From a virus (lineage: Duplodnaviria; Heunggongvirae; Uroviricota; Caudoviricetes): a stretch of 50,755 nucleotides of DNA. Positions 1 through 50,755 of the stretch are shown here, one piece after another. Made by a program: the position numbers and the translations under genes. Below the pieces are notes generated by a model that was given only the letters and a program-made list of their open reading frames with translations, had not been told where the DNA came from and did no database searches. The first letter of the stretch is position 1, and the number at the start of each line of letters is the position of its first letter. The stretch is from IMG/VR virus record IMGVR_UViG_2908959467_000003, positions 1 to 50,755 of that record; one strand, 5' to 3'.

Positions 1-1158
1 ATGCTCACCGTTAAGCAGATTGAAGCAGCAAAGCCGAAAGAAAAACCATACCGCCTACTCGATGGTAATGGCCTGTACCTTTATGTCCCTGTATCCGGAA
101 AAAAGGTCTGGCAGCTTCGCTACAAGATTGACGGTAAGGAGAAAATCCTGACCGTCGGAAAATATCCGCTAATGACTTTGCAGGAGGCAAGGGATAAAGC
201 ATGGACCGCGAGGAAAGATATCTCGGTTGGCATCGATCCGGTAAAGGCAAAAAAGGCTTCGTCTAACAACAATTCCTTTAGTGCGATTTACAAGGAATGG
301 TACGAGCACAAGAAGCAAGTCTGGTCAGTAGGCTATGCAACTGAACTTGCAAAAATGTTTGACGACGACATTTTACCTATCATTGGCGGCCTTGAAATTC
401 ATGATATTGAGCCGATGCAACTGCTGGAAGTAATCCGCAGATTTGAAGATCGCGGTGCAATGGAGCGAGCAAATAAAGCCCGCAGAAGATGCGGCGAGGT
501 TTTCCGTTACGCTATTGTCACTGGTAGGGCTAAATATAACCCGGCACCTGACCTTGCTGACGCCATGAAGGGATACCGCAAGAAAAACTTCCCGTTTCTT
601 CCAGCAGACCAGATCCCGGCATTCAACAAAGCACTTGCAACATTTTCAGGAAGTATCGTATCGCTCATTGCGACCAAAGTTTTACGCTACACAGCCCTCA
701 GAACGAAAGAGCTTCGTTCTATGCTATGGAAGAACGTCGATTTTGAAAACAGGATTATCACCATCGACGCCAGTGTGATGAAGGGACGCAAAATTCATGT
801 GGTCCCGATGTCAGACCAGGTGGTTGAACTTCTCACTACGCTAAGCTCCATCACTAAACCAGTATCAGAATTTGTTTTTGCCGGGCGCAACGATAAGAAG
901 AAGCCAATCTGCGAGAACGCGGTGCTACTTGTGATCAAACAAATCGGCTATGAGGGTCTGGAAAGCGGTCACGGATTCAGGCATGAATTCAGCACGATTA
1001 TGAACGAGCACGAATGGCCTTCTGACGCTATTGAAGTGCAACTGGCACATGCCAACGGCGGATCTGTGCGCGGTATTTACAACCATGCTCAGTATCTCGA
1101 TAAGCGCAGAGAAATGATGCAGTGGTGGGCGGATTGGCTTGATGAAAAAACTGAGTGA
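1..1158 (+). CDS. intS: Tyrosine integrase, P4 family (385 aa), IntS-like
   Basis: N-terminal KPYRLLDGNGLYL arm-binding-like region, C-terminal catalytic region (..HGFRHEF..IYNHAQY); recalled similarity to KplE1/CPS-53 IntS. Begins at window position 1. Confidence 0.8.
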   Translation: MLTVKQIEAAKPKEKPYRLLDGNGLYLYVPVSGKKVWQLRYKIDGKEKILTVGKYPLMTLQEARDKAWTARKDISVGIDPVKAKKASSNNNSFSAIYKEWYEHKKQVWSVGYATELAKMFDDDILPIIGGLEIHDIEPMQLLEVIRRFEDRGAMERANKARRRCGEVFRYAIVTGRAKYNPAPDLADAMKGYRKKNFPFLPADQIPAFNKALATFSGSIVSLIATKVLRYTALRTKELRSMLWKNVDFENRIITIDASVMKGRKIHVVPMSDQVVELLTTLSSITKPVSEFVFAGRNDKKKPICENAVLLVIKQIGYEGLESGHGFRHEFSTIMNEHEWPSDAIEVQLAHANGGSVRGIYNHAQYLDKRREMMQWWADWLDEKTE

Positions 1159-1182
1159 CCCACCTTAACAACTATCGAATAG

Positions 1183-1230
1183 CACAAAGCCTTGTAATCA
1201 AGTGCAAGGCTTTGTGTATCCCGTTTTCGC
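1183..1230 (+). terminator. Hairpin terminator downstream of integrase
   Basis: 12-bp inverted repeat CACAAAGCCTTG / CAAGGCTTTGTG (1183..1216) followed by a T-rich tract. Confidence 0.5.
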
Positions 1231-1312
1231 CTAGTTACCACTTCAAAAGTCGATCGGTGGCGATGTCAGTGCTAATATCAGCACAGCAAAAAAGAATGAA
1301 TACGGATGAATA

Positions 1313-3268
1313 ATGAGCTTTCTTTTGAAGACTGACAAAACATTGTCTAAAAATTACCAGCCAGGAGTTGATGGACTCCGTGCTGTTGCCGTCATTTTAG
1401 TTCTTATATTCCATGTAGGGTTCAGTAGTGTTCCAGGAGGGTTTGTTGGCGTTGATGTATTTTTTGTTATTTCTGGTTATCTGATAACTGGAATAATTTT
1501 TAATCAAACTGAGAAGGGAACTTTCAGTTACATTAATTTCATGTTAGCCAGGATAGCAAGACTGTACCCGGCTCTTATAGCAACGCTGATCGCCGTTTTT
1601 GCTGGATGCTTTATTCTGTACTCCCCTTCTGATTTTGTTAGCGTATCTAAATCAGCAATCTATGCTTTGTACTCAGCATCAAATATATTTTTTGCACAAA
1701 GCGTTGGTTATTTCGATACATCATCAGAAATAAATCCATTGTTGCACACATGGTCTCTTGGTGTAGAACAGCAGTTCTATCTTGCATGGCCTCTGATTAT
1801 CGGAGCAGCATATTTAGTAAAAAAGAGCCTTGTGCCATGGGTTCTGGTTATTATTAGTATTGCTTCTCTGGCATCCTCTCAGTGGGCAACTATAAACATG
1901 CAGACTGAAGCGTACTACTGGATGCCGTTCAGGGTTTTTGAGTTGTCTTTCGGCGGACTTGCATTCTTCATTTCTCGATGGATAAAACCATCTGAACTAA
2001 TGAAGGAGTCTATGATGGCTGCGGGACTTGCGATGATAGTATCATCTGCGTTGCTTTACTCATCATCAACTCAGTTCCCTGGTTTGCATGCCATGATTCC
2101 CGTATTGGGTGCCATGCTTTGCATTCTTTCACATGATGCAAAATACGCTGGCTTCGCTGTGAATAACAGGGTCAGCGTTACGATAGGCCTGATATCGTAT
2201 TCAGTTTATCTAATTCACTGGCCTATTATTGTGTTTTACAAATACTGGATATATAGAGAGTTAAATGATATCGAGAAAGCATCATTGATTTTATCTTCGC
2301 TGGCTGTTGGATTCTTAATGTACAACGCAATAGAAAATAAATTCAGAAAGATAAAAATAAATGAGTTTTGCTACAAATCAGTATTGCTTTTATCATTAAC
2401 TATATTGGTTATGATTTCGTATTCATCTTCAATAAAAGACAACGGATTTGCATTTAGAATACAAAATTATAAAGAAAACATGGAAATGCTCAAGCCTGGA
2501 TTTAAAGAATATTTATTCGGAGGCTTTGGGGTTAAGCAAGGTGAAATGGTAGTTCTTGGAGATAAAACCAAAAAGCCATCATTTGTTTTCATGGGTGACA
2601 GTTATGCAAGACAGTATTCATTAGCCATGAGTGAATTTCTTGCAAAGAGAAATCTATCAGCAGCAGCATTTTTCGCTGATGGAGCATATCTATCAAATAG
2701 CGTTTACGTTACAGAAAAAGGGAAGGTTTCTGTATATGGTGTGAAGATAGGAACAAAAGCGATAGATTACTCTAGATATAATAAGATACCACTTGTTTAT
2801 GCACAATCATGGCTTAGGTACATGGGGATGCTATCTGATAAAGATGGTAATGTGTATAAATTCAACGGAGACCATGATTATATGAAATTCAATGCTTCCG
2901 TTATTAACAATATTCAAGAGTACACAAATCAGAAAGTAATTGTTATTGGAAACCACCCGGCAGCAATAGGCTCTGACGGAGGTCTTTCTTGTGTGAGCCG
3001 ACCTTCATATGTTGAAAAGAAATGCATTGATAGTATTTTCAGCACAGAAAGCGGTGATAGGTTAGATAGCAATAATTATTTAAATAAATGGCTATCAGAT
3101 AACGGAAGTATAAAGTTTATAAACCCTTATGATTTCATGTGTAGGAATGGGAGATGTAACCTAGTATCTGACAAAGGTGACGTTATGTATTCTGATGAGT
3201 ATCATCTATCAAGATATGGAGCAAGAAAGGCAATTGAAGGGTTTGGAAATATAATTATCGATATATAA
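1313..3268 (+). CDS. Fused acyltransferase-3 / SGNH-hydrolase membrane protein (651 aa), O-antigen acetyltransferase-like
   Basis: N-terminal multi-TM region with AT3-like motifs (..VDGLRAVAVILV..FFVISGYLITG..), soluble C-terminal domain; AT-rich; sits between int and tailspike where conversion genes are found. Confidence 0.7.
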   Translation: MSFLLKTDKTLSKNYQPGVDGLRAVAVILVLIFHVGFSSVPGGFVGVDVFFVISGYLITGIIFNQTEKGTFSYINFMLARIARLYPALIATLIAVFAGCFILYSPSDFVSVSKSAIYALYSASNIFFAQSVGYFDTSSEINPLLHTWSLGVEQQFYLAWPLIIGAAYLVKKSLVPWVLVIISIASLASSQWATINMQTEAYYWMPFRVFELSFGGLAFFISRWIKPSELMKESMMAAGLAMIVSSALLYSSSTQFPGLHAMIPVLGAMLCILSHDAKYAGFAVNNRVSVTIGLISYSVYLIHWPIIVFYKYWIYRELNDIEKASLILSSLAVGFLMYNAIENKFRKIKINEFCYKSVLLLSLTILVMISYSSSIKDNGFAFRIQNYKENMEMLKPGFKEYLFGGFGVKQGEMVVLGDKTKKPSFVFMGDSYARQYSLAMSEFLAKRNLSAAAFFADGAYLSNSVYVTEKGKVSVYGVKIGTKAIDYSRYNKIPLVYAQSWLRYMGMLSDKDGNVYKFNGDHDYMKFNASVINNIQEYTNQKVIVIGNHPAAIGSDGGLSCVSRPSYVEKKCIDSIFSTESGDRLDSNNYLNKWLSDNGSIKFINPYDFMCRNGRCNLVSDKGDVMYSDEYHLSRYGARKAIEGFGNIIIDI

Positions 3269-3277
3269 TATAAATAA

Positions 3278-3314
3278 TTGTGCGCACTATTTAACTTTTT
3301 CATAGTGCGCACAA
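3278..3314. terminator. Bidirectional hairpin between convergent acyltransferase and tailspike genes
   Basis: 13-bp perfect inverted repeat TTGTGCGCACTAT / ATAGTGCGCACAA with 11-nt loop. Confidence 0.6.
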
Positions 3315-3316
3315 AT

Positions 3317-5473
3317 TTACAGCGTTGGGAAGTTTGTTGATAATGGTACTATTGCATATTCAAGTTTTGTTGGCGGATTATTTGCAGCGCTGTATGTTGA
3401 AAGAGCCTCAAGCACAATATACCCACTCCCGTTGTACCCTGCTTTGAAGCAACTTTGCAGGTTTGCTATGGATGTGTCTCCTGGATTTAACCGCTGATCA
3501 ATGGGTGATTTAAGGTCAGTTGCATCTGCCCTGTCCGTTGCGTCATGCGCACCGGAAGACATGATATAAGTAGCATAATTATTTTTTACACCTCCAGTCA
3601 CTTTTATGTGGAGAAGGTAAAGAGTGCGATCAGATGTAGAACCAGTCAATATCTGTTTATCAAGAGTAATTCGTACCTTTGAGCCATCAGATAACACAGG
3701 TAAAGACTTGCTTAACATTGCTACGCCATTAACAGTATTATCATAACCATTTCCGATATAGTTACCTGAACCTACAAAAGCTGAGTTCATTCGCCAGATA
3801 TCTTCTGCCGTAAATAACCCTGACGTAATGAAGTTACCTGTCCATACGTTTCTGTTTCTTTCTGGTCTTGCATTAAGCACCATTCCAACACCCCCGGCCA
3901 TGAAGTTGCCAGATATAACTGCTCCTGACATATCGGTAGTGTTGATGCATTGGAGTCTTAGGTCTTTGTTAACGCCAGGATCAAGAACCATTTGCATGGT
4001 ATTGCTGTTGATACTAATTCCGGCACACCACATGCCATTAAAACCGTTGTTATTGTTGTTTAACGCCTGTGAAGCGATGAAATTAAATATCCTCTGTTCT
4101 GAAGGATTTGTAGCACCTTTATAGTAGAAAACATTATTAGATATGCTAACAAGTGAGGTGCGCAAGAATATCGCAAAGTCATTTAACGGGTTTTCTTCAA
4201 AATGAAATACGTTGTTCGATATAGAAGATCTGCCACCTAATCCGACGCGAGTGCTGCTATCAAATTGCAATGACATCATCTTAATAGCAGTGTTAACAAA
4301 ACGGTTTGATGTTAAAGATACTTCAAGGCCGCCGGTAAAAGTATCAAATTCACATGCGCATTCCGTATTCCTGTTGAAGAAAAGATTGCCGTTAACATTC
4401 CCACCTACGGTAGCGCCACCAATTTTACCTAAGTCAGAGTTAGCTCCACTCTGCATAAAAACATCAAAGGTGTTATTCGTTACATGGAACATTGACTTGC
4501 GAGGCGTTCCAATGTCGACTGATGCAGTCGTGTTGCCAAGAATCATCAGATATGGATATACCTCACCCTGTTCACCTGACATTCCTGCATCAGAGATATA
4601 CTGATCTGTGTTGTCATCAGTCTTGCAGTAGTTATTATCAACTGAGATATGTACGCTGGTTGGGTCCTGACAGTTAACCATGATGTAGCCAACACCGCAG
4701 TTAAAGCATTGCATATCTTTTATCACCACTCGCGTTGGCAAATTCGCCAGCCCATCAGGGTAATCATTGAAAATTACCTGAGGACGCTGGGTGTGGTATG
4801 CATTTGCGGTGAACTTACCGCCGATAATCTCTACTGATTTTGCGCCAAGCGGATGGAAAATATAATCAATGCCATTGAAGGTAAATTCTCCAGTAGAAGC
4901 ATCGATAATGATGTCTCCTGGGATGGTGACGGGGGCCGTTACATCGTACACACCTGATGCTACAACTCTCGTTTTGTTTGCAACCGCATAATTTACAGCT
5001 GCCTGTAATTTTTCTGACGCATTACTTCCGGGGAATACCTCGGGGACAACCCATTTGATGGCATCCTGTACCGTGCCATATGGCATAATCCCAACAAGAC
5101 CAGCGCCGTCTTGATTAGAAAGCCTAATCTCAAATTGATCAGGGTCGTACTTCAGCACATTAGGGAAATAGAACTGCTGTGATCCATATGCATCGTACAC
5201 AGACATAGAATGACCTTGCACAGTTACAAACTTGGCAATCTGTCCGTTATATACCGGATATCCAGCAGCATTAATGATGATTGGTTGCGAAACAGGAACG
5301 TGAGAGCCATCTTCGTTCTCTACATAAACCTGAATCTGGTTTTCTGGATTTACGGGGTCCGTGTCAATTTTACCGATATAAATTTTGCCATTGGCAACCG
5401 CTTTAAAAGAACGCGCCATAGTGAAAAGTTGCGAAGGCATCGATACGATCACATTGGCTGTAATGTCTGTCAT
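3317..5473 (-). CDS. Tailspike protein (718 aa), P22 gp9-type head-binding domain with divergent receptor-binding domain
   Basis: N-terminus MTDITANVIVSMPSQLFTMARSFKAVANGKIYIGKIDTDPVNP.. matches the recalled P22 tailspike head-binding domain; remainder is G/N-rich beta-helix-like and unlike P22. Confidence 0.85.
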   Translation of the reverse strand: MTDITANVIVSMPSQLFTMARSFKAVANGKIYIGKIDTDPVNPENQIQVYVENEDGSHVPVSQPIIINAAGYPVYNGQIAKFVTVQGHSMSVYDAYGSQQFYFPNVLKYDPDQFEIRLSNQDGAGLVGIMPYGTVQDAIKWVVPEVFPGSNASEKLQAAVNYAVANKTRVVASGVYDVTAPVTIPGDIIIDASTGEFTFNGIDYIFHPLGAKSVEIIGGKFTANAYHTQRPQVIFNDYPDGLANLPTRVVIKDMQCFNCGVGYIMVNCQDPTSVHISVDNNYCKTDDNTDQYISDAGMSGEQGEVYPYLMILGNTTASVDIGTPRKSMFHVTNNTFDVFMQSGANSDLGKIGGATVGGNVNGNLFFNRNTECACEFDTFTGGLEVSLTSNRFVNTAIKMMSLQFDSSTRVGLGGRSSISNNVFHFEENPLNDFAIFLRTSLVSISNNVFYYKGATNPSEQRIFNFIASQALNNNNNGFNGMWCAGISINSNTMQMVLDPGVNKDLRLQCINTTDMSGAVISGNFMAGGVGMVLNARPERNRNVWTGNFITSGLFTAEDIWRMNSAFVGSGNYIGNGYDNTVNGVAMLSKSLPVLSDGSKVRITLDKQILTGSTSDRTLYLLHIKVTGGVKNNYATYIMSSGAHDATDRADATDLKSPIDQRLNPGDTSIANLQSCFKAGYNGSGYIVLEALSTYSAANNPPTKLEYAIVPLSTNFPTL

Positions 5474-5608
5474 TTAATTTGCTCCAGATACAAGGAATCG
5501 CCGCAGCGTGGCTACGGTTGGTGTTTGTTGCATACCGAAACGGTACGATTGTTGATTTGTACAGTAGGTTTTACGATGCCATTCCACCCAACTGGTGAGG
5601 CATCAAGG

Positions 5609-5869
5609 ATGTACAGCAAATACGACGAGGCGCAGTTTCACTTGAGACTTCCGCATGAACTTCACGCGAAAATTAAGCAGCGTGCGAAGATGAATAACAG
5701 GTCGCTGAACTCAGAGATAATTGCAGCGATTGAAGAATCATTGGCTAAACAAAGCTCTGCATCCGGTTACATTGACGATGCAGAGCGTATGGCAGAACAA
5801 CAATCCGATATGGTAAAGAAAATTGTCTTTGATACGCTCAAAGAGCTATATAAAAAAGACAGCAGCTAA
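5609..5869 (+). CDS. mnt: Mnt-like ribbon-helix-helix repressor (86 aa)
   Basis: MYSKYDEAQFHLRLPHELHAKIKQRAKMNNRSLNSEII.. resembles P22 Mnt; ATG at 5609 preceded by GGTGAGG. The longer track ORF from 5210 is an upstream extension. Confidence 0.7.
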   Translation: MYSKYDEAQFHLRLPHELHAKIKQRAKMNNRSLNSEIIAAIEESLAKQSSASGYIDDAERMAEQQSDMVKKIVFDTLKELYKKDSS

Positions 5870-5958
5870 CTATCAGTTACGGAGGATTTATGCAAAGAGA
5901 TATGATGAATATTGCATTCTACATATTTGGTTTTTGCACTTTCCTGGTGTTTGCAAAG

Positions 5959-7956
5959 CTATTCTGACAACGCATCAGACTTAGCCCCCTGCGTCAGAGC
6001 GTTAATGGCCTTTTGCGCCTGCTGCATGGCTTTCTCAAACGCTGTTGATCCGCGTGGGGTATTTGCCATTCGTAGCATTGCATTTCTGAATGGCTCACTC
6101 TCATAGGCGCGAGCAAGAAGTCCGTAGCTTACTGCTGCTCCAGTTGTCGCCGGGTTCATTGCCGTACCATACCCGATAATGAACGGGATGGTTTGCTGCC
6201 CTGTTGGTGTTGTTACTGCCGCTTTTGCAGCCTGCTGCGTGGATTGCAGATAGTTTTTTAATCCTTTCAGATAAGCAGCGTCCTGCCCCTTAAATGTGAT
6301 GCCAGTCTGGTTTTGCAGGATGTTAAGCTGTCGAAGGAACTGGTCAGGGGATCCACCTGATTTCTCCATCGCCTTCCCAATGATGCCATTGCGCATTTGC
6401 GCCCTACCAACACGACCAACTGAGTTATACAGCGTCTTAATTTCCGATTTGTTCTTGCTGAATAGCATGTTGTTGACAACTTCCGGCGTCAGGTCGCCTT
6501 TCATGAGAACATTCTTCAGCCTTGTATTCTTTAATTTCGCCGCTTCGTCAGCGTAGACGGCATTGGCCTGCTGATATTTACGGAGAGTATCGTTGCCAAG
6601 ATTCTGACCAATGGCACCATTGATATCGTCTGTCATCGCCTTGTAAACGCGCTGAATGGCAGCATCGGAACGGTTTGGTAACACTGGTCGTTCCCCCTTC
6701 ACGTCCATTCTGAACTGGCTGCGCAGATCGCTTAATTGCTTCAAATCCAGATTTACCGGACCATCAGGACCAGCATTGCGAACAAGCTCATCACGATAGG
6801 ACTGAAGTTTTGAAATAGTCTCGTTATCAGCAACCTTACCAAGCTTCTGCAGGTTAGATATTTCTGTATCAATCTGCTGAATTGCTCGCGCAGGCTGGAT
6901 ATTGACTCCCGCCATTGCATTCTGAACCTGCTCAAGACGGTTCCCTGCAGCACGACGAATTCCTGATGTTTTCGCTTTAAGGCTGTCAATAACAACAGCT
7001 GGATCATACTCACCGAATTTATCAGAAAATCTCTGCACCAACTGGCTTCTCGCTTCCTGTTGCGTTGCTCTCATTCCGCTTGTGCCAGCCAGGGGGATAT
7101 TTTCCGCTGTCGTCTGCGCCATTTTCCCGACGCGGGAAGTAGGCTGTAACAGGTCTGTGGTGTGCAGAGGAACTCCTTCACGCTCTGCAAATCTGATAGC
7201 CTGCTGCGCTTCTGGCGCAATAGCACCACGAACGCCACGATAAGCAGCACCTAATCCACGCCCGGCAGCGTTAATAGCGCCGCCTGCCAGAACGCCAACA
7301 CCTAAATCGGTAGCGAGGGCTTCCGCATCATCTTTCATACTGTTTGCAGCAAGTGATCCAACTGCGTTTTCTGCGAGAAGGCGAGTTGCCCCCCGAGCAA
7401 TTCGACCAGCAAGTGTTGGTGCCTGTGCTGCCGCTCTCTCAACGCCAGCAGGAGTGAGGTAAGGCAATGCTTCAGCAAACACCCTTCCCTCTGTCGTTTG
7501 TGGAGTGAGCGCGCCTTGCTGAAAGCCAAAGTCCTGCTCTAACCCCTGCGTTGTTACTCGTGGCGCTGGTTGATATGTACCATCGCCAATGCCGAGTTTA
7601 CCGCCAGCCCATGCCGCTGCGCTTGTTACAGCATCGGCAACTGATGCAGGTATGTTTGCCACGTTCACACCAGCCTGCACCAGTCCGCGACCAGTCTCTT
7701 TTACTGCTTCGCCAAGATCAGACATAAATCCACTTTGCTGTGGTTGATGCTGTGCTACTGGTTGTTGTGTCTCCACTGGCTGCACAGATGGCAATGGATA
7801 GGCAGCATAGAAAGCTTGCTTAGCCTGCTCTGCATTTTCTCCGGCTTGCGGGGCCACGACTTCATTGAAGTATTGCTCCTGAGCCTGCGCTTTTTGTTCT
7901 GGTGCTAACGCCTGATACTGTGGAGAGGCGATAACATCTTTCCATGCTTTAGCCAT
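5959..7956 (-). CDS. Ejection/internal protein, P22 gp16-like (665 aa)
   Basis: Position and size in the P22 order after gp20; A/Q/G-rich ejection-protein composition. Confidence 0.75.
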   Translation of the reverse strand: MAKAWKDVIASPQYQALAPEQKAQAQEQYFNEVVAPQAGENAEQAKQAFYAAYPLPSVQPVETQQPVAQHQPQQSGFMSDLGEAVKETGRGLVQAGVNVANIPASVADAVTSAAAWAGGKLGIGDGTYQPAPRVTTQGLEQDFGFQQGALTPQTTEGRVFAEALPYLTPAGVERAAAQAPTLAGRIARGATRLLAENAVGSLAANSMKDDAEALATDLGVGVLAGGAINAAGRGLGAAYRGVRGAIAPEAQQAIRFAEREGVPLHTTDLLQPTSRVGKMAQTTAENIPLAGTSGMRATQQEARSQLVQRFSDKFGEYDPAVVIDSLKAKTSGIRRAAGNRLEQVQNAMAGVNIQPARAIQQIDTEISNLQKLGKVADNETISKLQSYRDELVRNAGPDGPVNLDLKQLSDLRSQFRMDVKGERPVLPNRSDAAIQRVYKAMTDDINGAIGQNLGNDTLRKYQQANAVYADEAAKLKNTRLKNVLMKGDLTPEVVNNMLFSKNKSEIKTLYNSVGRVGRAQMRNGIIGKAMEKSGGSPDQFLRQLNILQNQTGITFKGQDAAYLKGLKNYLQSTQQAAKAAVTTPTGQQTIPFIIGYGTAMNPATTGAAVSYGLLARAYESEPFRNAMLRMANTPRGSTAFEKAMQQAQKAINALTQGAKSDALSE

Positions 7957-9344
7957 TAATCACCCCATAGTGAAGAAAAATTACTGCTGGCTGCTGGTTG
8001 TGATACCTGTGCAGGTTGAGATTGCTGCCGCTGAGATTTACCAACATTAACGTTATATTGTTGGTTGTAATTGTTGGTGTATTCCTGAATCTCACGAATC
8101 GACTGCTGCATAGCCTCCGGGCTTGAATAGTCAACCTGCGGCATCCCCTGAAAATACATCTTCGCTTCTGCAACGGTGTTAATACCACTGGCACCCATGT
8201 CCCTTGCTGCCGCCACACCCTGATTCTGCATTCTGCCCTGAATCCGTTGTGCTGAGTTATATAACTGGCGCTGCTCTTTTCCTGTTAATCTGCTGCGAAC
8301 ATCAGCACCAATTGCTGGATTACCTGCACCGCCTGTCATTCCTGTCATGAAATCGAGAGCAGAAGCGTCTGCATTTGCGATCGCGTCGATATCCTTCTTC
8401 ATGGCATAGTTTTGTGCTGATGCAGACGATGTTGCAGGCGCAGCGATTGAACTGGCAGGGACGCGAACCATATTCCCCTCGTTGTCGATGCCTTCGTAGA
8501 ACGCATTAGCCCCAGCGCCGTGAAGTTTCCCGCCTACCGTTACAGTTCTGCCATCTGATAACTGAACTGTACGCTCATCATTCCCAGCGGTTCCTCTTGT
8601 TGACGCTCGCTGCATTGCCAAATCCTGCCCGCGTCTCGCAGTAGAAGCAGATAAGTCCTGACCGCGCATCGTGATGTTCTGGCCTCGTGCTGTTAGCGCC
8701 TCGCCAGCCTGATTGCTGCGGATTGTCTCTGCCAGCCTGCCTCGGTCAATCTCACGACCTGCCATCTTGTCCTGAACATTGAAGTAATCAATCGGACCAA
8801 GAGCAGCCATCCCAAGGTGATCAACAAACTCACCAAATCCTGAAGGGTTCTGCTGATACATCTGAGCAACGCTGTTAGGGTCAACACCGACGCGAGTCAG
8901 TTCCTTGGCGTTGTTTTGCAGCCATGATTGCATTGCTTCTGGAGACGATGACGCAAGGCGTGCGCCAGCCGCTAAGGTGCCGATAGAATTACGCTGCTCT
9001 TCATCAATGAATCCCATGCCTTTACGAACGGATTCAATCTGGTCTGGATATTGAGTAGCCAACTGACGCAAAGCACCGCGATCACCAGACGCATAAGCAT
9101 TAGCGTATGCCTGCTGAAATTCTTTCTGCCGCTGAGCCTGCTTTTCCTGCTGAAAAACACCCGCAATACCTGAAAGACCTTGCAAGGCCGTCAGTCCAAC
9201 ATTGTTAGCGCCTGAACGCTCAATATCATTGTTCTGCCTGATAAGCTGAAGCGTATTTCCGATGTCATTTACGCTAGGGGCGTTTGAGTTGACGCCACCG
9301 ATACCAGCCAACAATCCGCCATTTGTTCCTTGCCAAGTAGCCAT
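7956..9344 (-). CDS. Ejection/internal protein, P22 gp20-like (462 aa)
   Basis: Synteny between gp7 and gp16 homologues; size matches. Confidence 0.75.
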
Positions 9345-9353
9345 GATTACCCC

Positions 9354-10046
9354 TTAAAACAACGAGCCAAGCAATCCGATACCAGCACCAATGCCAGCGC
9401 CCCAAGGTGTTGATGTTCCCAAAAGGCTGGCAAGACCTGCACCGGCAATCGCACCAGACGTGCCACCGCTAATTGCAGTCTGAAGACTTGATGGTTTATT
9501 GGCATTAGCAGCGGCAAGAGCTGCGCTTTGCTGTGCAATGCTGCTCATGTTGTTGGCGTACGTCTGCCCGGCGTTTGCCTGACCTTGCAGCGCACCAAGC
9601 CCAACGTTTGCCAGATTGTTGTAATTGCTCATCTGGTTTGATAACCAAGACTGACCGAGAGTCGGCGCGATTGTAGCCAGTTGATTGCTTGTGGCTGTCG
9701 AACCAAGTCCACCCGTCGCCTCCGCAGCAGCAAGACTCTGGTAGCGAGCCTGACCTGCAAGGTCTTTATACTGCTGAGAGTTGTAATACTGATTAAGTGC
9801 CTTCCCCTGACCTTCTAAACTGGAAAGATTCTGAAGCTGGTTAACATACTGCTCCGCAAGCGGCGTGAACAGAGCAAGGTTTTTCATGATCGTCTGCCAC
9901 TGCTGATTTTGCAGGTCTGCGGCATACTTCTGGGCTTCTGCTGCATACTTTGCGCTTTTATCAGAGCTACCACCTTTCCCGCCTTTTTCATGGCACCAAG
10001 GTTCCTCGCCGCGCAGTTTTCTGCCCAGCTTAAATGCATATAACAT
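9354..10046 (-). CDS. Ejection protein, P22 gp7-like (230 aa)
   Basis: Synteny and size; G/A-rich C-terminal tail. Confidence 0.75.
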   Translation of the reverse strand: MLYAFKLGRKLRGEEPWCHEKGGKGGSSDKSAKYAAEAQKYAADLQNQQWQTIMKNLALFTPLAEQYVNQLQNLSSLEGQGKALNQYYNSQQYKDLAGQARYQSLAAAEATGGLGSTATSNQLATIAPTLGQSWLSNQMSNYNNLANVGLGALQGQANAGQTYANNMSSIAQQSAALAAANANKPSSLQTAISGGTSGAIAGAGLASLLGTSTPWGAGIGAGIGLLGSLF

Positions 10047-10048
10047 GG

Positions 10049-10507
10049 CTATCTCCCGTGATTCAGGAAGTCGATTAGTTCTTCGCGTGTGGCGCTGTAA
10101 AACGTCACGTCATCCACGCCTTTGAAGTATTTCTTGATGGTTCCTACACGCTTAAGGCCAATCATTGCGCAGTACATCTGACCGTGGCGGAATTTGCGTG
10201 CAGCGAACGATGTTACGCACTGAACGGTGGTGTTAGTCAGAATGTATCGCCAGAACGACAGCCCGATTTCCTTGCTGAAGCCGCGAATCTCTGGCAGGTA
10301 CATGGCGTGGCAATCAAAGGTCAGCGGCTGAATCTCCTGATAGTAAACAATTCCGCCGAACTGCCCGTGCACGTTCACCTCAAAGTAACGGCATTCAGGC
10401 TTGTAGTCGTATCCATCGCCGTTGTTGCTCCCGGCGATAATGTCAGGGTGATTTCCTACTGCTTCGATCAGGTCGATGTTTCGCGTTGGTTTGAAATGAA
10501 TCATCAC
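10049..10507 (-). CDS. Head completion / tail accessory protein, P22 gp14-like (152 aa)
   Basis: Synteny between tail needle and gp7. Confidence 0.7.
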
Positions 10508-11352
10508 TGCTCCGCGATTATCTTGATGGTTGTGGCAGTAAACGCCGCACCATTCGACTGAATGGTTAACGTACTGCCATTTGTGGCAAGAAAGCCGTCT
10601 TTATCCACGCTGAAGAATGTAGCTAACAGGATGTTGTCGGTTGTTGTCGCCGCATTACGACTGCTGACCAGTGTGTCAGGAACAGAGCCGGAAAAGGTTA
10701 GCTGCATTGATCTGTTGGTGGTTCCGCTGGGCCACGTCCCGACAATCGACAGCTTGAAGAACAAGGTTTTGTTCTCGTTGAACACAACCATCTTGTTGTT
10801 AACGGTGTCGAAGAATGGTGCCAACGTGCCGGATGACGGCGTGAGCGTTTTCAGCAGGCTAACAAGGTTGGTCGGCGCTGTCGGGATGGTTACAGATACG
10901 CCAGAGTAAACAACCTCTGACTTCTTGCGAGTAGTGGCATACTCCAGAGCATCGATGCGCGTTTCATGGTCTGAAACCTGCGATTCCAGCGACTGAACTC
11001 TGGTATCAAGCGACGCAATATCGCTTTCATTCTGAGCGATTCGCGTTTCATGTTCCTGAAGAGTTGATTCTGCCTGGCTGATTCGCTCCTCATGATTAAC
11101 AAGCGTTGCTTCCGCAGCAGAAATTCGCTGCTCATGGTCAGCGAGAATCACATCCTGCTCATCGTTCCTGACTTGTGCGTCATAAGCGCCCTGTCCGGCC
11201 TCGTTGGCCTTGTTAGCCACGTTACCAACATCAGTGCCCTGTGCGATAACGTAAAGCAGATACGACTGCGAGAAGATATTGCGTGGAAGAACTGATGTAT
11301 CGAGCCGCGTAGCTTGGATGATTACCGGCACATTGAGATTCGAATCCGCCAT
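10504..11352 (-). CDS. Tail needle, P22 gp26-like with extra C-terminal knob domain (282 aa)
   Basis: N-terminus [43 protein letters not shown].. matches recalled gp26; heptad coiled coil; about 100 extra C-terminal residues as in Sf6-type needles. Confidence 0.8.
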
Positions 11353-12770
11353 TACTCAATCCTTATCTGGCAGCCAGACAGAGTGACAGGTGACTTCGTG
11401 ATAACGCGCAATTTGAAGCCAATGTTTTTCCTGATGCGCCCTACTCTCTTCCACAAAACGCGTTTGTCGTAAACGAACGGTTCATTCTGCTCAATCATCT
11501 GCTCACGTCCGTAATTGATTCCGTCAGTGGTTGCAGAGAGAAAAAGGCGGTCGGCGTACTGCGCAACGCCAGTTGACGATTCAACCTCAAAGTCAAACAC
11601 CCTGGCGTTATCCGCTTTGAACAACGGAGTAAACAGCAGGTGTTCCTGTTGCTTGTCGTACTGGCTGCTGATGTCGAACTGCAATTTCCCGGTCACGGAT
11701 TCCAGCTTATCTCCGCACGTTATCTGATTGCCTTCGTAAATGAAGTCGATAGCGCGGTACACATCGTCATACAGGCCTGTTTTCAGTACACACCATTGCG
11801 GACCATTGGCGCTTGAAGATGCGTCGTACACCAGAACATGGCGCGGAAGATGGATAATCAGAAGCTCATGCGCATCAAATCGCAGAGATTCCATCACGCC
11901 ATCAGCCAGTTCATCAGCAGTGTAGGAGCGGAGTATTTTCTCAATGCTCGCGCTGGCGATTGGTGACACCTGACCGGAGCCGATGATGTATACAGACGGC
12001 GCACCCGTTGCCGGATTGCTGATGAACGCATACGAATCAGCAAACTGCGTTTTGCAGTAGGTTCCGGCAATGCCTTTCTGCACCATTAACGATGGCTGGG
12101 CGACATACAAAGCAGCACCAACGGTGGTTGCCCCAGTCAGGGAAAAATACTCAATCGTCGATGAACCAAAACAGACGATGAAGTCTCGCCATGTTCCGAT
12201 GCCAATGATGCCGTCAGGCTGCGATTCTGCACGATATTGTGCGCTGTAGCGGTCAGGATGCGATTCGTCTTCAAGGTCAGTGATAAACCATGAATCAGTT
12301 CCGTCTTTTGACCACGCATAACGCCCACGTAAACGCGTAATGTCGCGAACCGAACCTAACTCATACTGAGTGAATCCGCTGTCTGTAGGCCAGTTTGAGA
12401 CTGTTTTAACCGTGCCATCATAGCGATACTCGACCAGTTGACCATTAACACCTACCGCCTGTGATGTTCGACCATGCGCCATTGATACGCGACCACTTCC
12501 GGCGACGTCACCGACTTCGCTTTCTCCTTTGTACAGTTTGCCACCACACACGCGATAAACAGCATTCTGCGCCATGTTGTACTCGACGCCGCGAGATACA
12601 CCGTTCACATCAGAGCGTTTGGCAATGCCAGGGAATGAGCGAAGATATCCGCTGCTGTTCAGGATTTCTTTGGGTGTAGCCAGCATATTCACTGGCAGAT
12701 AGTCGATATAGTCGGCGTTTCGAAAGTCTTTGCCGACACCTTTCATAAGCGGAAGTTGCTGAATCGGCAT
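11352..12770 (-). CDS. Tail accessory factor, P22 gp10-like (472 aa)
   Basis: Size and synteny identical to P22 gp10. Confidence 0.8.
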
Positions 12771-13248
12771 TTATTCGCCCCCGTTATCGCAAGGTTCCTT
12801 CCGGTGGAAGTAATTCCAACCATTCCACTTCGCCAACTGGTTACCGCTACCAACAGGCATACGGTTTGGATAACCGGACTTACATTTAGCGGCTTTTGCT
12901 CTGTCCATTGCAGACAGTTTGACGAGTCGCTCTTTCCCGTATCTGGCAGTGGTTATAAGTTTTGCTGGCGCTTCCAGCGCATAATCCGGAGCAATGCGGC
13001 AGGCAAGGTTGAAAATGACGGCATTGATGGCGTTATTTGATAAACCGTGCTCATCGCCCTGATCCGGAGCGACATCTGCATCAGCAAAAATGTAGCCAAC
13101 GTTGATACCAGGTGACGCATCACCGCCAAGCCATTCAGCCATCATCATTTCAAGGTCGTTGACGCCGTCTTCCATAGACTGCGGTTCGACATCGGTTAAC
13201 GTGGCATTTGATGCCACACCGAGCTTACGTAATGCCGCAAGAACTAAA

Positions 13249-13271
<23 letters not shown>
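12771..13271 (-). CDS. Tail accessory factor, P22 gp4-like (166 aa)
   Basis: [33 protein letters not shown].. resembles recalled gp4; start taken at the internal Met (13271) rather than the QS-repeat extension. Confidence 0.75.
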
Positions 13272-13503
<232 letters not shown>

Positions 13504-13511
13504 GCTTGTCT

Positions 13512-13539
13512 CCAGATAAAAAGGGAGCCGAAGCTCCCT
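13512..13539 (-). terminator. Rho-independent terminator-like hairpin after coat gene
   Basis: Minus-strand AGGGAGC-TTCG-GCTCCCT followed by a U-run. Confidence 0.5.
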
Positions 13540-13546
13540 CTGGTTA

Positions 13547-14842
13547 TCACGCGGTCTGATTAGGCAGACCAACACCAATTGCTTCTGGTCGTACAGCACA
13601 TGCTGAATACCACACAGCAATACGGCACTTACCAGACAGAGTGTTGATATCACCCTGCGTTGCGAAGATGCCGTTAACACCAATACCAGGAATGCTGAAG
13701 GAAGACGTTTTCATGCCAGCAAACAGTTCATGGGTTACCGGGATCGGCTGAGACAGAAGGCGGATTGAGTCATCAGCCCAGAACACGTTAGCGGTGGTTG
13801 TTGCCACGTTCAGAACGTTTACCGGAGTGGTATCAGCAAGAGAGGTGTTTACGTTAGCGTAAGCCTTCTCTTCTTTTGTCAGTGACGCGTCATCCAGTGC
13901 AATCGGCTTCGGCGTGATTTCGATGTGAGTACTATCGATCACACGGGTGATTGAGAAAGTTGCATCATCAGTCAGCACGTTCTTCGCCATCTGAGACAGG
14001 AATTTCACACCAGTGAAACTGATTTTGTCGCCGCGCTTAAATCCGGTGGTGGAGGATACGGTCACCGTTGCAACACGGTTGTCGACGTTCTCTTTGTTAC
14101 CATCGGTATCAAGGGTGTATGCCTGCGGCTTAAACTTCTGCGCGCCAGAAACAGTTACACCAGTAGCGGTTGACTTGGTAACTGCCGGAAGTTTCGGTGA
14201 GCGAAGAATTTCATCAAAGCCAGCAATCTGACGCTGAATAGTACCGTTGCGATACGTATCTTCAGGAACGCGCCCGAAGATGTCACCATCTACAAGATTG
14301 CGGCCTGCTTTGCGGTAATCGTCAGGGTTCAGGAAGTAACTGATACCCATGTCGCGGTTGAGTTCGCGGGAGAACATCAGTCGCTCTGCATCAGACACAA
14401 AATCCCAGCCAGACAGGCCAGTAGATGGACCAATTGCGCGGGTATCGTGAACAACAAGTGAGCCCATTTCGGTTGCCTGTTTGGCAATTGCTGACTCAAT
14501 GTTATTCGCCAGTTTTTTGGCGGATGCCTGGATGCGGCGACGGTAAGAACGCTCATCACGCAGGTCATCTGCACGAAGCTCGAAGAAATCGTTATCCGGA
14601 TCGCCCATGTTGCACTTCACGGAGAGTTCCAGAATCCCGGTTGCGTTGCCAGTTAAATCCCAGCCAGTCTGAGTTGGCGCTTCCTGCTCAACAGGCATCC
14701 ACACGGTGTTGCTTGAACGTTGCATGGATTCTGCCGGAGGGGTGTATTTTGTCACTTTGGACGCCATTGGCGTCAGGTTCTGGACGGTTTCGATGATTTC
14801 ATCGATAGCGTAAGTAACCAACTGCCCTTCTTTGAGAGTCAT
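13547..14842 (-). CDS. Major coat protein, P22 gp5-like (431 aa)
   Basis: Strong similarity to recalled P22 coat ([20 protein letters not shown].., ..[15 protein letters not shown].., ..[14 protein letters not shown]..). Confidence 0.9.
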
Positions 14843-14909
14843 ATATTGAATACCTTACTTTCTTTATGTGCTATACTATTGTTATATCAACATATAGCGC
14901 ATTAGGGTT

Positions 14910-15431
14910 ATGAGCATGGAACTGAATGAATACTTCGAATACCGCGATGGTTCTTTGGTTTGGAAAGCCAGAAGCTCTGAGTTTTTCAACAACAAAAAGA
15001 ATCGCAACTATCACAACGTTTGGAATGCAAAACACGCTGGGAAAGTTGCTGGTCTTTTAGAAAGCAATGGATATATCCGCATAAGAATTAACGGCATTAA
15101 GTGGCTAGCACACCGCATCGTATGGGTAATGTTTAACGGAGATATTCCAGAAGGCATGGAAATTGACCATATAAATGGGATTCGCCACGACAACAGAATT
15201 GAAAATCTTCGTCTTGTGAAAAAATCAGCAAACCAAAGGAATAGAATCAAACTATCTAAAAATAACTCCAGCGGAATATCTGGAGTTTACTTTTGCAACA
15301 CGCGGAAAAGATGGATCGCTCATAAGCGACTGCTTAATGCAAGAGTGCAAAAAGTATGTTCTTCATTCGAAGAGGCGAAAGAAGTAATCAGAAAGTTTGA
15401 CGAGGAAAACAACATCACGATATCGAAATAA
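14910..15431 (+). CDS. HNH homing endonuclease with AP2-like DNA-binding domain (173 aa)
   Basis: EIDHINGIRHDNRIENLRLV HNH core; GISGVYF..RWIAHKR AP2-like; AT-rich; antisense to the late operon between scaffold and coat genes. Confidence 0.75.
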   Translation: MSMELNEYFEYRDGSLVWKARSSEFFNNKKNRNYHNVWNAKHAGKVAGLLESNGYIRIRINGIKWLAHRIVWVMFNGDIPEGMEIDHINGIRHDNRIENLRLVKKSANQRNRIKLSKNNSSGISGVYFCNTRKRWIAHKRLLNARVQKVCSSFEEAKEVIRKFDEENNITISK

Positions 15432-16343
15432 TTATCGAATTCCTTTATTCAGTTGCGCCTTGAGCTTGCGGTATGTCTCTACATCCCCTTTGTTTGCTGC
15501 TGCTTCCATCTGCTTTTCAATCGCAGAGATATTTGCAGCAACAGCGTGTCCCTGAATGGGTTCATCAGGTAACGGGGCTTCTGAAACAGGTTTGGCTCGA
15601 GGCTTGAGAGTTAAACGTTCTGACAGTCGAGTGAGTTCAATCAGCGCGGATTGCCCGTCCATCGCCAGCAACTGGCGTGTTTTCTCAGGATTAGCACCAA
15701 GGTGATACATGAGAGCGGCGGATTTCTCCGGGAAGAGGCGCATGATGTCGGCACCGACTGCTGGCGGCACCAGTTGCATGAATGCATCCTCTTTCTCCTG
15801 ATAGTCAGGGATATTGAGCTTTTCCGCTGCGTCGTAGTGCTTACGGGCTGCCTCGACGTATTGCGCTGATTGCTGGGTGAACTCCTGAGTTTTGCGACCC
15901 TGCTCGGCGACAGCCTGGCTTCGTGCGTCCATAGCCTTGATCTGCCATTCACTGTTTGCCTGCTGGAAGGCAGCCAGTGCGCGGCTCTGGTCATAGTCGT
16001 ACTTAGCCAGCGCATCTTCGGAAAGATAATCGTTAGGGTCTGGTTGTTTTGGTAACTCAGGGTTCACCCGCAGGTGCTCCGGCAACTCTCCACGCTTAAC
16101 CGCTTCCATCTGCTGCTCAAGCTCACGCTGGCGTTTGCGTTCGATGCGGCGACGGGCAAATTCAGCATTAGTTGCCGGGTCTTGTTTTGGTTTCTCATCG
16201 TCTTTCAGGACAATCTCGAAGCCTTCTTCCTGACCTGCGATGTCGTTGGCATTATCGACAACTAAGCCATCAGCAGATGCCGCTGCATGATTGCCGGGCA
16301 GGGTTAATTCTTCAGAAGCCTGAATGTCGGTGGTTTGGTCCAT
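15432..16343 (-). CDS. Scaffolding protein, P22 gp8-like (303 aa)
   Basis: Size 303 aa and position between portal and coat. Confidence 0.85.
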
Positions 16344-16356
16344 GGTTAACTCTCTC

Positions 16357-18522
16357 TTATTGAGGTGTCTCGGCTACTCCGCCGGAGGGGATTTGAACTT
16401 GACGCATAAGATTCGCGAAATCCATGCGTTGTGAATGAGTCTGGTCTGCATCTTTAAGAAGCAGCTCAGCGTTAGCACGAGCATCTTTGCTGCGCTGTTG
16501 CTGGAATTGACCTACGAGCTTGAGGTACTCACGCAGTTCTGCCTGCTTGTCGAGGTCCATATTGTTGAAGATTTCTGCAATCTTCGCGGCGTTGAGTTGG
16601 TTTTGGGCTTCAACCTTGGCGGCTTCAACCTGAATCTGCGCCTGTTGGTTCTCTGCCTTGAGCAATTCAGCCTGACCTTGCAGAAGGATACCCTGCGCCT
16701 GAATTTGCTCTGCTGATGGCTGCTGCGGCTGCTGTTGAGCATGCTGTACCATCTCCATCTCTTCAGGTGTTTCTGGTTTCTTCAGCCCCATCATCACCAG
16801 TTGCTTGTTCGCGTACTCTCGCATCATCTCGACGCCTTTACCGTCAAGCAGCGTGAAGTATTGCAGCATCAGCATCTGGAACTCTGGAGTACCTTGCGGA
16901 ACCTTGGTGAGTAACTCCTGAATCTCTGCGCGGTTCTGTTCCTTCATGCTCTGGAAGGATGGCCCAACGTCCGTATAGCACTCATAGCGACCACGAATGT
17001 CGTTGAGTGTGACCACATTACCGGACTGGTAATCGACAACTTGCGCGTAGAGTTGAACGTCTTTCTCGCTACCATCTTCAAGTGTCAGCGTTACATGACG
17101 AGGAACGTCATAAATATCGTTGACCATTGAGGCATAAATCTCGCCATCACGTCGCATTGCGGTAGCCAGGTTATCCTGAAACACGTATGTCTCAAGGTCT
17201 GCCCGCATGTTCAGTTGATTGACGGTATCGAAAGCGACCTGACCGTTTGCTGCCTGCGCATCCACACCAAGACTAGCCACCTCTTTCACTGCGTTGGTGG
17301 CAGCCTCAAGCATGTAAGCGTTGGCTTGCGGCACTTCAGGGTTTTCCATGTAGGAGATTGGACCAATCGGCAGGTCGTTACCGTTTTCATCGGTCCTGTT
17401 CTGCAGATAGTACGGATAGTCATCATTTCCACCGTACATGTATTCGTAGCCTTCGATTTGCTCAGGGAAGAAGGTCGGTTTCTTCTTCGGTGAACGAGCA
17501 ACAATATCGGCGTTGAACGACATGATCATGTTACGAAGGCGTTGACCGTCTTTCGTCAGCCTTACCACGCCCTCGTAGCACTCCTTGTCACCAGCGAATG
17601 ACCATTCGCCGTACACAGGAACGATTGGGATATGCTCTCCAGCTATCTTCTCGCGGTCTTTCAGTATCTGCGTGCAGGTGATGATCGACTTATACACACG
17701 CCGACGCTTCACCTTGCGCTCTGCTACCTTAATGAATCCACGATTAGCCAGGTCGTCGATGACGTCTTTGATATCCTGCTGGTAATAGCTGACCGGCTCA
17801 CCTGTCAGCGGGTCGCGGTAGATGAAGACTTTCTCCTTCTTCTCTTCTACCTCGTAATACTCAGCGACGTAGACGACATCATTCGATACCCACGGAAACA
17901 GCCATGTATCGTTCGGATTCTGGAAAGATGGCAAGGTATCCGGATCAATACCGTAATCCTCTGCGAACTCTTTCCAGCCATTGCGTGACAAGGCGTTAAT
18001 CACCGTGCAGTGCTTAGCGTCGCTCTTATCCATCTGCTTGCTGTTGGCGTCCCATATGACGTGTGAGCAGGCTTCATGGATTGGAAGGCGTCGGATTACC
18101 TGATTGTTGCTTGTTGGGTCGTTGTCTTCGTACTGCGTGACCAGACGCCATGCGCCAACGCCAGACTCTATCTGCTCACGAACGCCAACGTTAACGGCAA
18201 TTTTTGCCGTGTTATGGCGCATATCAGTACGATACATCCCCATCAGCACATCGGCAGCATCAGGATTAGCTCCGTCTTTTGGTCTGAATAGAACGTCGAT
18301 AGGGTTCCGGCGCATCTCTGCGACCAGCTTCCTGACCACCGGGCGAACAACATCAAATTGTCCGCGATATTGCAGGGTGGTGTAGTTTGATAGCCAGTCA
18401 TCCCATTGCGACACTCGGCTAAAATACAGGTCATTTGTCGCCTCGGTTCTGGCTTCATCGCTCGCCATCCAGTCTGCGTCAAACTTACACAGAATGGAAT
18501 TGAGTCTGTTTTCGTCGGCCAT
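16357..18522 (-). CDS. Portal protein, P22 gp1-like (721 aa)
   Basis: Long-range similarity to recalled P22 portal, including the C-terminal Q/A-rich barrel region. Confidence 0.9.
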
Positions 18523-20022
18523 TTAAGTTCTCCGTGCGATGGGCCTGATTGGGGCTGGTATCTTTTTCTCTTTTGGTTTTTTGATGTCGCGCATCATTTT
18601 TGCGAAGCGGCGCATCATGTATGCATAGCGAACGGCGGATAGCACGTCGTCGTTAAGCTTGACGATTTTCCCGTTTTCATCACGGTGATAGAGGCGGAAC
18701 TCCTCAAAGAATGGCTCACAGGTGTTGAATACTTTGAAGCGACCATCAAGCATCATGTCGCGCAATTCAGTGATTCCAGGCTCAACAGCATTACCGCCAT
18801 CAGGCCATGTCGCATGATCCTGCAACATCATAAATCCAGCGTCTGCATACTGCCCTTTGAGCTGCTCACCGCCGCCCTTCTCGTGCTGGTTTCCGTCATG
18901 AGGCCATGCGGTTGGCACTTTATGCGCCCATGATTTAACAGCTCCCCATGCCTGAACAGCTGTTTTTTCTTTCGCCTTCCACACGCGTGAAACGTAGATT
19001 GTGTCTGCGTCCTTATCCCACCAAAGCTGAACCTGCGCCTGTGGGTGATCCCATCCGAAATCCATCCCGCCAATTACGTAGAAGTGATCAGGGCACTCGA
19101 ACGGCTGACACTTAATCGTCTCTTCCGGTATCTGGAAGATTCGACCACTACCCATCGTAGGAATACCGCGAGCACGCGCCTCTCTCTCATGCTCAGGATA
19201 AGATGCGATGATTTGCTCTTTCTGCTCGTCGGTATAGTGCTCAGCGTCGTAGATGGTCATGTTGACCACTTTCTGCGACTTGCTGGGATTCTTCAGGAAC
19301 TTGGTAACAACGTCAGACATCCCCATCAGAGGGGTAAACGTCAGAATTGAGAATTGCCCGTATTTGTTGGTACGGGTAAGGCCTTCGCCATAAATGCTAT
19401 ATGGTGGTTCTTCGTCAAACCACACGCCGTGGATTGTGTCACCCTGCCAGCGAGCACGGCCTTGCGAGTATGGTTTGAAGTAGCAGATTGAAATGCCATC
19501 TTCAACGCCATCAGCCGTGTGATGCTTAACCAGAAGATGATCAACAAGGTTCGGAAAGAAAGGAGACTTCTTCCAGCTAATGATGTCCTCTTTCGGTATT
19601 GAACCGTAGCCCGGCTCATCATTCTCTTCAATACGACCGCACAGGATGCGTTGAGTCGTTTTGGTTACCGTCTCGTTTGTCTCTCCACCAATCCAGAAGA
19701 CAACAGGCTCATAGAAACGCTTACCTTTCCACTCACCGCCATATTTACCATCAGCAGGATAGCCTTTTGTGCCCGGATAACGCCCTGTAAGGTGAAACGC
19801 GACTTCGGCAGCACCGGTAAATGACTTACCAAGCTGGTTACCAGCCATAAAACAGCGCTCTGGATAGTCATGCCCGGCGTCGATGAACTCACGCTGTTTG
19901 CTGTATGGCGTAAATTCATATAGCAGGTGTGTGTTACGGTAGTTCTCTTCTTCTTCGAGTAGCTCGAGCAATTCGATTTGCTCTTCGTCGCTCAGGTTAT
20001 CAAGAATCGCGTCCAGTTCCAC
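18523..20022 (-). CDS. Terminase large subunit, P22 gp2-like (499 aa)
   Basis: Size and synteny downstream of terS; overlaps terS stop. Confidence 0.9.
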
Positions 20023-20488
20023 GGTTGAATAGCTCCTTGATACGAGAGCGCCGCTTATCGCGATCTCCCTTATCAGGTGTCACGTCTTCAACTTGCGACT
20101 GCTCTTTGAGGCCCAAATCACGGGCGATGATGTTAGCGTTGAGAAGGTCAGCGGCTGCGCCAGAGAATTTCTGGTCGTAGATGATGTCTTCCGCTCGTGA
20201 TGTGACGTCAGAAAAACCTTCCATTGACCGGAAGGTTCCCCATGTTTGCCTGGTGATATCAAGGAAGGTACACAATCCTGAAATAGTCATGGCTCGCATC
20301 TTAGGGACATTAGCCTTAATTATTTCTCCCTGATATGAAAATACCTTACCCTCCCATAGTGGGTTATCATCAGCCCACTCGAAGTATTCACAACAAGCAG
20401 CCCACAGCGCCTCAGGCGATTCGAATTTAGGATTTCGCCCATGACTACTGCGGGCCTCCCAAAATCGGTTGCCCTTTGGTGCTGCCAT
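20000..20488 (-). CDS. Terminase small subunit, P22 gp3-like (162 aa)
   Basis: [48 protein letters not shown].. matches recalled P22 gp3. Confidence 0.9.
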
Positions 20489-20567
20489 ATTGATTATTTC
20501 CCTTCTGCTTGCTTATCCCATTCATCGCGGAATTTGGATGGGTTGTCGAAACCTTGAGTTGCCATGT

Positions 20568-20810
20568 TTACGCTCCGGTAGTGAACAGGTCTAACGCTTC
20601 CTTCGATTTACGCACCGCTTCGATAGTGCGGGTCGTGATATCTGAATTAGCGCCGCCTGACTGGAAGTGAATTTTGAATAGCTCAAGCTTCAGTTCGTCA
20701 GTGCCAATAAATTGAAATGCTTCCTCTGCGGCTGCGTTCTGGTTCATGACCAGCTTGTAAATCTCTAACTGGAATTTCGATTCTTCAGTCATGGGAATAA
20801 TCTCTGCCAT
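20568..20810 (-). CDS. Hypothetical protein (80 aa), P22 orf80-like position
   Basis: 80-aa ORF immediately upstream of terS. Confidence 0.4.
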   Translation of the reverse strand: MAEIIPMTEESKFQLEIYKLVMNQNAAAEEAFQFIGTDELKLELFKIHFQSGGANSDITTRTIEAVRKSKEALDLFTTGA

Positions 20811-20913
20811 TGTTGGCTCCGTTTATCCGTTAAAAGGGATATCAGTTAAGATATCCCGTGTAGGGTATAAGCCATTATCAAAGCCACTCAGTAAGGAATG
20901 GCTTTTGTAATAA

Positions 20914-21270
20914 CTACTGTTCGCTTAGCTTCTGCTTCAGCAAGTAACCTTCGAGCATCCAGATTTTGTTTACAGCATTTTGCCGGGCAATCTTCCGACC
21001 AATTTCTGCATCAAAGTTTTCCGGGCTTGCACAGGCACTCTCTCCGGTGACGGTGAAGCCATTCTTCAGCACCAGTACGCAGAAAGTAAGGAGGTCTGTA
21101 GATTTATGCGCTGTCCACGCATCGCCAACGCCCATATTGGCGGCACGAATACCGTCATAAGCAGTAAAGAAATGCTCTTCAAGAATGATGCTTTCGATAT
21201 ATTGGGGCGTAACGCGCGGTGCCGTTTTGCCTTTCTCAACGATTTCTTTTTCGATTTGCTGGTCGTTCAT
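20914..21270 (-). CDS. Hypothetical phage protein (118 aa)
   Basis: Plausible ORF between lysis cassette and terminase; no recognised motif. Confidence 0.4.
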   Translation of the reverse strand: MNDQQIEKEIVEKGKTAPRVTPQYIESIILEEHFFTAYDGIRAANMGVGDAWTAHKSTDLLTFCVLVLKNGFTVTGESACASPENFDAEIGRKIARQNAVNKIWMLEGYLLKQKLSEQ

Positions 21271-21457
21271 AATTATGACCCTGTGGAGTGGTTGCTTGAT
21301 TAGGATGTCTTTCCATCAGTCCGCCACCACAAAGAATCTTTTTTGCCATAAGGCTGGAGGTTCATCTTTCAGTGGCTGCCAGTGTTATTTCCCCACTTTC
21401 TGGCTTGGGTTGTTTCGCTGTACTGCCGTAATGCAAAAACTGGATTAACCTGCGAAA

Positions 21458-21988
21458 TCACACCATTCCGGGCAAATACATTTGCACTTCATTTGCCGCT
21501 CTCTCACGTGCAACATGAAGCAATCTTTTTCGCCCACCAACGCCCCACTTAGCCATTTGGCTTGCGCACTGGCTTATCGCTTTGGTTTCAGTATTGATGA
21601 TGTGATCGATTCTATTCAGACGGGACATTGCGCCAACGCCGAGACGGACAACCGTTTTGAAAACTTCATAAACTTCGATTTCAAATTCCGGCTTAATCCA
21701 TGCTGCATATCTGATTGCCAGAAGTTCAACGCCCCACACACCTGGTTCTGCACCACCTTTGATTATTTTAAGTGGTTGAATTTGTTCCAAAGTGCTTTTT
21801 TGCACTTTGGCCTCCAGTGCTTTTATGAAGCGTTTTATCTGCGAGCTACGCAAAAACTGGCTTGGGCGCTGTTGCTCTGTAGCCTCTCCGTTTGCAACTG
21901 CTGCTGCATGGAGATCGTTTAAGTTGTAGCGTCCGTCCTCATCAACACGAACGGACACACCATTGACAATAACTGTTGGGTACTTCAT
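21458..21988 (-). CDS. KilA-N domain protein (176 aa)
   Basis: N-terminal ..DGRYNLNDLHAAA..RPSQFLRS.QIKRFIKALE resembles the KilA-N signature. Confidence 0.5.
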   Translation of the reverse strand: MKYPTVIVNGVSVRVDEDGRYNLNDLHAAAVANGEATEQQRPSQFLRSSQIKRFIKALEAKVQKSTLEQIQPLKIIKGGAEPGVWGVELLAIRYAAWIKPEFEIEVYEVFKTVVRLGVGAMSRLNRIDHIINTETKAISQCASQMAKWGVGGRKRLLHVARERAANEVQMYLPGMV

Positions 21989-22130
21989 CAGTGATTACCT
22001 TTTAGTGATGAACCTTGTCACACAGGATTCCGGCCCACAGAAAGGCACCGATCACCAAACCGGCATCCTCAAGGGTCATCCTGAAAGGTTCTGTGTTCAG
22101 AAGTCGCGCGTGTGAAGCGCGTTTGTTGCA

Positions 22131-22160
22131 GATATAAAAAAGCCCCGCTAATGCGAGGCT
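22131..22160 (-). terminator. Rho-independent terminator downstream of lysis cassette
   Basis: Minus-strand GCCUCGC-AUUA-GCGGGGC followed by UUUUUU. Confidence 0.5.
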
Positions 22161-22333
22161 AAATCCTGGTGTTTGTGATGACTGGCTCTTATCTCAACGC
22201 AGCCCCTTACCGCGCGCCATATGCTCAATATCAAGCATCAGCAATGAGATGTTTAATCTGGATTCACTCCAGAAGTGATCATTACCCTGTCTACAGAGCC
22301 AGATGTGAAGGATGATGAGTAAAATTATCGCTA

Positions 22334-22771
22334 TCATCGAAGGCATTGCGTCCTGATGTATTCCTGCAGGTAGTTAACCTGCGCGGTTATCCTGTCGATT
22401 CCACTTCGGAGACGGTAATAATTGAGTTCAGCATCTGCTGTAAGTCTTGGGCTTTCTCCATCGCCCATGCCGCTGGCTCCGGTCGTTGACTTTGCACAGG
22501 TGGCGGCGACCTGCAGGCGCTTACGCCCAGCAGAAACATCAGCGCGGAGACTTTCGATAGTCGCGTTAGCATCAGCAAGCTCCTTTGTATATCTGGCATC
22601 GAGTTCTGCTACATCACGTTGACGCTTCTGCATGTCAGCGATGATGGATGCGGCCTTATCGCGCTGCTCTTTGTAGGTCATGGCGTTATCACGGTAATGA
22701 TTAACCGCCCATGACAGACAGACGATGATGCAGATAACCAGAGCGGAGATAATCGCGGTTACTCTGCTCAT
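22334..22771 (-). CDS. Rz: Rz i-spanin (145 aa)
   Basis: N-terminal TM helix then coiled coil; lambda-like position after R. Confidence 0.85.
22387..22572 (-). CDS. Rz1: Rz1 o-spanin lipoprotein, embedded in Rz (+1 frame)
   Basis: [20 protein letters not shown] lipobox then proline-rich segment; start chosen at the Met before the signal peptide. Confidence 0.7.
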
Positions 22772-23244
22772 ACCTCAATCTCTCTGACCGTTCCGCCAGC
22801 CTCTTTGAATTTTGCAATCAGGCTGTCAGCCTTATGCTCGAACTGGCCATAACCAGCACCCGGCAGTGAAGCCCAGATATTGCTGCAACGGTCGATAGCC
22901 TGACGGATATCACCGCGATCAATCATCGGTAAAGCGCCACGCTCTTTAATCTGTTGCAGTGCCACAGCGTCCTGGCTTTTGGGAGAGAAGTCTTTCAGGC
23001 CAAGTTGCTTGCGGTAGGCATCCCACCAACGGGAAAGAAGCTGGTAACGTCCGGCTGCTGTTGATTTGAGTTTTGGGTTTATCGTGACAAGTTTGCGAGG
23101 GTGATCGGAGTAATCAGTGAATAGCTCTCCGCCTACAATGACGTCATAACCATGATTTCTGGTTTTCTGTCGTCCGTTATCAGTTCCCTCTGACCACGCC
23201 AGCATATCGAGGAACGCCTTACGTTGATTATTGATTTCCACCAT
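22768..23244 (-). CDS. R: Endolysin, lambda R-type lytic transglycosylase (158 aa)
   Basis: [39 protein letters not shown].. near-identical to recalled lambda R. Confidence 0.9.
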
Positions 23245-23551
23245 CTTCTACTCCGGCTTTTTTAGCAGCGAAGCGTTTGATAAGCGAACCAATCGAGTCA
23301 GTACCGATATAGCCGATGAACACGCTCGTTATATAAGCGAGATTGCTACTTAGTCCTGCGAAGTCGAGAAGGTCCCGAATGAACCAGGCGATAATGGCGC
23401 ACATCGTTGCGTCGATTACTGTTTTTGTAAACGCACCGCCATTATATCTGCCACGAAGGTACGCCATTGCAAACGCAAGGATTGCCCCGATGCCTTGTTC
23501 CTTTGCCGCGAGAATGGCGGCTAACAGGTCATGTTTTTCTGGCATCTTCAT
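23228..23551 (-). CDS. S: Holin/antiholin, lambda S-type (107 aa)
   Basis: [34 protein letters not shown].. with the dual-start Met1-Lys2-Met3 motif. Confidence 0.9.
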
Positions 23552-23840
23552 GTCTTACCCCCAATAAGGGGATTTGCTCTATTTAATTAGGAATAAGGTC
23601 GATTACTGATAGAACAAATCCAGGCTACTGTGTTTAGTAATCAGATTTGTTCGTGACCGATATGCACGGGCAAAACGGCATGAGGTTGTTAGCGCAACCT
23701 CCTGCCACCCGCTTTCACGAAGCCAGCCATTGAGCTGGTTTTCTTTTATGCAAAGCACACCGCACCGTAGCCACAGCGGATAAGGTGATTATTTTTGTCT
23801 GTCTGGTATTTGGTTTGATGTGCTTTCAGAAAGGCCGTGC

Positions 23841-23877
23841 TTAAAACGCAAAAAGCCCCGAGCTATTAACTCAGGGC
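23841..23877 (-). terminator. tR'-like terminator downstream of the late promoter
   Basis: Minus-strand GCCCUGAG-UUAAUAG-CUCGGGGC followed by UUUUUGCGUUUU. Confidence 0.55.
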
Positions 23878-23913
23878 TTTATTTAACGAGTGCATTTATC
23901 CATCGTTGAGTCA

Positions 23914-23942
23914 AATTTACCCAACTTTATTCAAAAAGTCAA
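23914..23942 (-). promoter_or_regulatory. Late promoter PR'-like (-35 TTGACT, 17-bp spacer, -10 TAAATT)
   Basis: Minus strand reads TTGACTTTTTGAATAAAGTTGGGTAAATT, as in recalled lambda PR'; just downstream of Q. Confidence 0.6.
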
Positions 23943-23984
23943 TATTATGCCGTTAATATGTTGCCATCCGTGGCAATCATGCTG

Positions 23985-24608
23985 CTAACGTGTGACCGCG
24001 TTCAAAATGTTGTCTGCGATTGACTCTTCTTTGTGGCATTGCACCACCAGTGCGTCATACAGCGGCTTAACAGTGCGTGACCAGGTGGGTTGAGTAAGGT
24101 TTGGGATTAGCATCGTTACAGCGCGATATGCGGCGCTTGCTGGCATTCTTGAATAGCCGACACCTTTGCATCTTCCGCATTCTTTCTCAACAACTCTCCC
24201 CCACAGCTCTGTTTTGGCAATATCAACCGCACGGCCTGTACCGTGGCAATCTCTGCATCTTGCGCCCGGCGTCGCGGCACTACGGCAATAATCCGCATAA
24301 GCGAATGTTGCGAGCACTTGCAGTACCTTTGCCTTAGTATTTCCTTCGAGCTTTGCCACACCACGGTATTTCCCCGATACCTTGTGTGCAAATTGCATCA
24401 GATAGTTGATAGCCTTTTGTTTGTCGTTCTGGCTGAGTTCGTGCTTACCACAGAATGCAGCCATTCCGAATCCGGCCTGTGATTGTGCCATCCCCATAGC
24501 AGCCATCACATCAGTACCGGAAAGAGAGTCAGAAGCCGTGGCCCGTGGTGAGTCGCTCATCATCGGGCTTTTTGGCGAATGAAATTTAGCTACGCTTTCG
24601 AGTCTCAT
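23985..24608 (-). CDS. Q: Late antiterminator Q, lambda-type (207 aa)
   Basis: [44 protein letters not shown].. matches recalled lambda Q. Confidence 0.9.
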
Positions 24609-25270
24609 GAGCCTTCTCCCTGTACCTGAATCAATGTGAGGTTTCCGCAGAACACTGCGCCGGTATCGATATACATCTGGTTGGCAAATTTGAGTGGTTT
24701 CACTGCTGGCGTATGACCAAAGATGAACGTGTCCGCGCCTTTGATTTCTTTCACGATCCCGTCTTGTGAGTTGCTGATTCGTTCGCGGTTCCAGATTACC
24801 TGCTGATGATCAACTGGCTTTCCAAACTCGTATTCGTCACAAGGATAATCGGCGTGGCAGATGACATATTTTTTACCTTTGCTCACCAGTTCAATGATTA
24901 ACGGAAGTTCATCTGCTTTATGGGCAAGAGCTTTAGCCAGAATTTCTTTGTCGTAATCGAGATTAAAGAACCAGCCGCCGCCATTAAGCAGCCAGTGATT
25001 GACGTTTCCGCGCTCTGATAAGCCATCAATCATCATTTGCTCATGGTTTCCACGTACAGCTCTGAACCAGTGGAATGTGATTAATTCCAGGCATTCAACG
25101 TTCTCTGTACCGCGATCGACCAAATCGCCAACCGAGATAAGCAGGTCTTTTTTGGTGTCGAATCCTATCGTCTCCAGTTTTTTCATCAGGTTCGTGTAGC
25201 ATCCGTGCAGATCGCCAACTACCCAAATATTTCGGTATTTGCTGCCATCAATTCTTTCGTAATAGCGCAT
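24605..25270 (-). CDS. Ser/Thr protein phosphatase, lambda PPase/NinI-like (221 aa)
   Basis: GDLHGCY..GDLVDRG..GNHE metallophosphatase motifs; start at internal Met 25270. Confidence 0.85.
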
Positions 25271-25454
25271 CTCTTTCACTCCATCCGCGATGAACCATGA
25301 GAACGTCGTTGACGATGGCGTGCATTTTCCCGTCTTTATCATCAACGTATTTTCTGACCGTGCCGCGACTACATTTCAGTCTGCGTGCTACTTCTGTCTG
25401 GTTTCCGTATGCTTCAACGAGCATGTCTGGAATGGTTTTTACTGAGAACGTCAT
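25248..25454 (-). CDS. ninH: NinH-like protein (68 aa)
   Basis: Size and position between NinG and the phosphatase. Confidence 0.75.
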
Positions 25455-26062
25455 GCGGCCTCACTTCTGCTATTTCGCAGGTCTTTGAGTTTCTGTTGGT
25501 ACTCTGCCTTGATCGCCTTGCACTCTTCGATAGTCCAGCGATGGCGGTTATGGTTTGATTCGATTTCGTCTACTGCTTCCTGCCCGATTCGGTTAATCAG
25601 TTCGACGCGATACGGAACGAGATTTCCGCTTTTGTGTTGGTTGCACACCACGCATTGCTTGTGAATATTGCGTTCATCAAATCGGAGTTGAGGTGCCGCA
25701 GCAGTTGTCCGGTAATGTCCGGCATCCCACTGAGCAGACGTGAGCGTTCCGCACGAGATACATGGTAAGTCGCGGTCTCTTTCTCTGATGAAGGCGTTTA
25801 CGGCTTGTTGGGCTTGTTTAATCCAGTAACTGCGGGGCTTTAAGGCGAGTTTTCGAATCTTCAGTTTATCTTTCTGTTTCTGCTCCTCTCGTCGTCGTTT
25901 CTTCTCTGCTGCTTTTTCCGCTTTTTCGCGTTCTTTACTTCGTCGTTCTAGTGCTATCTTGGTTCCACACTCTGGAGAGCACCACCACTGATTAGCGAAT
26001 GCAGGGTGAAACCATTCCTGACATTCATCGTTTTTACATCGTCTTCGCGCTGGTTTAGCCAT
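25451..26062 (-). CDS. ninG: NinG/Rap-like recombination protein (203 aa)
   Basis: N-terminal Cys cluster ([17 protein letters not shown]), basic K/R/E-rich linker, lambda-like position. Confidence 0.8.
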
Positions 26063-26231
26063 CGTCTTCTTCCTCGTATATTGAGCTATTCGGATCGCTC
26101 ATCAGTTCTGCGCAGCAGTGCTCACACACGTGAACTTCCAGCACATGCAGCTTCTGACCGCAGTTAGCGCACGTTAAAGCCCGCTCGACGCTTTCTTTCT
26201 GGTATTGAAGGGATTGGGATGGGCTAAGCAT
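26055..26231 (-). CDS. ninF: NinF-like protein (58 aa)
   Basis: [40 protein letters not shown].. zinc-ribbon; start at internal Met. Confidence 0.7.
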
Positions 26232-26667
26232 GGCTTTCACCATTAAAAAGTCGCTTGTAAGCATCAATGTCTCGTTTTGCTTCACCAAGCTTTCGTCTTA
26301 ATTCCATGTTTTCTGATTCAAGCTTTTCCATGTCTTGCTGGTATCGATCGCGGTGTTCTTTCCATGCTTTTTGATACGCCTTCATGTATGTCATGTTGGC
26401 CTTTCTCTTTGCCTGACGAACTGCGTGGTGGTTTTTCACAAACCAGTCAGGGTCGTTAAATGCTGCTCTGGCGCATGTATACCAATAATTTGTTGCCTCC
26501 CTGTTTAGCCAATAAATACTGATAAATGGCAACCGGATAGACACCATTTTTCGTTGTGACTCTTTCTCGCCAAACATGTGGCCTTTTTTGATGCTAAGTC
26601 CAAATCCAGGTTGAATTAAAAGCATTGTCATTTCCTCGCACGATGTCTTAGCCACCGGATATCCCAC
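26224..26667 (-). CDS. Hypothetical protein between ninE and ninF (up to 147 aa; start uncertain), possibly YbcN-like
   Basis: ORF at a position that is empty in lambda; similarity to DLP12 YbcN is recalled, not verified. Confidence 0.35.
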
Positions 26668-26804
26668 AGGTGAGCCGTGTAGTTGAAGGTTTTTACGTCA
26701 GATTCTTTTGGGATTGGCTTGCGTTTATTTCTGGAGCGTTTCGTTGGAAGGTATTTGCAGTTTTCACAGATTATGTCGGTGATACTTCGTCGCTGTCTCG
26801 CCAC
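26628..26804 (-). CDS. ninE: NinE-like protein (58 aa, GTG start)
   Basis: Manual translation (V)[57 protein letters not shown]; AAGGAGG 4 nt upstream of GTG; missed by ATG-only logic. Confidence 0.6.
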
Positions 26805-26944
26805 ACGTCCTCCTTTTCCTGCGGTAGTGGTAACACCCCTGTTGGTGTTCTTTCACACCGGAGACACCATCGATTCCAGTAAGGTTGCCCGGGTCGAAAG
26901 CGATCGCCTTCCTTTCGCTCTCCACATCGATAACAGTGCTTCAT
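26771..26944 (-). CDS. ninD: NinD-like zinc-ribbon protein (57 aa)
   Basis: [31 protein letters not shown]; ATG overlaps the methyltransferase stop (ATGA). Confidence 0.5.
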
Positions 26945-27531
26945 GCGATCACCATTTTGCATGGTTTAATCGCCATGCCGGTAGCCAGTTCAAAATCGGA
27001 GTCGCACTGATTGCCCCACATATCCCACCCGGTCACTTTGTCGCGGCTAAATAACTCACAGCGCGGCACGTCGCCAAGCAACTTAGCTAACATGTCTCTT
27101 ACGATCGGTGGTTTTGCACTGTGCTCCATTCTCGGTGCGGTAAAGTGCTGGCATATGGAAGCGTCCATTCTCTCAGGCAACCGCCCTCGAACAGCAAACA
27201 AGCAATCCTCGCTATTTGCCCTGGTCATATGCCCCATTCCGATCGCACTGTTTCCTTTGTGCTTATTGGTTTTATGCCAGGTAAAGCCTTTCATAGTCAT
27301 CAACCTGAATCCCCACGCCTCAACTACCTTTAGCGCTTCGGCTGGCTGTGTCGGCACCCACCACATCGCTAACAAGCAAGATTCTGGATCCGCTAAATCC
27401 CATACTGGCAGTCGGCAAATGTCCTGAACATTCATAACATCGTATTTATGTCCAGCACCGCGATTGCCATCGTTGGCTTTGTCGCGATATTGCCAAGGCG
27501 GATCTGCGTAAATAAGTCGGTATTTGTTCAT
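26941..27531 (-). CDS. DNA N6-adenine methyltransferase, MT-A70 family (196 aa)
   Basis: N-terminal ..[10 protein letters not shown].. (DPPW catalytic motif); nin-region position. Confidence 0.8.
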
Positions 27532-27968
27532 TCAGTTTTATCTCCCCATCTCGCTTTCCACTCCAGAGCCAGTCGCGCTTCGTCTGACCACTTAACGCCA
27601 TGTTCTGTACCGAATGCCTGTATAAGCTCTAATAGCTCCGCAAATTCGCTTACACGCATCCTGCTGGTTGACTGTCCTATTACCACAAAGCCATTCCCGG
27701 CAAGGTTAGGAACAACGTCCTGCTGCTTTAATGCTGCGGTAAACACACACTTCCAGCTTCCTGCATCCAGCCAGCGACCATGCCATTCAACCTGACGCGA
27801 AACGTCACCAAGGCAAGCCCAAAGCTTCCGATTTTGGTCTAAGCTGCGGTTGCGCTCCTGAATGGTTACTACGATTGGTTTGGTTGGGTCTGGAAGGATT
27901 TGCTGGATGGCTTGAATGGCGTTCTGCTGATGGATGGGGCTTCTTAGTTCAAACGTTAGTTTCCTCAT
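27528..27968 (-). CDS. ninB: NinB recombination protein (146 aa)
   Basis: MRKLTFELRSPIHQQNAIQAIQQILPDPTKPIVVTIQERNRSLDQNRKLWACLGDVS.. matches recalled lambda NinB. Confidence 0.85.
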   Translation of the reverse strand: MRKLTFELRSPIHQQNAIQAIQQILPDPTKPIVVTIQERNRSLDQNRKLWACLGDVSRQVEWHGRWLDAGSWKCVFTAALKQQDVVPNLAGNGFVVIGQSTSRMRVSEFAELLELIQAFGTEHGVKWSDEARLALEWKARWGDKTE

Positions 27969-28185
27969 GGGATGAACTCCAGTGTGTGATGTTAAATTCC
28001 CATTTAATTACCTTTGCATACCCAATTTTGAACCCATCAATACCTATCCACCGCTTGCCACTCCAATAAGCTGTACCACTTTGCTTGAAATGATGTGGAT
28101 GCTTAGATTGAGTGGTCACTGTTACAGGTAAATATGGCTTCGGGTATTCCCCATTTCCTGGATAACCAGATTTAATTCTGCTCAT
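27949..28185 (-). CDS. Hypothetical protein (78 aa)
   Basis: ORF between helicase and ninB; no motif recognised. Confidence 0.35.
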   Translation of the reverse strand: MSRIKSGYPGNGEYPKPYLPVTVTTQSKHPHHFKQSGTAYWSGKRWIGIDGFKIGYAKVIKWEFNITHWSSSHEETNV

Positions 28186-28508
28186 TGATACCCTCTCTCA
28201 CTTAATCGCCTCCACGCTTCGTTAAACTCTTCTCGAGTTGCGCCGGATTTTCTTTCTTCAAACATCATGCATTCGCTGATGTCTCCCCATGACTTTGGTC
28301 GCTTTTCAGCAAACAGATCATCCCATTCGAATACCCAGCGGCCTGATTTTCGGTAGTGGTAAATGGTCAGCCATGTTGTGCAGTTCGCTGGATACCCATA
28401 GAGAACTTCGACTTTTTGATCACGGTCTTTATGCTTTTTCAGCAGGATAAAGCCAGCAACCAGCGAAGCTCCGGCAAGAATGATGATTGGAATTTGCCAG
28501 TCAGCCAC
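28182..28508 (-). CDS. Hypothetical membrane-anchored protein (108 aa)
   Basis: N-terminal hydrophobic helix (IPIIILAGASLVAGFILL); lambda ren-like position but unlike Ren. Confidence 0.4.
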   Translation of the reverse strand: MADWQIPIIILAGASLVAGFILLKKHKDRDQKVEVLYGYPANCTTWLTIYHYRKSGRWVFEWDDLFAEKRPKSWGDISECMMFEERKSGATREEFNEAWRRLSERGYQ

Positions 28509-28583
28509 ACTTCCCTCTCCCCCAAATAAAAAGGCCTGCGATTACCAGCAGGCCTGTTATTAGCTCAGTGATGTAGATGGTCA

Positions 28584-30020
28584 TCAGAATCCTCCTTTCT
28601 TCTTGGACTGCGGTTCCTCGCGTTCACGGCGGCGCATTTCAGCAGACTGTTGGTCTGTGTCATAAATAGCGCCATTTGCCTGAATGCAATACACCGTGCC
28701 GGTATTGCCATGACGATTGAGACGAAGGATTAGTTCGGTTTCACCAGGTGGAACACTGTCATCAAAAGCACCTTCACGATGGATCCCCACCCAATAATCG
28801 CAATCCTGTTCAATCTGCCCTGTATCTCGTGAGTCACTTGGTAATGGGCGTTTATTGGTTCGACTTTCCAGTGCGCGGTTAAGCTGCGTCAGAAGCACAA
28901 CAACGCAATCAAGCTCTTTGGCAAGGCTCTTCAGTCCTTTGGTGATCATGCCGTAGGCAAGGTCGTTACGATCGGCCTTTTCAGCGGTCATTAGTGTCAG
29001 GTAATCGACAAGAATCATGCCAACGCATCCTTTTTCTCGTTTGATTCGACGGCTTTCGCTGACGATTTGAGCCAGAGATAATCCCGGCGTGTCGTCGATG
29101 TAAAGCAGGTCGATTTCACTCAAGCGATTGGCTGTTTCGATCGCCCTGTTGAAGTCACCATCGTAATCACCCTGATAGCCGTCATCAGCGTCATTTGTCG
29201 CCGGAAGGTAAAAAATATTCGGGTTAACACCAGACTTCTGCCCTACCAGTTTTTCCAGTATCTGATCACCTGGCATTTCAAGGCTGAACATCAAAGCGGG
29301 CTTTTTCTCATGCACTGCGCAATTGATTGCCATCTGGCTGTATAGCGTCGTTTTCCCCATCTTAGGGCGAGCGCCAATGACAAACAGAGAGCCTTTCACC
29401 AGACCTTTCGGTGACAGCATCCTGTCCAGCGATGGGATCCCTGTGCTCATTCCCCGTTGTTCGCCTGATGGGTCAAATCGCTTCTCAAGGTCGCTAACCC
29501 AGTCTTCCATGACCTCACCAAATGAACGAAGGCCGCGACGCGATCCGGTTTTTGCATGGTCTGTCAGTTGCGTGAAAATCGACTGAATAGCTTCGTACTT
29601 CTGCGTTGCAGTCATTCCGTTGCGGGAATAGAGCAATTCCGTCGCTTCAGTCATGCGGTTGATGGCGTAGCGTTCCATTGCGGTTTCACGAACCTGCATT
29701 GCATAGGCAACGATGTTTGCTGCGCTTGGCGTGTTCTTTGCGATCTCAGCGATATAAGCAAAACCGCCAACAGACACAGTTAACGATTTACGCTCCAGTT
29801 CATCGAAAAGCGTCAGCCCATCTACTGGCTTTTGCTCCCGGTGCATTCTGGTTATTTCTTCGAAAAGGATTTTGTGTGGTCGGCTGTAAAATGAATCAGG
29901 CTTCAGCATCGCCAGAACTTTCCGGACGCGCTCACTGCTGTCATCATCCAGAAGCAATCCACCAATCACCGCCTGCTCTGCCTCGATGCTATGGGGCGGC
30001 GCATAAAAATTATCGGTCAT
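28584..30020 (-). CDS. Replicative DNA helicase, DnaB-like (P22 gene 12-type, 478 aa)
   Basis: Walker A GARPKMGKTTL and DnaB N-terminal region; ATG at 30020 with GAGGGTGA RBS (track start at 30035 is GTG). Confidence 0.85.
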   Translation of the reverse strand: MTDNFYAPPHSIEAEQAVIGGLLLDDDSSERVRKVLAMLKPDSFYSRPHKILFEEITRMHREQKPVDGLTLFDELERKSLTVSVGGFAYIAEIAKNTPSAANIVAYAMQVRETAMERYAINRMTEATELLYSRNGMTATQKYEAIQSIFTQLTDHAKTGSRRGLRSFGEVMEDWVSDLEKRFDPSGEQRGMSTGIPSLDRMLSPKGLVKGSLFVIGARPKMGKTTLYSQMAINCAVHEKKPALMFSLEMPGDQILEKLVGQKSGVNPNIFYLPATNDADDGYQGDYDGDFNRAIETANRLSEIDLLYIDDTPGLSLAQIVSESRRIKREKGCVGMILVDYLTLMTAEKADRNDLAYGMITKGLKSLAKELDCVVVLLTQLNRALESRTNKRPLPSDSRDTGQIEQDCDYWVGIHREGAFDDSVPPGETELILRLNRHGNTGTVYCIQANGAIYDTDQQSAEMRRREREEPQSKKKGGF

Positions 30021-30900
30021 CGTGTTCACCCTCACGAACTTTCAGGTAGGTATTATCGTTAAGCAGGAAATCAAATCCCTTTTTGTGCCAGACGGTTCCG
30101 CGTTGATGGTTTGGACGCTCTTCGAACATCCATCGGCAATTTTCGCCTACGTAGCTCAAATAATTTCTCCAGTCCTGCATCGTGAACCCATGCCCGTCAA
30201 GCTGGCGGGTTATCACTCCGGCTTTGCGCCAGAACGTTCGGATCTGGTTTTTACGCTTGTCATTCAGTGCGCGGATTTTTGGCGCTTCAGGAAGGATTTC
30301 GTGGTAAGCATCGACAACATCCTGACAGCTAACGGAAGGTTTTTTCTTGTCAGACTTTTTGTCTGCTGCGGTACTCTCTAATACGTCAGTATTAGAGATA
30401 TTATTTATATTATTGTTTATGGACAACCGTTGGACAACCGTTGGACAATCTCCGCTGAGAGGCGCGCCATTACTGGTGTTTGCGTTGGACAACCGTTGGA
30501 CAACCGTTGGACAATTTTTTGCCTGAAAATCGTCATATTTAACGATTGTAAACAGGCTAAATTTCTTCCCCATCGAGCAAATATTAAGCATCCCTTTCGA
30601 CTCAAAAGTCCGTAATAAGCTCCGAACTTTGTTGTCGGGGATGAATGTTTCTCTGACCAGCGACGGGCGTCCAGTTATCATCTGACCGCGATCAACAGTT
30701 ATCGTACCGATATCCGTATTGACGACAGTAGATTCGTGATTAGCCTTGAGGATTAAGTGAAGCCAAAGATGTACTGCCTGAGAGTCCTTATAGAGCCTGC
30801 TGTCCATAAACTGGCGGTGTATAGAGACATACCCCATACTGGATGCCTCCTGATGTTGTACAGGGTTATGCCTGTAATCAGCTAACTTAACGACGCCCAT
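30010..30900 (-). CDS. Replication initiator, lambda O / P22 gene 18-like (296 aa), contains ori
   Basis: Position upstream of helicase; the gene encodes the iteron cluster (protein repeat CPTVVQRLSN x2). Confidence 0.7.
   Translation of the reverse strand: MGVVKLADYRHNPVQHQEASSMGYVSIHRQFMDSRLYKDSQAVHLWLHLILKANHESTVVNTDIGTITVDRGQMITGRPSLVRETFIPDNKVRSLLRTFESKGMLNICSMGKKFSLFTIVKYDDFQAKNCPTVVQRLSNANTSNGAPLSGDCPTVVQRLSINNNINNISNTDVLESTAADKKSDKKKPSVSCQDVVDAYHEILPEAPKIRALNDKRKNQIRTFWRKAGVITRQLDGHGFTMQDWRNYLSYVGENCRWMFEERPNHQRGTVWHKKGFDFLLNDNTYLKVREGEHDDR
30385..30514. repeat. Origin-like iteron array: 11-bp TTGGACAACCG repeats in two triplets plus adjacent AT-rich tract
   Basis: ggacaaccgttggacaaccgttggacaa (30421..30448) and the same again at 30485..30514; AT-rich 30385..30420. 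Confidence 0.7.
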
Positions 30901-31048
30901 GTTTCACTCCTGCTTTGGCTAGTCTGTAAACACCAACAAGGCGCTCTGCGAACGCCCTGTTATTTGCTGCGGCTACCACTAATCCCTCAGGTGAATCAGG
31001 GTGTCGAATCTCTTCTTTTTCCTGGTATTTCTTACGACGTTTTGTCAT
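30887..31048 (-). CDS. Possible small basic protein (53 aa) between cII and O
   Basis: ATG at 31048 with AGGAG 6 nt upstream; MTKRRKKYQEKEEIRHPDSPEGLVVAAANNRAFAERLVGVYRLAKAGVKHGRR; overlaps O start by 14 nt. Confidence 0.25.
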   Translation of the reverse strand: MTKRRKKYQEKEEIRHPDSPEGLVVAAANNRAFAERLVGVYRLAKAGVKHGRR

Positions 31049-31082
31049 AATTACTCCTGTGGATTGATCCAGTCTTTCTACA

Positions 31083-31361
31083 TCAGGCCTCGAAGAATTC
31101 GCCGTTCTTCGGGGCTTTTTCTTTTGTCAGCATTCTGGCTACTTTCTTAGCCAGTTCCGCCAACTCCTCGTCTTCAACACCCCATTCAAGAACAGCCAGA
31201 AGCATTCCCATTTTTGGGATGAAGCTATCTTTCCATCGAGAAATTTGCGATTCATTAATCCCTAACGCGTCGGCAACCTTTCGCTGACCACGTACAGCAA
31301 TTCGATTCAGGATGTTGCTTGTAATTGCATTCGCTTTCTTGCGAGTACTTGTAAGTTCCAT
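31083..31361 (-). CDS. cII: CII-like transcriptional activator (92 aa)
   Basis: ..GINESQISRWKDSFIPKMGMLLAVLEWGV.. matches the recalled lambda CII core; start at internal Met. Confidence 0.8.
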   Translation of the reverse strand: MELTSTRKKANAITSNILNRIAVRGQRKVADALGINESQISRWKDSFIPKMGMLLAVLEWGVEDEELAELAKKVARMLTKEKAPKNGEFFEA

Positions 31362-31419
31362 ATGTAAGTATTTCCTTAACAAATAAGAAGTTATGCGCAT
31401 CAACTTATGCGCGTTGTAT

Positions 31420-31463
31420 TCCCGCATTTCGGCGGGAATGAGGACCATGACTGTTAAAGAGCG
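31420..31463 (-). promoter_or_regulatory. nutR-like site (boxA CGCTCTTTAACA + boxB hairpin)
   Basis: Minus strand CGCTCTTTAACA then UCCCGCCGAAAUGCGGGA hairpin, between cro and cII. Confidence 0.6.
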
Positions 31464-31469
31464 GTGTTA

Positions 31470-31664
31470 CTATTTGTTTTTCTTGTTGCTTGGGAAAGGA
31501 CGAACTTCCTCTCCAATCACACTGCCATCAGGCTTTACCGTAACCATGATGTTACGGCCTGCCAGAATGGCCTTGCTGATAGCGCACTGGATTACACCAA
31601 AGTCACTGGCTGCTTTAGCCTGTCCATGGATTTTGGCGTAATCGGCAAGTGTCATTCGAATCAT
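31470..31664 (-). CDS. cro: Cro-like repressor (64 aa)
   Basis: ..[42 protein letters not shown] resembles lambda Cro; ATG 31664 with GGAGAG RBS. Confidence 0.75.
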
Positions 31665-31695
31665 ATGCACTCTCCGTTATTAACCATGAACAAAG

Positions 31696-31735
31696 AATAC
31701 TACAGGTATTCAAAGCAATCAATACTCAGGGTATT
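31696..31735. promoter_or_regulatory. OR operator sites: two 15-bp palindromes AATAC-N5-GTATT in the cro/cI divergent promoter region
   Basis: AATACTACAGGTATT (31696..31710) and AATACTCAGGGTATT (31721..31735), centres 25 bp apart. Confidence 0.55.
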
Positions 31736-31770
31736 TTTAGTTTAAGTACCTTAGCTATTAGAATTAAGCT

Positions 31771-32487
31771 ATGGAAAATAAAAAATCACTGACGACAGAA
31801 CAGCTGGAAGACGCTAAGCGGCTTAAGGCTTTGTATGAGTCAAAAAAGAAAGAATTGGGGATAACCCAATACTCAATCGCTGATGAACTGGGTATCACCC
31901 AAGGAGCGGTAGGGCATTATCTTAATGGCAGAAATGCGCTAAACGTTGAGGTTGCATCTGGTTTTGCACGATTGTTGCAAGTCTCAATTGCTGATTTTAG
32001 CCAGTCAATTGCTGCCAAGGTTGCAGAACAGGCAGAAAGCCTTAAGAGCGATGCCAACGTAAGGTATGCAGGGGAATACAGAGCAGGAAAGAGGTATCCG
32101 GTGTTAAGCAGTATCCAGGCTGGCTCGTGGTGTGAAGCATGCGAACCATACACCATTAAAGACATAGATGTTTGGCTTGAGTCTGACGCGCATATTCAAG
32201 GTAATGCGTTTTGGCTTAAAGTGGAAGGTGATTCAATGACGGCACCGGTTGGGTTAAGCATTCCAGAGGGAACATTCGTTCTTTTCGATACCGGAAGGGA
32301 GGCGATCAACGGCAGCTTGGTCATAGCAAAACTTTCTGACTCTAACGAAGCAACATTCAAGAAGCTGATAATCGACGGCGGGAATAAATACCTCAAGGGA
32401 CTTAACCCTGCATGGCCTCTCGTGCCAATCAATGGAAACTGCAAGATTATAGGCGTTGCAATTGAGACAAAACTAAGGCTGGTTTGA
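31771..32487 (+). CDS. cI: CI-type prophage repressor with S24 peptidase domain (238 aa)
   Basis: N-terminal HTH (ITQYSIADELGITQGAVGHYLNG), C-terminal autocleavage domain (..VEGDSM..KK..). Confidence 0.85.
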   Translation: MENKKSLTTEQLEDAKRLKALYESKKKELGITQYSIADELGITQGAVGHYLNGRNALNVEVASGFARLLQVSIADFSQSIAAKVAEQAESLKSDANVRYAGEYRAGKRYPVLSSIQAGSWCEACEPYTIKDIDVWLESDAHIQGNAFWLKVEGDSMTAPVGLSIPEGTFVLFDTGREAINGSLVIAKLSDSNEATFKKLIIDGGNKYLKGLNPAWPLVPINGNCKIIGVAIETKLRLV

Positions 32488-32506
32488 TCACGCAAGGGGG
32501 ACGCTT

Positions 32507-32875
32507 ATGGTTGGAACCGCTATAGCAAGCTTTTTTGGGATGTTGGCAATCTCAACAATTTACGGCTTAGCGCATGCTTTTATTACGAAATCTCTATCAG
32601 AAAAAATAAGCCAGGCTTGGACGCATAGATCGGCTCGTTTCATGATTCTAGTGGTCATAGCAATACAAGGGATATCTGCATTTATCCTCTATGGATCAAG
32701 CTTATACCTATTGTATCAAGGCGCGACATTTACGCCTTACACCAGTGATTACGGAACTCTATACGATGGTAGTGAAGACATCTCTATGGCTTGGATCGTC
32801 TTTGGTTTATCTATGGCCGTGTCTGTTGTAGCAGACATCATTAAGGTAATTCTCGTCTTAACCTTCGCTGACTAA
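32507..32875 (+). CDS. Small multi-pass membrane protein (122 aa) co-oriented downstream of cI
   Basis: About 4 hydrophobic segments; AAGGGGGA RBS; occupies the slot where lambda has rexAB. Confidence 0.5.
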   Translation: MVGTAIASFFGMLAISTIYGLAHAFITKSLSEKISQAWTHRSARFMILVVIAIQGISAFILYGSSLYLLYQGATFTPYTSDYGTLYDGSEDISMAWIVFGLSMAVSVVADIIKVILVLTFAD

Positions 32876-33006
32876 CCCATAATCCCGGCAGCAATAGCTA
32901 TCGGGATCCACTTCACATATCCCGCATAAAAATCACTGAACAAGCAGACACCGAAAAAATAAATATCCTTTGTATTCATTTGTTTATCATTATTTCATCA
33001 AAAATA

Positions 33007-33046
33007 AATACCTTGGGTATTTACACAATAAAATACCTACAGTATT
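33007..33046. promoter_or_regulatory. OL operator sites (same AATAC-N5-GTATT family)
   Basis: AATACCTTGGGTATT (33007..33021) and AATACCTACAGTATT (33032..33046), centres 25 bp apart; degenerate third copy at 32962..32976. Confidence 0.55.
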
Positions 33047-33094
33047 CTTTAGCCATCAGCAGGACGCTGGAAGCCAAACGGAACAGATTGGCAG

Positions 33095-33135
33095 GCTCTT
33101 TAACATTGATGGGATTGTCCCGCCGAAATGCGGGA
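33095..33135 (+). promoter_or_regulatory. nutL-like site (boxA GCTCTTTAACA + boxB hairpin)
   Basis: boxB TCCCGCCGAAATGCGGGA identical to nutR on the other strand. Confidence 0.6.
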
Positions 33136-33242
33136 ACCAAAGAGTAGTTGGCTTTGGGGTGACGTGAAGTGCAGATGCACGACGGCAACCGGAAGATAAG
33201 CACCCGGCGCGTCACCGCCAAAGTCAATCATCGGAGGTCAAC

Positions 33243-33542
33243 ATGACAGTAGTCATTACATATCTGGCTGACGATAACGCCAGAAATCGCCGCAGAGCAC
33301 GCAGACAGGCTCAACGTGAACAGGCAATGCAAGAGCAGCGACTGGCGCGAAAAATTGAGCTAAAGCTCTCTGGTTGCGTCAGAGCAGATAAAGCAGCATC
33401 ACTCGGAAGCCTTCGCTGCAAGAAGGCAGAAGAAGTCGAGCGTAAACAGAACCGTATTTACTACCGCAAGCCACGCAGTGAAATGGGTGTGACTTGTGTT
33501 GGTCGCCAGAAAATGAAATTAGGCAGCAAACCACTTATTTGA
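33243..33542 (+). CDS. N: N-like antiterminator (99 aa)
   Basis: Arginine-rich motif NARNRRRARRQAQ; C-terminus ..RIYYRKPRSEMGVTCVGRQKMKLGSKPLI parallels lambda N. Confidence 0.8.
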   Translation: MTVVITYLADDNARNRRRARRQAQREQAMQEQRLARKIELKLSGCVRADKAASLGSLRCKKAEEVERKQNRIYYRKPRSEMGVTCVGRQKMKLGSKPLI

Positions 33543-33550
33543 GGTGATAT

Positions 33551-33874
33551 ATGGAAGCATTAGTAGTAGAGCGAAGCGAGGATGGCTACTGGACGCACCC
33601 AGAATACGCCAACCTGTTTGGGGATAGAGAGGTAATTTCAGCTGATGAGTTCAGATCTTTCTGCAAGCAGCATGGCATTGAATCATCAATTGTTGAAATG
33701 GAAAACGACAACAATCAAACGGTAATTGACTCGTATTTTGAAGATGGGAATCCAAACATCAGTGGATGGGAGCCAAGCATGCCAGATGGAGAAGGATGGT
33801 TTGTTGGTTCGATTCACGATACAGAAGACGGTCCGATCTGCGTTTGGTTCAGGAATGTAGATAAGGCCGCATAG
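33551..33874 (+). CDS. Hypothetical acidic protein (107 aa)
   Basis: First gene after N; pI clearly acidic; no recognised motif. Confidence 0.45.
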   Translation: MEALVVERSEDGYWTHPEYANLFGDREVISADEFRSFCKQHGIESSIVEMENDNNQTVIDSYFEDGNPNISGWEPSMPDGEGWFVGSIHDTEDGPICVWFRNVDKAA

Positions 33875-33890
33875 TCGGCCTTTATTTTTG
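33864..33890 (+). terminator. Rho-independent terminator (tL1-like)
   Basis: AGGCCG-CATAGT-CGGCCT followed by TTATTTTTG. Confidence 0.55.
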
Positions 33891-33911
33891 GCATAAACAA
33901 CAGAGGTGAAT

Positions 33912-34046
33912 ATGAACGCAGTTGAATTTACAAAATGGATGGCAGAGCAAGATATCACAGGATCCGACGAAAAGGCTGTGTACTACATGGCTCTGCTATG
34001 GATTCACAAAGCAAAAGAGGCTGCAAATGCTCTTGGAGGTGAGTGA
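33912..34046 (+). CDS. Small hypothetical protein (44 aa)
   Basis: ATG with GAGGTG RBS; stop overlaps next start (TGATG). Confidence 0.3.
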   Translation: MNAVEFTKWMAEQDITGSDEKAVYYMALLWIHKAKEAANALGGE

Positions 34047-34246
34047 TGTGCGAGTTTTATGAAGCAGATATCAAACGCCCAGAAATGGCAAGTGATGCAA
34101 CATTACGTGATTACTTCGCGGCAAAGGCTATGCAAGCAATGATTAGCAATCCATCGATTATCGATAATGATTCTGATGGAGCTGTTAATTATGCAGCAAG
34201 CGCTGCATATAAGTTTGCAGACGCAATGCTCAAAGCTCGCGAATAA
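34046..34246 (+). CDS. Hypothetical protein (66 aa)
   Basis: ATG 34046 preceded by GGAGGTGA. Confidence 0.35.
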   Translation: MCEFYEADIKRPEMASDATLRDYFAAKAMQAMISNPSIIDNDSDGAVNYAASAAYKFADAMLKARE

Positions 34247-34341
34247 GCACTGTGTATTCATTCCAACGAGTGAATACACGGAGCAATGTCGCTCGTAACT
34301 AAACAGGAGCCGACTTGTTCTGATTATTGGAAATCTTCTTT

Positions 34342-34368
34342 GCCCTCCAGTGTGAGGGCAATTTTTTT
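34342..34368 (+). terminator. Rho-independent terminator within the PL operon
   Basis: GCCCTC-CAGTGT-GAGGGC followed by AATTTTTTT; preceded by a second 9-bp-stem hairpin at 34252..34279. Confidence 0.5.
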
Positions 34369-34380
34369 GATGGAGGATAT

Positions 34381-35349
34381 ATGAGTGAAGTAACAGATTT
34401 AGTTGTTATTGAAAAATCAAATGCAATGACTGTATTTCAGTCTGCCGACCAGATTGAAGAAATCCTTCAAAAGGTTGAACGTGAAGTTATGTCCTTTGTG
34501 CCTGATATCACCACGGCAAAGGGCAGAAAGGAGATCGCTTCTCTGGCGTATAAAGTTGCGCAGACGAAAACATATCTCGATGGTCTTGGCAAAGACCTTG
34601 TTGCTGAACTGAAGGAAATTCCAAAGCTAATTGATGCCAACCGCAAGACAGTGCGCGATCGCCTTGATGAACTGAAAGCCAAGGCGCGCCAGCCTCTTAC
34701 TGATTATGAGGAAGAACAGGCGCTGATTAAAGCCGAAGAAGAAGCTAAGGCAGCAGCTGAAGCTCTCGCAAAGCAAATTGAGTCTGACCATGAAATAGCG
34801 ATTTTGATGGATCGCGAATTTGACCGCCAAAGAGAAGAGGCAAGACTCAAAGCGGAGCAGGAAAAGCGAGAGCATGAAGAACGCTTAAAAAGAGAAGCTG
34901 AAGAGAAAGCCAGAGCAGAAGCCGAAGCAAAGGCAAAAGCCGAAATTGAAGCAGCAGCAAGGCGAGAAGCAGAAGCTAAGGCCGCAGCGGAACGTGCAGA
35001 GCGTGAACGCATTGAAGCCGAGCAACGAGCACAGCGCGAAGCAAAAGAGGCGGCGGAACGAGCTGAAAGAGAAAAGCATGCGGCAATTGAAGCAGAACGC
35101 AGAAAAGCACAGGAGGAGGCTGAACGAATCCGTCGCGAGGCTGAAGCAAAAGAGCAAGCCAGAATAGCAGAAGAAAAAAGAATCAAGGACGAAGAAGAGC
35201 GTAGAGCAAAAGATAAAGCTCACCGGAAAGAAGTAAATAACAAAATACTTGCTGACCTTATCAAGGTTGGTGCATCAGAAGATGTTGCTAAAAATATCAT
35301 AACAGCCATCGTAAAAGGCGAAGTATTCGCAACAAAAATAACCTACTAA
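34381..35349 (+). CDS. Charged coiled-coil protein (322 aa), unknown function
   Basis: ATG 34381 with GGAGGA RBS; central approximately 150 aa of A/E/K/R repeats; globular ends. Confidence 0.5.
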   Translation: MSEVTDLVVIEKSNAMTVFQSADQIEEILQKVEREVMSFVPDITTAKGRKEIASLAYKVAQTKTYLDGLGKDLVAELKEIPKLIDANRKTVRDRLDELKAKARQPLTDYEEEQALIKAEEEAKAAAEALAKQIESDHEIAILMDREFDRQREEARLKAEQEKREHEERLKREAEEKARAEAEAKAKAEIEAAARREAEAKAAAERAERERIEAEQRAQREAKEAAERAEREKHAAIEAERRKAQEEAERIRREAEAKEQARIAEEKRIKDEEERRAKDKAHRKEVNNKILADLIKVGASEDVAKNIITAIVKGEVFATKITY

Positions 35350-35373
35350 TAAAACCAATATAAGGAACCACCC

Positions 35374-35505
35374 ATGATTTACGCAATCGCGGGAGGCGCT
35401 CGCATGGGTGCCTTCCAACTAAATGAATCTTTACTTGAGCGAATCACCCGTAAATTACGTGACGGATGGAAAAGAGTTGAGGTCTTATTATGCGCAATGA
35501 AATAG
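35374..35505 (+). CDS. Small hypothetical protein (43 aa)
   Basis: ATG with AAGGAA RBS; early-left region. Confidence 0.3.
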   Translation: MIYAIAGGARMGAFQLNESLLERITRKLRDGWKRVEVLLCAMK

Positions 35506-35642
35506 CCATCAATCACCAGATGCTTCGTGCTGCACAGAACAAAGCAGTAATAGCCAGATTTATTGGTGATTCAAAAATGTGGCTTGAAGCAAATAAAGCG
35601 ATGAAATCAGCTATCAACCTTCCGTGGTATCGCAGGAAATGA
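35490..35642 (+). CDS. Small hypothetical protein (50 aa)
   Basis: Overlapping ORF in a different frame. Confidence 0.25.
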   Translation: MRNEIAINHQMLRAAQNKAVIARFIGDSKMWLEANKAMKSAINLPWYRRK

Positions 35643-35809
35643 GTTTTACAGATAACTGGTCAGACGAAGAATTCATTCATCAGATGAAAGAATTAATCGG
35701 TAACGAAGGAGATATTCATGTCACTTGCAACCACAGTGAAGGAGAGCAAGTTACAGAGACGCATGTACACGCAGCAGGCGTTAATGTATCGCCAGAAGGG
35801 AGATCGTGA
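35639..35809 (+). CDS. Small hypothetical acidic protein (56 aa)
   Basis: ATG 35639 (MSFTDNWSDEEF..). Confidence 0.3.
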   Translation: MSFTDNWSDEEFIHQMKELIGNEGDIHVTCNHSEGEQVTETHVHAAGVNVSPEGRS

Positions 35810-35898
35810 AGGTGTTCGCGTATTTTTAAATGCGGCAAAGACTGAAGTATTAAATCAGCGTTATTTCCTTGGGCCGTGTCCATTCTGAGAACAATCAT

Positions 35899-36504
35899 AT
35901 GAGCAAAGAATTTTACGCAAGACTGGCAGCTATTCAGGAGAATCTGAACGCGCCAAAGAATCAGTACAACTCATTCGGCAAATATAAATACAGAAGCTGC
36001 GAAGACATTCTTGAAGGCGTTAAGCCGTTACTGAATGGCCTGTTTTTATCAATCAGCGATGAAGTTGTGTTGATTGGTGATCGGTATTACGTGAAAGCCA
36101 CGGCAACTATTACTGATGGCGAAAACAGTCATACAGCAACCGCTCTTGCACGAGAGGAAGAAAGCAAGAAAGGAATGGATTCTGCACAAGTTACGGGAGC
36201 TACAAGCTCTTATGCACGCAAGTATTGCCTCAATGGTTTGTTCGGCATTGATGATGCGAAAGATGCAGATACAGACGAGCATAAACATCAGCAGAACGCA
36301 GCAGCAAAGCAATCAAAACCATCACCTACACCTGAACAGGTTCTAAAAGCATTCACTGACGCAGCAATGCAGAAAAACACCGTGGAAGAGCTTAAACAGG
36401 CGTTCGCCAAAGCGTGGAAGATGCTCGAAGGCACACCGGAGCAGCACAAAGCGCAGGACGTTTACAACATCAGACGAGACGAATTAGAAGGAGCGGCTGC
36501 TTAA
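35899..36504 (+). CDS. erf: Erf single-strand annealing recombinase (201 aa)
   Basis: MSKEFYARLAAIQENLNAPKNQYNSFGKYKYRSCEDILEGVKPLL.. matches recalled P22 Erf; start at internal ATG. Confidence 0.85.
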   Translation: MSKEFYARLAAIQENLNAPKNQYNSFGKYKYRSCEDILEGVKPLLNGLFLSISDEVVLIGDRYYVKATATITDGENSHTATALAREEESKKGMDSAQVTGATSSYARKYCLNGLFGIDDAKDADTDEHKHQQNAAAKQSKPSPTPEQVLKAFTDAAMQKNTVEELKQAFAKAWKMLEGTPEQHKAQDVYNIRRDELEGAAA

Positions 36505-36887
36505 TGGCACATTCGATTACTGTAAGGCTAAACAAGCCCGCAAGAGAGTTTCAGGCCGGGGAAAATATCGGATTCAACATCCGTGCTGGCGTTCAGTATT
36601 ACGATCGCCAGACAAAAAAGAAAGAATGGACAAACTACAGCGCCGTTGTATTTGCCAAGCCGGGAGCGCAAGCGGATTACTACCGTAGTGTTCTTGTTGA
36701 AGGTGGCATTGTAGAAATTACCGGAGAAAACATCAGGGTTGATGTTTATCAGGGGCAAAATGGTCAATCAATCACTCTTGAATTACTGAATGCAAAGATT
36801 GGATTTGCAGCTTCAGGAAATGGCTCGCAGCAGCAAAGTAGTAACCAGCAGAACACTCCTGTATACGACGATTCCATCCCATTCTGA
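36504..36887 (+). CDS. SSB-like single-stranded DNA-binding protein (127 aa)
   Basis: OB-fold-like pattern and SSB-type acidic tail ..VYDDSIPF; start overlaps erf stop (TAATG). Confidence 0.65.
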   Translation: MAHSITVRLNKPAREFQAGENIGFNIRAGVQYYDRQTKKKEWTNYSAVVFAKPGAQADYYRSVLVEGGIVEITGENIRVDVYQGQNGQSITLELLNAKIGFAASGNGSQQQSSNQQNTPVYDDSIPF

Positions 36888-36910
36888 TTCAGAAAAATAA
36901 GGATTCCATT

Positions 36911-37207
36911 ATGCCAGCGCCTCTGCATGGTGCGGATGACCCGCGCCGCTGTTCCGGCAATTCCGTATCGGAGGTGCTGGATAAATTCAGGAAAAACTAC
37001 GACCGGATAATGTCGCTACCGCAGGAAACGAAAGAGGAAAAGGAATTTCGCCATTGTATATGGCTTGCAGAGAAAGAAGAACGCGAGCGAATTTACCAGA
37101 CATCAATCCGACCATTCCGCAAAGCCACATATACCCACTTCCCTGAATATATCGACCCACGCCTGCGTAATTACTTCTCACGCTATGGCGCTATCAGTAA
37201 TGACTGA
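36911..37207 (+). CDS. Hypothetical protein (98 aa)
   Basis: Early-left ORF, no motif recognised. Confidence 0.4.
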
Positions 37208-37217
37208 GGAATTTACA

Positions 37218-37382
37218 ATGAGAGGACTTGCATACAATCCCGGCATTCTTCCGGCAGAAATGATTATTCGCCAACGCGTAAAGCCAATGCCATCGAGAGA
37301 GGAATTGCTTAAGAGAAATTCTTTTCCATCAGTGAATCAAAACAAATATCTGAATGCGATGTGGCGGAGTGGGAAGAAATGA
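37218..37382 (+). CDS. Small hypothetical protein (54 aa)
   Basis: ATG with GAGGAA RBS. Confidence 0.3.
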
Positions 37383-37402
37383 AACAAATGTAACTAATTG
37401 AG

Positions 37403-37810
37403 ATGGATGGTTTTCTGAAAGGTAAATGCTTCCCACGAGATTTAAAGGTTAACGAAACAAACGCTGAATATCTGGTGCGTAAGTTCGGTGAGCTTGAATC
37501 AAAACTGGAAACGGCGTTGCGGGAGTGTCGTTCTGCTGGAATCACGATTGATAACCTTGAGGCTAAATGCGCGAAGATGGCTGCAGAAAATACCTCGCTT
37601 AAGCAATCTGAGAAGGAATTTAATGACTTTTGTCGTGAGGAGTTTGGCGAATGGGAAGATGATGTTACTGAAACCCCAGCCACCGATGCTTTCCTGGCTG
37701 AAGTACGGGCGCAGGGGGTAGAGATGTTTGCTGACCATCTGTTGTGCCCAGACCTTGATGACACTATCCGTGACTTTGCTGCCCAGCTTCGCAAAGGAGG
37801 CAACCAGTGA
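37403..37810 (+). CDS. Hypothetical protein (135 aa)
   Basis: Early-left ORF. Confidence 0.4.
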   Translation: MDGFLKGKCFPRDLKVNETNAEYLVRKFGELESKLETALRECRSAGITIDNLEAKCAKMAAENTSLKQSEKEFNDFCREEFGEWEDDVTETPATDAFLAEVRAQGVEMFADHLLCPDLDDTIRDFAAQLRKGGNQ

Positions 37811-37974
37811 GCGAAATTAATTACCAGGCACTGCGTGAGGTGGCGGAACGTGCAATTCCAGCAATGGAACGCCTGTTAATGTTGCCAGATGATGATGATT
37901 TGTTAAGTGAACAGGAACTTAAAGATTACGGTGTGGATATTGATGCGCTCAACGCCTTCAAATTTCTGACCTGA
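37807..37974 (+). CDS. Small hypothetical acidic protein (55 aa, GTG start)
   Basis: GTG preceded by AAGGAGG 7 nt upstream. Confidence 0.3.
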   Translation: MSEINYQALREVAERAIPAMERLLMLPDDDDLLSEQELKDYGVDIDALNAFKFLT

Positions 37975-37983
37975 CCAGAAACC

Positions 37984-38517
37984 GTGCTGGCGCTGCTGGA
38001 TGAGCTGGAAAGAAACCAGCAATACATCAAACGCCGCGACCAGGAGAACGAGGATATTGCGCTTACGGTTGGGAAGCTGCGCGTTGAGCTTGAAGCAGCA
38101 GAGAACAACCTTATTGATAGTGAATGCCATGTTGCTGAACTGGAAGAAGCGCTACGCGATAAGCAGGCGTTACTTGAAGCCTCTGAAAAGCGCAACGCAA
38201 AATTACAAAGCGAGAATGCATACATCCGCAACCGGTTCAAAGAACTGGACCTGTTAATCGGGAAAAACATTCTGGTCATGCAGGCTGCCATTATCGAATG
38301 GCAGGCAACTGGCGACGCTAAGAGCGGACTGGCATGGATTTATAACACACTGTTTGGCCCTGGCGAATTACCGGACGAATCTGAGAAAGATGCTCAGGCC
38401 TACTTTAATCGCAAATATGCACCGATTGACGAAAAGCTTATGGCGCTTCACAAGTGGTTTTGGGAACAAAGTGAAGCCGAGCGCGCCGCCGCCAACATTG
38501 GTGTGAAGGGGAAGTGA
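37984..38517 (+). CDS. Hypothetical coiled-coil protein (177 aa; start uncertain)
   Basis: Heptad-rich N-terminal half; the track start is a non-ATG codon with no good RBS. Confidence 0.4.
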   Translation: MLALLDELERNQQYIKRRDQENEDIALTVGKLRVELEAAENNLIDSECHVAELEEALRDKQALLEASEKRNAKLQSENAYIRNRFKELDLLIGKNILVMQAAIIEWQATGDAKSGLAWIYNTLFGPGELPDESEKDAQAYFNRKYAPIDEKLMALHKWFWEQSEAERAAANIGVKGK

Positions 38518-38518
38518 G

Positions 38519-38710
38519 ATGAACGGACAAATCTCAATTGTTCGACCGGGAGCATGTGACGATCGCGAGATACGCATGATTATTCGTCTGGCGATGGGGA
38601 AAACAATAACTGTTCTCATTACTCCTGAAAATCTCGCATTAGCATTAACAGGAAAGTCAGACCTTCCAGTAGAGCTAAAGCTGCGAAATATTGAGATTAA
38701 AGTGAAATAG
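38519..38710 (+). CDS. Hypothetical protein (63 aa)
   Basis: ATG with GAAGGGGAAG RBS. Confidence 0.4.
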   Translation: MNGQISIVRPGACDDREIRMIIRLAMGKTITVLITPENLALALTGKSDLPVELKLRNIEIKVK

Positions 38711-38712
38711 TT

Positions 38713-39099
38713 ATGAATACTCTTACCAAAGAATGGTTACAGAACACGATTACCAGCATTGAGTCAGCACGGGATGAAATACCGTTCGGACTCGATGAAG
38801 ATCAAAACAACATGCTTACCGCATTAAAAATTGCACTGGCATCACTGGGAGCAGAACCAGTTGCTTATATTTTCAAACATCCGGCCGGGAAATTATTCTG
38901 GGCTTTAACGGATGAAAGCAATAAAGATCAATCGGACGTTATTCCTGTTTATGCCGCCCCTCCAGTGCCAGTAGTACCTGAAGAAAAACCAATGCCTAAC
39001 CCTCTTAAAATGTACGCGGTCGATGCTGTTGCCGCTATTGCAGAGGTGAGAGGCTGGAACTCCTGCCGCGCCGCCATGCTTAAGGGAGATAAATCATGA
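38713..39099 (+). CDS. Hypothetical protein (128 aa)
   Basis: Early-left ORF; proline-rich linker. Confidence 0.4.
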   Translation: MNTLTKEWLQNTITSIESARDEIPFGLDEDQNNMLTALKIALASLGAEPVAYIFKHPAGKLFWALTDESNKDQSDVIPVYAAPPVPVVPEEKPMPNPLKMYAVDAVAAIAEVRGWNSCRAAMLKGDKS

Positions 39100-39377
39100 T
39101 TAATCGTACCAAGCTGGAGCACATCCTCGAATATGCCAGACAGCAGAGGCGCTTTGGTCAGCATTGCAAAATTCCGCCAGGAGATATGGTTGAAATCGTG
39201 GAGATTGCCATGCGCAAGGCTGGCAACTCTCCGGTAACTCCGGATGGCTATGCGGACATGCTGCAGCGCTGGCTGGTGTTTGGGATAGGCATGCTAAAAG
39301 CGGGTAGCCAGTTACCACGAAATCTAATCGCTGAAACCAAAGCCATGGTTGCAGCATTACAGCAGGAGGATGAATGA
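39096..39377 (+). CDS. Hypothetical protein (93 aa)
   Basis: ATG with AAGGGAGA RBS. Confidence 0.4.
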   Translation: MINRTKLEHILEYARQQRRFGQHCKIPPGDMVEIVEIAMRKAGNSPVTPDGYADMLQRWLVFGIGMLKAGSQLPRNLIAETKAMVAALQQEDE

Positions 39378-39604
39378 TGAGACGCTCAAGTTGGGATGCT
39401 CGCCTTGATAAGCGCATGAATATCGAGAAGCTAGAAGAACAAGGTCTTATCGCTGACAGTATGGAAGTTAGAAGGAGTCTTGTTGAACGAGTTATGAGAG
39501 GAGAAATAACTCCAGAGCAGTCCAGGGAAGAACTGAAACGGATTCAGAGAAATGCCAAGCGCAATGGACTTAAAACCAGAAACCAGGCATGGAGAGAAGG
39601 TTGA
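39374..39604 (+). CDS. Hypothetical basic protein (76 aa)
   Basis: Last sizeable gene of the early-left operon. Confidence 0.4.
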   Translation: MMRRSSWDARLDKRMNIEKLEEQGLIADSMEVRRSLVERVMRGEITPEQSREELKRIQRNAKRNGLKTRNQAWREG

Positions 39605-39637
39605 TGGCTAAATCCGCAGCAGAACGCAACTAACAAA

Positions 39638-39692
39638 CCTCGCACCGTCGAGGTTTTCTTTTATCTGAACTCGCTACGGCGAGTTTTGTTTT
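39638..39692 (+). terminator. Tandem terminator hairpins at the end of the early-left operon
   Basis: CCTCG-CACCGT-CGAGG + TTTTCTTTT, then AACTCGC-TACG-GCGAGTT + TTGTTTT. Confidence 0.5.
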
Positions 39693-39705
39693 ATGGAGAT
39701 GATAA

Positions 39706-39873
39706 ATGCACTTCCGAGTCACAGGTGAATGGAATGGAGAACCATTCAACAGAGTTATCGAAGCAGAGAACATCAACGACTGCTATGACCACTGGATGAT
39801 ATGGGCGCAGATAGCACATGCAGACGTAACCAATATTCGAATTGAAGAACTGAAAGAACACCAAGCCGCCTGA
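39706..39873 (+). CDS. Small hypothetical protein (55 aa) bracketed by terminators
   Basis: ATG with GGAGATGA RBS. Confidence 0.35.
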   Translation: MHFRVTGEWNGEPFNRVIEAENINDCYDHWMIWAQIAHADVTNIRIEELKEHQAA

Positions 39874-39888
39874 TGGCGGTTTTTTTAT
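39865..39888 (+). terminator. Rho-independent terminator
   Basis: GCCGCC-TGAT-GGCGGT followed by T7. Confidence 0.55.
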
Positions 39889-39896
39889 TACCTGAT

Positions 39897-39912
39897 TTGC
39901 AGGTTCGATTCC
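39897..39912 (+). other. 16-nt match to the T-arm region of tRNA-Arg (argW): TTGCAGGTTCGATTCC
   Basis: Sequence read directly; argW comparison is from memory. tRNA similarity stops on both sides, so not a tRNA gene. Confidence 0.55.
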
Positions 39913-39931
39913 CTATTCGGAGATAGCACTC

Positions 39932-40132
39932 ATGCAACACGAACTACAACCTGATTCACTGGTTGATTTGAAATTCATCATGGCCGATACTGGCTTCGGT
40001 AAAACCTTCATCTATGACCGGATTAAGTCCGGCGACCTGCCTAAAGCCAAAGTTATCCACGGGCGAGCAAGATGGTTATATCGTGACCATTGTGAATTCA
40101 AAAATAAGCTCTTAAGCCGCGCCAATGGGTAA
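39932..40132 (+). CDS. torI: Excisionase / recombination directionality factor, TorI/AlpA-like (66 aa)
   Basis: 66-aa winged-helix-type protein (..IMADTGFGKTFIYDRIKSGDLPKAKV..RARWLYRD..) between the two argW-like segments. Confidence 0.65.
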   Translation: MQHELQPDSLVDLKFIMADTGFGKTFIYDRIKSGDLPKAKVIHGRARWLYRDHCEFKNKLLSRANG

Positions 40133-40205
40133 AATAGCGGGTAAAATTTTTTTCACATCTAAAAAACACCATTCCAATCAATCCCCTGCCGCTTCAAGTA
40201 GATGT

Positions 40206-40220
40206 CTGCAGGGGACACCA
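40206..40220 (+). other. Putative att core: 15-nt match to the 3' terminus of argW (CTGCAGGGGACACCA)
   Basis: Exact 3'-terminal tRNA-Arg sequence including CCA; no tRNA body upstream; 160 bp upstream of the second integrase. Confidence 0.6.
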
Positions 40221-40380
40221 TGAACACTTCTCACTAAGTCCAATTAATTCCATAACTCACTGTTTTAACTGATATCATCTCCTTATACTCGTCCAGCAAA
40301 GTACCATTATTTCTAATGGAATCTATACATCTTTGCGTATAACATTGTGTATAACTGAGTTCGATCTTTTTTCTATACAC

Positions 40381-41556
40381 ATGCTGCTATCTGACATCCA
40401 AATAAAAAGAGCAAAACCGAAGGACAAACCCTATACGCTTAACGATGGTATGGGGCTATCACTCCTGATCGACACAGCGGGCAGTAAAGGCTGGCGTTTT
40501 CGCTATCGCTTTGCAGGTAAGCCTAAGATGATTTCCTTTGGCGTATATGGCGATGTGTCGTTGGCACAGGCACGTACCAAACGTGATGAAGCGCGTTCGA
40601 TGTTAGCCAAAGGGATAAACCCAAGTGAAGCCAGAAAAGCAGATAAGATTGCTTTGCAGTTCGCGCATGAGAACAGCTTTGAGTCTGTGGCCAGAGAATG
40701 GCACTCATCGAAAAAAGCCACCTGGTCAGAGGGTTATGCAAAAGAGGTTCTCAATTGTATGGAAAAGGATATTTTTCCTTTTATCGGCCAGCGCCCAATT
40801 GAGCAGATTGAACCATTAGAACTGCTAACCGTCCTGCAAAAAATAGAGAAAAGAGGTGCGCTAGAGCAAACCAGTAAGATCCGCCGCCGCTGTGGTGAAG
40901 TGCTTCGTTATGCTGTTGCCACTGGTAGAGCAAAGTATAATTTTGCACCCGATTTAGCTATCGCACTCAACAAACCTAAAACCCAACACTTCCCGTTCCT
41001 GACTGAAAGCGAGTTGCCCGAGTTCGTTAATGCTCTGGATAACTATCAGGGCAGTTTAGTTACCAAATACGCCACGCAGCTGTTGATGCTAACAGGCGTG
41101 CGAACAATTGAACTACGTGCAGCGGAATGGGCTGAGTTTGATTTAGATAATGCCTTATGGGAGATCCCCAAAGAACGGATGAAGAAACGCCGCCCCCATC
41201 TGGTTCCGTTATCAACTCAGGCGATCAATATCCTGAAAAAGCTGCAAGAAATAACAGGGAATTACAGCCTCGTTTTCCCTGGCCGAAATGACGTCAGGAA
41301 ACCAATGAGCGAAGCCAGCATCAACAAAGTGATAAAACTACTGGGTTATCACGGTCGGTTAACGGGTCACGGTTTCAGGCATACCATGAGCACCATCTTG
41401 CATGAGCATGGGTTTGAAAGTGCCTGGATTGAAATGCAGCTTGCGCATGTTGATAAGAACTCTATTCGAGGTACTTACAATCATGCGCAATATATTAAAG
41501 ATCGACAAGTAATGATGGAATGGTACGCTAGCTTATTAAATACGACCTGCTATTAA
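40381..41556 (+). CDS. Tyrosine integrase, P4 family (391 aa)
   Basis: MLLSDIQIKRAKPKDKPYTLNDGMGL.., ..RRRCGEVLRYAVATGRAKYNFAPDLA.., ..HGFRHTMST..; paralogous to the int at 1..1158. Confidence 0.85.
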   Translation: MLLSDIQIKRAKPKDKPYTLNDGMGLSLLIDTAGSKGWRFRYRFAGKPKMISFGVYGDVSLAQARTKRDEARSMLAKGINPSEARKADKIALQFAHENSFESVAREWHSSKKATWSEGYAKEVLNCMEKDIFPFIGQRPIEQIEPLELLTVLQKIEKRGALEQTSKIRRRCGEVLRYAVATGRAKYNFAPDLAIALNKPKTQHFPFLTESELPEFVNALDNYQGSLVTKYATQLLMLTGVRTIELRAAEWAEFDLDNALWEIPKERMKKRRPHLVPLSTQAINILKKLQEITGNYSLVFPGRNDVRKPMSEASINKVIKLLGYHGRLTGHGFRHTMSTILHEHGFESAWIEMQLAHVDKNSIRGTYNHAQYIKDRQVMMEWYASLLNTTCY

Positions 41557-42486
41557 ATCCAGCATGAAACAAATATGGTGAGTAATTTGATACTGTTTGT
41601 TTTTTGGCAACCCAGGGAAATGCCTTACAGTTGGTTGACTATTGTAATAATAATAGTTAAGACCAATGTTGCTGCCAAACTGGGTTGGATGTTGGGGAAC
41701 AAGATTTGTAATTTGATCTGAAACATCTAAAAATTTTGCAGTAACATTTGAACTTCCTCGTTGCGTGTTGCTTGATACAAAATGACGAATCCAAACTGTA
41801 TTCGCTTGTAAATTCTTGAACACCAAATGTGCGGCAACAGCAGAAGGTTGACCACCTCCAAGATCTAGTACCTGGCCAGTAATTGTATAATCGCCAAATC
41901 CTAAGTAATTTTGTCCCACGAATTGATGTGCGTGCGTGAAAAGTTCCGGCCCATTATAATCAGCATTTTTTGCTAACTTTCTAAAGTTATCGCTAATAAT
42001 AATTAACTTCGACAAAGGAAGAAGAGCGCACTGATTAGGAAGCATTTTATTATTTAAAACAACATGATAACTAATCAATTGATTTGTCGCCAACAACTGA
42101 ATATCAGAGTTGGATAATGATGGATTATCATATAGAAGTGCAACTCGTCTATTTAAGTTAGCATTCAACCAATTATTAATATCATTAATCGTTGTATTGG
42201 GCTGAATAAGATATCCAGAGATGATATTGTTTTTATTTGTTAATACACTTGATAAATTTTGATTTAAAGTTAAGACGTTATTGTGTGAAGAAAAATCTTC
42301 CTGATAAGGATTAAGGATAACAATTATGTCAGAATTCCAAACATTTAAACATGTTAATAAATTTCTCGTATTGACGTTAATTGGTTCTAAAATTGGTAGC
42401 AGACCATTTAGGCTAACTCCCTTCGCAACGAGGTCCCTAAGGCATAATAACTCTGTACTTCTCGCATACAAATATGGGCTATACAT
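41536..42486 (-). CDS. Cargo protein B (316 aa), unknown function; second gene of an AT-rich two-gene operon
   Basis: N/S/L-rich low-GC ORF, 21 nt after gene A; no recognised motif; 3' end overlaps the convergent int by 21 bp. Confidence 0.6.
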   Translation of the reverse strand: MYSPYLYARSTELLCLRDLVAKGVSLNGLLPILEPINVNTRNLLTCLNVWNSDIIVILNPYQEDFSSHNNVLTLNQNLSSVLTNKNNIISGYLIQPNTTINDINNWLNANLNRRVALLYDNPSLSNSDIQLLATNQLISYHVVLNNKMLPNQCALLPLSKLIIISDNFRKLAKNADYNGPELFTHAHQFVGQNYLGFGDYTITGQVLDLGGGQPSAVAAHLVFKNLQANTVWIRHFVSSNTQRGSSNVTAKFLDVSDQITNLVPQHPTQFGSNIGLNYYYYNSQPTVRHFPGLPKNKQYQITHHICFMLDLIAGRI

Positions 42487-42507
42487 AACTTACAACTCCT
42501 GAGGATA

Positions 42508-43389
42508 TCAACAAATTTTAATTTTTACATCCATCAAATTCATGATGAATTCTTTTTGCTTTCTTGATAATGGTGTTGCATAACCTAAAACACGTAAACA
42601 TGCTGGAAGAGAATAAATATAATCCAAAAAAACTTTGTCGTTACATCTTTTTTTCATAGCAGAGATAAAGTATTTATTTGCTATGTTTAATGGCATCTGC
42701 ATGAATATCTCTTTACAATATTCATAAACCAATCCATTAGGCATATTTATTTTAGTTGAAGTGTAATCTTCTATTATAGCTAAGAACTCTTCCTTTCTAA
42801 GAACTGAAAACAAGCTGTCACTTTTAATATAATCAATATTTGAATCTGCCTCCTTAATGACACTCAATTGATCTTTTTTATTCAAAACCATAACTCCCAC
42901 TCTGGGGAGATTTAAAGCACAATATTTACTTGCATACTCTGGATGTGTAACTATATACACTTTATCAAAAACATCCAAATAATCAGGGGCTTGAGTAATC
43001 AACCTTTTTGGTGAATCATACTCTGTCTTAATCTCGTAAGCTGTAGACGTACCATTAAACACCGCAACATCCACTATAGAGTTTTTAATTGGTAACTCTA
43101 TGGACGACGAACTTGTTTTTGGGCTGTGCTTACCGAATATTATTTTATTGACAAGTGCTGTCTTATAAACATATTCATTTCTATAATTCAGACGCAAAAA
43201 ATCATATAATGATGTAAATAAATCCCTTAGTGAAATCTCATGTTCATTATTATCATTGTTTGAAAACAGTGTTTCATAGCAGTAAGAATCAAAACTCCCA
43301 AATAAATCCGAAATATCCTTACCTTTTGCTAAGGATGAAAAAATGGGGCGACGGAAAAATTTAGCATATTCCTTTTTATTATGACTCAT
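42508..43389 (-). CDS. Cargo protein A (293 aa), putative PD-(D/E)xK nuclease-fold protein
   Basis: ..SIELPIKNSIVDVAVFNGTSTAYEIKTEYD.. gives the E / hydrophobic-D / E-x-K arrangement; AT-rich. Confidence 0.6.
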   Translation of the reverse strand: MSHNKKEYAKFFRRPIFSSLAKGKDISDLFGSFDSYCYETLFSNNDNNEHEISLRDLFTSLYDFLRLNYRNEYVYKTALVNKIIFGKHSPKTSSSSIELPIKNSIVDVAVFNGTSTAYEIKTEYDSPKRLITQAPDYLDVFDKVYIVTHPEYASKYCALNLPRVGVMVLNKKDQLSVIKEADSNIDYIKSDSLFSVLRKEEFLAIIEDYTSTKINMPNGLVYEYCKEIFMQMPLNIANKYFISAMKKRCNDKVFLDYIYSLPACLRVLGYATPLSRKQKEFIMNLMDVKIKIC

Positions 43390-44069
43390 TACTCATACTC
43401 TATAAACATCATGCAATTTGATAAGTTATGACGAATTCTCACCATCCAGTTACTACCTGTACATACTAATCAAAAAAAACGAGTACGCAAGATACGAAAG
43501 TACTTTTCTTGTTCACCAGTTAGCTTACCTTGATCCTCACCAGCGACTGGAAGATAGGTAGCAGTATATGTGGAAACCTTCCCCTAGCTAGGTCTACAAA
43601 CGTAGTTTGGGCATTTAGGCTCCACGATTCACGGTTTGACACGGCCTGATATCTGCACATTCGTTTTGATATGCAGCAATCGTGAAAAAGGGAAAATATA
43701 CGCTCGACAGACCAAAACGGCACTACACCGCACCCGCCTGCGGTTTTCATATCACTAAAAATTTTCAGCCTGGATTTTTTACAAACGATACCGCCAGTCC
43801 GTGCCAGTCCTCGAGATGTACTGCGATACAGGAACTGAAAAGAATGAAAAGAAATTCATTTTTTTTCAGTTTTACTGTCCGTCGAATCTATGGCCTGAAT
43901 ACGCAACTCTATGATATTAAATGGATAATTAATTTTAGGTGTGTGATTTTATGAAGGTTTGTGAAACATGAAGAAGATAACCAGTTGAAAAATAATAATT
44001 TTATGACCGTATAAACTGAAATCCTGTGTTCAGGTTCCGGGAACAGATCGGCCATTCCCGACGCATACT

Positions 44070-44342
44070 TTACCCATTCTTTTGCGCAGCCAGCAGCAAC
44101 TTTAAAGCCTTTTCCCGTTCCTCGGGTGGAATTGCATCAATCAGCTCTTTAACCCTTCCCTGCCCGTTCAGCGCGCTTGGACTAACGGAATGGGAGAAAG
44201 CAACATTCATCACAAACGAGTGACCGCACTCCACATTAGAGCAATAGCAGTACACATCGTACAGTTGTGGGTGTTTCCTGTTTGTTTTACCTATCCGTGC
44301 TACTGCCTGACATGTGGGGCAGTACATTCTCATCATCTTCAT
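44070..44342 (-). CDS. ogr: Ogr/Delta-family zinc-finger late-gene activator (90 aa; start may be an internal Met)
   Basis: C-x2-C...C-x4-C pattern (MYCPTCQ..CYCSNVEC) as in P2 Ogr / P4 Delta. Confidence 0.7.
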   Translation of the reverse strand: MKMMRMYCPTCQAVARIGKTNRKHPQLYDVYCYCSNVECGHSFVMNVAFSHSVSPSALNGQGRVKELIDAIPPEEREKALKLLLAAQKNG

Positions 44343-44408
44343 CGTTCTGTGCCCTATACTGTTGCCCGCCAGAAGAAGGGATTTGGATCCCTACCTCTTG
44401 TTCTGAAC

Positions 44409-44598
44409 GTGTAACACTGGTAACACGTGTAACGCTATTGATTTAAAAGGATTTAATCTGTTACCAGTTAGCAAAATCAAGAGGTAACGCGTGGTAACAC
44501 ACCATTTTTTGTTACCTCTGTTACCAGTCAGTATTTTTGACTGGTAACACTGAAGAACCGCATCAGTAACGGGTGTTACCTCTGTTACCAGTGTTACC
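44409..44598. repeat. Iteron cluster: at least 12 copies of (G)GTAACAC / GTGTTACC in about 190 bp, P4 crr/ori-like
   Basis: Repeats read directly; motif TGTTACC is one base from the recalled P4 alpha-binding octamer TGTTCACC. Confidence 0.65.
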
Positions 44599-44624
44599 TC
44601 ATAAAAATAAGACTCACGCGATAA

Positions 44625-47312
44625 TCACTCAGGTTCAGCGCTTCCCAGTACCTGTGTATTGAACTGGTACACACGTTTAAGCCCTATTTCTGGCAGGCGA
44701 ATGCTGTTTTGCGTCCGGCCATCTTCACCGGGTTTCAGCCAGCCCGCGTCCACACACAACCTGGCCACCTTACGCGAGTCAAATCCCTTACAGATCTCCT
44801 TCCAGCCTGACGGGAGAACGTAGAACGTCACAACCGGCTCTGTCACGTTGTCTCCTTTATCGACTTTTCTGAATCCCATCATTGAAACAGGCCGGTTCCT
44901 GTCGTCATTCCAGTCAGCAAACCGACTGAACTGATTACGCGTCATGAAGTCCCGAACCTGTTCAAGTGCCGCTTTATCTTCCTGATTAGCTGTATGGCCC
45001 CGGTCAGCCATCCATGCAGCCAGACAGCTTTGAGCGGCACGAAAGGCCTCTCCCTCCGGCCATCCTGTGATGCCCGCTTTTGTGGCCAGCTCCCCGGCCA
45101 TCGCAACCAGAGCAAAACGGGTAACAGCCCGGCCAACCTGATTCCCGGCATTTTCCGGCGTCAGCCTTCGGGTATACTCTTTCAATAAGGCTTTCGCCTG
45201 ACTGGTCAGTTCCGGCAGATCAGCGGTCAGGCAATACAGCCAGTCGCGGAATGGTGCACCATGATAATGCGCTACGTGCTGCTCAAGATGCTCAGCCAGG
45301 GTTTTCCCGCTACTGAAGCCATGAAGTTCTTCAAACACGCCATACTTGCCCGAATCGCTTGGGATCTGGATCATTCTGACCTCAACCCCGGCATACGTAC
45401 GTTCCCCGGCGCTTGCCGCATGCTCTACCAGTGACAGTTCCCCGGTAGACAGAAACAACAGATTCCAGCGGTTGGTTTCCCTTACCGAACCATCTGTTCT
45501 GGCTCTGGCTTTGCCCTGCCCGTTAGCCAGCATATAAGCGATATTCCCCGCCTCCCTGCCGTCAACCTCCCGGATTTCATCCAGCATCAGCGTGGCATCA
45601 TTGCGGCGGCTCGCCGTTCCTTCTAAGGCATTCCCCGTCGCCCGCCACGTATGCCAGAAATCTGTTCCACCACATACTGATGCAGCCACTTTCATCGTCG
45701 TGGTTTTACCGTCTGTGGATTCCCCTTTGAGGTGATAACCTCCACCGCCGATACCAACCAGTTTCAGAAGGGGGGCAGCAAATGCCAGACTCACCGCAAA
45801 GGCAAGACGGGCATTCTTTATGCAATAACGGCCTATATTTTCACGCCAGCCCTCTGATGTGCCGCTGACACGAAAATCACGCCCCTGCACACTCGATGTT
45901 TGTAAGATGACTGACTGGGCTTCGCGCCCTATCACTTCATCCTGGAGAACGTAAACCCCGCCGTGCCAGCCAGTTTTATTCACACAGGTTACTTTTCTGT
46001 CCGGTTTACACAGCGAGATATATTCCATCAGGAATGCTCTGGCCATGCCATTAATGTTGATGTAAGAAAGCCCGTTAACCAGCAGAACGCGGCGCAGTTC
46101 TTCCCCGCTACCGCCCAGCATCTCCATCGGCATTGCCCATTTACGGCTGTTTCCGTTGGTATCTTCCCATTCCAGCAAACGCCCGTAATTACTTCCATCA
46201 GCATCACTGGTGATTGCCGTCACCCGCAACGGACTGCAAATTTTGATATTACGTATCTCTGTATCACCATCAGACTTATTAACCAGCTTGTCGTACCACA
46301 AATATTCTTTTGTCAGCCGGAACCCTTCTGGTAAACGGGTCTGCCCTTTGCCATGCAGCGTCATTTCTTCACGAAAGGCATCTCTCGCCCGTTCTTTCCC
46401 CACTTCCTGCCGATAATCATCCCAGTCAGCCTTATGGCGTACCGGAGGGAGCGTTACCCAGCCATCCACCGCTTTGGCGGCTTTCTCTGCCTGAATACGC
46501 CCGGTGTTTTCTTTGCCGTCAGCCAGATCATTATCTCCGGCCAGAATGATCCGAGTTTCCGGCCAGCGTTTTCGGATCTGCTCCGTCACCTTCAGTAAAT
46601 TGGTGGCAGCGACAGCCGCCACGATCCATCCTTCAGTCAGCAGACTGACGGTAAGCGCCGTGGCAAAACCCTCAGTGATAATCACCTGTTCAGGTGTTTC
46701 AGCGGGTATATCGGTCAGGGCAATGAATGCGCCAGACAGCTGGCTACCGGGCAGCAGACTTTTATCCCCGTCAGGATTGATAAGCTGGCCACCAGTAATA
46801 TTCCCGGAAATATCCGTCAAAGGCAGCAGTAATGAACCGGTGGAAAATGTTATTCCGGCCAGATTCAAAGGCTGTGACAGCAAGGGAAGTGAATACCCGT
46901 GTAAGCCCTTATTTGTCAGATAGACCGGCTCACCATTGCAGGACTGCTGTCTGAGTCTGGTATATCGCTCCGCGCCCGCTTCTTTTCCTGCGGCCTTTTT
47001 CCTGGCTGGCAATGCGGGCTTCTCCTGTATTTCTGGTAATGCAAGCGCCTCAGATACCATCCCGGCGACTTCTTTTATCTTTCTTCCTGTCACCAGACGA
47101 ACCAGATCAAGACCATCGCCATGACCGCACTGATTACAAAACCACGTCCCTCGCCCCGCTTTATCGTCCAGTCGAAAACGATCTTTTCCACCACAGGCAG
47201 GGCAAGCCCCATGATGTCCTGCGGACGGTACTTTAATACCTAATGCTGACAGGATATAAGGCCAGCGCCCAATTGCAGCTCCGGAAATCGTGGATACAGA
47301 CGGTGTTTTCAC
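44625..47312 (-). CDS. Primase-helicase, P4 alpha-type (895 aa)
   Basis: N-terminal zinc-binding primase motif (CPACGGKDRFRLDD..WFCNQCGHGDG), central P-loop (GESTDGKTTT). Confidence 0.85.
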   Translation of the reverse strand: MKTPSVSTISGAAIGRWPYILSALGIKVPSAGHHGACPACGGKDRFRLDDKAGRGTWFCNQCGHGDGLDLVRLVTGRKIKEVAGMVSEALALPEIQEKPALPARKKAAGKEAGAERYTRLRQQSCNGEPVYLTNKGLHGYSLPLLSQPLNLAGITFSTGSLLLPLTDISGNITGGQLINPDGDKSLLPGSQLSGAFIALTDIPAETPEQVIITEGFATALTVSLLTEGWIVAAVAATNLLKVTEQIRKRWPETRIILAGDNDLADGKENTGRIQAEKAAKAVDGWVTLPPVRHKADWDDYRQEVGKERARDAFREEMTLHGKGQTRLPEGFRLTKEYLWYDKLVNKSDGDTEIRNIKICSPLRVTAITSDADGSNYGRLLEWEDTNGNSRKWAMPMEMLGGSGEELRRVLLVNGLSYININGMARAFLMEYISLCKPDRKVTCVNKTGWHGGVYVLQDEVIGREAQSVILQTSSVQGRDFRVSGTSEGWRENIGRYCIKNARLAFAVSLAFAAPLLKLVGIGGGGYHLKGESTDGKTTTMKVAASVCGGTDFWHTWRATGNALEGTASRRNDATLMLDEIREVDGREAGNIAYMLANGQGKARARTDGSVRETNRWNLLFLSTGELSLVEHAASAGERTYAGVEVRMIQIPSDSGKYGVFEELHGFSSGKTLAEHLEQHVAHYHGAPFRDWLYCLTADLPELTSQAKALLKEYTRRLTPENAGNQVGRAVTRFALVAMAGELATKAGITGWPEGEAFRAAQSCLAAWMADRGHTANQEDKAALEQVRDFMTRNQFSRFADWNDDRNRPVSMMGFRKVDKGDNVTEPVVTFYVLPSGWKEICKGFDSRKVARLCVDAGWLKPGEDGRTQNSIRLPEIGLKRVYQFNTQVLGSAEPE

Positions 47313-47719
47313 AGCAGCACCTCCTGACCTTCCGGCTTCACAAATTCAAAACCTTCGGGTAGTTCGCCATCAGGTGCTCCGAAAATAATATCCCGGTAAA
47401 CCTCACGCATCTCTGTGACACCAAAAACTGACAGGCGAATATTTTCTGACATAAAGCCTGGTTTAAGCATTTTTTCCAGTTTCTCTGCGGCCAGTATGCA
47501 ACCAGCATCAGCCCCAAACTCATTCACCCACGGCATTTCAATATGGTAAATAATATTACTCACCACTTTTTCGTGGGAGAGTTCTATTCGTTCGCCATCT
47601 TCAATATAAACAGGTTCATTATGAACACGCACCATTAAGGAAATGAATGCATCAGCAATGTAGTAGCGTAAGACTGCTGTTCGTAAAGCATGCGCCTTTA
47701 AATTTTGATTATTATTCAT
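47309..47719 (-). CDS. Hypothetical protein (136 aa) upstream of the primase
   Basis: Overlaps primase start; position analogous to P4 epsilon/orf151. Confidence 0.45.
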   Translation of the reverse strand: MNNNQNLKAHALRTAVLRYYIADAFISLMVRVHNEPVYIEDGERIELSHEKVVSNIIYHIEMPWVNEFGADAGCILAAEKLEKMLKPGFMSENIRLSVFGVTEMREVYRDIIFGAPDGELPEGFEFVKPEGQEVLL

Positions 47720-47948
47720 CGCGCATCACTCCCTTAATTGTGCTGGTTTCCTTAACAACGCCATCCAGTTGTTCGGCAATACAGGCCACTAAAGCCGCAG
47801 CGCCTTCCGCTGAAACAGTTCTCGCTCCATTCACTGTGGGCACGGACAAGACCTCTGCAAGAAACTCACTGGCCAGTGCCGCCCGTAACAGACGACTCTC
47901 CCCCTGTTCACTCAATATGCAGCCTTGCTTAAAATTCATGGATTTCAT
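47712..47948 (-). CDS. Hypothetical protein (78 aa)
   Basis: Operon member; no motif. Confidence 0.4.
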   Translation of the reverse strand: MKSMNFKQGCILSEQGESRLLRAALASEFLAEVLSVPTVNGARTVSAEGAAALVACIAEQLDGVVKETSTIKGVMRDE

Positions 47949-48148
47949 GCAACCACCTCCCCGGCTCTTTTCACAGGGATACGGGCAGCAAAGCTCAGGA
48001 TAAATTCAGTGGCAAGTTTAAGGCGTGCAGCATGCTCGCATTCTGCGATTACACGCACAGGGCGTGGACGGGCATCACGGTCTGTACGGCGGACAGCCAG
48101 AAAGACAAAGGTAAATTCAGGGTGAGATAAAGCAGGGACTGTAGCCAT
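47945..48148 (-). CDS. Small hypothetical protein (67 aa), first gene of the alpha operon
   Basis: ATG at 48148 with GAAGGAGG RBS; the longer track ORF to 48535 is an unsupported extension. Confidence 0.4.
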   Translation of the reverse strand: MATVPALSHPEFTFVFLAVRRTDRDARPRPVRVIAECEHAARLKLATEFILSFAARIPVKRAGEVVA

Positions 48149-48160
48149 AATGGCAACCTC

Positions 48161-48425
48161 CTTCAGATAGCGGGTAACGCTACCACCGGAGTTCCTACGC
48201 TCATGGGTGGTAGCCCAGACGGGGGTAGGAATACCGGCTCTGAAGGATACCGGCCAGCCCGAAAGCTGCCCCGCCTGGACTACCATAATTCTGATGATGT
48301 GGCGTAAAAAATAAAAAAATACAATCAGCCACCACACCATAAATTTTAGGTGAGTCAAAGCTGCGACACAAAAAAACACGCCTGGCGCGTGTAGTATCGC
48401 CTTCAGATAACACGGGTTCCTACGC
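48161..48425 (-). promoter_or_regulatory. Candidate RNA immunity region (P4 seqA/cI/seqC-like) with internal terminator
   Basis: Two direct copies of CTTCAGATA..GTTCCTACGC (48401..48425, 48161..48200) flank a reverse-complement copy (48225..48247); hairpin + U7 at 48370..48392. Confidence 0.4.
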
Positions 48426-48577
48426 CCGGCTGCCGATTTTGCGGCAACCTTTAAACTATATCCCGCGCATTCCTGGTGAGGCAAGAAATTTATAACCGAA
48501 AACTGATCATTGCCTGGATTAATTAACGCTGGCATGCTTAAGCCTCTGCTTAAAAATAGTTCTTCATTTTTCCTGAT

Positions 48578-48608
48578 GCTGTAAACGAGACCCGCCTCTG
48601 AGCGGGTC
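48578..48608 (-). terminator. Hairpin terminator after capsid-like gene
   Basis: Minus-strand GACCCGC-UCAGAG-GCGGGUC followed by UCGUUUAC. Confidence 0.45.
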
Positions 48609-48622
48609 TTTCTGTCGCTAAG

Positions 48623-49627
48623 TCAATCCGCAAACGTCAGGGCGCTCTCATCGACAGCCGCGTACAGTTCAGGTTCACCGAGTGCATAACCTTCATTGCG
48701 CAGGTAGGAATGCACGTATTCACTGCTTTCATCATCAAACTCAGCACGAAACCAGCGTGTTATCGCCTGAGTGTAAATATGCAGATTATCCAGCGTCGTT
48801 ACTGCCAGACGCTTACCCGGCATAAACGGGGGAATAAACGCAAAGCGGCCAGCAACAGAACTTGTAGCCATCTGTGCCGCATTCACATCAGACGGGCGGT
48901 CTGCGGCATTAAATAACTTCAGGCGTTGATGTGCTGCCAGCTCTGCCCCAACCAGTACAACCAGACGAGGATCTTCACGAAACTGCTCAGCAATAAGCTC
49001 TGTAATCAGATGGTTGGCCAGAGCATCAATATTTTTCCAGGTGCCAGTCTCTCCCAGAGTGACAGGCTCAGAGATGATTTGCTTTCCGTTCCCGTAGGCT
49101 TTCGCCAGTGCATGCCAGCCAATATTGACATCCTCGCCTTTTTTATTGATTTCCGGGTTTGTAGTATTTGCAATCGACACACCATTGAAACCGACCCGCA
49201 GCATGTCCAGCGCATATGCCTGGGCAAAAAAGCTCTCAACCGTTTTCTCAAACTCATCCGGCACGCCGGTATGGTAAATATGAGACATATCGGAATAGCT
49301 GATCCGGGCGCAGGTATCCGTCTCTGTCAGAAAGAACTCCGTACCATTGATTGCCATTTTTTTGTGGAAACGGCCACCATCCACACGTCCGGTATACAGT
49401 TCACTGGCACCAATATTGACGGCATTACCTGACACGGCGTTAACATCACGTAGGGTAATATTTTTAATAAGCCACCCGGATTCCAGAATTGAGGTACGCA
49501 GTATATTTTCAGTAGGTTCGCTTAATGCAAAGCGTCTGTTTGATTCTTCCTGATAGTTAGTGCCAGTGACGAATTTATTATGATAACGACGTGCTGCGTC
49601 CGGCCTTTCAGTTTTGAAGGCATACAT
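48623..49627 (-). CDS. P2 gpN-family major capsid-like protein (334 aa)
   Basis: Blocks alignable to recalled P2 gpN (GFNGV, ..IGW.., DALANHLITELIAEQFREDPRLVVLVG, LDNLHIY); from memory, unverified. Confidence 0.5.
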   Translation of the reverse strand: MYAFKTERPDAARRYHNKFVTGTNYQEESNRRFALSEPTENILRTSILESGWLIKNITLRDVNAVSGNAVNIGASELYTGRVDGGRFHKKMAINGTEFFLTETDTCARISYSDMSHIYHTGVPDEFEKTVESFFAQAYALDMLRVGFNGVSIANTTNPEINKKGEDVNIGWHALAKAYGNGKQIISEPVTLGETGTWKNIDALANHLITELIAEQFREDPRLVVLVGAELAAHQRLKLFNAADRPSDVNAAQMATSSVAGRFAFIPPFMPGKRLAVTTLDNLHIYTQAITRWFRAEFDDESSEYVHSYLRNEGYALGEPELYAAVDESALTFAD

Positions 49628-49649
49628 AGTTTTTCACCTTTTTAAGTAT

Positions 49650-50510
49650 TTAAGAAAAGATTTTATTTTTGTACTCAGTAACCAGATTGTATTTCATTAC
49701 ATGCTCAACATAATCCCGGTCACTTACGACTGAACGTAATACATAATTATCTGCTCGATAGTACTCCCTGTAAGCCATAGCTCTTGCCATTCCACCGTTA
49801 TTTAATACATAACGATCAGTTGGAACGCTACAACGACTAATAATTTCACTCACGGAATCAGATAAAGACTTGAGTGCATCAGTAATAAATTTAATATCAC
49901 GGACAACGTCACTGTCATTAAATACAGAAATAAAATCAGCAGGGATCTGGCCGGATTGAGGAAATATATTCAGTAAACGCTTATCGATTCCCTTCCCAAT
50001 GTAGTTTCCTTCATCGGCCAGTACTCCCGGCAAAAGCTTGATCGTGCTCAATCGACTATGTTGTTCATTCAACCGGGAAACAGCCAGATGGTAATACCGT
50101 TCAGCATCCGCTCGTTCAGCATGCCCCATTTTATTCGTTTTGGCTTCAGCAATGCTACTGACGCCGTTTTTTGAGAATGTGCTTTTCCATGCAACTTCCG
50201 CATTTGTCACTTCACGCTGCCGGAAAGATAACTCTTCCTCTTCCTGACGACACAACTGGGCATAACGGCTCAGGAGCAGGTTGATCTCATTCGCCACAGT
50301 TTCCGTATCAGGTACTGTTAACCCCGTAAGTGAATACAGCTTTTCACCTTTAGCTCGCAGCTTATTCAGTGAATATATTTCAATAATACGCACAATACAG
50401 GCCGTGTCGCTATGAGTCTCTTTAAATGATCTTACTTTGTAACTATCTAACACCGACACATGTTCGTTCTTAATTGATGCCAATTTCTTCTTAAAAACAT
50501 TGTCAACCAT
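49650..50510 (-). CDS. Hypothetical protein (286 aa), AT-rich, unknown function
   Basis: Low-GC ORF between AlpA and the capsid-like gene; no recognised motif. Confidence 0.5.
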   Translation of the reverse strand: MVDNVFKKKLASIKNEHVSVLDSYKVRSFKETHSDTACIVRIIEIYSLNKLRAKGEKLYSLTGLTVPDTETVANEINLLLSRYAQLCRQEEEELSFRQREVTNAEVAWKSTFSKNGVSSIAEAKTNKMGHAERADAERYYHLAVSRLNEQHSRLSTIKLLPGVLADEGNYIGKGIDKRLLNIFPQSGQIPADFISVFNDSDVVRDIKFITDALKSLSDSVSEIISRCSVPTDRYVLNNGGMARAMAYREYYRADNYVLRSVVSDRDYVEHVMKYNLVTEYKNKIFS

Positions 50511-50527
50511 ATATTTGCCACCTCAAT

Positions 50528-50755
50528 TTAGGAGTTTAATTTTCTATTGAGAATATTCTTCTCTATCCATTCATTAACTTCATGCTCCACCCATGCAACA
50601 GAACGAGAACCGATAGAAACTTGGTTCGGAAATTCATCATTCTTTATCTTTAGATAAATTGTTGACTTGGGTAAGCCAGTCAAATTAATCACTTCTGATA
50701 TTCTCAGAAGTCTATATCTTTTTTGGGGTGCGTTTTCCCGAGGCAATAAGCTCAT
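50528..50755 (-). CDS. alpA: AlpA-family transcriptional regulator (75 aa)
   Basis: ..RLLRISEVINLTGLPKSTIYLKIKNDEFPNQVSIGSRSVAWVEHEVNEWI matches the AlpA HTH signature; start codon is the last 3 nt of the window. Confidence 0.75.
   Translation of the reverse strand: MSLLPRENAPQKRYRLLRISEVINLTGLPKSTIYLKIKNDEFPNQVSIGSRSVAWVEHEVNEWIEKNILNRKLNS

Follow-up and report, generated by a model that had tools for sequence, protein, structure and literature searches.

We found that the gene at positions 1313 to 3268 of the window (the whole stretch of DNA analysed, 50,755 nucleotides) very likely encodes a lysogenic-conversion O-antigen O-acyltransferase, most likely an O-acetyltransferase, of the OafA/OafB type, in which an AT3 membrane domain is fused to an SGNH domain, and that it probably acts on the O153/O178 O-antigen. 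The gene is of an ordinary, already recognised phage conversion kind. Architecture, catalytic residues, fold, synteny, tailspike linkage and host-serogroup association carry this reading, and from them we infer the acyl donor, the acceptor sugar, expression in the lysogen and exclusion. The relevant features are as follows.

1..1158, + strand: IntS-type tyrosine integrase (Pfam Arm-DNA-bind_3, Phage_int_M and Phage_integrase), at the left prophage end
1182..1217, + strand: hairpin after the int stop codon, with a 15-bp stem (dG -23.5) followed by TATCCCGTTTTC (RNA fold)
1218..1312, + strand: conserved acyltransferase leader, holding a candidate extended -10 and a mini-ORF
1313..3268, + strand: AT3-SGNH acyltransferase gene, an intact ORF of 651 aa with an ATG start
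1364..2314, + strand: AT3 membrane domain, aa 18-334 (Pfam and motifs)
2213..2362, + strand: recombination breakpoint in the acyltransferase gene, aa ~300-350, at the end of TMH10 (sliding identity)
2260..4500, unstranded: mosaic specificity block, comprising the SGNH half, the hairpin and the tailspike C-terminal half
2372..2437, + strand: predicted 11th transmembrane helix, aa 354-375 (AF2 helix and a hydropathy peak at aa 352-374)
2549..3232, + strand: SGNH domain, aa 413-640 (Pfam, motifs and the 6SE1 match)
3278..3314, unstranded: hairpin between the convergent stop codons (TTGTGCGCACTAT/ATAGTGCGCACAA), GC-rich, with 13 perfect pairs and an 11-nt loop
3317..5473, - strand: tailspike, 718 aa, with a P22-type head-binding domain at aa 1-113 (5135-5473; Pfam)
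within the tailspike, - strand: a shared middle part (aa ~121-325) and a variable C-terminal part (aa ~326-718; 3317-4497)

The 651-aa reading frame on the + strand has exactly the coordinates given in the first-pass annotation, and a profile search recovered both domains that had been proposed there, above cutoff. Pfam placed PF01757 (Acyl_transf_3) at aa 18-334 (E=5e-32; 111.6 bits against a gathering score of 31) and PF19040 (SGNH, fused to AT3 domains) at aa 413-640 (E=1e-24; 87.9 bits against 27), and the full-length protein aligned to the 'O-antigen acetylase' profile, PHROG 6705, covering profile positions 5-636 of 647 (E=3e-141). The AT3 part carries R23-x10-H34, GGFVGVD (42-48), FFVISG (50-55), R80xxR83, S123-N124 and HTWSL (145-149), with E341, the counterpart of the Glu after TMH10, just past the domain end. 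R23/H34 in TMH1 (R/K-x10-H) and R80/R83 in TMH3 (RxxR) are invariant across 37 homologues and align with OafB, as do the fused-protein motifs GGFVGVD, S123-N124 and E341, which are invariant or nearly so. In the SGNH domain, GDS (428-430, block I) and D628-x-x-H631 (DEYH 628-631, block V) are invariant in all 37. The acyltransferase contains no GxND block (block III), which makes its oxyanion hole atypical.

OafA, the Salmonella Typhimurium abequose 2-O-acetyltransferase behind the O:5 factor, also lacks GxND, and each of its mutation-sensitive residues is matched here. In OafA, mutants of R14, H25, D39, R69, R72, S112, S412 and H590 have less than 1% of wild-type activity, and those of F35, E325 and D587 less than 50% (PMC7448272). 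Mapping by motif and via the OafB alignment, not by direct alignment to OafA, gave R23, H34, D48, R80, R83, S123, S430 and H631 as counterparts of the first set and F44, E341 and D628 as counterparts of the second. The cysteine pairs differ: 383/397, 439/453 and 567/572 in OafA, against 560/571 and 610/615 in the SGNH domain here. The OafA gene, unlike the one described here, has no tailspike gene nearby.

OafB (formerly family II GtrC; Salmonella prophage BTP1 and S. Paratyphi A, PDB 6SE1) has the same AT3-SGNH architecture in 640 aa, compared with 651 here. The BTP1 protein aligned over its full length at 28% identity (E=4e-58) with all motifs in register. A phmmer search of PDB sequences with the acyltransferase protein alone returned nothing; a profile built from 37 sequences was needed, and its sole match was the OafB SGNH domain, 6SE1 (E=4e-5), in an alignment that pairs both GDS and DxxH. 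No other solved SGNH domain, OatA and PatB chains included, was matched at E<=1 by the family profile. The AF2 model (pLDDT 89.1, pTM 0.75) likewise had 6SE1 as its top Foldseek match (E=1.4e-6, target TM 0.61, 250 columns), with PatB structures (E 4e-4 to 3e-3) and esterases trailing behind. As modelled, the periplasmic domain is an extended OafB-like SGNH fold, and the predicted 11th helix would put this C-terminal domain in the periplasm. Two related enzyme classes fit less well. Peptidoglycan O-acetyltransferases (OatA, PatB) are closest neither by profile nor by fold, and members of the OacA-D class are AT3-only proteins of ~330 aa, in contrast to the SGNH-fused protein of 651 aa here.

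The gene lies in a full-length P22/Sf6-like E. coli prophage of ~40.2 kb, which has portal, terminase, coat, cI and replication genes and ends at about 40,221. Its position was correctly read in the first-pass annotation: the integrase (1..1158, +) is upstream and the tailspike (3317..5473, -) downstream and convergent, in the slot used for conversion genes by P22-like phages, where Sf6 oac and BTP1 gtrC/oafB also sit. Homology to the three known enzymes named there bore out as well, with OafB at 28% over the full length, the OafA residues matched, and Oac at 28% over 215 aa. The int gene is 94-97% identical in nucleotides to those of Sf6, HK620 and CUS-3 (94-96% for Sf6). Shigella phage Sf6 has the same slot on a related backbone, with int, promoter, acetylase (Oac, also OacA), terminator hairpin and convergent tailspike in that order, but its Oac is a 333-aa AT3-only protein without SGNH. 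In BTP1, a P22-like phage, gtrC is convergent with the tailspike across a gap of ~40 bp, as here; the difference is that a gtrA remnant and a hypothetical gene separate int from gtrC in BTP1, whereas here the acyltransferase follows int directly.

At sister loci, yfdC-tRNA-Arg-intS lies upstream, and the ~60 bp that follow intS are conserved across 445 other E. coli genomes. We considered an attP site just after int, an idea raised by the copy in E. coli M9, which abuts torT, and rejected it: the Sf6 annotation has attP upstream of int, and the ~60 bp found in the 445 genomes is the intS terminator region.

PDB sequence matches to the tailspike cover only the N-terminus, stopping at about residue 142, so the remainder is not P22/Sf6-like, in line with the first-pass claim that it differs from P22. 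Its receptor-binding domain shares 92% aa identity with that of siphovirus vB_EcoS_swi2, for which the literature searched reports no host receptor. A convergent tailspike or tail fibre stands 27-65 bp from the acyltransferase in all seven homologue loci (7/7), which represent at least three phage backbones. Acyltransferase identity tracks that of the receptor-binding domain across loci (acyltransferase/receptor-binding-domain identities of 100/98, 97/95, 66/78 and 68/49, and otherwise none).

A comparison with the sister (P0002-type) prophage locates this linkage more closely. Sliding identity to the P0002 allele is 96-100% upstream of the breakpoint and 18-52% downstream of it; the per-domain values are 99/31/32%, the AT3 half being the part at 99%. 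The segment 2260..4500 has diverged as one piece, and its flanks are 98-100% identical in nucleotides. A common AT3 domain occurs with either of two SGNH types, each of which is accompanied by its own kind of tailspike C-terminus. In these comparisons, IMG/VR loci stood in for the 657-aa variants P0126 and P0139. The sister tailspike of 947 aa, paired with the alternative SGNH allele, has an extra C-terminal GDSL/SGNH esterase domain. We tentatively propose, as a possibility somewhat short of an even chance, that ~2260-4500 is a 'glycan-specificity cassette' swapped with breakpoints inside both genes. The AT3 half and the tailspike base would be retained, and the ability to recognise a receptor would pass on jointly with the ability to modify it; the esterase domain of the sister could serve to counter exclusion by O-acetyl groups on that same O153/O178 O-antigen, in an arms race between related prophages. 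The position of the breakpoint at the AT3/SGNH junction lends natural-history support to a published model of two steps, movement of the acyl group by AT3 and choice of the acceptor by SGNH. It also suggests the neighbouring tailspike type as a predictor of acceptor specificity in uncharacterised AT3-SGNH enzymes.

By analogy with OafA and OafB, the ten-helix AT3 domain would take an acyl group from cytoplasmic acetyl-CoA via R23/H34 (TMH1) and R80/R83 (TMH3) and pass it across the inner membrane. The SGNH domain, set in the periplasm by the 11th helix, would then hand it to a hydroxyl of an O-antigen sugar through a putative Ser430-Asp628-His631 triad. Such a modification may alter a serological epitope and reduce how well this tailspike or its relatives adsorb or cleave, amounting to superinfection exclusion as for Sf6 Oac and BTP1 OafB. 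Each of these two enzymes protects against the phage that carries it, and in Sf6 acetylation blocks the phage's own endorhamnosidase (PMC9558356). The first-pass proposal of one specific O-antigen, recognised by the phage and afterwards modified by it, holds up as far as tailspike co-variation, the single SGNH/tailspike block and the O153/O178 restriction described below; for its chemistry and phenotype, homology and linkage would point to acetyl transfer and superinfection exclusion.

The modification could serve an end other than self-exclusion: the O-antigen might be modified to make or tune a receptor, whether for this phage or for a partner, or mainly to let the bacterial host escape immunity or serum. 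The esterase domain of the sister tailspike suggests that tailspikes must handle, or even use, acetyl groups on this O-antigen, and in Salmonella the O-acetyl modification forms an immunodominant epitope (PMC9558356). Nevertheless, we regard this as unlikely, since the tailspike of the carrying phage is hindered by acetylation in both characterised cases of the same layout, Sf6 Oac and BTP1 OafB. The sequence itself carries nothing to tell these roles apart.

The acceptor in the O-antigen conversion reading is most likely the glycan bound by the phage's own tailspike, which host genotypes suggest to be the O153/O178 O-antigen. Among 5,426 complete E. coli genomes, the tailspike family was present in five, all of them among the 15 with an O153/O178 wzy; this link comes from E. 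coli M9/M6 and tailspike relatives and not from the window's own host. A hypergeometric test that ignores clonal relatedness gives a P of about 1e-13, and of 3e-11 when the M6/M9 clone counts once. The modified glycan is probably the ribofuranose-containing O153/O178 unit, in contrast to the rhamnose-containing Salmonella unit of OafB. The literature searched reports no O-acetyl group on the O153/O178 repeat unit. If our reading is true, there would be an unreported O-acetyl variant in an O-antigen group that includes Shiga-toxin-producing O178:H19, predicted to appear as +42 Da on the Hex2HexNAc2Pent repeat. Phage-encoded O-antigen acetylation alters serotype, vaccine epitopes and phage susceptibility.

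We weighed other envelope glycans as acceptors, namely colanic acid, K capsule, enterobacterial common antigen (ECA), LPS core or, in an OatA/PatB-like manner, peptidoglycan. AT3-SGNH proteins act on many substrates (PMC9558356), PatB peptidoglycan O-acetyltransferases are the next-best fold matches after OafB, and a stretch of the tailspike that reaches beyond its N-terminal domain (aa 1-646) matches phrog_8280, 'tail spike protein with colanic acid degradation activity'. Colanic acid as the main target, as this PHROG label would have it, was rejected on the confinement of the tailspike family to O153/O178-genotype hosts; colanic acid and ECA loci, by contrast, are near-universal in E. coli, and M9 itself has a full wca cluster. 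Together with the LPS enzyme OafB, not PatB, topping both sequence and fold matches, and a gene position like that of the proven O-antigen acetylases of Sf6 and BTP1, this makes another acceptor improbable.

The group transferred to the O-antigen might be not acetyl but another acyl, such as the succinyl of mycobacterial SucT. AT3 proteins do include succinyl and other acyl transferases (PMC9558356), and SucT (NF058601, E=1e-38) is the sole NCBIfam match. We rejected SucT identity on the score of 132.9 bits against a cutoff of 1275, reached over the generic AT3 part only; as the characterised enzymes closest in fold and layout are acetyltransferases, a non-acetyl donor is very improbable.

The acyltransferase gene has a GC content of 36.9% (GC3 33.0%) compared with 48.3% (GC3 48.6%) in the rest of the prophage, in agreement with the AT-richness noted in the first-pass annotation; this low-GC, foreign composition is typical of morons. 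GC drops at about 2250, coinciding with the breakpoint inside the gene. Its 90%-identity cluster (P0001) has 108 member sequences, mostly full length; the P0002 cluster has 50 members. A silent or decaying cargo gene without current function, as foreign composition, a promoter scan without a consensus hit and the M9 copy's location in a prophage that lost its integrase might suggest, is scarcely credible given an intact ORF with every catalytic residue kept, the largely full-length cluster, a leader conserved across alleles, and a gene that is intact even in the int-less M9 prophage.

Expression of the conversion gene in the lysogen would probably come from its own conserved leader, which hardly differs between the window, E. 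coli M9 and the P0002 locus and bears no relation to the spacer between int and oac in Sf6. The leader holds a candidate extended -10 (TGCTAATAT, 1270-1278, by motif match) and a 5-codon mini-ORF (MNTDE*, 1296-1313), the stop of which overlaps the acyltransferase start codon (TAATG). A consensus scan gave no + strand sigma-70 promoter in the leader. Phase-variable gtr/oafB regions carry multiple GATC sites bound up with OxyR, and paired GATC sites serve to recognise them; the 154-bp leader here has a single GATC (1252), as opposed to the multi-GATC, Dam-dependent phase-variation regions upstream of gtr/oafB genes. Phase-variation signature sequences lie upstream of oafB (PMC9558356). Over 1000-5700, Rfam gave no match at E<=0.1, and PADLOC gave no match.

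The hairpin between the convergent genes (3278-3314) has a dG of -19.3 kcal/mol and a z of -5.1, and none of 200 shuffles (0/200) folded as well. Its stem is followed by a U-rich tail, UUAUUUAUAUUAUAUAU, on the tailspike (-) strand, and only by AUUUACA on the + strand. The hairpin described in the first-pass annotation as strong and separating is both, while its action as a bidirectional terminator is borne out in part, with a U-rich tail on the - strand only. It was not flagged by the consensus terminator scan, which missed it because the loop exceeds 8 nt. Since consensus scans flagged neither a promoter nor a terminator, we only infer these functions: the leader would contain a promoter, the hairpin at 1182..1217 is likely the int terminator, and that at 3278-3314 is likely a terminator with the clearer U-tract for the tailspike transcript. 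Shared with the convergent tailspike gene, the latter may insulate the acyltransferase from the late operon. Every related module has an equivalent hairpin within its 27-65 bp gap, and so does Sf6, whose annotation names it the oac terminator.

No nucleotide-level match to the acyltransferase gene was found in phage records. PHROG 6705 belongs to the category moron/host takeover; its members include proteins of phages Tyrion, PAS61, SPC32H and 66FD, the closest phage-record member being only about 31% identical.

We examined the gene between the integrase and the tailspike, which the first-pass annotation had described as an AT-rich fusion of AT3 and SGNH acyltransferase domains, 651 aa long, at 1313-3268 on the + strand. 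An ORF of exactly this position and size was recovered, and the features of the region are as follows.

1..1158, + strand, tyrosine integrase, 385 aa (Pfam)
1182-1217, + strand, hairpin with a 15-bp stem after the int stop (RNA fold)
1270-1278, + strand, extended -10-like element TGCTAATAT in the leader (motif match)
1296-1313, + strand, five-codon mini-ORF MNTDE*, ending in TAATG that overlaps the acyltransferase start codon (sequence)
1313..3268, + strand, AT3-SGNH acyltransferase, ATG start, 651 aa (ORF call)
3278-3314, no strand, hairpin with a perfect 13-bp stem between the two stop codons (RNA fold)
3317..5473, - strand, tailspike, 718 aa, convergent with the acyltransferase (Pfam)

A profile search, on which the annotation had staked its reading, found both domains above their Pfam cutoffs: Acyl_transf_3 at aa 18-334 (111.6 bits; cutoff 31) and PF19040, an SGNH domain 'fused to AT3 domains', at aa 413-640 (87.9 bits; cutoff 27). 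Composition agreed as well, with a GC content of 36.9% (GC3 33%) in the gene versus 48.3% (GC3 48.6%) in the remaining prophage. Across an alignment of 37 homologous sequences (35-99% identity), R23, H34, G42-G43, D48, F50-G55, R80, R83, P86, N124, H145-L149, E152, E341, G428-D429-S430, D628, H631 and four cysteines were invariant, and S123 was kept in at least 90%. These conserved residues match features defined by experiment in Salmonella OafA: (i) R/K-x10-H of TMH1 (R14, H25); (ii) the GG-F/Y-xGV-D loop (F35, D39); (iii) RxxR of TMH3 (R69, R72); (iv) a loop serine (S112) and a glutamate after TMH10 (E325); and (v) a Ser-Asp-His triad (S412, D587, H590) (PMC7448272). The canonical GxND block is absent, as it is from OafA and OafB. 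The suggested comparison with OafB also bore out the annotation: BTP1 GtrC/OafB, a phage enzyme characterised by experiment, aligns over its whole length (28% identity, E=4e-58), every one of these motifs falling in register. The family profile matched a single PDB sequence, 6SE1 (periplasmic domain of OafB), and brought the GDS and DxxH motifs into alignment. An AlphaFold2 model (pLDDT 89.1, pTM 0.75) has a helical membrane domain and an alpha/beta C-terminal domain, and its helix at aa 354-375 is consistent with an 11th TMH. Foldseek against the PDB ranked 6SE1 first (E=1.4e-6, TM 0.61), above a Campylobacter GDSL esterase and PatB peptidoglycan O-acetyltransferases, and phrog_6705 ('O-antigen acetylase', moron category; PHROGs) takes in the whole protein (E=3e-141). 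PADLOC and Rfam searches gave no match. By every sequence and fold comparison applied, the protein is an AT3-SGNH enzyme of the OafA/OafB type; an AT3-only enzyme of the Sf6 Oac type was ruled out. It adds a member to a familiar class, for which the breakpoint, co-exchange and O153/O178 association described below are useful details rather than a new class of system.

The gene lies in an integrated, full-length P22/Sf6-like prophage. Its int shares 94-97% nt identity with those of Sf6, HK620 and CUS-3, and the region from 5.5 to 40.2 kb, carrying portal, terminase, coat, scaffold, ejection proteins, cI and replication genes, matches IME10, HK633, HF4s and others at 95-98%. Identical or sister copies sit at yfdC-tRNA-Arg-intS, which we take to be argW, where Sf6 integrates. 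The slot is indeed one where P22-like phages carry serotype-conversion genes, holding int, a putative oac promoter, oac, a terminator and the tailspike in Sf6, and int, gtrA, gtrC(oafB) and a convergent tailspike 39 bp off in BTP1. The right end of the prophage (~40,221) is directly followed by a second mobile element (40333-50755), which is 99.5% identical to elements of ST131 and other E. coli. It has an integrase of its own (40333-41556) together with a DUF927 primase-like gene, a capsid gene of the P2 family and sce7725/sce7726 genes, and resembles a P4-like satellite that stands in tandem with the prophage. Upstream of the tailspike, a short Arc/Mnt-like ribbon-helix-helix ORF (~5600-5869, + strand), whose counterpart in E. 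coli M9 is annotated 'Arc family DNA-binding protein', is probably what is left of a P22 immI-type region; at the locus of P0002, a homologue with 66% identity, a full ant/arc/mnt set takes its place.

The acyltransferase and tailspike converge, as had been claimed, with 48 bp between their stops. The strong hairpin reported in this gap is present (dG -19.3 kcal/mol, z = -5.1); its role as a bidirectional terminator is a reasonable reading, with a U-rich tail convincing on the tailspike strand only. A consensus terminator scan missed it because its loop is 11 nt. Residues 1-113 of the tailspike form a P22-type head-binding domain (Pfam) and PDB sequence matches end at about residue 142, so the receptor-binding part is unlike that of Sf6 or, as the annotation had it, P22. 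Only one phage record matched this part (3317-5140): that of the siphovirus Escherichia phage vB_EcoS_swi2, whose 'tail fibers protein' shares 92% aa identity with it. A temperate podovirus and a siphovirus thus seem to have exchanged receptor-binding domains.

Seven homologue contexts were retrieved, at 42-66% identity, from E. coli, E. marmotae, Enterobacter and run-level assemblies. In each, a tailspike or tail-fibre gene lies 27-65 bp beyond the acyltransferase and converges on it, with a GC-rich hairpin in the gap. At least three backbones carry the pair: P22-like Head_binding, Tail_spike_N, and a Phage_tail_beta type that adjoins a lysis cassette. Acyltransferase identity tracks receptor-binding-domain identity (100/98, 97/95, 66/78 and 68/49%), the 100/98% pair having two N-terminal adaptors and two backbones (loci L009 and L011). 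Below ~58% acyltransferase identity, tailspikes usually give no BLASTP match, and any shared stretch is no longer than ~120 residues (21-30% identity). Two IMG/VR viral contigs carry the same pairing, one on yet another tailspike N-terminus.

Comparison with P0002, also in the argW-intS slot, revealed a mosaic within the gene. Identity is 96-100% over aa 1-300, declines across aa 301-350 and is 18-52% thereafter (AT3 99%, TMH11 plus linker 31%, SGNH 32%); in every other homologue the domains lose identity in step. At the nucleotide level, the divergence starts at ~2260, where the left breakpoint coincides with a GC drop at ~2250, continues through the hairpin and ends at ~4500 (tailspike aa ~326-718), between flanks 98-100% identical (leader and AT3 half; tailspike mid-part and adaptor). 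Either SGNH type can also be joined to a different N-terminus (MSKHIK..., in variants of 656-657 aa), so there has been repeated recombination at the domain boundary. The pattern agrees with a published model (PMC7448272) that assigns the donor to AT3 and the choice of acceptor to SGNH plus its extension, and the block would tie acceptor specificity to the distal half of the tailspike. The tailspike beside P0002 (L006 8019-10862, E. coli GCA_019859985.1, argW-intS slot) is 947 aa long, 96-99.5% identical in aa to the window's tailspike in adaptor and mid-part and 61% in the C-terminal part, and ends in an additional GDSL/SGNH esterase domain (aa 715-947), which suggests O-acetyl handling on the same O-antigen.

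The host O-antigen locus lies outside the window, and the glycan was approached through E. coli M9, whose module is 97% (acyltransferase) and 95% (tailspike) identical in aa. In M9, wzx and wzy belong to the O153/O178 family and a gnu-type epimerase adjoins galF; a gnu-type gene is the basis for inferring GalNAc-initiated O178 (PMC7685785, an E. coli O-antigen review). Beyond these, a related receptor-binding domain (77% nt) occurs in just three complete genomes, those of O178:H19 strain 2012C-4431 and of two more strains. The M9 wzy occurs in 15 of 5,426 genomes, which include all five tailspike carriers (hypergeometric P 8e-14, or 3e-11 with M6/M9 counted once, clonal structure being ignored). 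We somewhat favor O153/O178 as the modified O-antigen. The sources consulted give its repeat unit as Hex2HexNAc2Pent with a ribofuranose and mention no O-acetyl substituent, so the predicted modification would be unreported. In 2012C-4431 the slot (L017 3559-4566) holds a 335-aa gene annotated just 'acyltransferase', without significant similarity to ours (E=0.46), beside a tailspike 91% (mid-part) and 59% (C-part) identical in aa. The slot thus accepts unrelated acyltransferases, and three variants of this tailspike are accompanied by at least three different acyltransferases.

Modification of another glycan is less likely. Over aa 1-646 the tailspike matches phrog_8280 (E=3e-108), labelled 'tail spike protein with colonic acid degradation activity', ~90-110 bits above most adaptor-only tailspike matches of the same table, but that label belongs to a distantly related tailspike family, and confinement of the window's tailspike family to O153/O178-genotype genomes among those searched argues for an O-antigen receptor rather than near-universal polymers such as colanic acid. 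We consider it probable that the gene encodes a lysogenic-conversion O-antigen O-acetyltransferase working like OafA/OafB. R23/H34 and R80/R83 of the membrane domain would engage acetyl-CoA, and the acyl group would be handed across to the periplasmic side. There the S430-D628-H631 triad would attach it to a sugar in the O-antigen recognised by the phage's own tailspike. If Sf6 and BTP1 are a guide, this would alter the epitope and make the same and related phages adsorb less; that the modification creates a receptor, or serves immune evasion alone, is less likely. So is transfer of a non-acetyl acyl group: the NCBIfam SucT match scored far below cutoff, and that identity was rejected. That the gene is silent cargo is also less likely.

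We infer that the acyltransferase is expressed in the lysogen. After the 1182-1217 hairpin, the window, M9 and the P0002 locus share a near-identical 95-bp leader; it bears no relation to the Sf6 int-oac spacer. The mini-ORF is kept along with it at sister loci and may serve translational coupling or a leader function. Phase-variation regions of oafB type carry several GATC sites. This leader has one only, and so shows no sign of the Dam-dependent phase variation whose signatures lie upstream of oafB genes (PMC9558356).

The gene was not found at the nucleotide level in 50,697 phage records, and no phage record exceeded ~31% identity at the protein level. A 90%-identity cluster in a large protein collection holds it with 108 member sequences (representative 99% identical); the named members examined are from E. 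coli except one Citrobacter, all labelled just 'acyltransferase'. Of 5,426 complete E. coli genomes just two have the gene (96.9% nt), those of the clonal mouse strains M9 and M6. Their prophage abuts torT, not argW, and retains an 84-nt 3' remnant of int (L001, the M9 locus, 7916-7999, NZ_CP010196.1); it is apparently rearranged and immobilised, with acyltransferase and tailspike intact.

Follow-up and report, generated by a model that had tools for sequence, protein, structure and literature searches.

The tailspike gene described here, which belongs to an apparently intact P22-like (Lederbergvirus-type) prophage of E. coli, joins a P22-type head-binding domain to a distal module that has moved, in one block with a neighbouring acyltransferase gene, by recombination at a conserved linker (…GAGLVGIMPYGTVQDA…) among phages of differing tail architecture. 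The window, i.e., the whole 50,755-nucleotide stretch that was analysed, also carries a convergent acyltransferase gene beside the tailspike, and by analogy with BTP1 and Sf6 we consider it probable that the two encode an O-antigen-specific depolymerising tailspike and, paired with it, an acetyltransferase for lysogenic conversion. The mosaic itself is neither unique to the window nor new as a phenomenon (PMC2629481); a switch of tailspike sequence type near residue 115 is already textbook knowledge for P22-like phages. Neither the tailspike nor the tail needle is novel in kind; what is added to existing knowledge is the distal module.

The gene lies where Lederbergvirus-type phages carry it, last in the late operon, with the ejection-protein genes before it and the conversion genes and int beside it, and Sf6 has the same order of genes (gp10, needle, gp14-like, gp7/20/16, mnt, tailspike, acyltransferase, int). 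An earlier note on this DNA had assigned a P22-type head-binding domain to the tailspike N-terminus, and the evidence agrees: the Pfam model PF09008 (Head_binding) is matched over its full length (1-113/113, E 2.5e-66), the structures of Sf6 gp14 (PDB 7sg7, E 1.4e-65) and P22 gp9 align with residues 1-113, identity to Sf6 gp14 over these residues is ~92%, and DNA similarity to Sf6 and CUS-3 at this domain covers 5133-5488/5518. The domain matches of both tailspike and tail needle lie well above chance level, and both reading frames are found exactly where that note had placed them (Table 1).

Table 1. Coordinates of the tailspike, its neighbours and the tail needle in the window.
Feature	Position	Strand	Basis or remark
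IntS-type integrase, prophage left end	1..1158	+	96% DNA identity to Sf6 int
3.8-kb two-gene block, acyltransferase and distal tailspike module	1312..5107	.	common to a different phage lineage
AT3-SGNH acyltransferase convergent with the tailspike (651 aa), predicted to O-acetylate the O-antigen in lysogenic conversion	1313..3268	+	PF01757, PF19040, phrog_6705
Tailspike ORF, 718 aa	3317..5473	-	E. coli P22-like prophage
Tailspike residues ~554-718: short helix and C-terminal beta-sandwich domain	3320..3814	-	model secondary structure, identity profiles
Tailspike residues ~123-553: cap helix and right-handed parallel beta-helix; predicted polysaccharide-binding/depolymerase body	3815..5107	-	
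Recombination joint, residues ~114-122 (FEIRLSNQD), between KYDPDQ and GAGLVGIMPYGTVQDAIKWV	5108..5134	-	similarity breakpoints, family alignment
Tailspike residues 1-113: P22-type head-binding (tail-hub docking) domain	5135..5473	-	PF09008, PDB matches, DNA similarity
Repressor gene of Mnt/Arc type, upstream of tailspike; remnant of immI lacking ant	5609..5869	+	PF03869, PF11423
Tail needle ORF, 282 aa	10504..11352	-	
Needle residues 141-282: Sf6-type TNF-like knob	10507..10932	-	PF16532
Needle residues 1-140: gp26-type N-terminal plug and trimeric coiled-coil shaft	10933..11352	-	P22 gp26 structures

The DNA breakpoint at the joint is sharp. Similarity to Sf6 and CUS-3 ends at window position 5133 (codon 114, directly after KYDPDQ), that to swi2, an unrelated phage, covers 3324-5116, from codon 120 to the end of the tailspike, and similarity to L011, an epsilon15/SPN1S-type prophage, starts at 5107. 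The family alignment of the distal module places all N-terminal adaptor types at this one joint; at least five different adaptors carry the module, in P22-like, epsilon15-like, N4-like and swi2-type phages and in large contractile-tail phages. The gp01 protein of vB_EcoS_swi2 (Swiduovirus; annotated as a tail fibre/head-binding-domain protein) is 92% identical to, and co-linear with, window residues 114-718, but its N-terminus is a PF18668 TSP1/gp66-type adaptor, unlike the P22 head-binding domain of the window, and its genome, which encodes a tape-measure protein, belongs to another type of phage, gp01 being followed by no acyltransferase. The swi2 protein is likewise uncharacterised; a literature search for the phage found passing mentions only, in two papers, with no host or receptor information.

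Past the joint, resemblance to the studied tailspikes of P22-like phages ceases. In a tblastn search of 50,697 phage records, P22, Sf6, HK620 and CUS-3 matched the tailspike N-terminus only (Sf6 residues 1-121, CUS-3 1-124 and HK620 1-166, the stretch past ~114 being a gapped, weak extension), and comparison with the Sf6 spike by hhalign and with HK620 by BLASTP reached no further than the head-binding domain and a handful of linker residues. Searches of the PDB with the single sequence (phmmer) and with a family profile hit only N-terminal adaptor regions and gave no sequence match to residues ~120-718, and comparison with Pfam assigned the distal module to no family. The domain-wise comparison with these four phages that the earlier note had proposed confines sequence homology to the head-binding region and linker, and upholds its view of an unrelated receptor-binding part, which differs in sequence from that of all four; the description of that part as G/N-rich is borne out moderately (G 9.6% and N 9.9%, vs 6.2% and 7.1% in the head-binding domain). 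The hhalign and BLASTP comparisons reveal no hidden homology to Sf6 or HK620, and catalytic residues of those enzymes cannot be transferred to the window tailspike. Full-length co-linear identity to a single known tailspike, which the same note had set against its mosaic reading, does exist among database proteins: RefSeq already lists an identical protein (WP_089180260.1), and E. coli M6/M9, among others, carry close relatives of full length (95-98%). However, none of them belongs to the characterised tailspikes, and the mosaic therefore stands relative to every studied tailspike.

Structure prediction, likewise proposed in the earlier note, gives the distal module (monomer model, pLDDT 80) a right-handed parallel beta-helix with a beta-sandwich at its C-terminal end. 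The closest structural neighbours of this model are phage tailspike depolymerases and beta-helix glycanases/lyases, and it is conceivable, though in our estimation unlikely, that the module is a polysaccharide lyase acting by beta-elimination on an acidic O-antigen or capsule and not a hydrolase. Invariant acidic residues lie on the beta-helix body (D337, D347, E375, D377 and others). The C-terminal region (residues ~554-718) is the most variable part of the tailspike among relatives, and variable patches lie at residues 314-443 and 564-623. Values of dN/dS are 0.06-0.2 in every module of tailspike and acyltransferase, from which we conclude that both are functional; diversifying selection on the distal module is ruled out on average by the same values. 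A spike that merely bound its receptor, or deacetylated it, without depolymerising seems very improbable to us. The relatives P0013 and P0019 do add a C-terminal GDSL/SGNH esterase, and deacetylation is therefore used in the arms race of the distal-module family, but the window protein carries no such domain according to Pfam, many invariant acidic residues of its beta-helix are retained by strong purifying selection, and a beta-helix fold with a central groove is typical of depolymerising spikes.

The distal family is very small, with 10 representative clusters (E<=1e-30) among 1.84 billion proteins, and corresponds in PHROGs to phrog_29018, annotated 'unknown function'. At the 90% level, the tailspike cluster numbers 47 members and the acyltransferase cluster 108. 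A scan of one-genome-per-species contigs confirmed no module loci and a scan of viral contigs yielded 8; because there were only 8, a test of co-variation between spike and acyltransferase is under-powered. The module probably targets one particular O-antigen of E. coli, Citrobacter or Hafnia; the only named host serotype is O178:H19, which has a 75%-identical P0020-type variant.

The gene facing the tailspike encodes an AT3 membrane domain (PF01757, residues 18-334, E 5e-32) followed by a periplasmic SGNH domain (PF19040, residues 413-640, E 1e-24), and matches phrog_6705, 'O-antigen acetylase', with E 3e-141. The catalytic and essential motifs, a requirement of AT3-SGNH acetyltransferases (PMC4413052), are all in place: R23/H34, RXXR (RIAR) at 80-83, GDS at 428-430 and DxxH (DEYH) at 628-631. 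Identity to GenBank phage O-antigen acetylases is only ~28-31%. In all temperate relatives examined whose sequence continues beyond the tailspike, the spike is followed by a convergent AT3-family acyltransferase (window/L008, M9, L005/6, L007, L011, L013, L014, L015, L016, L019, L020, L021, L022 as a fragment only, L023 and L024; the sequences of L009 and L017 stop before this position); the three lytic-phage contexts (L001 = L018, L010 and L012) have none. Acyltransferase and distal module together form a block which L011 carries as one blastn HSP of 3,796 bp at 97.5% identity, and whose GC content is low (36-42% vs ~50% in virion genes). Sf6 has no match to window 1149-5132, although the flanking int (96%) and gp16 (96%) match; the low-GC block stands in place of the receptor-binding domain and oac block of Sf6. 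Scans for promoters and terminators near both genes returned nothing above shuffled expectation.

This arrangement has counterparts in other P22-like phages. Sf6 gp14 (endorhamnosidase; PDB 7sg7, 2vbk) and oac share with the window their genome position, the convergent O-antigen acetylase gene and int, but past residue ~114 gp14 has no detectable sequence or profile similarity to the window tailspike, and Oac, which has AT3 alone, resembles the AT3-SGNH enzyme only in part (~28%). In the Salmonella prophage BTP1, also P22-like, the gene convergent with the tailspike encodes GtrC(BTP1), an AT3 acetyltransferase of ~640 aa, which has a periplasmic C-terminal domain and the RXXR motif, and acetylation of the O-antigen blocks tailspike cleavage and so protects it (PMC4413052); the BTP1 spike, however, is a P22-type endorhamnosidase (70% to P22) to which the window module is unrelated. 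CUS-3 joins a P22-type head-binding domain (97%, over the tblastn segment) at the same joint to a foreign depolymerase, and a polysaccharide O-acetyltransferase gene, neuO, adjoins its tailspike as the acyltransferase does here; unlike the window, its module is an endosialidase directed at the K1 capsule and NeuO is not an AT3 enzyme. The HK620 tailspike (endo-N-acetylglucosaminidase; PDB 2vji and mutants) has 9-11% module identity and, past the head-binding domain and a few linker residues, no sequence homology to the window.

In proposing how the two genes might act, we suppose that the head-binding domain would dock the trimeric spike onto the tail hub, as homology to the Sf6 and P22 tail structures suggests, and that the distal module would bind and cleave a host surface polysaccharide, most probably O-antigen, as an endoglycosidase. 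Cleavage would allow the virion to work its way down to the outer membrane, where the needle of Sf6 type, with its plug, coiled-coil shaft and TNF-like knob, would make contact, leading to DNA ejection via the gp7/gp20/gp16 homologues. After lysogeny, the prophage-expressed AT3-SGNH acyltransferase may O-acetylate the same polysaccharide, as its position and the precedents above suggest; the modified polysaccharide would no longer be a tailspike substrate, resulting in superinfection exclusion, and acetylation could also shield the lysogen's own O-antigen from prophage-made spike, as experiments have demonstrated for BTP1.

A further proposal is that the distal half of the spike and the SGNH half of the acyltransferase are a co-adapted 'specificity core' kept together by selection and not by mere linkage, which we regard as possible but doubtful. 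In AT3-SGNH enzymes the last step, transfer onto the acceptor, is carried out by the SGNH domain, and acceptor specificity appears to be restricted by periplasmic sequence found only in these fusions; of the two halves, it is the SGNH one that has been implicated in acceptor choice (PMC9558356). Divergence in the L005 and Hafnia loci is centred on the two facing 3' ends: the L005 spike is 97-100% identical over residues 114-353 and 56-63% over 354-718, and its acyltransferase 98-99% over residues 1-313 and 27-38% over 314-651. The pairing of spike and acyltransferase also holds down to 45% module identity, across genera. However, replacement of any block across the intergenic region would produce such a pattern even in the absence of selection, the small variable patches of spike and acyltransferase assort independently of each other (L002, L016, L019), and sharing in Citrobacter is far more recent for the acyltransferase (dS ~0.12) than for the spike (dS 0.5-0.8); moreover, P0020-type spikes are paired with a non-homologous AT3-only enzyme, and the sample amounts to only ~3 independent alleles. 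Co-variation of non-contiguous patches between spike and acyltransferase was itself rejected, given the independent assortment of patches and the discordant synonymous divergence in Citrobacter. Somewhat more speculative is the idea that the facing 3' halves, namely the distal beta-helix and beta-sandwich of the spike and the periplasmic SGNH domain of the acyltransferase, constitute a co-adapted receptor-specificity core whose conserved flanks serve as recombination arms, making the unit portable among podo-, sipho- and myovirus-type virions. The flanks meant are the AT3 membrane domain in one gene and the proximal beta-helix with the linker in the other. Were there such a core, a single exchange would re-target both the polysaccharide attacked by the phage and the polysaccharide masked by the lysogen.

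What has been defined is an uncharacterised and very rare tailspike module without a solved structure, and its practical value is modest; possible uses include serotyping, tailocin retargeting and the engineering of phage host range. Its close physical pairing with the acyltransferase across unrelated phage lineages offers a clean natural system for asking whether receptor recognition and masking are exchanged as one unit. Understanding of P22-like adsorption is unchanged by either the module or the needle.

The needle is of the already well-known Sf6 type and offers nothing new. Its residues 1-137/144 align with the P22 gp26 structures 2poh, 3c9i and 4lin (E ~1e-44), and residues 108-282 match the whole of PF16532, the Sf6-type knob, with E 1.8e-116, in keeping with the earlier description of a P22-like N-terminus and coiled coil extended by a knob that P22 lacks. 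The knob is ~98% identical to PDB 3rwn (Sf6) and 4k6b (HS1), and all four L-glutamate-contacting residues (E146, K200, S248 and D250; listed in PMC3741392) are kept. The suggestion that both adsorption proteins carry swapped distal modules needs qualifying for the needle, which represents no new exchange: it is co-linear with Sf6 gp9, and belongs with the Sf6 gp9/HS1 needles, being 98% identical along the protein and without notable difference. Needles of this type occur in 69 of 164 P22-like genomes and are common in P22-like phages of Escherichia and Shigella (PMC3741392).

At the integrase end, the argW att site lies just beyond the window edge, and related prophages show the context yfdC, tRNA-Arg and intS. 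The Mnt/Arc-type repressor gene on the other side of the tailspike is also present in relatives.

The tailspike keeps, as the earlier note had claimed, a P22-type head-binding domain: residues 1-113 are a full-length match to Pfam PF09008 (E 2.5e-66) and align to the solved head-binding domains of Sf6 (E 1.4e-65) and P22 (~1e-52). The receptor-binding domain is, as also proposed, unrelated to those of P22, Sf6, HK620 and CUS-3. These phages and some 180 others among 50,697 phage records matched by tblastn at the N-terminus only; alignment to the Sf6 spike by hhalign, and to that of HK620 by BLASTP, ended a few linker residues past the head-binding domain, and PDB searches beyond residue ~120, with the single sequence or a 26-sequence family profile, returned zero matches. 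DNA similarity to Sf6 and CUS-3 stops at window 5133, i.e., codon 114, directly after KYDPDQ, and similarity to an unrelated phage starts at 5116. Describing the distal part as 'G/N-rich' is fair (Gly 9.6%, Asn 9.9%), and such content is the usual look of Asn-ladder beta-helices. An AlphaFold2 model of residues 114-718, with the family alignment as input (mean pLDDT 80, pTM 0.79), gives a domain order from which a canonical depolymerase beta-helix fold is predicted. D286, D287, D337, D347, E371, E375, D377 and D432 are among the residues that stay unchanged at identities as low as 40%; as catalytic acids, the candidates we propose are D337 or D347, paired with E375 or D377.

While the earlier note's observation and interpretation are correct, the pattern is already well known; it was stated in 2008 that P22-like spikes have residues 1-115 in common and then take unrelated forms (PMC2629481). 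The exact tailspike sequence is WP_089180260.1/ASL32983.1, and E. coli M6 and M9 carry a full-length copy (95% identical) in the same context, so the mosaic is not confined to this window. Within the class of P22-type mosaic spikes, the tailspike is a new member and an uncharacterised one: its 90%-identity cluster (47 members) has the sole name 'phage head-binding domain-containing protein', the distal module falls in phrog_29018 ('unknown function'), and the nearest named phage protein, vB_EcoS_swi2 gp01 (92% identical over residues 114-718), belongs to a phage for which we found only passing mentions in the literature. The distal module is also rare. A word-indexed search of 5.8 billion proteins recovered 32 clusters, exhaustive HMMER against 1.84 billion representatives gave 26 matches at E<=1e-3 (10 at E<=1e-30), and among complete E. 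coli genomes (5,426) only 2 have the whole module.

The same module is found on different adaptors and virion types. Joined to the P22 head-binding domain, it occurs in prophages of E. coli, Citrobacter and Hafnia. A PF18668 TSP1/gp66-type adaptor precedes it in swi2, whose genome has a tape-measure gene, and in L010, a 142-kb contig whose genes include a sheath initiator, baseplate genes and several spikes. Elsewhere it follows an N-terminus of epsilon15/SPN1S/TL-2011b type (82% identical to the SPN1S tailspike), that of a 990-aa protein from an N4-like contig encoding N4 gp1 and gp2, and at least two further tail-fibre-type N-termini. The joint common to all lies just upstream of GAGLVGIMPYGTVQDAIKWV. 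There is patchwork within the module too, relatives departing from the window in differing patches of 60-120 residues (314-443, 444-503, 564-623) and others from residue 354 onwards. Some of the related spikes, P0013 (959 aa) and P0019 (946 aa), have an extra C-terminal GDSL/SGNH esterase of ~230 residues past the beta-sandwich (PF13472, E 1e-12), i.e., a beta-helix plus esterase architecture; the locus coordinates are L005 2625-5465 and L006 2578-5418. In the prophage that encodes P0019 there is, besides, an AT3-SGNH acyltransferase whose SGNH allele differs, and this combination suggests an arms race of acetylation and deacetylation.

The distal module is mobile together with the neighbouring acyltransferase gene. 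In the product of the latter, AT3 (PF01757) and SGNH (PF19040) domains are fused; the protein has a match to phrog_6705, 'O-antigen acetylase' (E 3e-141), and keeps R23/H34, RXXR (80-83), GDS (428-430) and DxxH (628-631), while being only ~28-31% identical to acetylases of deposited phage genomes. Sf6 has no match to window 1149-5132, though both flanks are ~96% identical, and so acyltransferase and distal spike jointly replace the Sf6 oac and receptor-binding block. Their GC-content (36-42% across 1313-5107, against ~50% in neighbouring virion genes) is consistent with foreign origin. In an epsilon15-type prophage (L011) window 1312-5107 is matched by a single 3,796-bp HSP at 97.5% identity, reaching from the first codon of the acyltransferase to codon ~122 of the spike. 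The flanking genes in L011 are unrelated, with a T7 gp14-like protein at one end and holins plus an endolysin at the other. A convergent AT3-family acyltransferase lies past the tailspike stop in every temperate context that could be examined. This holds for a Hafnia prophage with a module at just 45% identity, and for Hafnia-type copies carried by two other adaptors; in the lytic cases, namely swi2, the large contractile-tail phage and the N4-like contig, the available sequence lacks an acyltransferase. In the P0020 and O178:H19 variants a 335-aa AT3-only enzyme takes the place of AT3-SGNH. At L024 (E. coli O178:H19 2012C-4431, 2686-5870; the only named host serotype among variants) and L020 (4662-7849), this Oac-sized, non-homologous enzyme accompanies a 75%-identical spike, identical up to ~residue 290 and then diverged, at the same argW/intS locus. 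In Citrobacter freundii (L007, 8210-10165) the acyltransferase frame is full-length and stop-free, and the stored 316-aa SGNH-only gene call is probably an artefact rather than a truncation. All parts of spike and acyltransferase are under purifying selection (dN/dS 0.06-0.2).

As observed or directly predicted, the pair combines a docking domain, a beta-helix fold, intact acyltransferase motifs, purifying selection and physical linkage. By precedent, the spike would recognise and cleave O-antigen, and the prophage-expressed acyltransferase would O-acetylate the same O-antigen and thereby remove it as a spike substrate, excluding the same and related phages and protecting the lysogen's own LPS. 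The closest experimental analogue is BTP1, with a convergent spike and AT3 acetyltransferase, where acetyltransferase loss shortens O-antigen in a spike-dependent manner (PMC4413052); Sf6 (oac) and CUS-3 (neuO beside endosialidase) share the design. O-antigen is the likely target that we favour over capsule, given that OafA and OafB, which are characterised AT3-SGNH enzymes, act on it (PMC9558356).

At L005 and the Hafnia loci, the zone of divergence in the spike and acyltransferase genes has its centre at their 3' ends, which face each other: the L005 spike is 97-100% identical at residues 114-353 and 56-63% at 354-718, and the acyltransferase 98-99% at 1-313 and 27-38% at 314-651. With the SGNH side being the half implicated in acceptor specificity (PMC9558356), distal spike and SGNH half might form a co-adapted specificity core, sampled as about three independent alleles. 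We regard this as rather doubtful, however, since a replaced block across the intergenic region yields the same pattern automatically, small patches of the two genes assort independently (L002, L016, L019), and the Citrobacter acyltransferase (dS ~0.12) was shared far more recently than the spike (dS 0.5-0.8).

The tail needle adds nothing new. It does have the P22-like N-terminus and knob attributed to it, residues 1-137 aligning to P22 gp26 (E ~1e-44) and 108-282 being the Sf6-type knob PF16532 (E 1.8e-116; ~98% identical to PDB 3rwn and 4k6b), but it is 'swapped' only relative to P22. At 98% identity to Sf6 gp9 over the entire protein, with four glutamate-contacting residues conserved, an identical sequence on 319 contigs, and Sf6-type knobs in 69 of 164 P22-like genomes, all from Escherichia/Shigella and diverging <=4.9% (Leavitt et al., PMC3741392), it is an ordinary Sf6-type needle.

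The late genes of the P22-like prophage run leftwards, and its tailspike end matches Sf6 gene order (gene 14 tailspike, oac, int, attP). In related prophages yfdC, tRNA-Arg (argW) and intS lie directly left, so the window begins at the integrase, just inside attL. The Mnt/Arc-type repressor gene, kept in relatives, has no adjoining antirepressor gene and represents an immI remnant, a situation shared with several P22-like phages. The homologous M6/M9 prophage adjoins torT with an integrase remnant of 84 nt only (L002, the E. coli M9 locus, 6759-6842); apparently this copy either lost its integrase or occupies a different insertion site.

Features of the window and of the modelled distal tailspike
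Feature	Position	Strand	Remark
IntS-type integrase	1..1158	+	
Acyltransferase, 651 aa	1313..3268	+	past tailspike
Tailspike, 718 aa	3317..5473	-	
Disordered linker	before cap helix		AlphaFold2 model
Cap helix	residues ~152-165		AlphaFold2 model
Right-handed beta-helix	residues ~169-550		AlphaFold2 model
Short helix	between beta-helix and beta-sandwich		AlphaFold2 model
C-terminal beta-sandwich	residues ~572-710		AlphaFold2 model
Mnt/Arc-type repressor, 86 aa	5609-5869	+	between gp16 and tailspike
DUF2824 (P22 gp14-like) protein, then three ejection proteins	between needle and Mnt/Arc-type repressor gene		
Needle, 282 aa	10504..11352	-	after head-completion genes
Terminase, portal, scaffold, coat, gp4/gp10-type head-completion proteins	from ~20 kb leftwards	-	
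Tyrosine integrase	40333..41556		second element's own
ORF near integrase	41536..42486		GC 30-36%; phrog_34524 'unknown function' only
ORF near integrase	42508..43389		GC 30-36%; PADLOC PDLC02989 'cll', E 1e-18
Toprim/DUF927 primase	44625..47312		
P2-family major capsid protein	48623..49627		
Ash-family protein; 286-aa ORF without assignment	within 40333-50755		

Directly next to the prophage, at window 40333-50755, lies a second mobile element. The first of its two low-GC ORFs has no Pfam or PADLOC match, and the element possibly carries defence cargo. It resembles a phage satellite, either a P4-like or a capsid-forming PICI-like one, that sits in tandem with the prophage.

Follow-up and report, generated by a model that had tools for sequence, protein, structure and literature searches.

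What keeps a gene for an Mnt-family repressor in a P22-like prophage from which ant, the antirepressor gene that Mnt represses in P22, is missing? In the P22 annotation, the immI region, which separates genes 16 and 9, holds sieA, orf59a, mnt, the Omnt/Oarc operators, arc, sar, and ant, in agreement with the order sieA-mnt-arc-ant given in the initial annotation of the DNA analyzed here. That annotation described, at the corresponding position, a reduced immI region whose only gene, coding for an Mnt-like protein, may be a relic or may regulate something else. The same question is already in print for phage L/ST64T, and mnt-only "ant morons" have been published for the Salmonella phages ST64T, ST104, and L (Villafane et al. 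2008, PMC2629481; bioRxiv 10.1101/2020.10.05.325894). Our literature search found no functional studies of orphan Mnt or of the Mnt of Sf101, and in the published accounts of mnt-only phages that we consulted we found no mention of the Q-H-R/ATACC specificity class described below, of Pant decaying in parallel in phages without ant, of this mnt lineage being an orphan even beside complete immI units, or of estimates of selection. These points refine the known picture without changing it.

An Mnt-family repressor gene beside the tailspike gene

The window, that is, the whole 50.7-kb stretch of DNA that was analyzed, is occupied by a P22-like prophage (Lederbergvirus, Sf6/Sf101-like), with a P4-like satellite, separate from this prophage, at its right end (40.3-50.8 kb; its RNAs C4 and isrK map to 48.2-48.4 kb). 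On the left, the prophage encodes a P4-type integrase (1-1158, plus strand), an AT3-SGNH O-acyltransferase (1313-3268, plus strand), and a tailspike of 718 aa (3317-5473, minus strand), which is homologous to the products of P22 gene 9 and Sf6 gene 14 according to its Pfam Head_binding match (2.5e-66) and its annotated relatives. Exactly 135 bp (5474-5608) separate the start of the tailspike gene from mnt (5609-5869, plus strand), which encodes an 86-aa protein; the two genes are divergent, and the coordinates of this arrangement in the initial annotation are correct. Farther on, the genes for the ejection proteins gp16, gp20, and gp7 together span 5959-10046 on the minus strand. The first of them (5959-7956, minus strand), a homolog of P22 gene 16 and Sf6 gene 13, is convergent with mnt and with a 25-codon open reading frame (ORF) described below; it shares 93% identity with the 3′ end of gene 13 from Sf6, and its relatives are named "P22-gp16 family phage DNA ejection protein" by PGAP. 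Among the other ORFs of the prophage, Pfam and PHROG scans recognized a C2-type repressor, CII, N, Erf, Abc2, a DnaB-type helicase, Nin proteins, and a Q-type antiterminator.

The product of mnt has the two-domain architecture of P22 Mnt. Its N-terminal part matches the ribbon-helix-helix domain Arc (PF03869, 6e-15, residues 7-50), and its C-terminal part the tetramerization coil Repressor_Mnt (PF11423, 3.4e-14, residues 57-82). Consistently, the protein matches the solved N-terminal domain of P22 Mnt (PDB 1mnt, 1.6e-20, residues 6-79) and its solved C-terminal domain (PDB 1qey, 1.6e-8), and also the structure of Arc (1arq, 9e-4). As in P22, the gene lies between the homologs of genes 16 and 9, on the strand opposite to the late operon. 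With both domains and this location, the protein belongs, on sequence criteria, to the Mnt repressor family; the match to the C-terminal coiled-coil domain predicts that it forms a tetramer. The ATG at 5609 is preceded by a Shine-Dalgarno sequence, GGTGAGG (5594-5600). An alternative upstream start at 5576, used in the Sf101 annotation and yielding 97 aa, was rejected: it overlaps the −10 element of the mnt promoter counterpart, has no ribosome-binding site, and the alignment of P22 Mnt begins at 5609.

The rest of immI is absent from the window

Searching the whole 50.7-kb window by tblastn with Arc, Ant, SieA, and orf59a of P22, Ant of CUS-3, Rha and KilA of JEP4, and the small "antirepressor" of VSe13 returned mnt as the only match, so that mnt itself is also the only match for Arc. 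For ant in particular, six antirepressor-type proteins served as tblastn queries, and some 40 ORFs of the window were scanned against Pfam and PHROG; none of these ORFs contains an ANT, Bro-N, or P22_AR/P22-Ant domain. The initial annotation had named an intact ant gene elsewhere in the prophage as the observation that would overturn its reading, and these searches found none. Rfam likewise detects no sar RNA in the window, and within 5300-6100 it returns nothing at a threshold as loose as E ≤ 1. A P1-type c4-ant module, suggested by the C4 and isrK RNAs, was considered and discarded, as these RNAs lie in the P4-like satellite, which has no ant. Compared with a complete P22-type immI, the locus therefore lacks ant, lacks arc with the Arc operator and sar, and lacks a strong Pant overlapped by Omnt. 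The claim that the Mnt-like gene alone is present holds for arc, ant, and sieA and fails to include the 25-codon ORF at 5890-5967.

The only gene in the window that could loosely be called antirepressor-like encodes a KilA-N protein of 176 aa (21458-21988) and lies between the lysis genes and terminase, inside the late operon. It is not a homolog of Ant. The proteins most similar to it, with identities of 82% or more, all come from phages of Salmonella and Klebsiella (ST104, SE1, MG40, and ST64B, for example) and do not include any from Sf101 and IME10, which bear the Mnt allele of the window; judging from these relatives, the KilA-N protein is unlinked to this mnt allele.

Operator and promoters in the mnt-tailspike spacer

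The spacer was aligned with those of P22, epsilon34, L, Gally, and VSe13, and the assignments of operator and promoters derive from alignment to P22. The mnt-proximal 78 bp (5531-5608) are homologous to the Omnt-Pmnt/Pant segment of P22 and epsilon34. A 13-bp junction (5518-5530), delimited by the alignments, connects this operator module to a conserved tailspike (gene 9) leader of 44 bp (5474-5517, minus strand) with its ribosome-binding site (GGAGCAAATTAA-ATG). The leader is nearly identical in P22, epsilon34, CUS-3, where it is known as the "bsq1 boundary sequence", and phage L; in P22, epsilon34, and CUS-3, it comes after the ant terminator. The site of the junction holds arc-sar-ant-terminator in P22 and epsilon34 and ant in CUS-3, and in four relatives (L011, L059, L066, and L085) HNH homing endonuclease inserts of 414-728 bp occupy it. 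The description of the locus as a reduced immI is borne out by this structure, in which the P22-type control segment is followed directly by the gene 9 leader.

Within the module, the 17-bp palindrome CATACCGAAACGGTACG (5531-5547), with the core ATACC-N5-GGTAC at 5532-5546, is a candidate Mnt operator. It is in register, column for column, with GGTCCACCGTGGACC of P22 and epsilon34 and with AGACCAC(G/T)GTGGTCT of L and Gally, and it lies 1 bp from the −35 element of the Pmnt counterpart, the same spacing as in P22. The initial annotation had proposed a search of the spacer for an Mnt-type operator, and it is this positional homology to P22 Omnt that supplies a candidate. A palindrome of such quality is unremarkable in 135 bp, and another one sits in the tailspike leader; the operator call thus rests on positional homology and conservation. 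The core is invariant in spacer variants of 121, 132, and 135 bp as well as in VSe13 and JEP4, whereas the sequence to its left is non-homologous among the variants and about one position in four is changed to its right.

No other 17-mer in the window matches the palindrome at three or fewer mismatches, so that the candidate operator occurs just once in 50.7 kb, which lends no support to the suggestion that the repressor regulates something else. At one mismatch or fewer, the core has 4 matches in the window against 0.99 expected, a number that was also reached in 2 of 100 shuffles; three one-mismatch matches, all inside genes and one of them overlapping the KilA-N start, were judged to be due to chance. 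The P22-type operator, GGTCCACNGTGGACC, has no match in the window at up to three mismatches, which indicates that the Mnt of the window does not use the P22 site.

In the alignment, the β-strand recognition residues H6, N8, and R10 of P22 Mnt, to which the window protein is 50% identical, are replaced by Q, H, and R, and the operator GGTCCACCGTGGACC of P22 by ATACCGAAACGGTAC. Three classes can be distinguished: the residues H-N-R pair with a GGTCCAC palindrome (P22 and epsilon34), Q-N-R with AGACCAC (L and Gally), and Q-H-R with ATACCGA (the window, Sf101, JEP4, and VSe13). Further immI-like units have distinct palindromes of their own at the equivalent position. The covariation of residues and palindromes across the three allele classes lends indirect support to a specific binding of Mnt to the 5531-5547 palindrome.

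Promoters were scored with a crude sigma-70 matrix which recovers the annotated Pant and Pmnt of P22 at 16.0 and 13.6, respectively. The Pmnt counterpart (5549-5577, plus strand) consists of a −35 element TTGTTG (5549-5554), a 17-bp spacer, and a −10 element TACGAT (5572-5577) and is positionally homologous to the annotated P22 Pmnt, TTGAGA-17-TATCAT. Its score of 8.54 is the best on the mnt strand, although not above background, for which the 90th percentile is 9.7. A stock scan for promoter and terminator consensus sequences and an inverted-repeat finder gave nothing useful on the spacer and did not call Pmnt. On the opposite strand, the Pant counterpart (5553-5582, minus strand) has ATGGCA (reverse complement of 5577-5582) in place of the P22 −35 element TTGACA and ACAAAT in place of the −10 element TATATT. 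The best minus-strand score in the spacer is 4.5, that of the Pant counterpart being no higher, versus 16.0 in P22 and epsilon34; the background median best score is 6.84. The Pant counterparts of L, Gally, and VSe13, like that of the 121-bp variant, are low as well (6.2 or less). By sequence score, then, the Pant counterpart has decayed; that of Pmnt has been kept. The initial annotation had viewed the spacer as a divergent promoter region; the mnt-directed half of this view stands, whereas the tailspike-directed promoter looks dead, so that the spacer would not be a divergent promoter pair and the tailspike gene would have to depend on read-through from the late operon.

Distribution and conservation of the mnt unit

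Among 81 sequences, comprising the window and its 80 closest viral-contig relatives, mnt is intact in 80, and a single relative has a premature stop. Variable sites are distributed 11/11/34 over the three codon positions. The dN/dS of mnt is 0.036 in comparison with a relative carrying the 121-bp spacer (L007), and that of the N-terminal DNA-binding domain is 0.08 in comparison with JEP4, at pS 0.66. For the orphan alleles of L and Gally, pS reaches 0.92, at which synonymous sites are saturated, with pN at 0.20. These substitution patterns show mnt to be under strong purifying selection rather than debris, and together with its wide retention they contradict the relic option of the initial annotation.

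The allele with its operator is present in 255-323 of 5,426 complete Escherichia coli genomes (about 5%), and its product belongs to a 681-member cluster at 90% identity that is named only "Arc family DNA-binding protein". To place the unit in context, we considered roughly 250 related viral loci collected in three overlapping searches of viral contigs with Mnt N-terminal peptides and the operator 16-mer. In every locus that contains mnt and has the tailspike start within reach, the operator is followed by the tailspike gene or by an HNH gene and then the tailspike gene. Downstream of an ATACC-N5-GGTAC operator, no ant, rha, or kilA is present in any of these roughly 250 loci. JEP4-like prophages carry a full immI-like unit that has a palindrome of its own and encodes Arc and KilA, a Rha- or Ant-type protein, and a second Mnt; they additionally keep the tailspike-proximal Q-H-R mnt with a single operator. 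In the sequences at hand, the Q-H-R Mnt lineage is an orphan wherever it is seen, yet it is conserved.

As a separate observation, the operator 16-mer was also found in an unrelated type of phage, upstream of two tandem small genes, at about the frequency expected by chance for a collection of this size.

A conserved 25-codon ORF downstream of mnt

An unannotated ORF of 25 codons, MQRDMMNIAFYIFGFCTFLVFAKLF, begins 20 bp past the mnt stop codon (5890-5967, plus strand), is preceded by a GGAGG ribosome-binding site (5881-5885), and overlaps the stop of the gp16 gene by 9 nt. It is full length in all 73 sequences in which it was found (72 relatives and the window), with the ribosome-binding site kept, and its variable sites are distributed 8/4/12 over the codon positions, which is suggestive of a coding sequence. 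The peptide has one predicted hydrophobic helix and no entry in a collection of 15 billion proteins. Sf6, which is devoid of mnt, carries the ORF where gene 13 ends, with four synonymous and three conservative changes; the ORF may therefore belong to the gp16 module rather than to an mnt operon. In some relatives, a lipoprotein gene sits between mnt and the ORF. Neither scanning nor folding detected a terminator after mnt or after the 25-codon ORF, and a transcript from mnt would thus run antisense into the gp16 gene.

Comparison with related phages

The locus resembles P22 immI in its location, the orientation of mnt, the two-domain protein, the homologous control region, and the distance between palindrome and −35 element, and differs from it by the absence of arc, Oarc, sar, ant, the ant terminator, sieA, and orf59a and by the decay of Pant. 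In gene content it is like phages L, ST64T, and ST104, and also E. coli phage Gally, in which mnt is the sole immI gene. With phage L, it shares the 135-bp spacer, the gene 9 leader, the location of the palindrome, the retained Pmnt, and the decayed Pant. In contrast, L and Gally encode an Mnt allele that is only about 50-60% identical, with a Q-N-R strand and the AGACCAC(G/T)GTGGTCT operator. Moreover, in phage L mnt is followed by a convergent lipoprotein-like gene, orf62, and a bidirectional terminator, whereas in the window it is followed by the co-directional 25-codon ORF, with no terminator and no orf62 homolog anywhere in the window.

The same Mnt allele, at 96-99% protein identity, is encoded by Sf101, IME10, and many E. 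coli prophages, including those of E. coli W and strains M6 and M9. These share with the window the layout gp16 / small ORF / mnt / operator / tailspike, but mostly have a 121-bp spacer, the tailspike-proximal half of which is unlike that of the window; their mnt gene is either unannotated or misleadingly annotated as "partition protein ATPase" or "Arc family DNA-binding protein". Sf6 has the same order of virion genes, oac and int beside the tailspike gene, and the 25-codon ORF, but lacks mnt, operator, and Pmnt, with just 164 bp between gene 13 and the tailspike gene.

Possible roles of the orphan repressor

Considering that mnt is present without arc, ant, and sieA and that its operator module is joined directly to the gene 9 leader, we regard the locus as probably a minimal "ant moron" of the L/ST64T type, in which the mnt half of an immI region like that of P22 forms a self-contained, self-regulating, prophage-expressed unit. 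Expression of Mnt would start at its own promoter (about 5549-5577) and, as in P22, would presumably take place in the lysogen; the protein would tetramerize through its C-terminal coil and would occupy the single operator at 5531-5547 just upstream of the −35 element of Pmnt. The former target promoter, Pant, once aimed at arc-ant and then at the tailspike gene, appears to have decayed, and the tailspike would be expressed solely by read-through from the late operon. The mnt transcript may also cover the 25-codon ORF, which would then be co-transcribed with mnt and translated into a membrane peptide, and, in some relatives, the lipoprotein gene too. The activity of Pmnt in the lysogen and the autoregulation of the unit are both extrapolated from sequence. 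In work by Vershon and colleagues from 1987, P22 Mnt is reported to stimulate Pmnt mainly by shutting off Pant; if so, the loss of Pant counts against the self-regulating part of the reading and leaves the retention of the operator unexplained.

A bolder version of the minimal unit, which is possible though rather improbable, is that the Q-H-R Mnt and its operator make up an autonomous regulatory module, with an output that would be either the transcription entering the tailspike gene or the prophage-expressed membrane peptide of 25 residues, which might, for instance, act in exclusion or in conversion. If so, the module would be kept by selection even beside a separate, complete mnt-arc-ant-like unit of another specificity.

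The rival explanations are taken here from the best to the least surviving, the second and the third being on a par. The foremost is unlikely: operator-bound Mnt, together with convergent transcription from Pmnt, would limit the transcription that reaches the tailspike gene, either in the lysogen or at an early stage of infection, and the regulated output would be the level or the timing of the tailspike. Such transcription could stem from weak residual Pant activity or from upstream read-through, out of the late operon in the window and out of the arc-rha/ant-kilA operon in JEP4-like relatives. Fitting this possibility, the unit adjoins the tailspike gene in all contexts observed, among them the loci with a separate, complete immI-like unit upstream that reads toward the tailspike, and the ant moron of P22 is considered to influence how often transcription of the late operon arrives at the tailspike gene, a process in which Mnt and Arc possibly take part (PMC2629481). 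The 121-bp variant also retains a marginal Pant-like element (ATGGCA-17-AATACT, score 6.2), whereas the Pant counterpart of the window scores under the background median. However, close coupling is evidently not required, given the HNH gene of 0.4-0.7 kb that separates operator and tailspike gene in some relatives, and Sf6 and HK620 do without any mnt. For read-through from the late operon, a ribbon-helix-helix tetramer would moreover have to stop antiterminated transcription.

Quite unlikely is a role in trans, whereby resident Mnt would repress the ant gene of a superinfecting P22-like phage with an operator of the same specificity so that the incoming Ant could not inactivate the C2-type repressor of the resident prophage and induce it. 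This would extend the role of P22 Mnt in maintaining lysogeny through repression of ant, would be in line with the finding that antirepressors cross-induce other prophages (PMC7380047), and would account for selection on mnt without a target in cis. Nevertheless, it presupposes a type of locus that is not represented among the roughly 250 examined, namely one with ant, rha, or kilA behind the ATACC-N5-GGTAC operator. Ant-like operons, where present, encode an Mnt and an Arc of their own and have other palindromes, and conservation of the resident operator would be left unexplained.

The chances are just as slim that the unit is a functionless leftover of immI, heading to deletion after the loss of arc and ant. 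The cognate target gene is indeed missing, Pant has decayed, one of the 80 relatives has lost an intact mnt to a premature stop, and Sf6 is devoid of the entire region; for phage L, a "remnant" was among the options raised. Against this stand the dN/dS of 0.036-0.08, obtained also in comparisons near synonymous saturation, the L-Gally divergence given above, the predominance of third-position changes (34 versus 11 and 11), and the operator core, which is retained while its flanks diverge. Furthermore, despite the rapid gene turnover for which the region is known, the unit persists in more than one genomic setting, several being represented, and in some 5% of the complete genomes of E. coli.

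Finally, control of a distant gene such as that for the KilA-N protein is highly improbable: a one-mismatch match to the core, ATAACTGTTGGGTAC (21969-21983), does overlap the first KilA-N codons, KilA-N proteins are at times annotated as antirepressors, and core matches exceed expectation, but the mismatch hits the invariant ATACC core, shuffled sequences occasionally reach the same count, the full 17-mer has no further match at up to three mismatches, and the gene is part of the late operon and has its closest relatives in Salmonella and Klebsiella phages, not in Sf101 or IME10.

Implications

The mnt-only layout is itself ordinary, being known for L/ST64T and common in E. coli, and has little import beyond annotation, where the gains are small: a conserved micro-ORF and the correction of wrong database names such as "partition protein ATPase". 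With respect to the biology of P22-like prophages, the comparative data indicate that their orphan Mnt repressors are selected genes that come in several operator specificities, with pairs of recognition residues and palindromes that can be read from comparison of the alleles. Since the allele analyzed here occurs in about one of every twenty complete E. coli genomes, it would be a convenient system for addressing the role of mnt in ant-less phages.

Mnt homologues and the gp16-tailspike interval in relatives

Homologues of Mnt, the ribbon-helix-helix repressor encoded between gp16 and the tailspike gene, are named "partition protein ATPase" in RefSeq, where the records NC_027398 (Sf101), NC_004348 (ST64T), NC_005841 (ST104) and NC_019501 (IME10) were examined. 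This name is incorrect: the products are ribbon-helix-helix repressors of 83-97 aa. The Sf101 homologue is annotated from an upstream start, giving 97 aa, and the mnt homologue of IME10 carries no annotation.

In some relatives, a gene for an HNH/AP2-type homing endonuclease (162-179 aa) is inserted between the candidate Mnt operator and the tailspike leader (2330-2869 in L011, L059 and L066; 2361-2855 in L085), at the junction which in P22 is occupied by arc-ant. The gp16-tailspike interval of JEP4-like prophages (L219, L228 and L240, about 3300-6400) encodes two or three Mnt paralogues. There, one complete unit consists of mnt2, a palindrome, arc, rha or ant, and kilA, with an operator type of its own, such as TTGGTTCTAGAACCAA or GACATCACCATGATGTC; the second unit comprises a tailspike-proximal mnt with the Q-H-R recognition residues of the window-type repressor and an ATACC-N5-GGTAC site.

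Operator-like sequences at other loci

The exact 16-mer CATACCGAAACGGTAC of the candidate operator was seen again in an unrelated phage type (L090, L094, L107, L113, L131, L137, L142 and L153). It lies immediately 3′ of a TATATA box and ~20 bp ahead of the start codons of two tandem small genes, which adjoin the large terminase gene; in L090, the two copies (7579-7594 and 8094-8109) are 515 bp apart. This recurrence may reflect chance amplified by relatedness, or the 16-mer may be the operator of a repressor with the same specificity. In the window, a one-mismatch match to the operator core (21969-21983) overlaps the first codons of a gene for a KilA-N domain protein of 176 aa (21458-21988, minus strand), which is flanked by the lysis cassette and the small terminase gene and whose product shares 94-95% identity with proteins from Salmonella phages MG40, SE1 and ST104. 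This match is probably due to chance.

Flanking genes and an adjacent satellite

At the left end of the window, beside the tailspike gene, a P4-type integrase gene starting at base 1 and an oac-like O-acyltransferase gene (AT3 and SGNH domains) are neighbours on the plus strand (1-3268), separated by only about 155 bp. No tRNA genes were found across the entire window. At the right end, the P22-like prophage is adjoined by a second mobile element, a P4-like satellite (40333-50755), encoding an integrase (40333-41556), an Ogr/Delta zinc-finger protein (44070-44342), a primase-helicase (44625-47312), an Ash-family protein (47945-48535) and a P2-family capsid-like protein (48623-49627), along with the Rfam-matched C4 antisense RNA (48203-48290) and isrK RNA (48371-48448).

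A conserved small open reading frame beside gp16

An unannotated 25-codon ORF, MQRDMMNIAFYIFGFCTFLVFAKLF (5890-5967, plus strand), overlaps the gp16 stop by 9 nt, is preceded by a GGAGG ribosome-binding site and would encode one predicted hydrophobic helix. Its predicted peptide has no entry in a collection of 15 billion proteins. All 73 sequences in which the ORF was found, from 72 relatives and the window, have it at full length, with 8, 4 and 12 variable sites at codon positions 1, 2 and 3, respectively. Sf6, which lacks mnt, also has it (L289, 703-780), with four synonymous and three conservative changes. The ORF is a candidate gene for a small membrane protein of P22-like phages.

Follow-up and report, generated by a model that had tools for sequence, protein, structure and literature searches.

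A probable free-standing HNH homing endonuclease at the scaffold/coat junction of P22-like phages, with a candidate target in the first codons of the coat gene

Between the scaffolding and coat protein genes of a P22-like phage lies a small antisense gene. Its product is probably a homing endonuclease of the free-standing, I-HmuI-like HNH/AP2-like type, directed at the 5' end of the neighboring coat gene. The gene was studied in a window of 50,755 nucleotides (the whole stretch of DNA analyzed; IMG/VR record IMGVR_UViG_2908959467_000003, Caudoviricetes). An earlier note on this DNA had proposed a free-standing homing endonuclease, and the proposal is supported in silico by the existence of empty alleles, an intact HNH motif, a structural match to I-HmuI, and a recoded tract in the coat gene beside the insertion. 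The element is of an ordinary kind and does not represent a new kind of system; its natural target-site record is unusually clean.

The open reading frame runs exactly as had been described, with 173 codons on the strand opposite to the late operon, although its start codon is ambiguous (14910 or 14916); RefSeq uses the second ATG, whose distance from the AGGG at 14904-14907 is the more favorable. The claim of a zero gap to the scaffold gene is likewise borne out, as the TAA stop codon of the HNH gene (15429-15431) touches the scaffold stop codon on the minus strand (15432-15434), and the portal gene is found further upstream (16357..18522). The insert is AT-rich, also as claimed, with a GC fraction of 0.379 in comparison to 0.508 for the coat gene, 0.530 for the scaffold gene, and 0.511 for the portal gene. 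The features of the junction are as follows:

14910..15431, plus strand: HNH endonuclease gene, 173 aa (alternative start at 14916, 171 aa)
13547..14842, minus strand: coat (major capsid) gene, the presumed target (P22 coat, PF11651, E 2e-162)
15432..16343, minus strand: P22-type scaffolding protein gene (PF09306, E 2e-178)
14843..15431, no strand assigned: inserted cassette, 590 bp relative to empty alleles, with a 1-base ambiguity at the joint; 38% GC

Public records already name the gene 'HNH endonuclease', and a search for a second copy of it in the window found none. A 2011 survey of P22-like assembly genes by Casjens and Thuman-Commike reportedly may mention extra genes in the cluster, while a search of the open-access literature found no paper on the HNH gene, the scaffold/coat junction, its empty alleles, or the recoded tract.

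The remainder of the window holds several features of its own. Its first three nucleotides are the ATG of an integrase gene (1-1158), followed by a gene for an AT3-SGNH acyltransferase that probably modifies O-antigen (1313-3268) and, on the other strand, a tailspike gene (3317-5473), so that the P22-like gene order is seen here running through the attachment region. A perfect tandem repeat of the hexanucleotide TCTGGC (13319-13358, 6.7 copies) sits between the coat and gp4-like adaptor genes and reads (EP)n or (SQ)n in two overlapping minus-strand open reading frames. Relatives are annotated with different gene lengths at this repeat, so its copy number probably varies, and phage APC_JM3.2 has an annotated repeat_region there. 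At the far end, a second tyrosine integrase gene (40333-41556) is followed by genes for a DUF927/Toprim primase (44625-47312) and a P2-family major capsid protein (48623-49627), with Rfam matches to C4 antisense RNA (48203-48290) and isrK (48371-48448); the region from 40333 to 50755 looks like a separate satellite-like element beside the P22-like prophage.

The earlier note placed the gene in a slot that is short and gene-free in P22. This is an understatement, since P22-type phages have no intergenic space here at all: in the P22-type Salmonella phage L, as in the closest E. coli relatives, the scaffold stop codon and the coat start codon overlap by a single shared base (TAATG). When window positions 13500-16400 were used to search GenBank phages, the filled relatives were Escherichia phages Louie and Dewey (98.4% identity), and the empty relatives, at 97.1-97.6% identity, were CurroJimenez_Bas106, APC_JM3.2, IME10 (three records), and HZ41, making four distinct phages in six records, all with the one-base TAATG overlap. 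Over the same span, filled loci measure 5902 bp and empty loci 5312 bp, a difference of exactly 590 bp. Comparison with relatives lacking the insertion, which the earlier note had recommended, thus reveals an empty site and an exact 590-bp presence/absence polymorphism. In a census of 5,426 complete E. coli genomes, the junction was present in about 218, with 19 copies filled (98.4-99.7% identical; an occupancy of about 9%), 8 hybrid-empty, and about 191 ordinary empty. Nine further filled copies were found in IMG/VR, and the open reading frame is intact in all copies seen (at least 32). A scan of species-representative genomes for close relatives of the protein returned none above 49% identity. 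The earlier note had named a gene conserved in all relatives, with no empty-site alleles, as the outcome that would speak against homing; the opposite is clearly the case, with about 199 of the 218 E. coli junctions empty, along with those of phages that are 97-98% identical. As a separate observation, tblastn located a second, weaker HNH-like place in each of the genomes of Louie (PQ850616.1) and Dewey (PQ850600.1).

These empty alleles bear on a possible role for the HNH protein as a packaging accessory, as in the HK97-like cos phages. The HNH proteins of the HK97 gp74 type also have an HNH motif encoded in the head/packaging region, and the gene studied here lies among the head genes, with the terminase genes 3 kb away. 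However, the HK97-type proteins form a different subfamily, are encoded adjacent to and in the same orientation as terminase, and are required for cos cleavage, whereas the present gene is antisense to the head operon, sits between scaffold and coat, encodes a protein of the HNH_3/AP2 homing type rather than the terminase-associated type, and is dispensable, being absent from the viable same-clade phages CurroJimenez, IME10, and APC_JM3.2 and from about 91% of the prophages with the junction. It does not belong with the HK97 type. P22-like phages, moreover, package by a headful mechanism. A packaging role is scarcely credible and can be set aside on the grounds of dispensability in sister phages and antisense orientation.

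The protein itself consists of an N-terminal beta-rich region, an HNH_3 core (aa 66-110), and a C-terminal AP2-like domain (aa ~121-166). The core matches the HNH_3 profile (PF13392) with an E-value of 3.9e-22 and a score of 78 bits, in comparison to a cut-off of 24.8 bits, and the protein matches PHROG 99, 'HNH endonuclease', with an E-value of 1e-50; NCBIfam profiles gave no match, and among the PADLOC defense models only 'homing endonuclease' was matched. Across 63 aligned homologues H68, D86, H87, D94, N95, R96, N99, L100, and N108 are invariant, so that the catalytic D-H…N…N set (D86, H87, N99, and N108) is intact and aligns to the corresponding residues of I-HmuI. The best solved structure by sequence is I-HmuI (PDB 1u3e, E 8e-4, aa 35-120), and an AlphaFold (AF2) model built from the 63-homologue alignment (pLDDT 88.7) has I-HmuI as its top Foldseek match in the PDB, with a probability of 1.0.

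The AP2-like character of the C-terminal domain, also claimed in the earlier note, is only partly borne out: the model and the family consensus agree with it, the profile does not. In the model, this part contains three strands and a helix (strands at 126-129, 134-140, and 145-150, helix at 153-166), and Foldseek matched it to the AP2-domain structures 3igm, 6sy0, and 9fi8 with probabilities of 0.66-0.97, weak matches with E-values of 0.07 or worse. The family consensus holds the AP2 pattern SG..GV…W.A…G…LG.F…A, of which the window protein keeps SG..GV, W135, and A156, and many homologues have precomputed PF00847 matches. The window protein itself scores 15.7-17.7 bits against Pfam AP2 (PF00847; E 0.004-0.02), below the cut-off of 33.3 bits, and for this reason the label, while reasonable, falls short of proof.

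Endonucleases combining HNH and AP2 domains are a known family of phage homing enzymes, often encoded beside essential or structural genes (PMC10448857). The 'IPA-HNH' homing endonuclease genes of phages, cyanobacteria, and protists share the layout of an N-terminal HNH_3 and a C-terminal AP2-type domain, and their tendency to lie beside essential structural genes is matched here (PMC10448857). The closest phage homologues, at 40-49% identity, come from virulent phages, T1-like ones among them, and are annotated as HNH homing endonucleases. Unlike other IPA-HNH genes, those of the present clade have temperate P22-like phages and prophages as their carriers and keep to a single junction, where all of them lie antisense, and unlike the IPA-HNH proteins with PF00847 matches, the AP2 region of the window protein falls below the Pfam threshold. 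I-HmuI, from the Bacillus phage SPO1, is also phage-borne, shares the beta-rich N-terminal region followed by an HNH core with the D-H…N…N set, and acts next to its own insertion site, like the target proposed here. It differs in being encoded by an intron in a DNA polymerase gene rather than standing free between genes, and in having a helical, helix-turn-helix C-terminus where the present protein has the AP2-like arrangement of three strands and a helix; the two are only about 23% identical.

More diverged members of the family occupy the same position. On every contig encoding the protein-database homologues P0002, P0003, and P0004 (82%, 73%, and 61% identity), the HNH gene lies antisense between P22-type scaffold and coat genes. 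The three genes diverge in step: in the 82%, 73%, and 61% lineages, coat identity to the window is 88, 72-74, and 68%, and scaffold identity is 75, 74, and 48%, respectively. Between the window gene and its 82% homologue, dN/dS is 0.055, with synonymous sites near saturation; this is the one pair for which the ratio could be estimated, synonymous sites being saturated in the deeper comparisons. Because the same slot and strand are occupied at 61-82% identity, with co-divergence of the neighboring genes and a low dN/dS, the HNH lineage is old at this site and has been kept functional. The 'recent selfish insertion' of the earlier note therefore describes the local situation, a young cassette in the window clade, but not the HNH lineage as a whole. 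The lineage nearest to the window-clade cassette is only 82% identical, and the donor is not among the sampled sequences. Two IMG/VR contigs carry other HNH-AP2 genes at the same joint, again antisense, with identities of 43% (L100:1392-1928) and 36% (L113:1399-1947). Since L100 and the 73% lineage have coat backgrounds with 98% identity, one endonuclease gene seems to have replaced another at the joint.

Filled and empty alleles also differ in the coat gene next to the cassette:

14804..14839, minus strand: recoded tract spanning coat codons 2-13 (nt +4 to +39 of the gene), in strict linkage with the cassette

Among three filled and four empty genomes aligned over 5.3 kb, there are 13 fixed differences, all at 14804-14839; under uniformity the chance that all 13 would fall in one 36-nt span is about 1e-24. 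A scan of 2,208 nt of scaffold and coat sequence for frequency differences above 0.8, in which 13 filled alleles were set against 75 ordinary empty ones, picked out 14 sites and no others, namely coat positions +4, 6, 7, 9, 12, 18, 21, 22, 24, 27, 30, 33, 37, and 39; no carrier-specific change was found in the scaffold gene of these alleles. The recoding changes only three amino acids (A2T, N4K, and L13I), with the rest of the changes silent. An empty-type tract was found in none of the carriers examined.

The linkage extends across lineages. Codons 5-7 read GAAGGGCAG in 16 of 16 carriers from four lineages, with coats 68-88% identical, and GAAGGTCAA in 135 of 147 empty alleles sampled across widely diverged coat lineages of the P22-like type, as well as in the phage L coat. 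The remaining empty alleles have GGTCAG (6), GGCCAA (3), GGGCAA (1), or GAAGGGCAG (2, both of them hybrids). The Fisher P-value for this core linkage, 3e-20, overstates independence, as the sequences counted are related by phylogeny and provide only three or four truly independent comparisons between carriers and empty alleles, all of which point the same way. The 73% lineage differs from its nearest empty relatives (L099, L101, L102, and L122) at +6, 9, 10, 11, 18, 21, (24), 27, and 30, and the 82% lineage differs from its nearest empty relative, L019, at +18 and +21 too. Alteration of the carrier allele beside the insertion, one of the marks looked for in a homing element, was thus found in the window clade and is replicated in other lineages. 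As for the more distant genes at the joint, that of L100 is linked to GAAGGACAG in the coat core, while that of L113 is found with an unchanged core and a shifted coat start. It is likely from these allele patterns that the homing recognition site lies within the first 13 coat codons and not simply at the scaffold/coat joint, and the stretch that is recoded is the candidate region for recognition or cleavage of the empty allele, with carriers having a putatively protected version. The 'immunity' of the recoded tract is an assumption; enzymes of the I-HmuI type nick rather than cut and can act on carrier DNA too.

Eight E. coli genomes (including L015 and L016) have no cassette and a normal TAATG overlap, together with a mixed tract that is empty-type from +4 to +9 and carrier-type from +12 to +39 (ATGGCATTAAA|AGAAGGGCAGTTAGTTACTTACGCTATCGAT). 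These hybrids show that the recoded tract can exist without the cassette. They are the pattern that would be expected from partial gene conversion with a break near +10, or from cassette loss through a crossover in a 2-nt window, and a single event may account for them, given that the junction is the same in all eight. Nucleotide diversity, measured over 13 carriers, amounts to 0.0042 for the cassette and 0.0039 for the tract, in comparison to 0.020 in the coat gene and 0.011 in the scaffold gene, so that cassette diversity is about five times below that of the flanking coat. This low diversity fits recent spread into diverged backgrounds, but it is explained just as well by a single old insertion followed by recombination of its flanks with the abundant empty alleles.

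The same diversity would also be compatible with a single origin of another kind, in which the cassette arrived once through ordinary or illegitimate recombination with a diverged phage, the nuclease being uninvolved and the tract marking only the end of the imported DNA. The tract does look like imported foreign sequence, because it is similar to the start of the coat gene in other carrier lineages, and its peptide is identical to that encoded in L019, an empty allele of another lineage. An import of this kind is nonetheless improbable. It does not account for an open reading frame that is intact in at least 32 copies and under strong purifying selection, nor for the wobble positions +18 and +21, which set carriers apart from the closest empty alleles in three or four separate lineages. 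The end-points, moreover, hug the cassette, at 0 nt on the scaffold side and no more than 39-120 nt on the coat side, which would not be expected of random crossovers, and three HNH sub-lineages occupy the same joint.

The cassette carries putative expression signals for the HNH gene and a new leader for the coat gene:

14869..14877, plus strand: extended -10-like element TGCTATACT upstream of the HNH gene, a putative promoter element read from the sequence
14843..14862, minus strand: new coat leader from the cassette, with the Shine-Dalgarno sequence AAGG (…GTAAGGTATTCAATAT-ATG)

A -35-like TTGAAT is found at 14846-14851, and its 20-nt spacing from the -10-like element explains why a consensus promoter scan that required a spacing of 16-18 nt did not call a promoter for the HNH gene. 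Versions of the -10 element (TGCTATAAT, TGCTATACT, or TATAAT) are kept in the 82%, 73%, and 61% lineages, while the surrounding spacer has diverged. Downstream, a terminator-like hairpin followed by a T-run lies on the plus strand inside the scaffold gene (15663-15677), about 230 nt past the HNH stop codon, and could end the antisense HNH transcript; the phage L record has an antisense terminator annotated elsewhere in its scaffold gene. Another hairpin, within the HNH gene at 15264-15287, was scored as terminator-like on both strands, but it lacks conservation in the 82%, 73%, 61%, and 43% lineages and was therefore taken to be a by-product of the SG..GV codons.

In empty alleles, the last codons of the scaffold gene contain the coat Shine-Dalgarno sequence (…AAAGGAATTCGATA-ATG). 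Although their overlap is lost on insertion, both genes stay intact, and the cassette supplies the coat gene with a new leader and its own AAGG. By eye, this leader is identical to the scaffold 3' end at about 13 of 18 positions; it may be a diverged duplication, or the two may be alike simply because a Shine-Dalgarno sequence is required in both. These changes raise another explanation for the recoded tract, that it compensates for lost translational coupling by tuning coat initiation after the 590-bp separation. In empty alleles the two genes do overlap at TAATG, with the coat Shine-Dalgarno sequence in scaffold codons, and it is this arrangement that the insertion replaces with a new leader. 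In a simple local folding model (region -20 to +13, same carrier leader), however, the carrier leader was harder to open with the recoded tract than with the empty-type tract (9.3 vs 5.6 kcal/mol), the reverse of what compensation would call for. The 8 hybrid-empty alleles, moreover, have the tract but no cassette, and the same wobble changes recur behind different leaders in other lineages, making a compensatory role very improbable.

Another reading, which is possible but doubtful, is that the nuclease is kept mainly as a weapon against rivals through marker or superinfection exclusion, damaging P22-like coat genes, with homing as a by-product; expression would come from the prophage, or early in infection, via the gene's own host-type promoter, and such a role would be compatible with homing and with all of the observations made here. 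With an antisense position and a conserved -10-like element, the gene need not await late transcription. A homing gene that is purely selfish should degenerate once it is fixed, whereas this one has been under long purifying selection (the dN/dS given above) and has co-diverged with coat and scaffold down to 61% identity. Its presumed target, GAAGGTCAA, is conserved in very diverged P22-like coats, that of phage L included, and homing endonucleases of T4 do carry out marker exclusion (PMC2988022). On the other hand, an occupancy of only about 9% means that continued homing alone can maintain selection, and the PADLOC search matched no model of a defense system apart from the homing endonuclease itself. 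A second P22-like junction was found in 0 of 19 carrier genomes, an uninformative count, as about one was expected. A more far-reaching version, which is rather unlikely, is that the scaffold/coat joint is a long-standing battleground, with the HNH-AP2 clade acting as a heritable anti-kin weapon under an antisense host-type promoter, possibly expressed from the prophage. The enzyme would cut the first coat codons of rivals and convert the survivors, and resistant-empty alleles and replacement of one HNH gene by another would be counter-moves.

In the favored explanation, homing into the coat 5' end, an extended -10 promoter of the sigma-70 type, belonging to the HNH gene itself, would drive its transcription against the direction of the late operon. 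The enzyme would recognize the conserved coat 5' end of cassette-less relatives (…ATGGCATTAAATGAAGGTCAACTGGTCAC…) and nick or cut there. During co-infection, or when an incoming phage meets a resident prophage, recombinational repair from the carrier would then copy the 590-bp cassette, with its Shine-Dalgarno leader, and the recoded stretch of about 36 nt together, and the allele patterns suggest that the recoded coat codons 2-13 would shield the carrier allele from the enzyme that it encodes.

Homing with co-conversion of flanking sequence is established for T4 (PMC2988022). The free-standing T4 enzymes MobA, MobE, and Seg are encoded between genes and undergo intronless homing with co-conversion of flanking markers, an arrangement similar to the one described here (PMC2988022, PMC2790892). 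They target a conserved, essential neighboring gene, as is proposed for the present enzyme, and MobA and MobE are nicking HNH enzymes. The T4 enzymes, however, typically cut hundreds to thousands of bp away, while the target proposed here lies within about 40 bp, and most of them ride on existing transcripts, in contrast to a gene that is antisense, has its own promoter-like element, and resides in a temperate phage.

The scaffold/coat junction thus offers a clean and experimentally tractable case of predicted intron-less homing in temperate P22-like phages. The carriers Dewey and Louie and their empty sister CurroJimenez infect the same laboratory host (PMC11990801). The candidate target is confined to about 36 bp in a coat gene that is the best studied of any phage, and empty alleles that are putatively resistant occur naturally and can serve as controls. 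For the study and engineering of P22 assembly, the insertion is of significance in that it breaks the translational overlap between scaffold and coat and alters three N-terminal residues of the coat protein.

Follow-up and report, generated by a model that had tools for sequence, protein, structure and literature searches.

Several relatives of the phage enzyme described here have already been characterised, and the substrate of the clade to which they belong is disputed between GATC sites in DNA and 16S rRNA. For Serratia phage BZS1 p32, a plasmid from a dam− host became MboI-resistant and DpnI-sensitive, which identifies GATC as the methylated site (PMC7556043). M.EfaBMDam of the conjugative element Tn1549 is cited in the same study as GATC-specific. 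Table 3 of PMC6602927 lists M.EcoGV, from the O104:H4 Stx2 phage, as a GATC "Dam homolog"; according to PMC10810198 it has high similarity to the phiPA8 enzyme and, if overproduced, methylates GATC in vivo. The phiPA8 enzyme itself, M.EcoPA8orf6770P, was found by Gong et al. to have weak, non-specific activity alone, whereas together with the small protein PNB-2 it raises spontaneous prophage induction (PMC10810198). The phiPA8 holoenzyme showed a more than 13-fold preference for RNA over DNA and preferred 16S rRNA in 30S subunits, although the study did not map which RNA base is modified (PMC10810198).

The locus compared with these systems lies in a window of 50,755 nucleotides, most of which is a P22-like E. 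coli prophage with a P22-type head-binding tailspike, ERF, a CII homologue, an S24-family repressor and a tyrosine integrase (40333-41556). On the minus strand at 26941-27531 is a coding sequence of 196 amino acids for an MT-A70 family (beta-class) N6-adenine methyltransferase, supported by its open reading frame, its Pfam, PHROG and fold matches, and the annotation of identical DNA as WP_023157010.1. The protein matches Pfam PF05063 (MT-A70) with 88.4 bits against a cutoff of 23.9 (E 6.7e-25); this match, the only one to Pfam in the protein, spans residues 4-175 and covers profile positions 1-172 of 172. It also matches phrog_359, "DNA methyltransferase" (E 2e-106), and the PADLOC type II methyltransferase model MTase_II (E 4e-70), and no NCBIfam model was found for it. 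The four opposite-strand ORFs that overlap the gene (27011-27427, 26683-27054, 27448-27795 and 27121-27333) have no Pfam match, and a search of 23500-32500 against Rfam returned no RNA family.

The catalytic motif IV, D10-P11-P12-W13, is encoded by GAT CCG CCT TGG at 27493-27504 on the minus strand; an earlier note, made from the DNA letters, had recognised a DPPW motif in this gene. Across 47 homologues D10, P11 and W13 never vary, and the conservation of P12 is at least 90%. Three further blocks, HSxKP, ELFxR and WGN, show little or no variation in alignments of 12 and of 47 homologues, and are represented here by HSAKP (137-141), ELFSR (159-163) and WGN (172-174). The order of the motifs is the permuted one of the beta class, with DPPW N-terminal and the cofactor-binding motifs C-terminal. 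As read from these features, the protein is a small single-domain beta-class MT-A70 enzyme with no separate target-recognition domain, and its predicted activity is SAM-dependent N6 methylation of adenine. Beta-class enzymes are thought to work as dimers (PMC7544214), and by analogy the enzyme is likely to be a homodimer.

A sequence search of solved structures returned a ciliate MTA1-type "MT-a70 family protein" (E 1e-10) and METTL3 (E 4e-6). An AlphaFold2 model built with 47 homologues as input reached a pLDDT of 79 and a pTM of 0.81, with low-confidence segments at residues 17-28, 98-102 and 193-196, and the best Foldseek matches of the model in the PDB were the catalytic domains of METTL3 and Tetrahymena MTA1 (E ~1e-13, TM 0.66-0.70). 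The modelled fold is thus the Rossmann-like one of the METTL3/MTA1 type. The METTL3-METTL14 and ciliate MTA1 complexes share this fold and the DPPW active site, with sequence E values of 1e-10 to 1e-6, but at only 21-24% identity; they are eukaryotic heteromers with accessory subunits and extra domains, whereas the phage protein is a bare catalytic domain. Profile, fold and genomic context together bear out the identification as an N6-adenine methyltransferase that the earlier note had proposed.

The possibility that the gene is a decayed or silent passenger encoding an inactive protein was weighed against its sequence and distribution. For many prophage methyltransferases no methylation is seen in lysogens (PMC4659465, PMC5778455), IS629 interrupts some of the Stx-phage copies (PMC10810198), and half-length matches occur among the phage relatives. 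Here, however, the ORF is full-length and all family-invariant residues are intact. In comparisons with relatives, 52-61% of codons differ at the third position and 13-24% at the second; synonymous sites are saturated against every available relative, and selection was therefore judged from these per-codon-position differences, not from a formal dN/dS. Second-position differences far below those at the third, with synonymous saturation, indicate the purifying selection expected of a functional protein. Among the 5426 complete E. coli genomes, 38 carry the gene at 95% identity or more, always as a single chromosomal copy; each of the 38 spans 80% or more of the length of the gene, and the 15 that were listed are full-length and annotated as coding. 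An inactive passenger is accordingly an extremely improbable reading.

The gene is an ordinary accessory gene in temperate phages of enterobacteria and is annotated as a matter of routine. E. coli A2 (NZ_CP028772) carries it at 100% DNA identity; there PGAP names the product "MT-A70 family methyltransferase" (WP_023157010.1) and places it between "recombination protein NinB" and "protein NinD"; the exact protein is therefore already in RefSeq under the same annotation, and annotations of the family in phages go back to epsilon15. The protein database holds more than 1000 relatives across Enterobacterales, under the names "MT-A70 family methyltransferase", "adenine methylase" and "N6-adenosine-specific RNA methylase IME4", and protein-level relatives occur in 517 phage and 176 plasmid records. 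At the DNA level, megablast returned nothing from 50,697 phage records, and phage relatives of the gene are found only at the protein level. The closest of these are in Erwinia phage vB_EhrS_59 (gp65, 82% identity), Salmonella phage epsilon15 (NP_848237.1, 78%), Escherichia phage phiV10 (69%) and the Stx2a-converting phages (64%). The first two proteins are of similar length to ours and come from phages of other hosts. Two genomic positions recur: directly 3′ of ninB, as in our window and in Erwinia phage 59, where gp65 directly follows the ninB homologue, and close to int/xis in the early-left operon, where epsilon15, phiV10 and the Stx phages carry the gene.

In the window the methyltransferase gene sits in a lambda-like nin region, between ninB and ninD, as the earlier note had placed it. 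NinB, the Orf recombination mediator, is encoded upstream at 27528-27968 (PF05772, E 1.8e-53) and NinD downstream at 26771-26944 (PF17466, E 9.5e-39), both on the minus strand; Pfam further identifies NinE, NinF, NinG and NinH downstream. The gene order, all on the minus strand, is DnaB-type helicase, strong terminator-like hairpin, two small ORFs, ninB, methyltransferase, ninD and ninE, followed 3′ of ninE by an ORF of 133-147 amino acids, ninF, ninG, ninH, a Ser/Thr phosphatase gene and a homologue of antiterminator gene Q. Pfam, PHROG and PADLOC searches revealed nothing restriction-like in the neighbouring genes, and the four neighbours scanned against PADLOC gave 0 matches, in agreement with the earlier description of the gene as an orphan with no restriction gene beside it. 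Three small minus-strand ORFs interrupt the similarity of the region to lambda. Two of them, 28182-28508 (108 aa) and 27949-28185 (78 aa), lie between the tR2 segment and ninB, and the third, 26224-26667, lies between ninE and ninF; they match only PHROGs of unknown function (phrog_5903, phrog_29435 and phrog_1511).

The gene is joined to both neighbours by four-nucleotide ATGA overlaps on the minus strand. At 27528-27531 the TGA stop of ninB (ACT GAA TGA) overlaps the ATG start of the methyltransferase gene (ATG AAC), and at 26941-26944 the methyltransferase stop (ATC GCA TGA) overlaps the start of ninD (ATG AAG CAC), the NinD Pfam match beginning at this overlapping Met. Junctions of this kind are typical of lambdoid nin regions (PMC8022706). 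A Shine-Dalgarno-like GGGGAG at 27542-27547 (minus strand), 10 nt 5′ of the methyltransferase ATG and within the 3′ end of ninB, may serve as the ribosome-binding site of the gene, and the overlaps would couple its translation to that of ninB and ninD.

Comparison with phage lambda by blastn placed the limits of the methyltransferase gene at these same junctions. Homology over ninB (91% DNA identity; window 27969-27528, lambda 40643-41084) ends at 27528 and restarts at 26946 (lambda 41948), continuing at 93% identity across ninD-ninE, and blastn found no lambda homology over 26947-27527. In lambda the intervening slot, 41081-41953, is that of ninC. Because lambda homology breaks exactly at both ATGA junctions, we conclude that the methyltransferase gene replaces ninC as a cassette. 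NinC likewise lies between NinB and NinD in lambda, with identical 4-nt overlaps, but is an unrelated PAPS-reductase-like protein of 290 amino acids belonging to another Pfam family, whereas the same slot in the window holds the MT-A70 methyltransferase.

Upstream of the nin genes, at 28532-28555 on the minus strand, is a tR2-like intrinsic terminator, consisting of a hairpin of 8 pairs (6 of them G-C) followed by a T run. The segment that bears it matches lambda 40566-40642, between ren and ninB, at 98.7% identity, and tR2 lies in this part of lambda. A scan of 23500-32500 found 7 promoter-like sites compared with 11.3 in shuffled sequence, and no convincing promoter of its own upstream of the methyltransferase gene. 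From the position of the gene, 3′ of both pR and the tR2-like terminator, we infer that it is expressed in the delayed-early lytic phase in an N-dependent manner and is silent in the lysogen. Transcription from pR would reach it only after loss of the repressor and N-dependent read-through of the terminator, and the enzyme would be made in lytic growth and not in the lysogen. Lysogen silence has likewise been reported for other prophage methyltransferases (PMC5778455, PMC4659465). The earlier suggestion that the enzyme alters host methylation is therefore unlikely to hold for a lysogen, with the gene in a repressed pR operon behind a tR2-like terminator and with no convincing promoter.

As regards what the enzyme would methylate, the three characterised GATC-specific branches bracket the window protein, which shows full-length homology to their members. 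The phiPA8 enzyme, the equivalent of M.EcoGV, is 62-64% identical to it; BZS1 p32 is 44-46% identical and carries a 24-aa insertion between window residues 91 and 92; and the E. faecium copy from a conjugative element of the Tn1549 type is 40-42% identical. BZS1 p32 and M.EfaBMDam belong to the same bacterial MT-A70 clade as the window protein, at 40-46% identity overall, and share the conserved motifs and the orphan state; they differ in the p32 insertion and in the location of the Tn1549 enzyme in a conjugation module. The putative substrate loops (17-28 and 89-102) differ between subgroups, the p32 insertion falling within this part of the protein, and coincide with low-confidence parts of the model. 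Because the three GATC branches enclose the window protein despite their differing loops, GATC is the parsimonious prediction for its target, with the caveat that the specificity is carried over from relatives at just 40-64% identity.

The differing loops could also be read in another way, with the enzyme methylating adenine in some other short motif, or with relaxed specificity, and protecting phage DNA against other restriction systems in the manner of M.EcoGII. The loop sequences are unlike those of the characterised relatives, the protein has just 196 amino acids with no separate target-recognition domain, and prophage methyltransferases without sequence specificity do exist in E. coli (PMC5778455). 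We nevertheless regard a non-GATC specificity as unlikely, since all three bracketing branches are GATC-specific whatever their loops (PMC7556043, PMC6602927) and since M.EcoGII is of another family, while the window protein matches only PF05063. Kinship with M.EcoGII was rejected in a comparison by description: it has 349 amino acids, DPPY, a central target-recognition domain and FxGxG (PMC5778455), compared with 196 amino acids and DPPW here.

A more distinct alternative is that the enzyme methylates RNA, forming m6A in 16S rRNA and tuning host translation and prophage induction, as proposed for M.EcoPA8orf6770P with PNB-2. The identity of 62-64% to the phiPA8 enzyme, the RNA preference of its holoenzyme and the presence of the mRNA methyltransferase METTL3 among the nearest solved folds all favour this reading. 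The phiPA8 work also weighs directly against GATC, as the purified homologue was weakly active on DNA with unmethylated GATC and with PNB-2 preferred 16S rRNA (PMC10810198). That RNA preference, however, required PNB-2, which is encoded directly upstream in phiPA8, whereas the gene directly upstream here is ninB. PNB-2 (143 aa) and PNB-1 from phage PA8 (KP682374) were used as tblastn queries against the whole window and gave best E values of 0.8 and 0.07, respectively, with no homologue, and no convincing homologue of the downstream PA8 genes gp3 and gp4 was found in the window. M.EcoGV and M.EcoPA8orf6770P (PA8 KP682374 gp5) resemble the window protein in having a single MT-A70 domain with DPPW, alignable over residues 2-187, and in being orphan and phage-borne. 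They differ in having a longer, unrelated C-terminal tail: beyond residue ~187 the PNB-2-linked tail is not conserved, and the window protein is 12 aa shorter. Tail-less variants occur without PNB-2 according to the same paper (PMC10810198). The Stx-phage genes also adjoin int in the early-left operon, and the position of the window gene in the nin operon is different. With no PNB-2, no conserved tail and another position, the window gene falls outside the two-subunit phiPA8 system, and the proposal that it is an rRNA methyltransferase of that kind is improbable, although the catalytic subunit may have some latent activity on RNA. A role other than Dam-like methylation could also take the form of methylating RNA (e.g., rRNA), ssDNA or recombination intermediates during lytic growth, perhaps with NinB or NinG in place of PNB-2; this we judge very improbable. 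Elsewhere in the window, a plus-strand ORF of 55 amino acids at 39706-39870 is 93% identical to a small hypothetical protein of Stx phage PA28, encoded two genes upstream of the MT-A70 gene in that phage; here the ORF is near the integrase gene and far from the methyltransferase gene. The PA28 protein is not PNB-2.

Methylation of GATC looks redundant in a Dam+ host. However, in virions of P22, lambda and L the DNA carries less than full GATC methylation, phage L having 65 of its 73 sites methylated (PMC8022706), and a Dam-like enzyme would be useful even in a Dam+ host because Dam leaves virion DNA under-methylated. The best explanation of the locus, which we hold to be probable, is that an orphan beta-class MT-A70 enzyme, encoded by a cassette replacing ninC, expressed in lytic growth and acting as a homodimer, methylates the adenine of GATC in phage DNA, as its three characterised relatives do. 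Host Dam leaves lambda and P22 virion DNA under-methylated, and the phage enzyme would finish the methylation during rapid replication, keeping packaged DNA fully modified and the progeny resistant to methylation-sensitive GATC cutters. The earlier proposal that the enzyme protects phage DNA is plausible in this form, with the characterised relatives pointing to GATC, but probably does not extend to arbitrary restriction systems; and because a Dam+ host already methylates GATC, the likely benefit is a topping up of fast-replicating phage DNA.

The frequency of GATC in the prophage (3317-41556) is low, with 92 sites observed compared with ~200 expected from a Markov model (O/E 0.46), and only CTAG is lower. 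Other E. coli prophages are also GATC-poor (PMC4659465, PMC6602927), and the under-representation neither supports nor refutes GATC specificity. Within its 591 bp the methyltransferase gene has 5 GATC sites, and one of these is in the DPPW codons.

Other features of the window were recorded alongside the methyltransferase. An 11-bp iteron, TGGACAACCGT, occurs in two clusters at 30409-30526 inside the replication-initiator gene (30010-30900), and these clusters are probably the phage origin; on the opposite strand the iteron reads TGTCCAACGGT, a 10/11 match to the phage L iteron TGTCCAACGGA (PMC8022706). In the early-left operon, a plus-strand ORF of 340 amino acids at 34327-35349 with no Pfam match occupies the slot of the TnpB/InsQ gene of the closely related E. 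coli A2 prophage. Beside the integrase gene (40333-41556), a separate P4-like or PICI-like satellite element extends over 41536-50510 on the minus strand, with genes for a primase-helicase (Zn-ribbon, Toprim and DUF927; 44625-47312), an Ash-family protein (47945-48535) and a P2-family major capsid protein (48623-49627), and the presence of the last of these suggests that the satellite forms capsids. At the other end, positions 1-3268 hold a second full-length tyrosine integrase gene (1-1158) and an AT3-SGNH acyltransferase gene (1313-3268), which directly adjoin the P22-type tailspike gene (3317-5473) in an arrangement that looks Sf6-like. The acyltransferase is a candidate O-antigen-modifying enzyme, and the arrangement suggests that this is a module for serotype conversion, or else an element that is tandem or a remnant.

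The methyltransferase locus is an example of how cassettes of the nin region can be exchanged cleanly at ATGA junctions. As a partner-less copy in another operon, it also provides a natural comparison for the disputed substrate of the clade, GATC DNA or 16S rRNA, and could help to show whether the catalytic subunit, when on its own, acts on DNA as a Dam-like enzyme.

Follow-up and report, generated by a model that had tools for sequence, protein, structure and literature searches.

In lambdoid phages, the genes that share the PRM transcript with the repressor are accessory and are often exclusion factors, as is the case for rexAB in lambda and stk in 933W (PMC3564112). In phage 434, Hex, also called the 'repressor protection protein', stabilises the lysogen and prevents RecA-stimulated cleavage of the repressor (PMC3564112). 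Hex and Stk are both encoded by accessory genes on the repressor transcript of lysogens (PMC3564112), and this would also be the position of hkaS, the gene studied here. Stk is a tyrosine kinase. Hex is a protein of 134 aa with a signal-peptide-like N-terminus and no predicted membrane-spanning segment. In lambda, rexB closes the PRM-cI operon shortly ahead of the terminator and OL, and its product is a small polytopic inner-membrane protein (144 aa, four transmembrane segments); the system includes the sensor RexA and a second promoter, PLIT. RexA and RexB also have a part in tuning the lysis-lysogeny switch: two-hybrid assays show binding of RexB to CI, proposed to involve the central cytoplasmic loop of RexB, and RexB antagonises RexA (bioRxiv 10.1101/2021.04.19.439022). 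In phage P22, exclusion involves SieA; this protein of the inner membrane works alone, has three predicted transmembrane segments, and blocks the delivery of DNA (PMC10883804). SieA is 162-164 aa long, and its gene adjoins the ejection-protein genes and has its own promoter; the c2-to-OL interval of P22 is empty of genes.

The window analyzed here, i.e., the whole stretch of 50,755 nucleotides, is an HK620-like prophage of Escherichia coli E62. Its cI and hkaS are identical to those of the P22-like (HK620-like) prophage in the E62 chromosome; the genes annotated in that record have coordinates that agree with the window from end to end, and RefSeq labels the hkaS ORF as a hypothetical protein. 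The gene itself (32507..32875, + strand) starts with ATG, encodes 122 aa, and belongs to phrog_6534 (E=6.2e-78, positions 1-122 of 122), a family to which PHROG gives no function. The ORF had already been named hkaS in the GenBank record of HK620, with the product given as 'unknown' (2001; AAK28867 / NP_112052). The HK620 protein is 95% identical to that of the window, which differs at few residues (e.g., T27, T39, and V50 in the window), and the two genes share the cI-to-OL position as well as the flanking cro, cI, OL, and N. The gene is also carried by HK630, HK140, mEpX2, HF4s, HZ41, phi296, phi367, and two Stx2c phages. The immunity-region DNA of the window is 98-99% identical to that of HK620, HK630, HK140, mEpX2, HF4s, HZ41, and some Stx phages; its cI matches that of HK620 at 99.6% identity and that of ten other phage records at 100%. 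A literature search that included the gene, protein-accession, and PHROG names found nothing about the gene. The existence of hkaS is therefore not new, as it was already catalogued, although it has been labelled 'unknown' for 25 years in a model phage. Our data add the delimitation of the family, the lack of any detectable relationship with Rex, Sie, and Hex, and the recognition of a mobile moron with a second home beside lysis genes.

The surroundings of hkaS are those of a classical immunity module. Three operator-like 15-mers between cro and cI (31696-31710, 31721-31735, and 31745-31759) form the OR region (31696..31759, no strand assigned) and coincide with OR1-OR3 of HK620, so that PR and PRM would lie there by analogy with this phage. 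The first gene of the immunity (PRM) operon is cI (31771..32487, + strand), which encodes a repressor of 238 aa with HTH_3 and Peptidase_S24 domains and ends with a stop codon at 32485-32487. After a gap of 19 nt comes hkaS, preceded by the Shine-Dalgarno sequence AAGGGGGA (32494..32501, + strand), which can be read directly 5 nt upstream of the ATG; an AGGA-type site is seen at the same distance from the ATG in every lineage. A consensus scan detected no promoter-like or terminator-like site between cI and hkaS, and the sole promoter-like site in 31400-33300 was a PL-like one at 33020-33048. No other ORF than hkaS occupies the cI-to-OL interval. Its stop codon is followed 7 nt further by a stem-loop (32882..32907, + strand; -13.7 kcal/mol, z = -3.1), which has no trailing U-run in the window allele. 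Then, 86 nt after the end of hkaS, begins the OL/PL region (32962..33048, + strand), with operator-like sites at 32962-32976, 33007-33021, and 33032-33046 and the PL-like promoter, in agreement with the HK620 annotation. The pattern ARTAYNNNNNBTATT, a 15-mer derived from the operators, is matched six times in the 50.7-kb window against 1.0 expected, three times in OR and three times in OL. The far boundary of the module is the N antiterminator gene (33243..33542, + strand; phrog_271, E=5e-37), the first of the PL operon.

Same strand, short gap, no promoter or terminator in between, and a hairpin at the end: from this anatomy, we infer that hkaS is the distal gene of a PRM-cI-hkaS operon and is co-transcribed with cI in the lysogen. 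The hairpin is the probable 3' end or terminator of the transcript. A stable stem-loop was present 9-22 nt past the hkaS stop in the four lineages folded (-13.7 to -18.5 kcal/mol); among the three other lineages, one stem-loop was similar in sequence to that of the window and two were unrelated (-16 to -18.5 kcal/mol). Such a structure would fit the end of a transcript, where it would protect PL and N from read-through out of PRM, by analogy with tIMM of lambda. The feature named 'tIMM' in HK620 probably marks an operator and not a terminator. The sequence-only reading of this stretch had placed a 122-aa ORF 20 nt after cI, with a strong ribosome-binding site, an end before OL, and a position equivalent to that of rexAB in lambda. 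The ORF with its ATG and strand, the ribosome-binding site, the end before OL, and the rexAB-like position were all borne out, with a gap of 19 nt to cI.

hkaS is a real gene with an ORF well beyond chance, as its fixed length, its substitution pattern, the lack of interrupted alleles, and a confident structure model (mean pLDDT 92.9) concur. At an unsaturated distance, i.e., between the E. coli type and the P0005 type (named by NCBI from Hafnia paralvei), dN/dS was 0.14 for hkaS and 0.03 for cI, a pattern that indicates purifying selection on hkaS. An internal stop was seen in none of the 115 alleles of the E. coli type, which came from viral and metagenomic contigs. At the amino-acid level, hkaS evolves much faster than the repressor gene: whichever two lineages were paired, its dN exceeded that of cI by a factor of 4-6. 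Within E. coli, segregating sites (non-synonymous/synonymous) amounted to 31/22 in hkaS vs. 8/44 in cI (Fisher p = 6e-6), and protein variants to 31 vs. 9. It could be argued from these figures that hkaS is a hitch-hiking ORF without current function, kept by tight linkage inside the immunity module: constraint seems relaxed within E. coli, pairwise dN/dS reaches 0.3-0.6 among near-identical alleles (small counts), and a few database entries of the family have frameshifted N-termini. We find this barely credible, given a length of 121-122 aa maintained across genera with 22 invariant columns, the dN/dS of 0.14 at larger distance, the absence of interruption in all 115 alleles, and the precise copying of the ribosome-binding site and coding sequence into a second slot (see below), where they were then retained.

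We detected hkaS in 146 of the 5426 complete E. coli genomes (about 2.7%), always on the chromosome, and a search of a plasmid collection gave no match. The matching cI type was present in the same numbers, each of the two genes being found in 146 genomes and at 147 places. Similarly, the 16 phage records that contain hkaS are exactly those with a cI at least 99% identical. Podoviruses, siphoviruses, and Stx phages are all among the carriers, including O145:H28 and Stx2c prophages, and hkaS is thus tied to no single virion type. Profile searches confined the family to Enterobacterales; the named hosts are Escherichia, Salmonella, Hafnia, Klebsiella aerogenes, Citrobacter, Cronobacter, Enterobacter, Lelliottia, Leclercia, and Buttiauxella, and all the named entries are labelled 'hypothetical protein'. 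The setting was a prophage in every context examined. When 1.84 billion representative proteins were searched exhaustively with an HMM, family members plus one fragment were retrieved and nothing outside the family. A repetitive protein of 314 aa that appeared in this search at E=3e-4 was rejected as spurious. Homology to a housekeeping membrane protein, which the sequence-only reading had named as an argument against a phage-resistance role, was therefore not found at this depth of search.

The HkaS protein has three hydrophobic peaks on the Kyte-Doolittle scale (3-27, 45-70, and 94-121). The AlphaFold2 model (mean pLDDT as given above, pTM 0.78) likewise showed three long helices (2-29, 41-73, and 89-121), together with a short helix (31-37) and a small beta-hairpin (78-86). 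Thus, three transmembrane helices have to replace the 'about four' announced at first sight. Loop 28-44 is basic and loop 71-93 acidic; the positive-inside rule places the N-terminus outside and the C-terminus inside in the predicted topology, with the former loop cytoplasmic and the latter periplasmic, presumably at the inner membrane. All 28 cluster representatives, the most distant of them 51% identical to the window protein, measured 121-122 aa and shared the 22 invariant columns mentioned above. The invariant residues include Q54, a polar residue inside the bilayer, as well as D110 and K113 within TM3, where F99, D110, K113, and V117 share one face; the C-terminus is conserved as VLTFAD. 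Conservation was highest in the TM3 cytoplasmic half and C-terminus (D110, K113, VLTFAD; mean entropy 0.64) and in the cytoplasmic loop KIxQAWxHRxARF (residues 30-44, mean entropy 0.81). Variability was greatest in the half of TM1 near the cytoplasm (mean entropy 1.72), followed by the periplasmic loop (1.48) and the half of TM3 on the periplasmic side (1.42).

This distribution of conserved surfaces would be compatible with a factor that converts host physiology. In that case, HkaS would modulate either envelope stress tolerance or one of the membrane proteins of the host (a transporter, a sensor kinase, or a protease) and so raise the fitness of the lysogen, whatever the other phages around; Bor and Lom of lambda and the small regulators MgrB and AcrZ are models for such a role. 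The best-conserved surfaces face the cytoplasm or the inner leaflet, as expected for a conserved host partner, and the gene behaves as slot-independent cargo in both gut and environmental Enterobacterales. However, no homologue exists outside prophages and none among the characterised small membrane regulators, and rapid amino-acid divergence would be unusual for a protein that has to fit a conserved partner. We consider this explanation unlikely.

Comparison with the known systems gave no relative. In profile-profile comparisons, hhalign probabilities were 1.1% with lambda RexB, 0.5% with P22 SieA (for one of the three SieA sequence types), 0.3% with P22 SieB, and 0.05% with 434 Hex, to which HkaS is unrelated. 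The lack of similarity to RexB, already suspected by eye, is thus confirmed. Scans of HkaS against Pfam, NCBIfam, and PADLOC gave nothing significant, the PADLOC defence models being unmatched, and Pfam scans of the 28 family members gave nothing significant either and no holin family. Sub-threshold matches to Cation_ATPase_C (3 of the 28 members) and to TssN were judged to be hydrophobic noise. A sequence search of the PDB produced no match at E<=1, and fold searches with the HkaS model produced no viral match, with generic helical bundles only from the PDB. HkaS differs from RexB in its three transmembrane helices, shows no sequence similarity to it, and has neither a partner gene nor an internal promoter-like site: no RexA-like sensor gene lies between cI and hkaS in the window, and no conserved partner gene was found in the lineages compared. 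The closest architectural analogue is SieA of P22, a lone protein of three predicted transmembrane segments expressed by the prophage, as HkaS would be; HkaS shares no detectable homology with it.

In slot 1, i.e., behind cI, the association is very regular. hkaS lay 17-20 nt after cI in the 117 of 117 related loci with a readable upstream gene, and in these loci the C-terminal domain of cI was 83-100% identical to that of the window. The same layout occurs in prophages of Salmonella, Citrobacter, C. koseri, Cronobacter, and Klebsiella aerogenes. Among the loci that have both genes, the identity of N was only 17% to 66%, so that the co-inherited block is cro-cI-hkaS. Two cases depart from this regularity. 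In Buttiauxella, hkaS follows a cI with an unrelated DNA-binding domain (17%) and a different Cro, the C-terminal domain being kept (86%). Conversely, in the Serratia phage OS31, whose cI is the closest outside the family (71% identical), no ORF of at least 60 aa and none with a hydrophobic segment is present behind cI. Absence behind the OS31 repressor, the empty interval after c2 in P22, and retention behind the swapped-domain repressor of Buttiauxella all designate hkaS as accessory.

A second slot was found far from any cI. Two metagenomic loci (L130 and L132) encode homologues that are 59% and 57% identical to the window protein and share 95% identity between them; genomes of Enterobacter, Lelliottia, and Leclercia also contain the L130 protein. 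In both loci, hkaS starts 21 nt downstream of a cluster of phage tRNA genes (Met-CAT, 'Phe', Thr-TGT), located in L130 downstream of a Q antiterminator, and is followed by a 72-aa ORF and by the genes of a P21-type holin and of a phage lysozyme. L145, a third locus, shares with them the tRNA-Thr junction and a 215-nt 3' tail with an intrinsic terminator at its end, and has a different lysis cassette downstream (holin_8, holin_3_7, GH19 endolysin). Copies in this Q-tRNA-lysis slot are 83-95% identical to each other. In three further phages, a protein 93% identical to the L130 copy follows cI; the cI-slot copy L142 has this degree of protein identity to L130. Homology between the slots is restricted to the coding sequence and about 20 nt of ribosome-binding site, while the flanks are unrelated. 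In both slots the gene is followed by a hairpin or a terminator, and in the cI slot it has no visible promoter of its own. Near-identical copies in two slots with only the ribosome-binding site and coding sequence in common indicate that hkaS is a discrete mobile cargo gene, or moron, which has moved between two positions classical for morons, and not an intrinsic partner of cI. An obligatory functional coupling between cI and hkaS, which their equal counts in E. coli had suggested, was weakened by these copies and by the Buttiauxella cI. We hold the gene identity, the topology class, and the moron status with high confidence, and it is near certain that hkaS is confined to lambdoid and P22-like prophages of Enterobacterales, closes the immunity operon of the window prophage, and encodes a protein with three transmembrane segments, presumably in the inner membrane.

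The stxAB moron of Stx phages also lies downstream of phage tRNA genes in the Q-to-lysis interval and shares this slot with the Enterobacter-type hkaS, with the difference that the cargo is a toxin in one case and a membrane protein in the other. In other lambdoid phages the slot holds porin genes, and this company would also speak for a host-physiology role.

The two slots bear on another explanation, in which HkaS would modulate the life cycle of its own phage and leave other phages untouched, either by tuning repressor stability and the induction threshold, as do Hex and RexA/RexB, or by setting the timing of lysis in the manner of an antiholin. In favor of it, Hex guards the repressor from the same slot (PMC3564112), RexB binds CI and antagonises RexA (bioRxiv 10.1101/2021.04.19.439022), the Buttiauxella gene is still linked to the C-terminal (cleavage and oligomerisation) domain of cI, and in three loci hkaS lies just upstream of two different holin cassettes. 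However, a copy 93% identical to a cI-following one lies far from any cI, downstream of tRNAs, so that cI is not an obligatory partner, and mere adjacency explains the linkage to the cI C-terminal domain. In addition, Hex is unrelated to HkaS and is not predicted to span the membrane, and the adjoining holin types are unrelated to each other, which argues against a specific antiholin pairing. This life-cycle role is, in our opinion, very unlikely.

Of the same order, if a little less so, is the improbability of an abortive infection or holin-like effector. Here HkaS would remain idle in the membrane until an infection triggers a collapse of the membrane potential, and the cell would be killed or arrested before progeny is made, as with RexB or AbiZ. 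The gene does occupy the slot of rexB, and a small polytopic protein with invariant Q54, D110, and K113 in the bilayer would be compatible with an oligomeric pore. Also, the size of HkaS (122 aa) and its predicted N-out, C-in topology with three transmembrane segments resemble those of class I holins such as lambda S105. Nevertheless, class I holins have a charged cytoplasmic C-terminal tail, whereas HkaS lacks such a tail and ends in TM3 with VLTFAD, and it matches no holin family. No RexA-like sensor or other partner accompanies it; only cI is linked, and the late slot breaks this link. In the late slot, the gene would probably be strongly expressed during the lytic cycle of its own phage, which would be awkward for a suicide effector. 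We therefore regard this explanation as quite unlikely.

The remaining explanation is superinfection exclusion, one of the two candidate roles put forward by the sequence-only reading. It is a reasonable candidate and our best guess, drawn from position and analogy only. HkaS may act alone in the cytoplasmic membrane and protect the lysogen from heteroimmune superinfecting phages, a proposal to which we give somewhat less than an even chance. hkaS would be transcribed with cI from PRM in the lysogen and would use its own Shine-Dalgarno site for translation; the hairpin 32882-32907 would end the transcript before OL/PL. The most likely mechanism would be an interference with the passage of the incoming genome, or of the ejection apparatus, across the inner membrane. 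P22 SieA, T4 Imm, and HK97 gp15 follow this logic. The working or assembly surface of HkaS could be the cytoplasmic loop KIxQAWxHRxARF together with the polar stripe of TM3 and the C-terminus (D110, K113, VLTFAD), and the variable periplasmic loop could set the range of targets. A block of entry seems likelier than a Rex-like suicide, since no sensor partner travels with the gene and expression from a late operon would be hazardous for a suicide effector.

Several lines of evidence point to exclusion: the precedents of rexAB and 933W stk on the PRM transcript, SieA as a lone analogue with three transmembrane segments, the operon anatomy, and the fast evolutionary tempo of a real protein encoded by an autonomous accessory gene, with most variation on the periplasmic side and least on the cytoplasmic side. 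Also, the window prophage has no annotated SieA beside its ejection-protein genes, and no reverse-strand gene beside N, the site of the putative exclusion gene hkaP in HK620. On the other hand, no phenotype is on record for any family member, no defence model is matched, and no sequence or fold relation to known exclusion proteins was found. The fast and mostly conservative substitutions could reflect a low constraint on transmembrane segments, and the most conserved surface is cytoplasmic, which would naively be unexpected if phage proteins were met from the periplasm. The location of the second slot directly upstream of holin genes could suggest a lysis-related role, and the lysis-lysogeny switch, not an invader, is the target of 434 Hex and, in part, of RexA/RexB, which also occupy the cI slot. 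More doubtful still is the extended hypothesis of a new defence class founded by HkaS, in which a single prophage protein suffices and has no relation to Rex, Sie, Imm, or Cor. Such a class would be made of three-helix inner-membrane proteins exchanged among Enterobacterales phages between repressor-operon and stx-type late slots, in which the conserved cytoplasmic face and the intramembrane Asp/Lys pair would effect an entry block or a phage-triggered membrane response and the fast-evolving periplasmic loop would provide specificity.

Few prophage genes are switched on in every lysogen; those translated with the repressor belong to them, and they thus shape which phages can attack a strain. 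If the defence role of HkaS is true, a new membrane-level exclusion protein would be added; if it is false, a location behind cI would not be a reliable sign of a defence gene. hkaS is a cheap and well-posed target in this respect, with its small size, close and distant alleles, a confident model, and two natural contexts.

Concerning the immediate surroundings of the gene, a hydrophobic antisense ORF of 35 aa (32872-32979) was considered as a possible small toxin and rejected: L003 and L004, which diverge most among the cI-slot loci examined, do not conserve it, and it overlaps the hairpin and an operator-like site. The GC content of hkaS is 0.415, vs. 0.456 for cI and 0.472 for the prophage.

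The terminator feature tIMM, annotated in the GenBank record of coliphage HK620, mapped to positions 32957-32987 of the window, where it overlaps the operator-like 15-mer at 32962-32976. Folding of this 32957-32987 stretch gave no stable structure (-1.6 kcal/mol, z +0.65). The 15-mer itself is probably the true OL3, located 45 bp from OL2, and the immunity transcript more likely has its 3′ hairpin at 32882-32907, immediately past the stop codon of the hkaS-family gene, than at the annotated tIMM. Antisense to this hairpin and to the operator region, we also detected a hydrophobic ORF of 35 aa (32872-32979, minus strand; MNTKDIYFFGVCLFSDFYAGYVKWIPIAIAAGIMG). This ORF is missing from L003 and L004, the most divergent of the loci examined that carry an hkaS homologue behind the repressor gene. 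For this reason, it was rejected as a small toxin and, judged from sequence comparison, is probably a chance ORF.

The Buttiauxella-type cI (L015, 2333-2980; also L133) possesses an unrelated HTH domain (17% identity), accompanied by a different Cro, together with a C-terminal domain of the HK620 type (86%). It is a natural domain swap within cI, joined where the DNA-binding domain meets the cleavage domain. The N antiterminator of the window (33243-33542) is 66% identical overall to HK620 N; its first ~64 residues are nearly identical and its C-terminal third differs. By this comparison N is a mosaic, and the partial match to HK620 N puts a recombination junction within the gene itself, where the immunity module has its edge. 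The early-left operon also carries, between N and cIII, a gene annotated as 'TolA' (34381-35349, plus strand), encoding a 322-aa low-complexity protein with Glu/Ala/Lys/Arg-rich repeats, for which a PADLOC scan returned no match.

The late-slot hkaS homologues (regions L130 2250-2869, L132 29-494 and L145 1-419) are located 21 nt past a phage tRNA-Thr(TGT), which in L130 is the third and last tRNA of a cluster downstream of Q, and two different lysis cassettes were found downstream of these copies. Stx phages carry stx in this same slot. Near the L130 copy lie a fragment of an integrase gene and a tRNA-Arg that resembles a host one, so this copy may be part of a decayed prophage.

ARAGORN found no tRNA genes in the window. 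An intS-like integrase (1-1158), adjoining an O-antigen acyltransferase and a tailspike gene, is located at one end of the prophage, and a TorI-like excisionase (39932-40132) at the opposite end, the same split int/xis arrangement as in KplE1, HK620 and Sf6. An HNH homing-endonuclease gene (14916-15431, plus strand) is inserted between the P22-type major capsid and scaffolding genes, on the strand opposite to both. Finally, the prophage is directly adjoined by a P4-like satellite (40381-50755) with an integrase, ogr/delta, a DUF927 primase and an Icd-like gene. This satellite contains a two-gene insert, sce7725/sce7726 (41536-43389), at the usual place of defence cargo in P4-like satellites, and the sce7726 protein matched PADLOC model PDLC02989 'cll' (1e-18).
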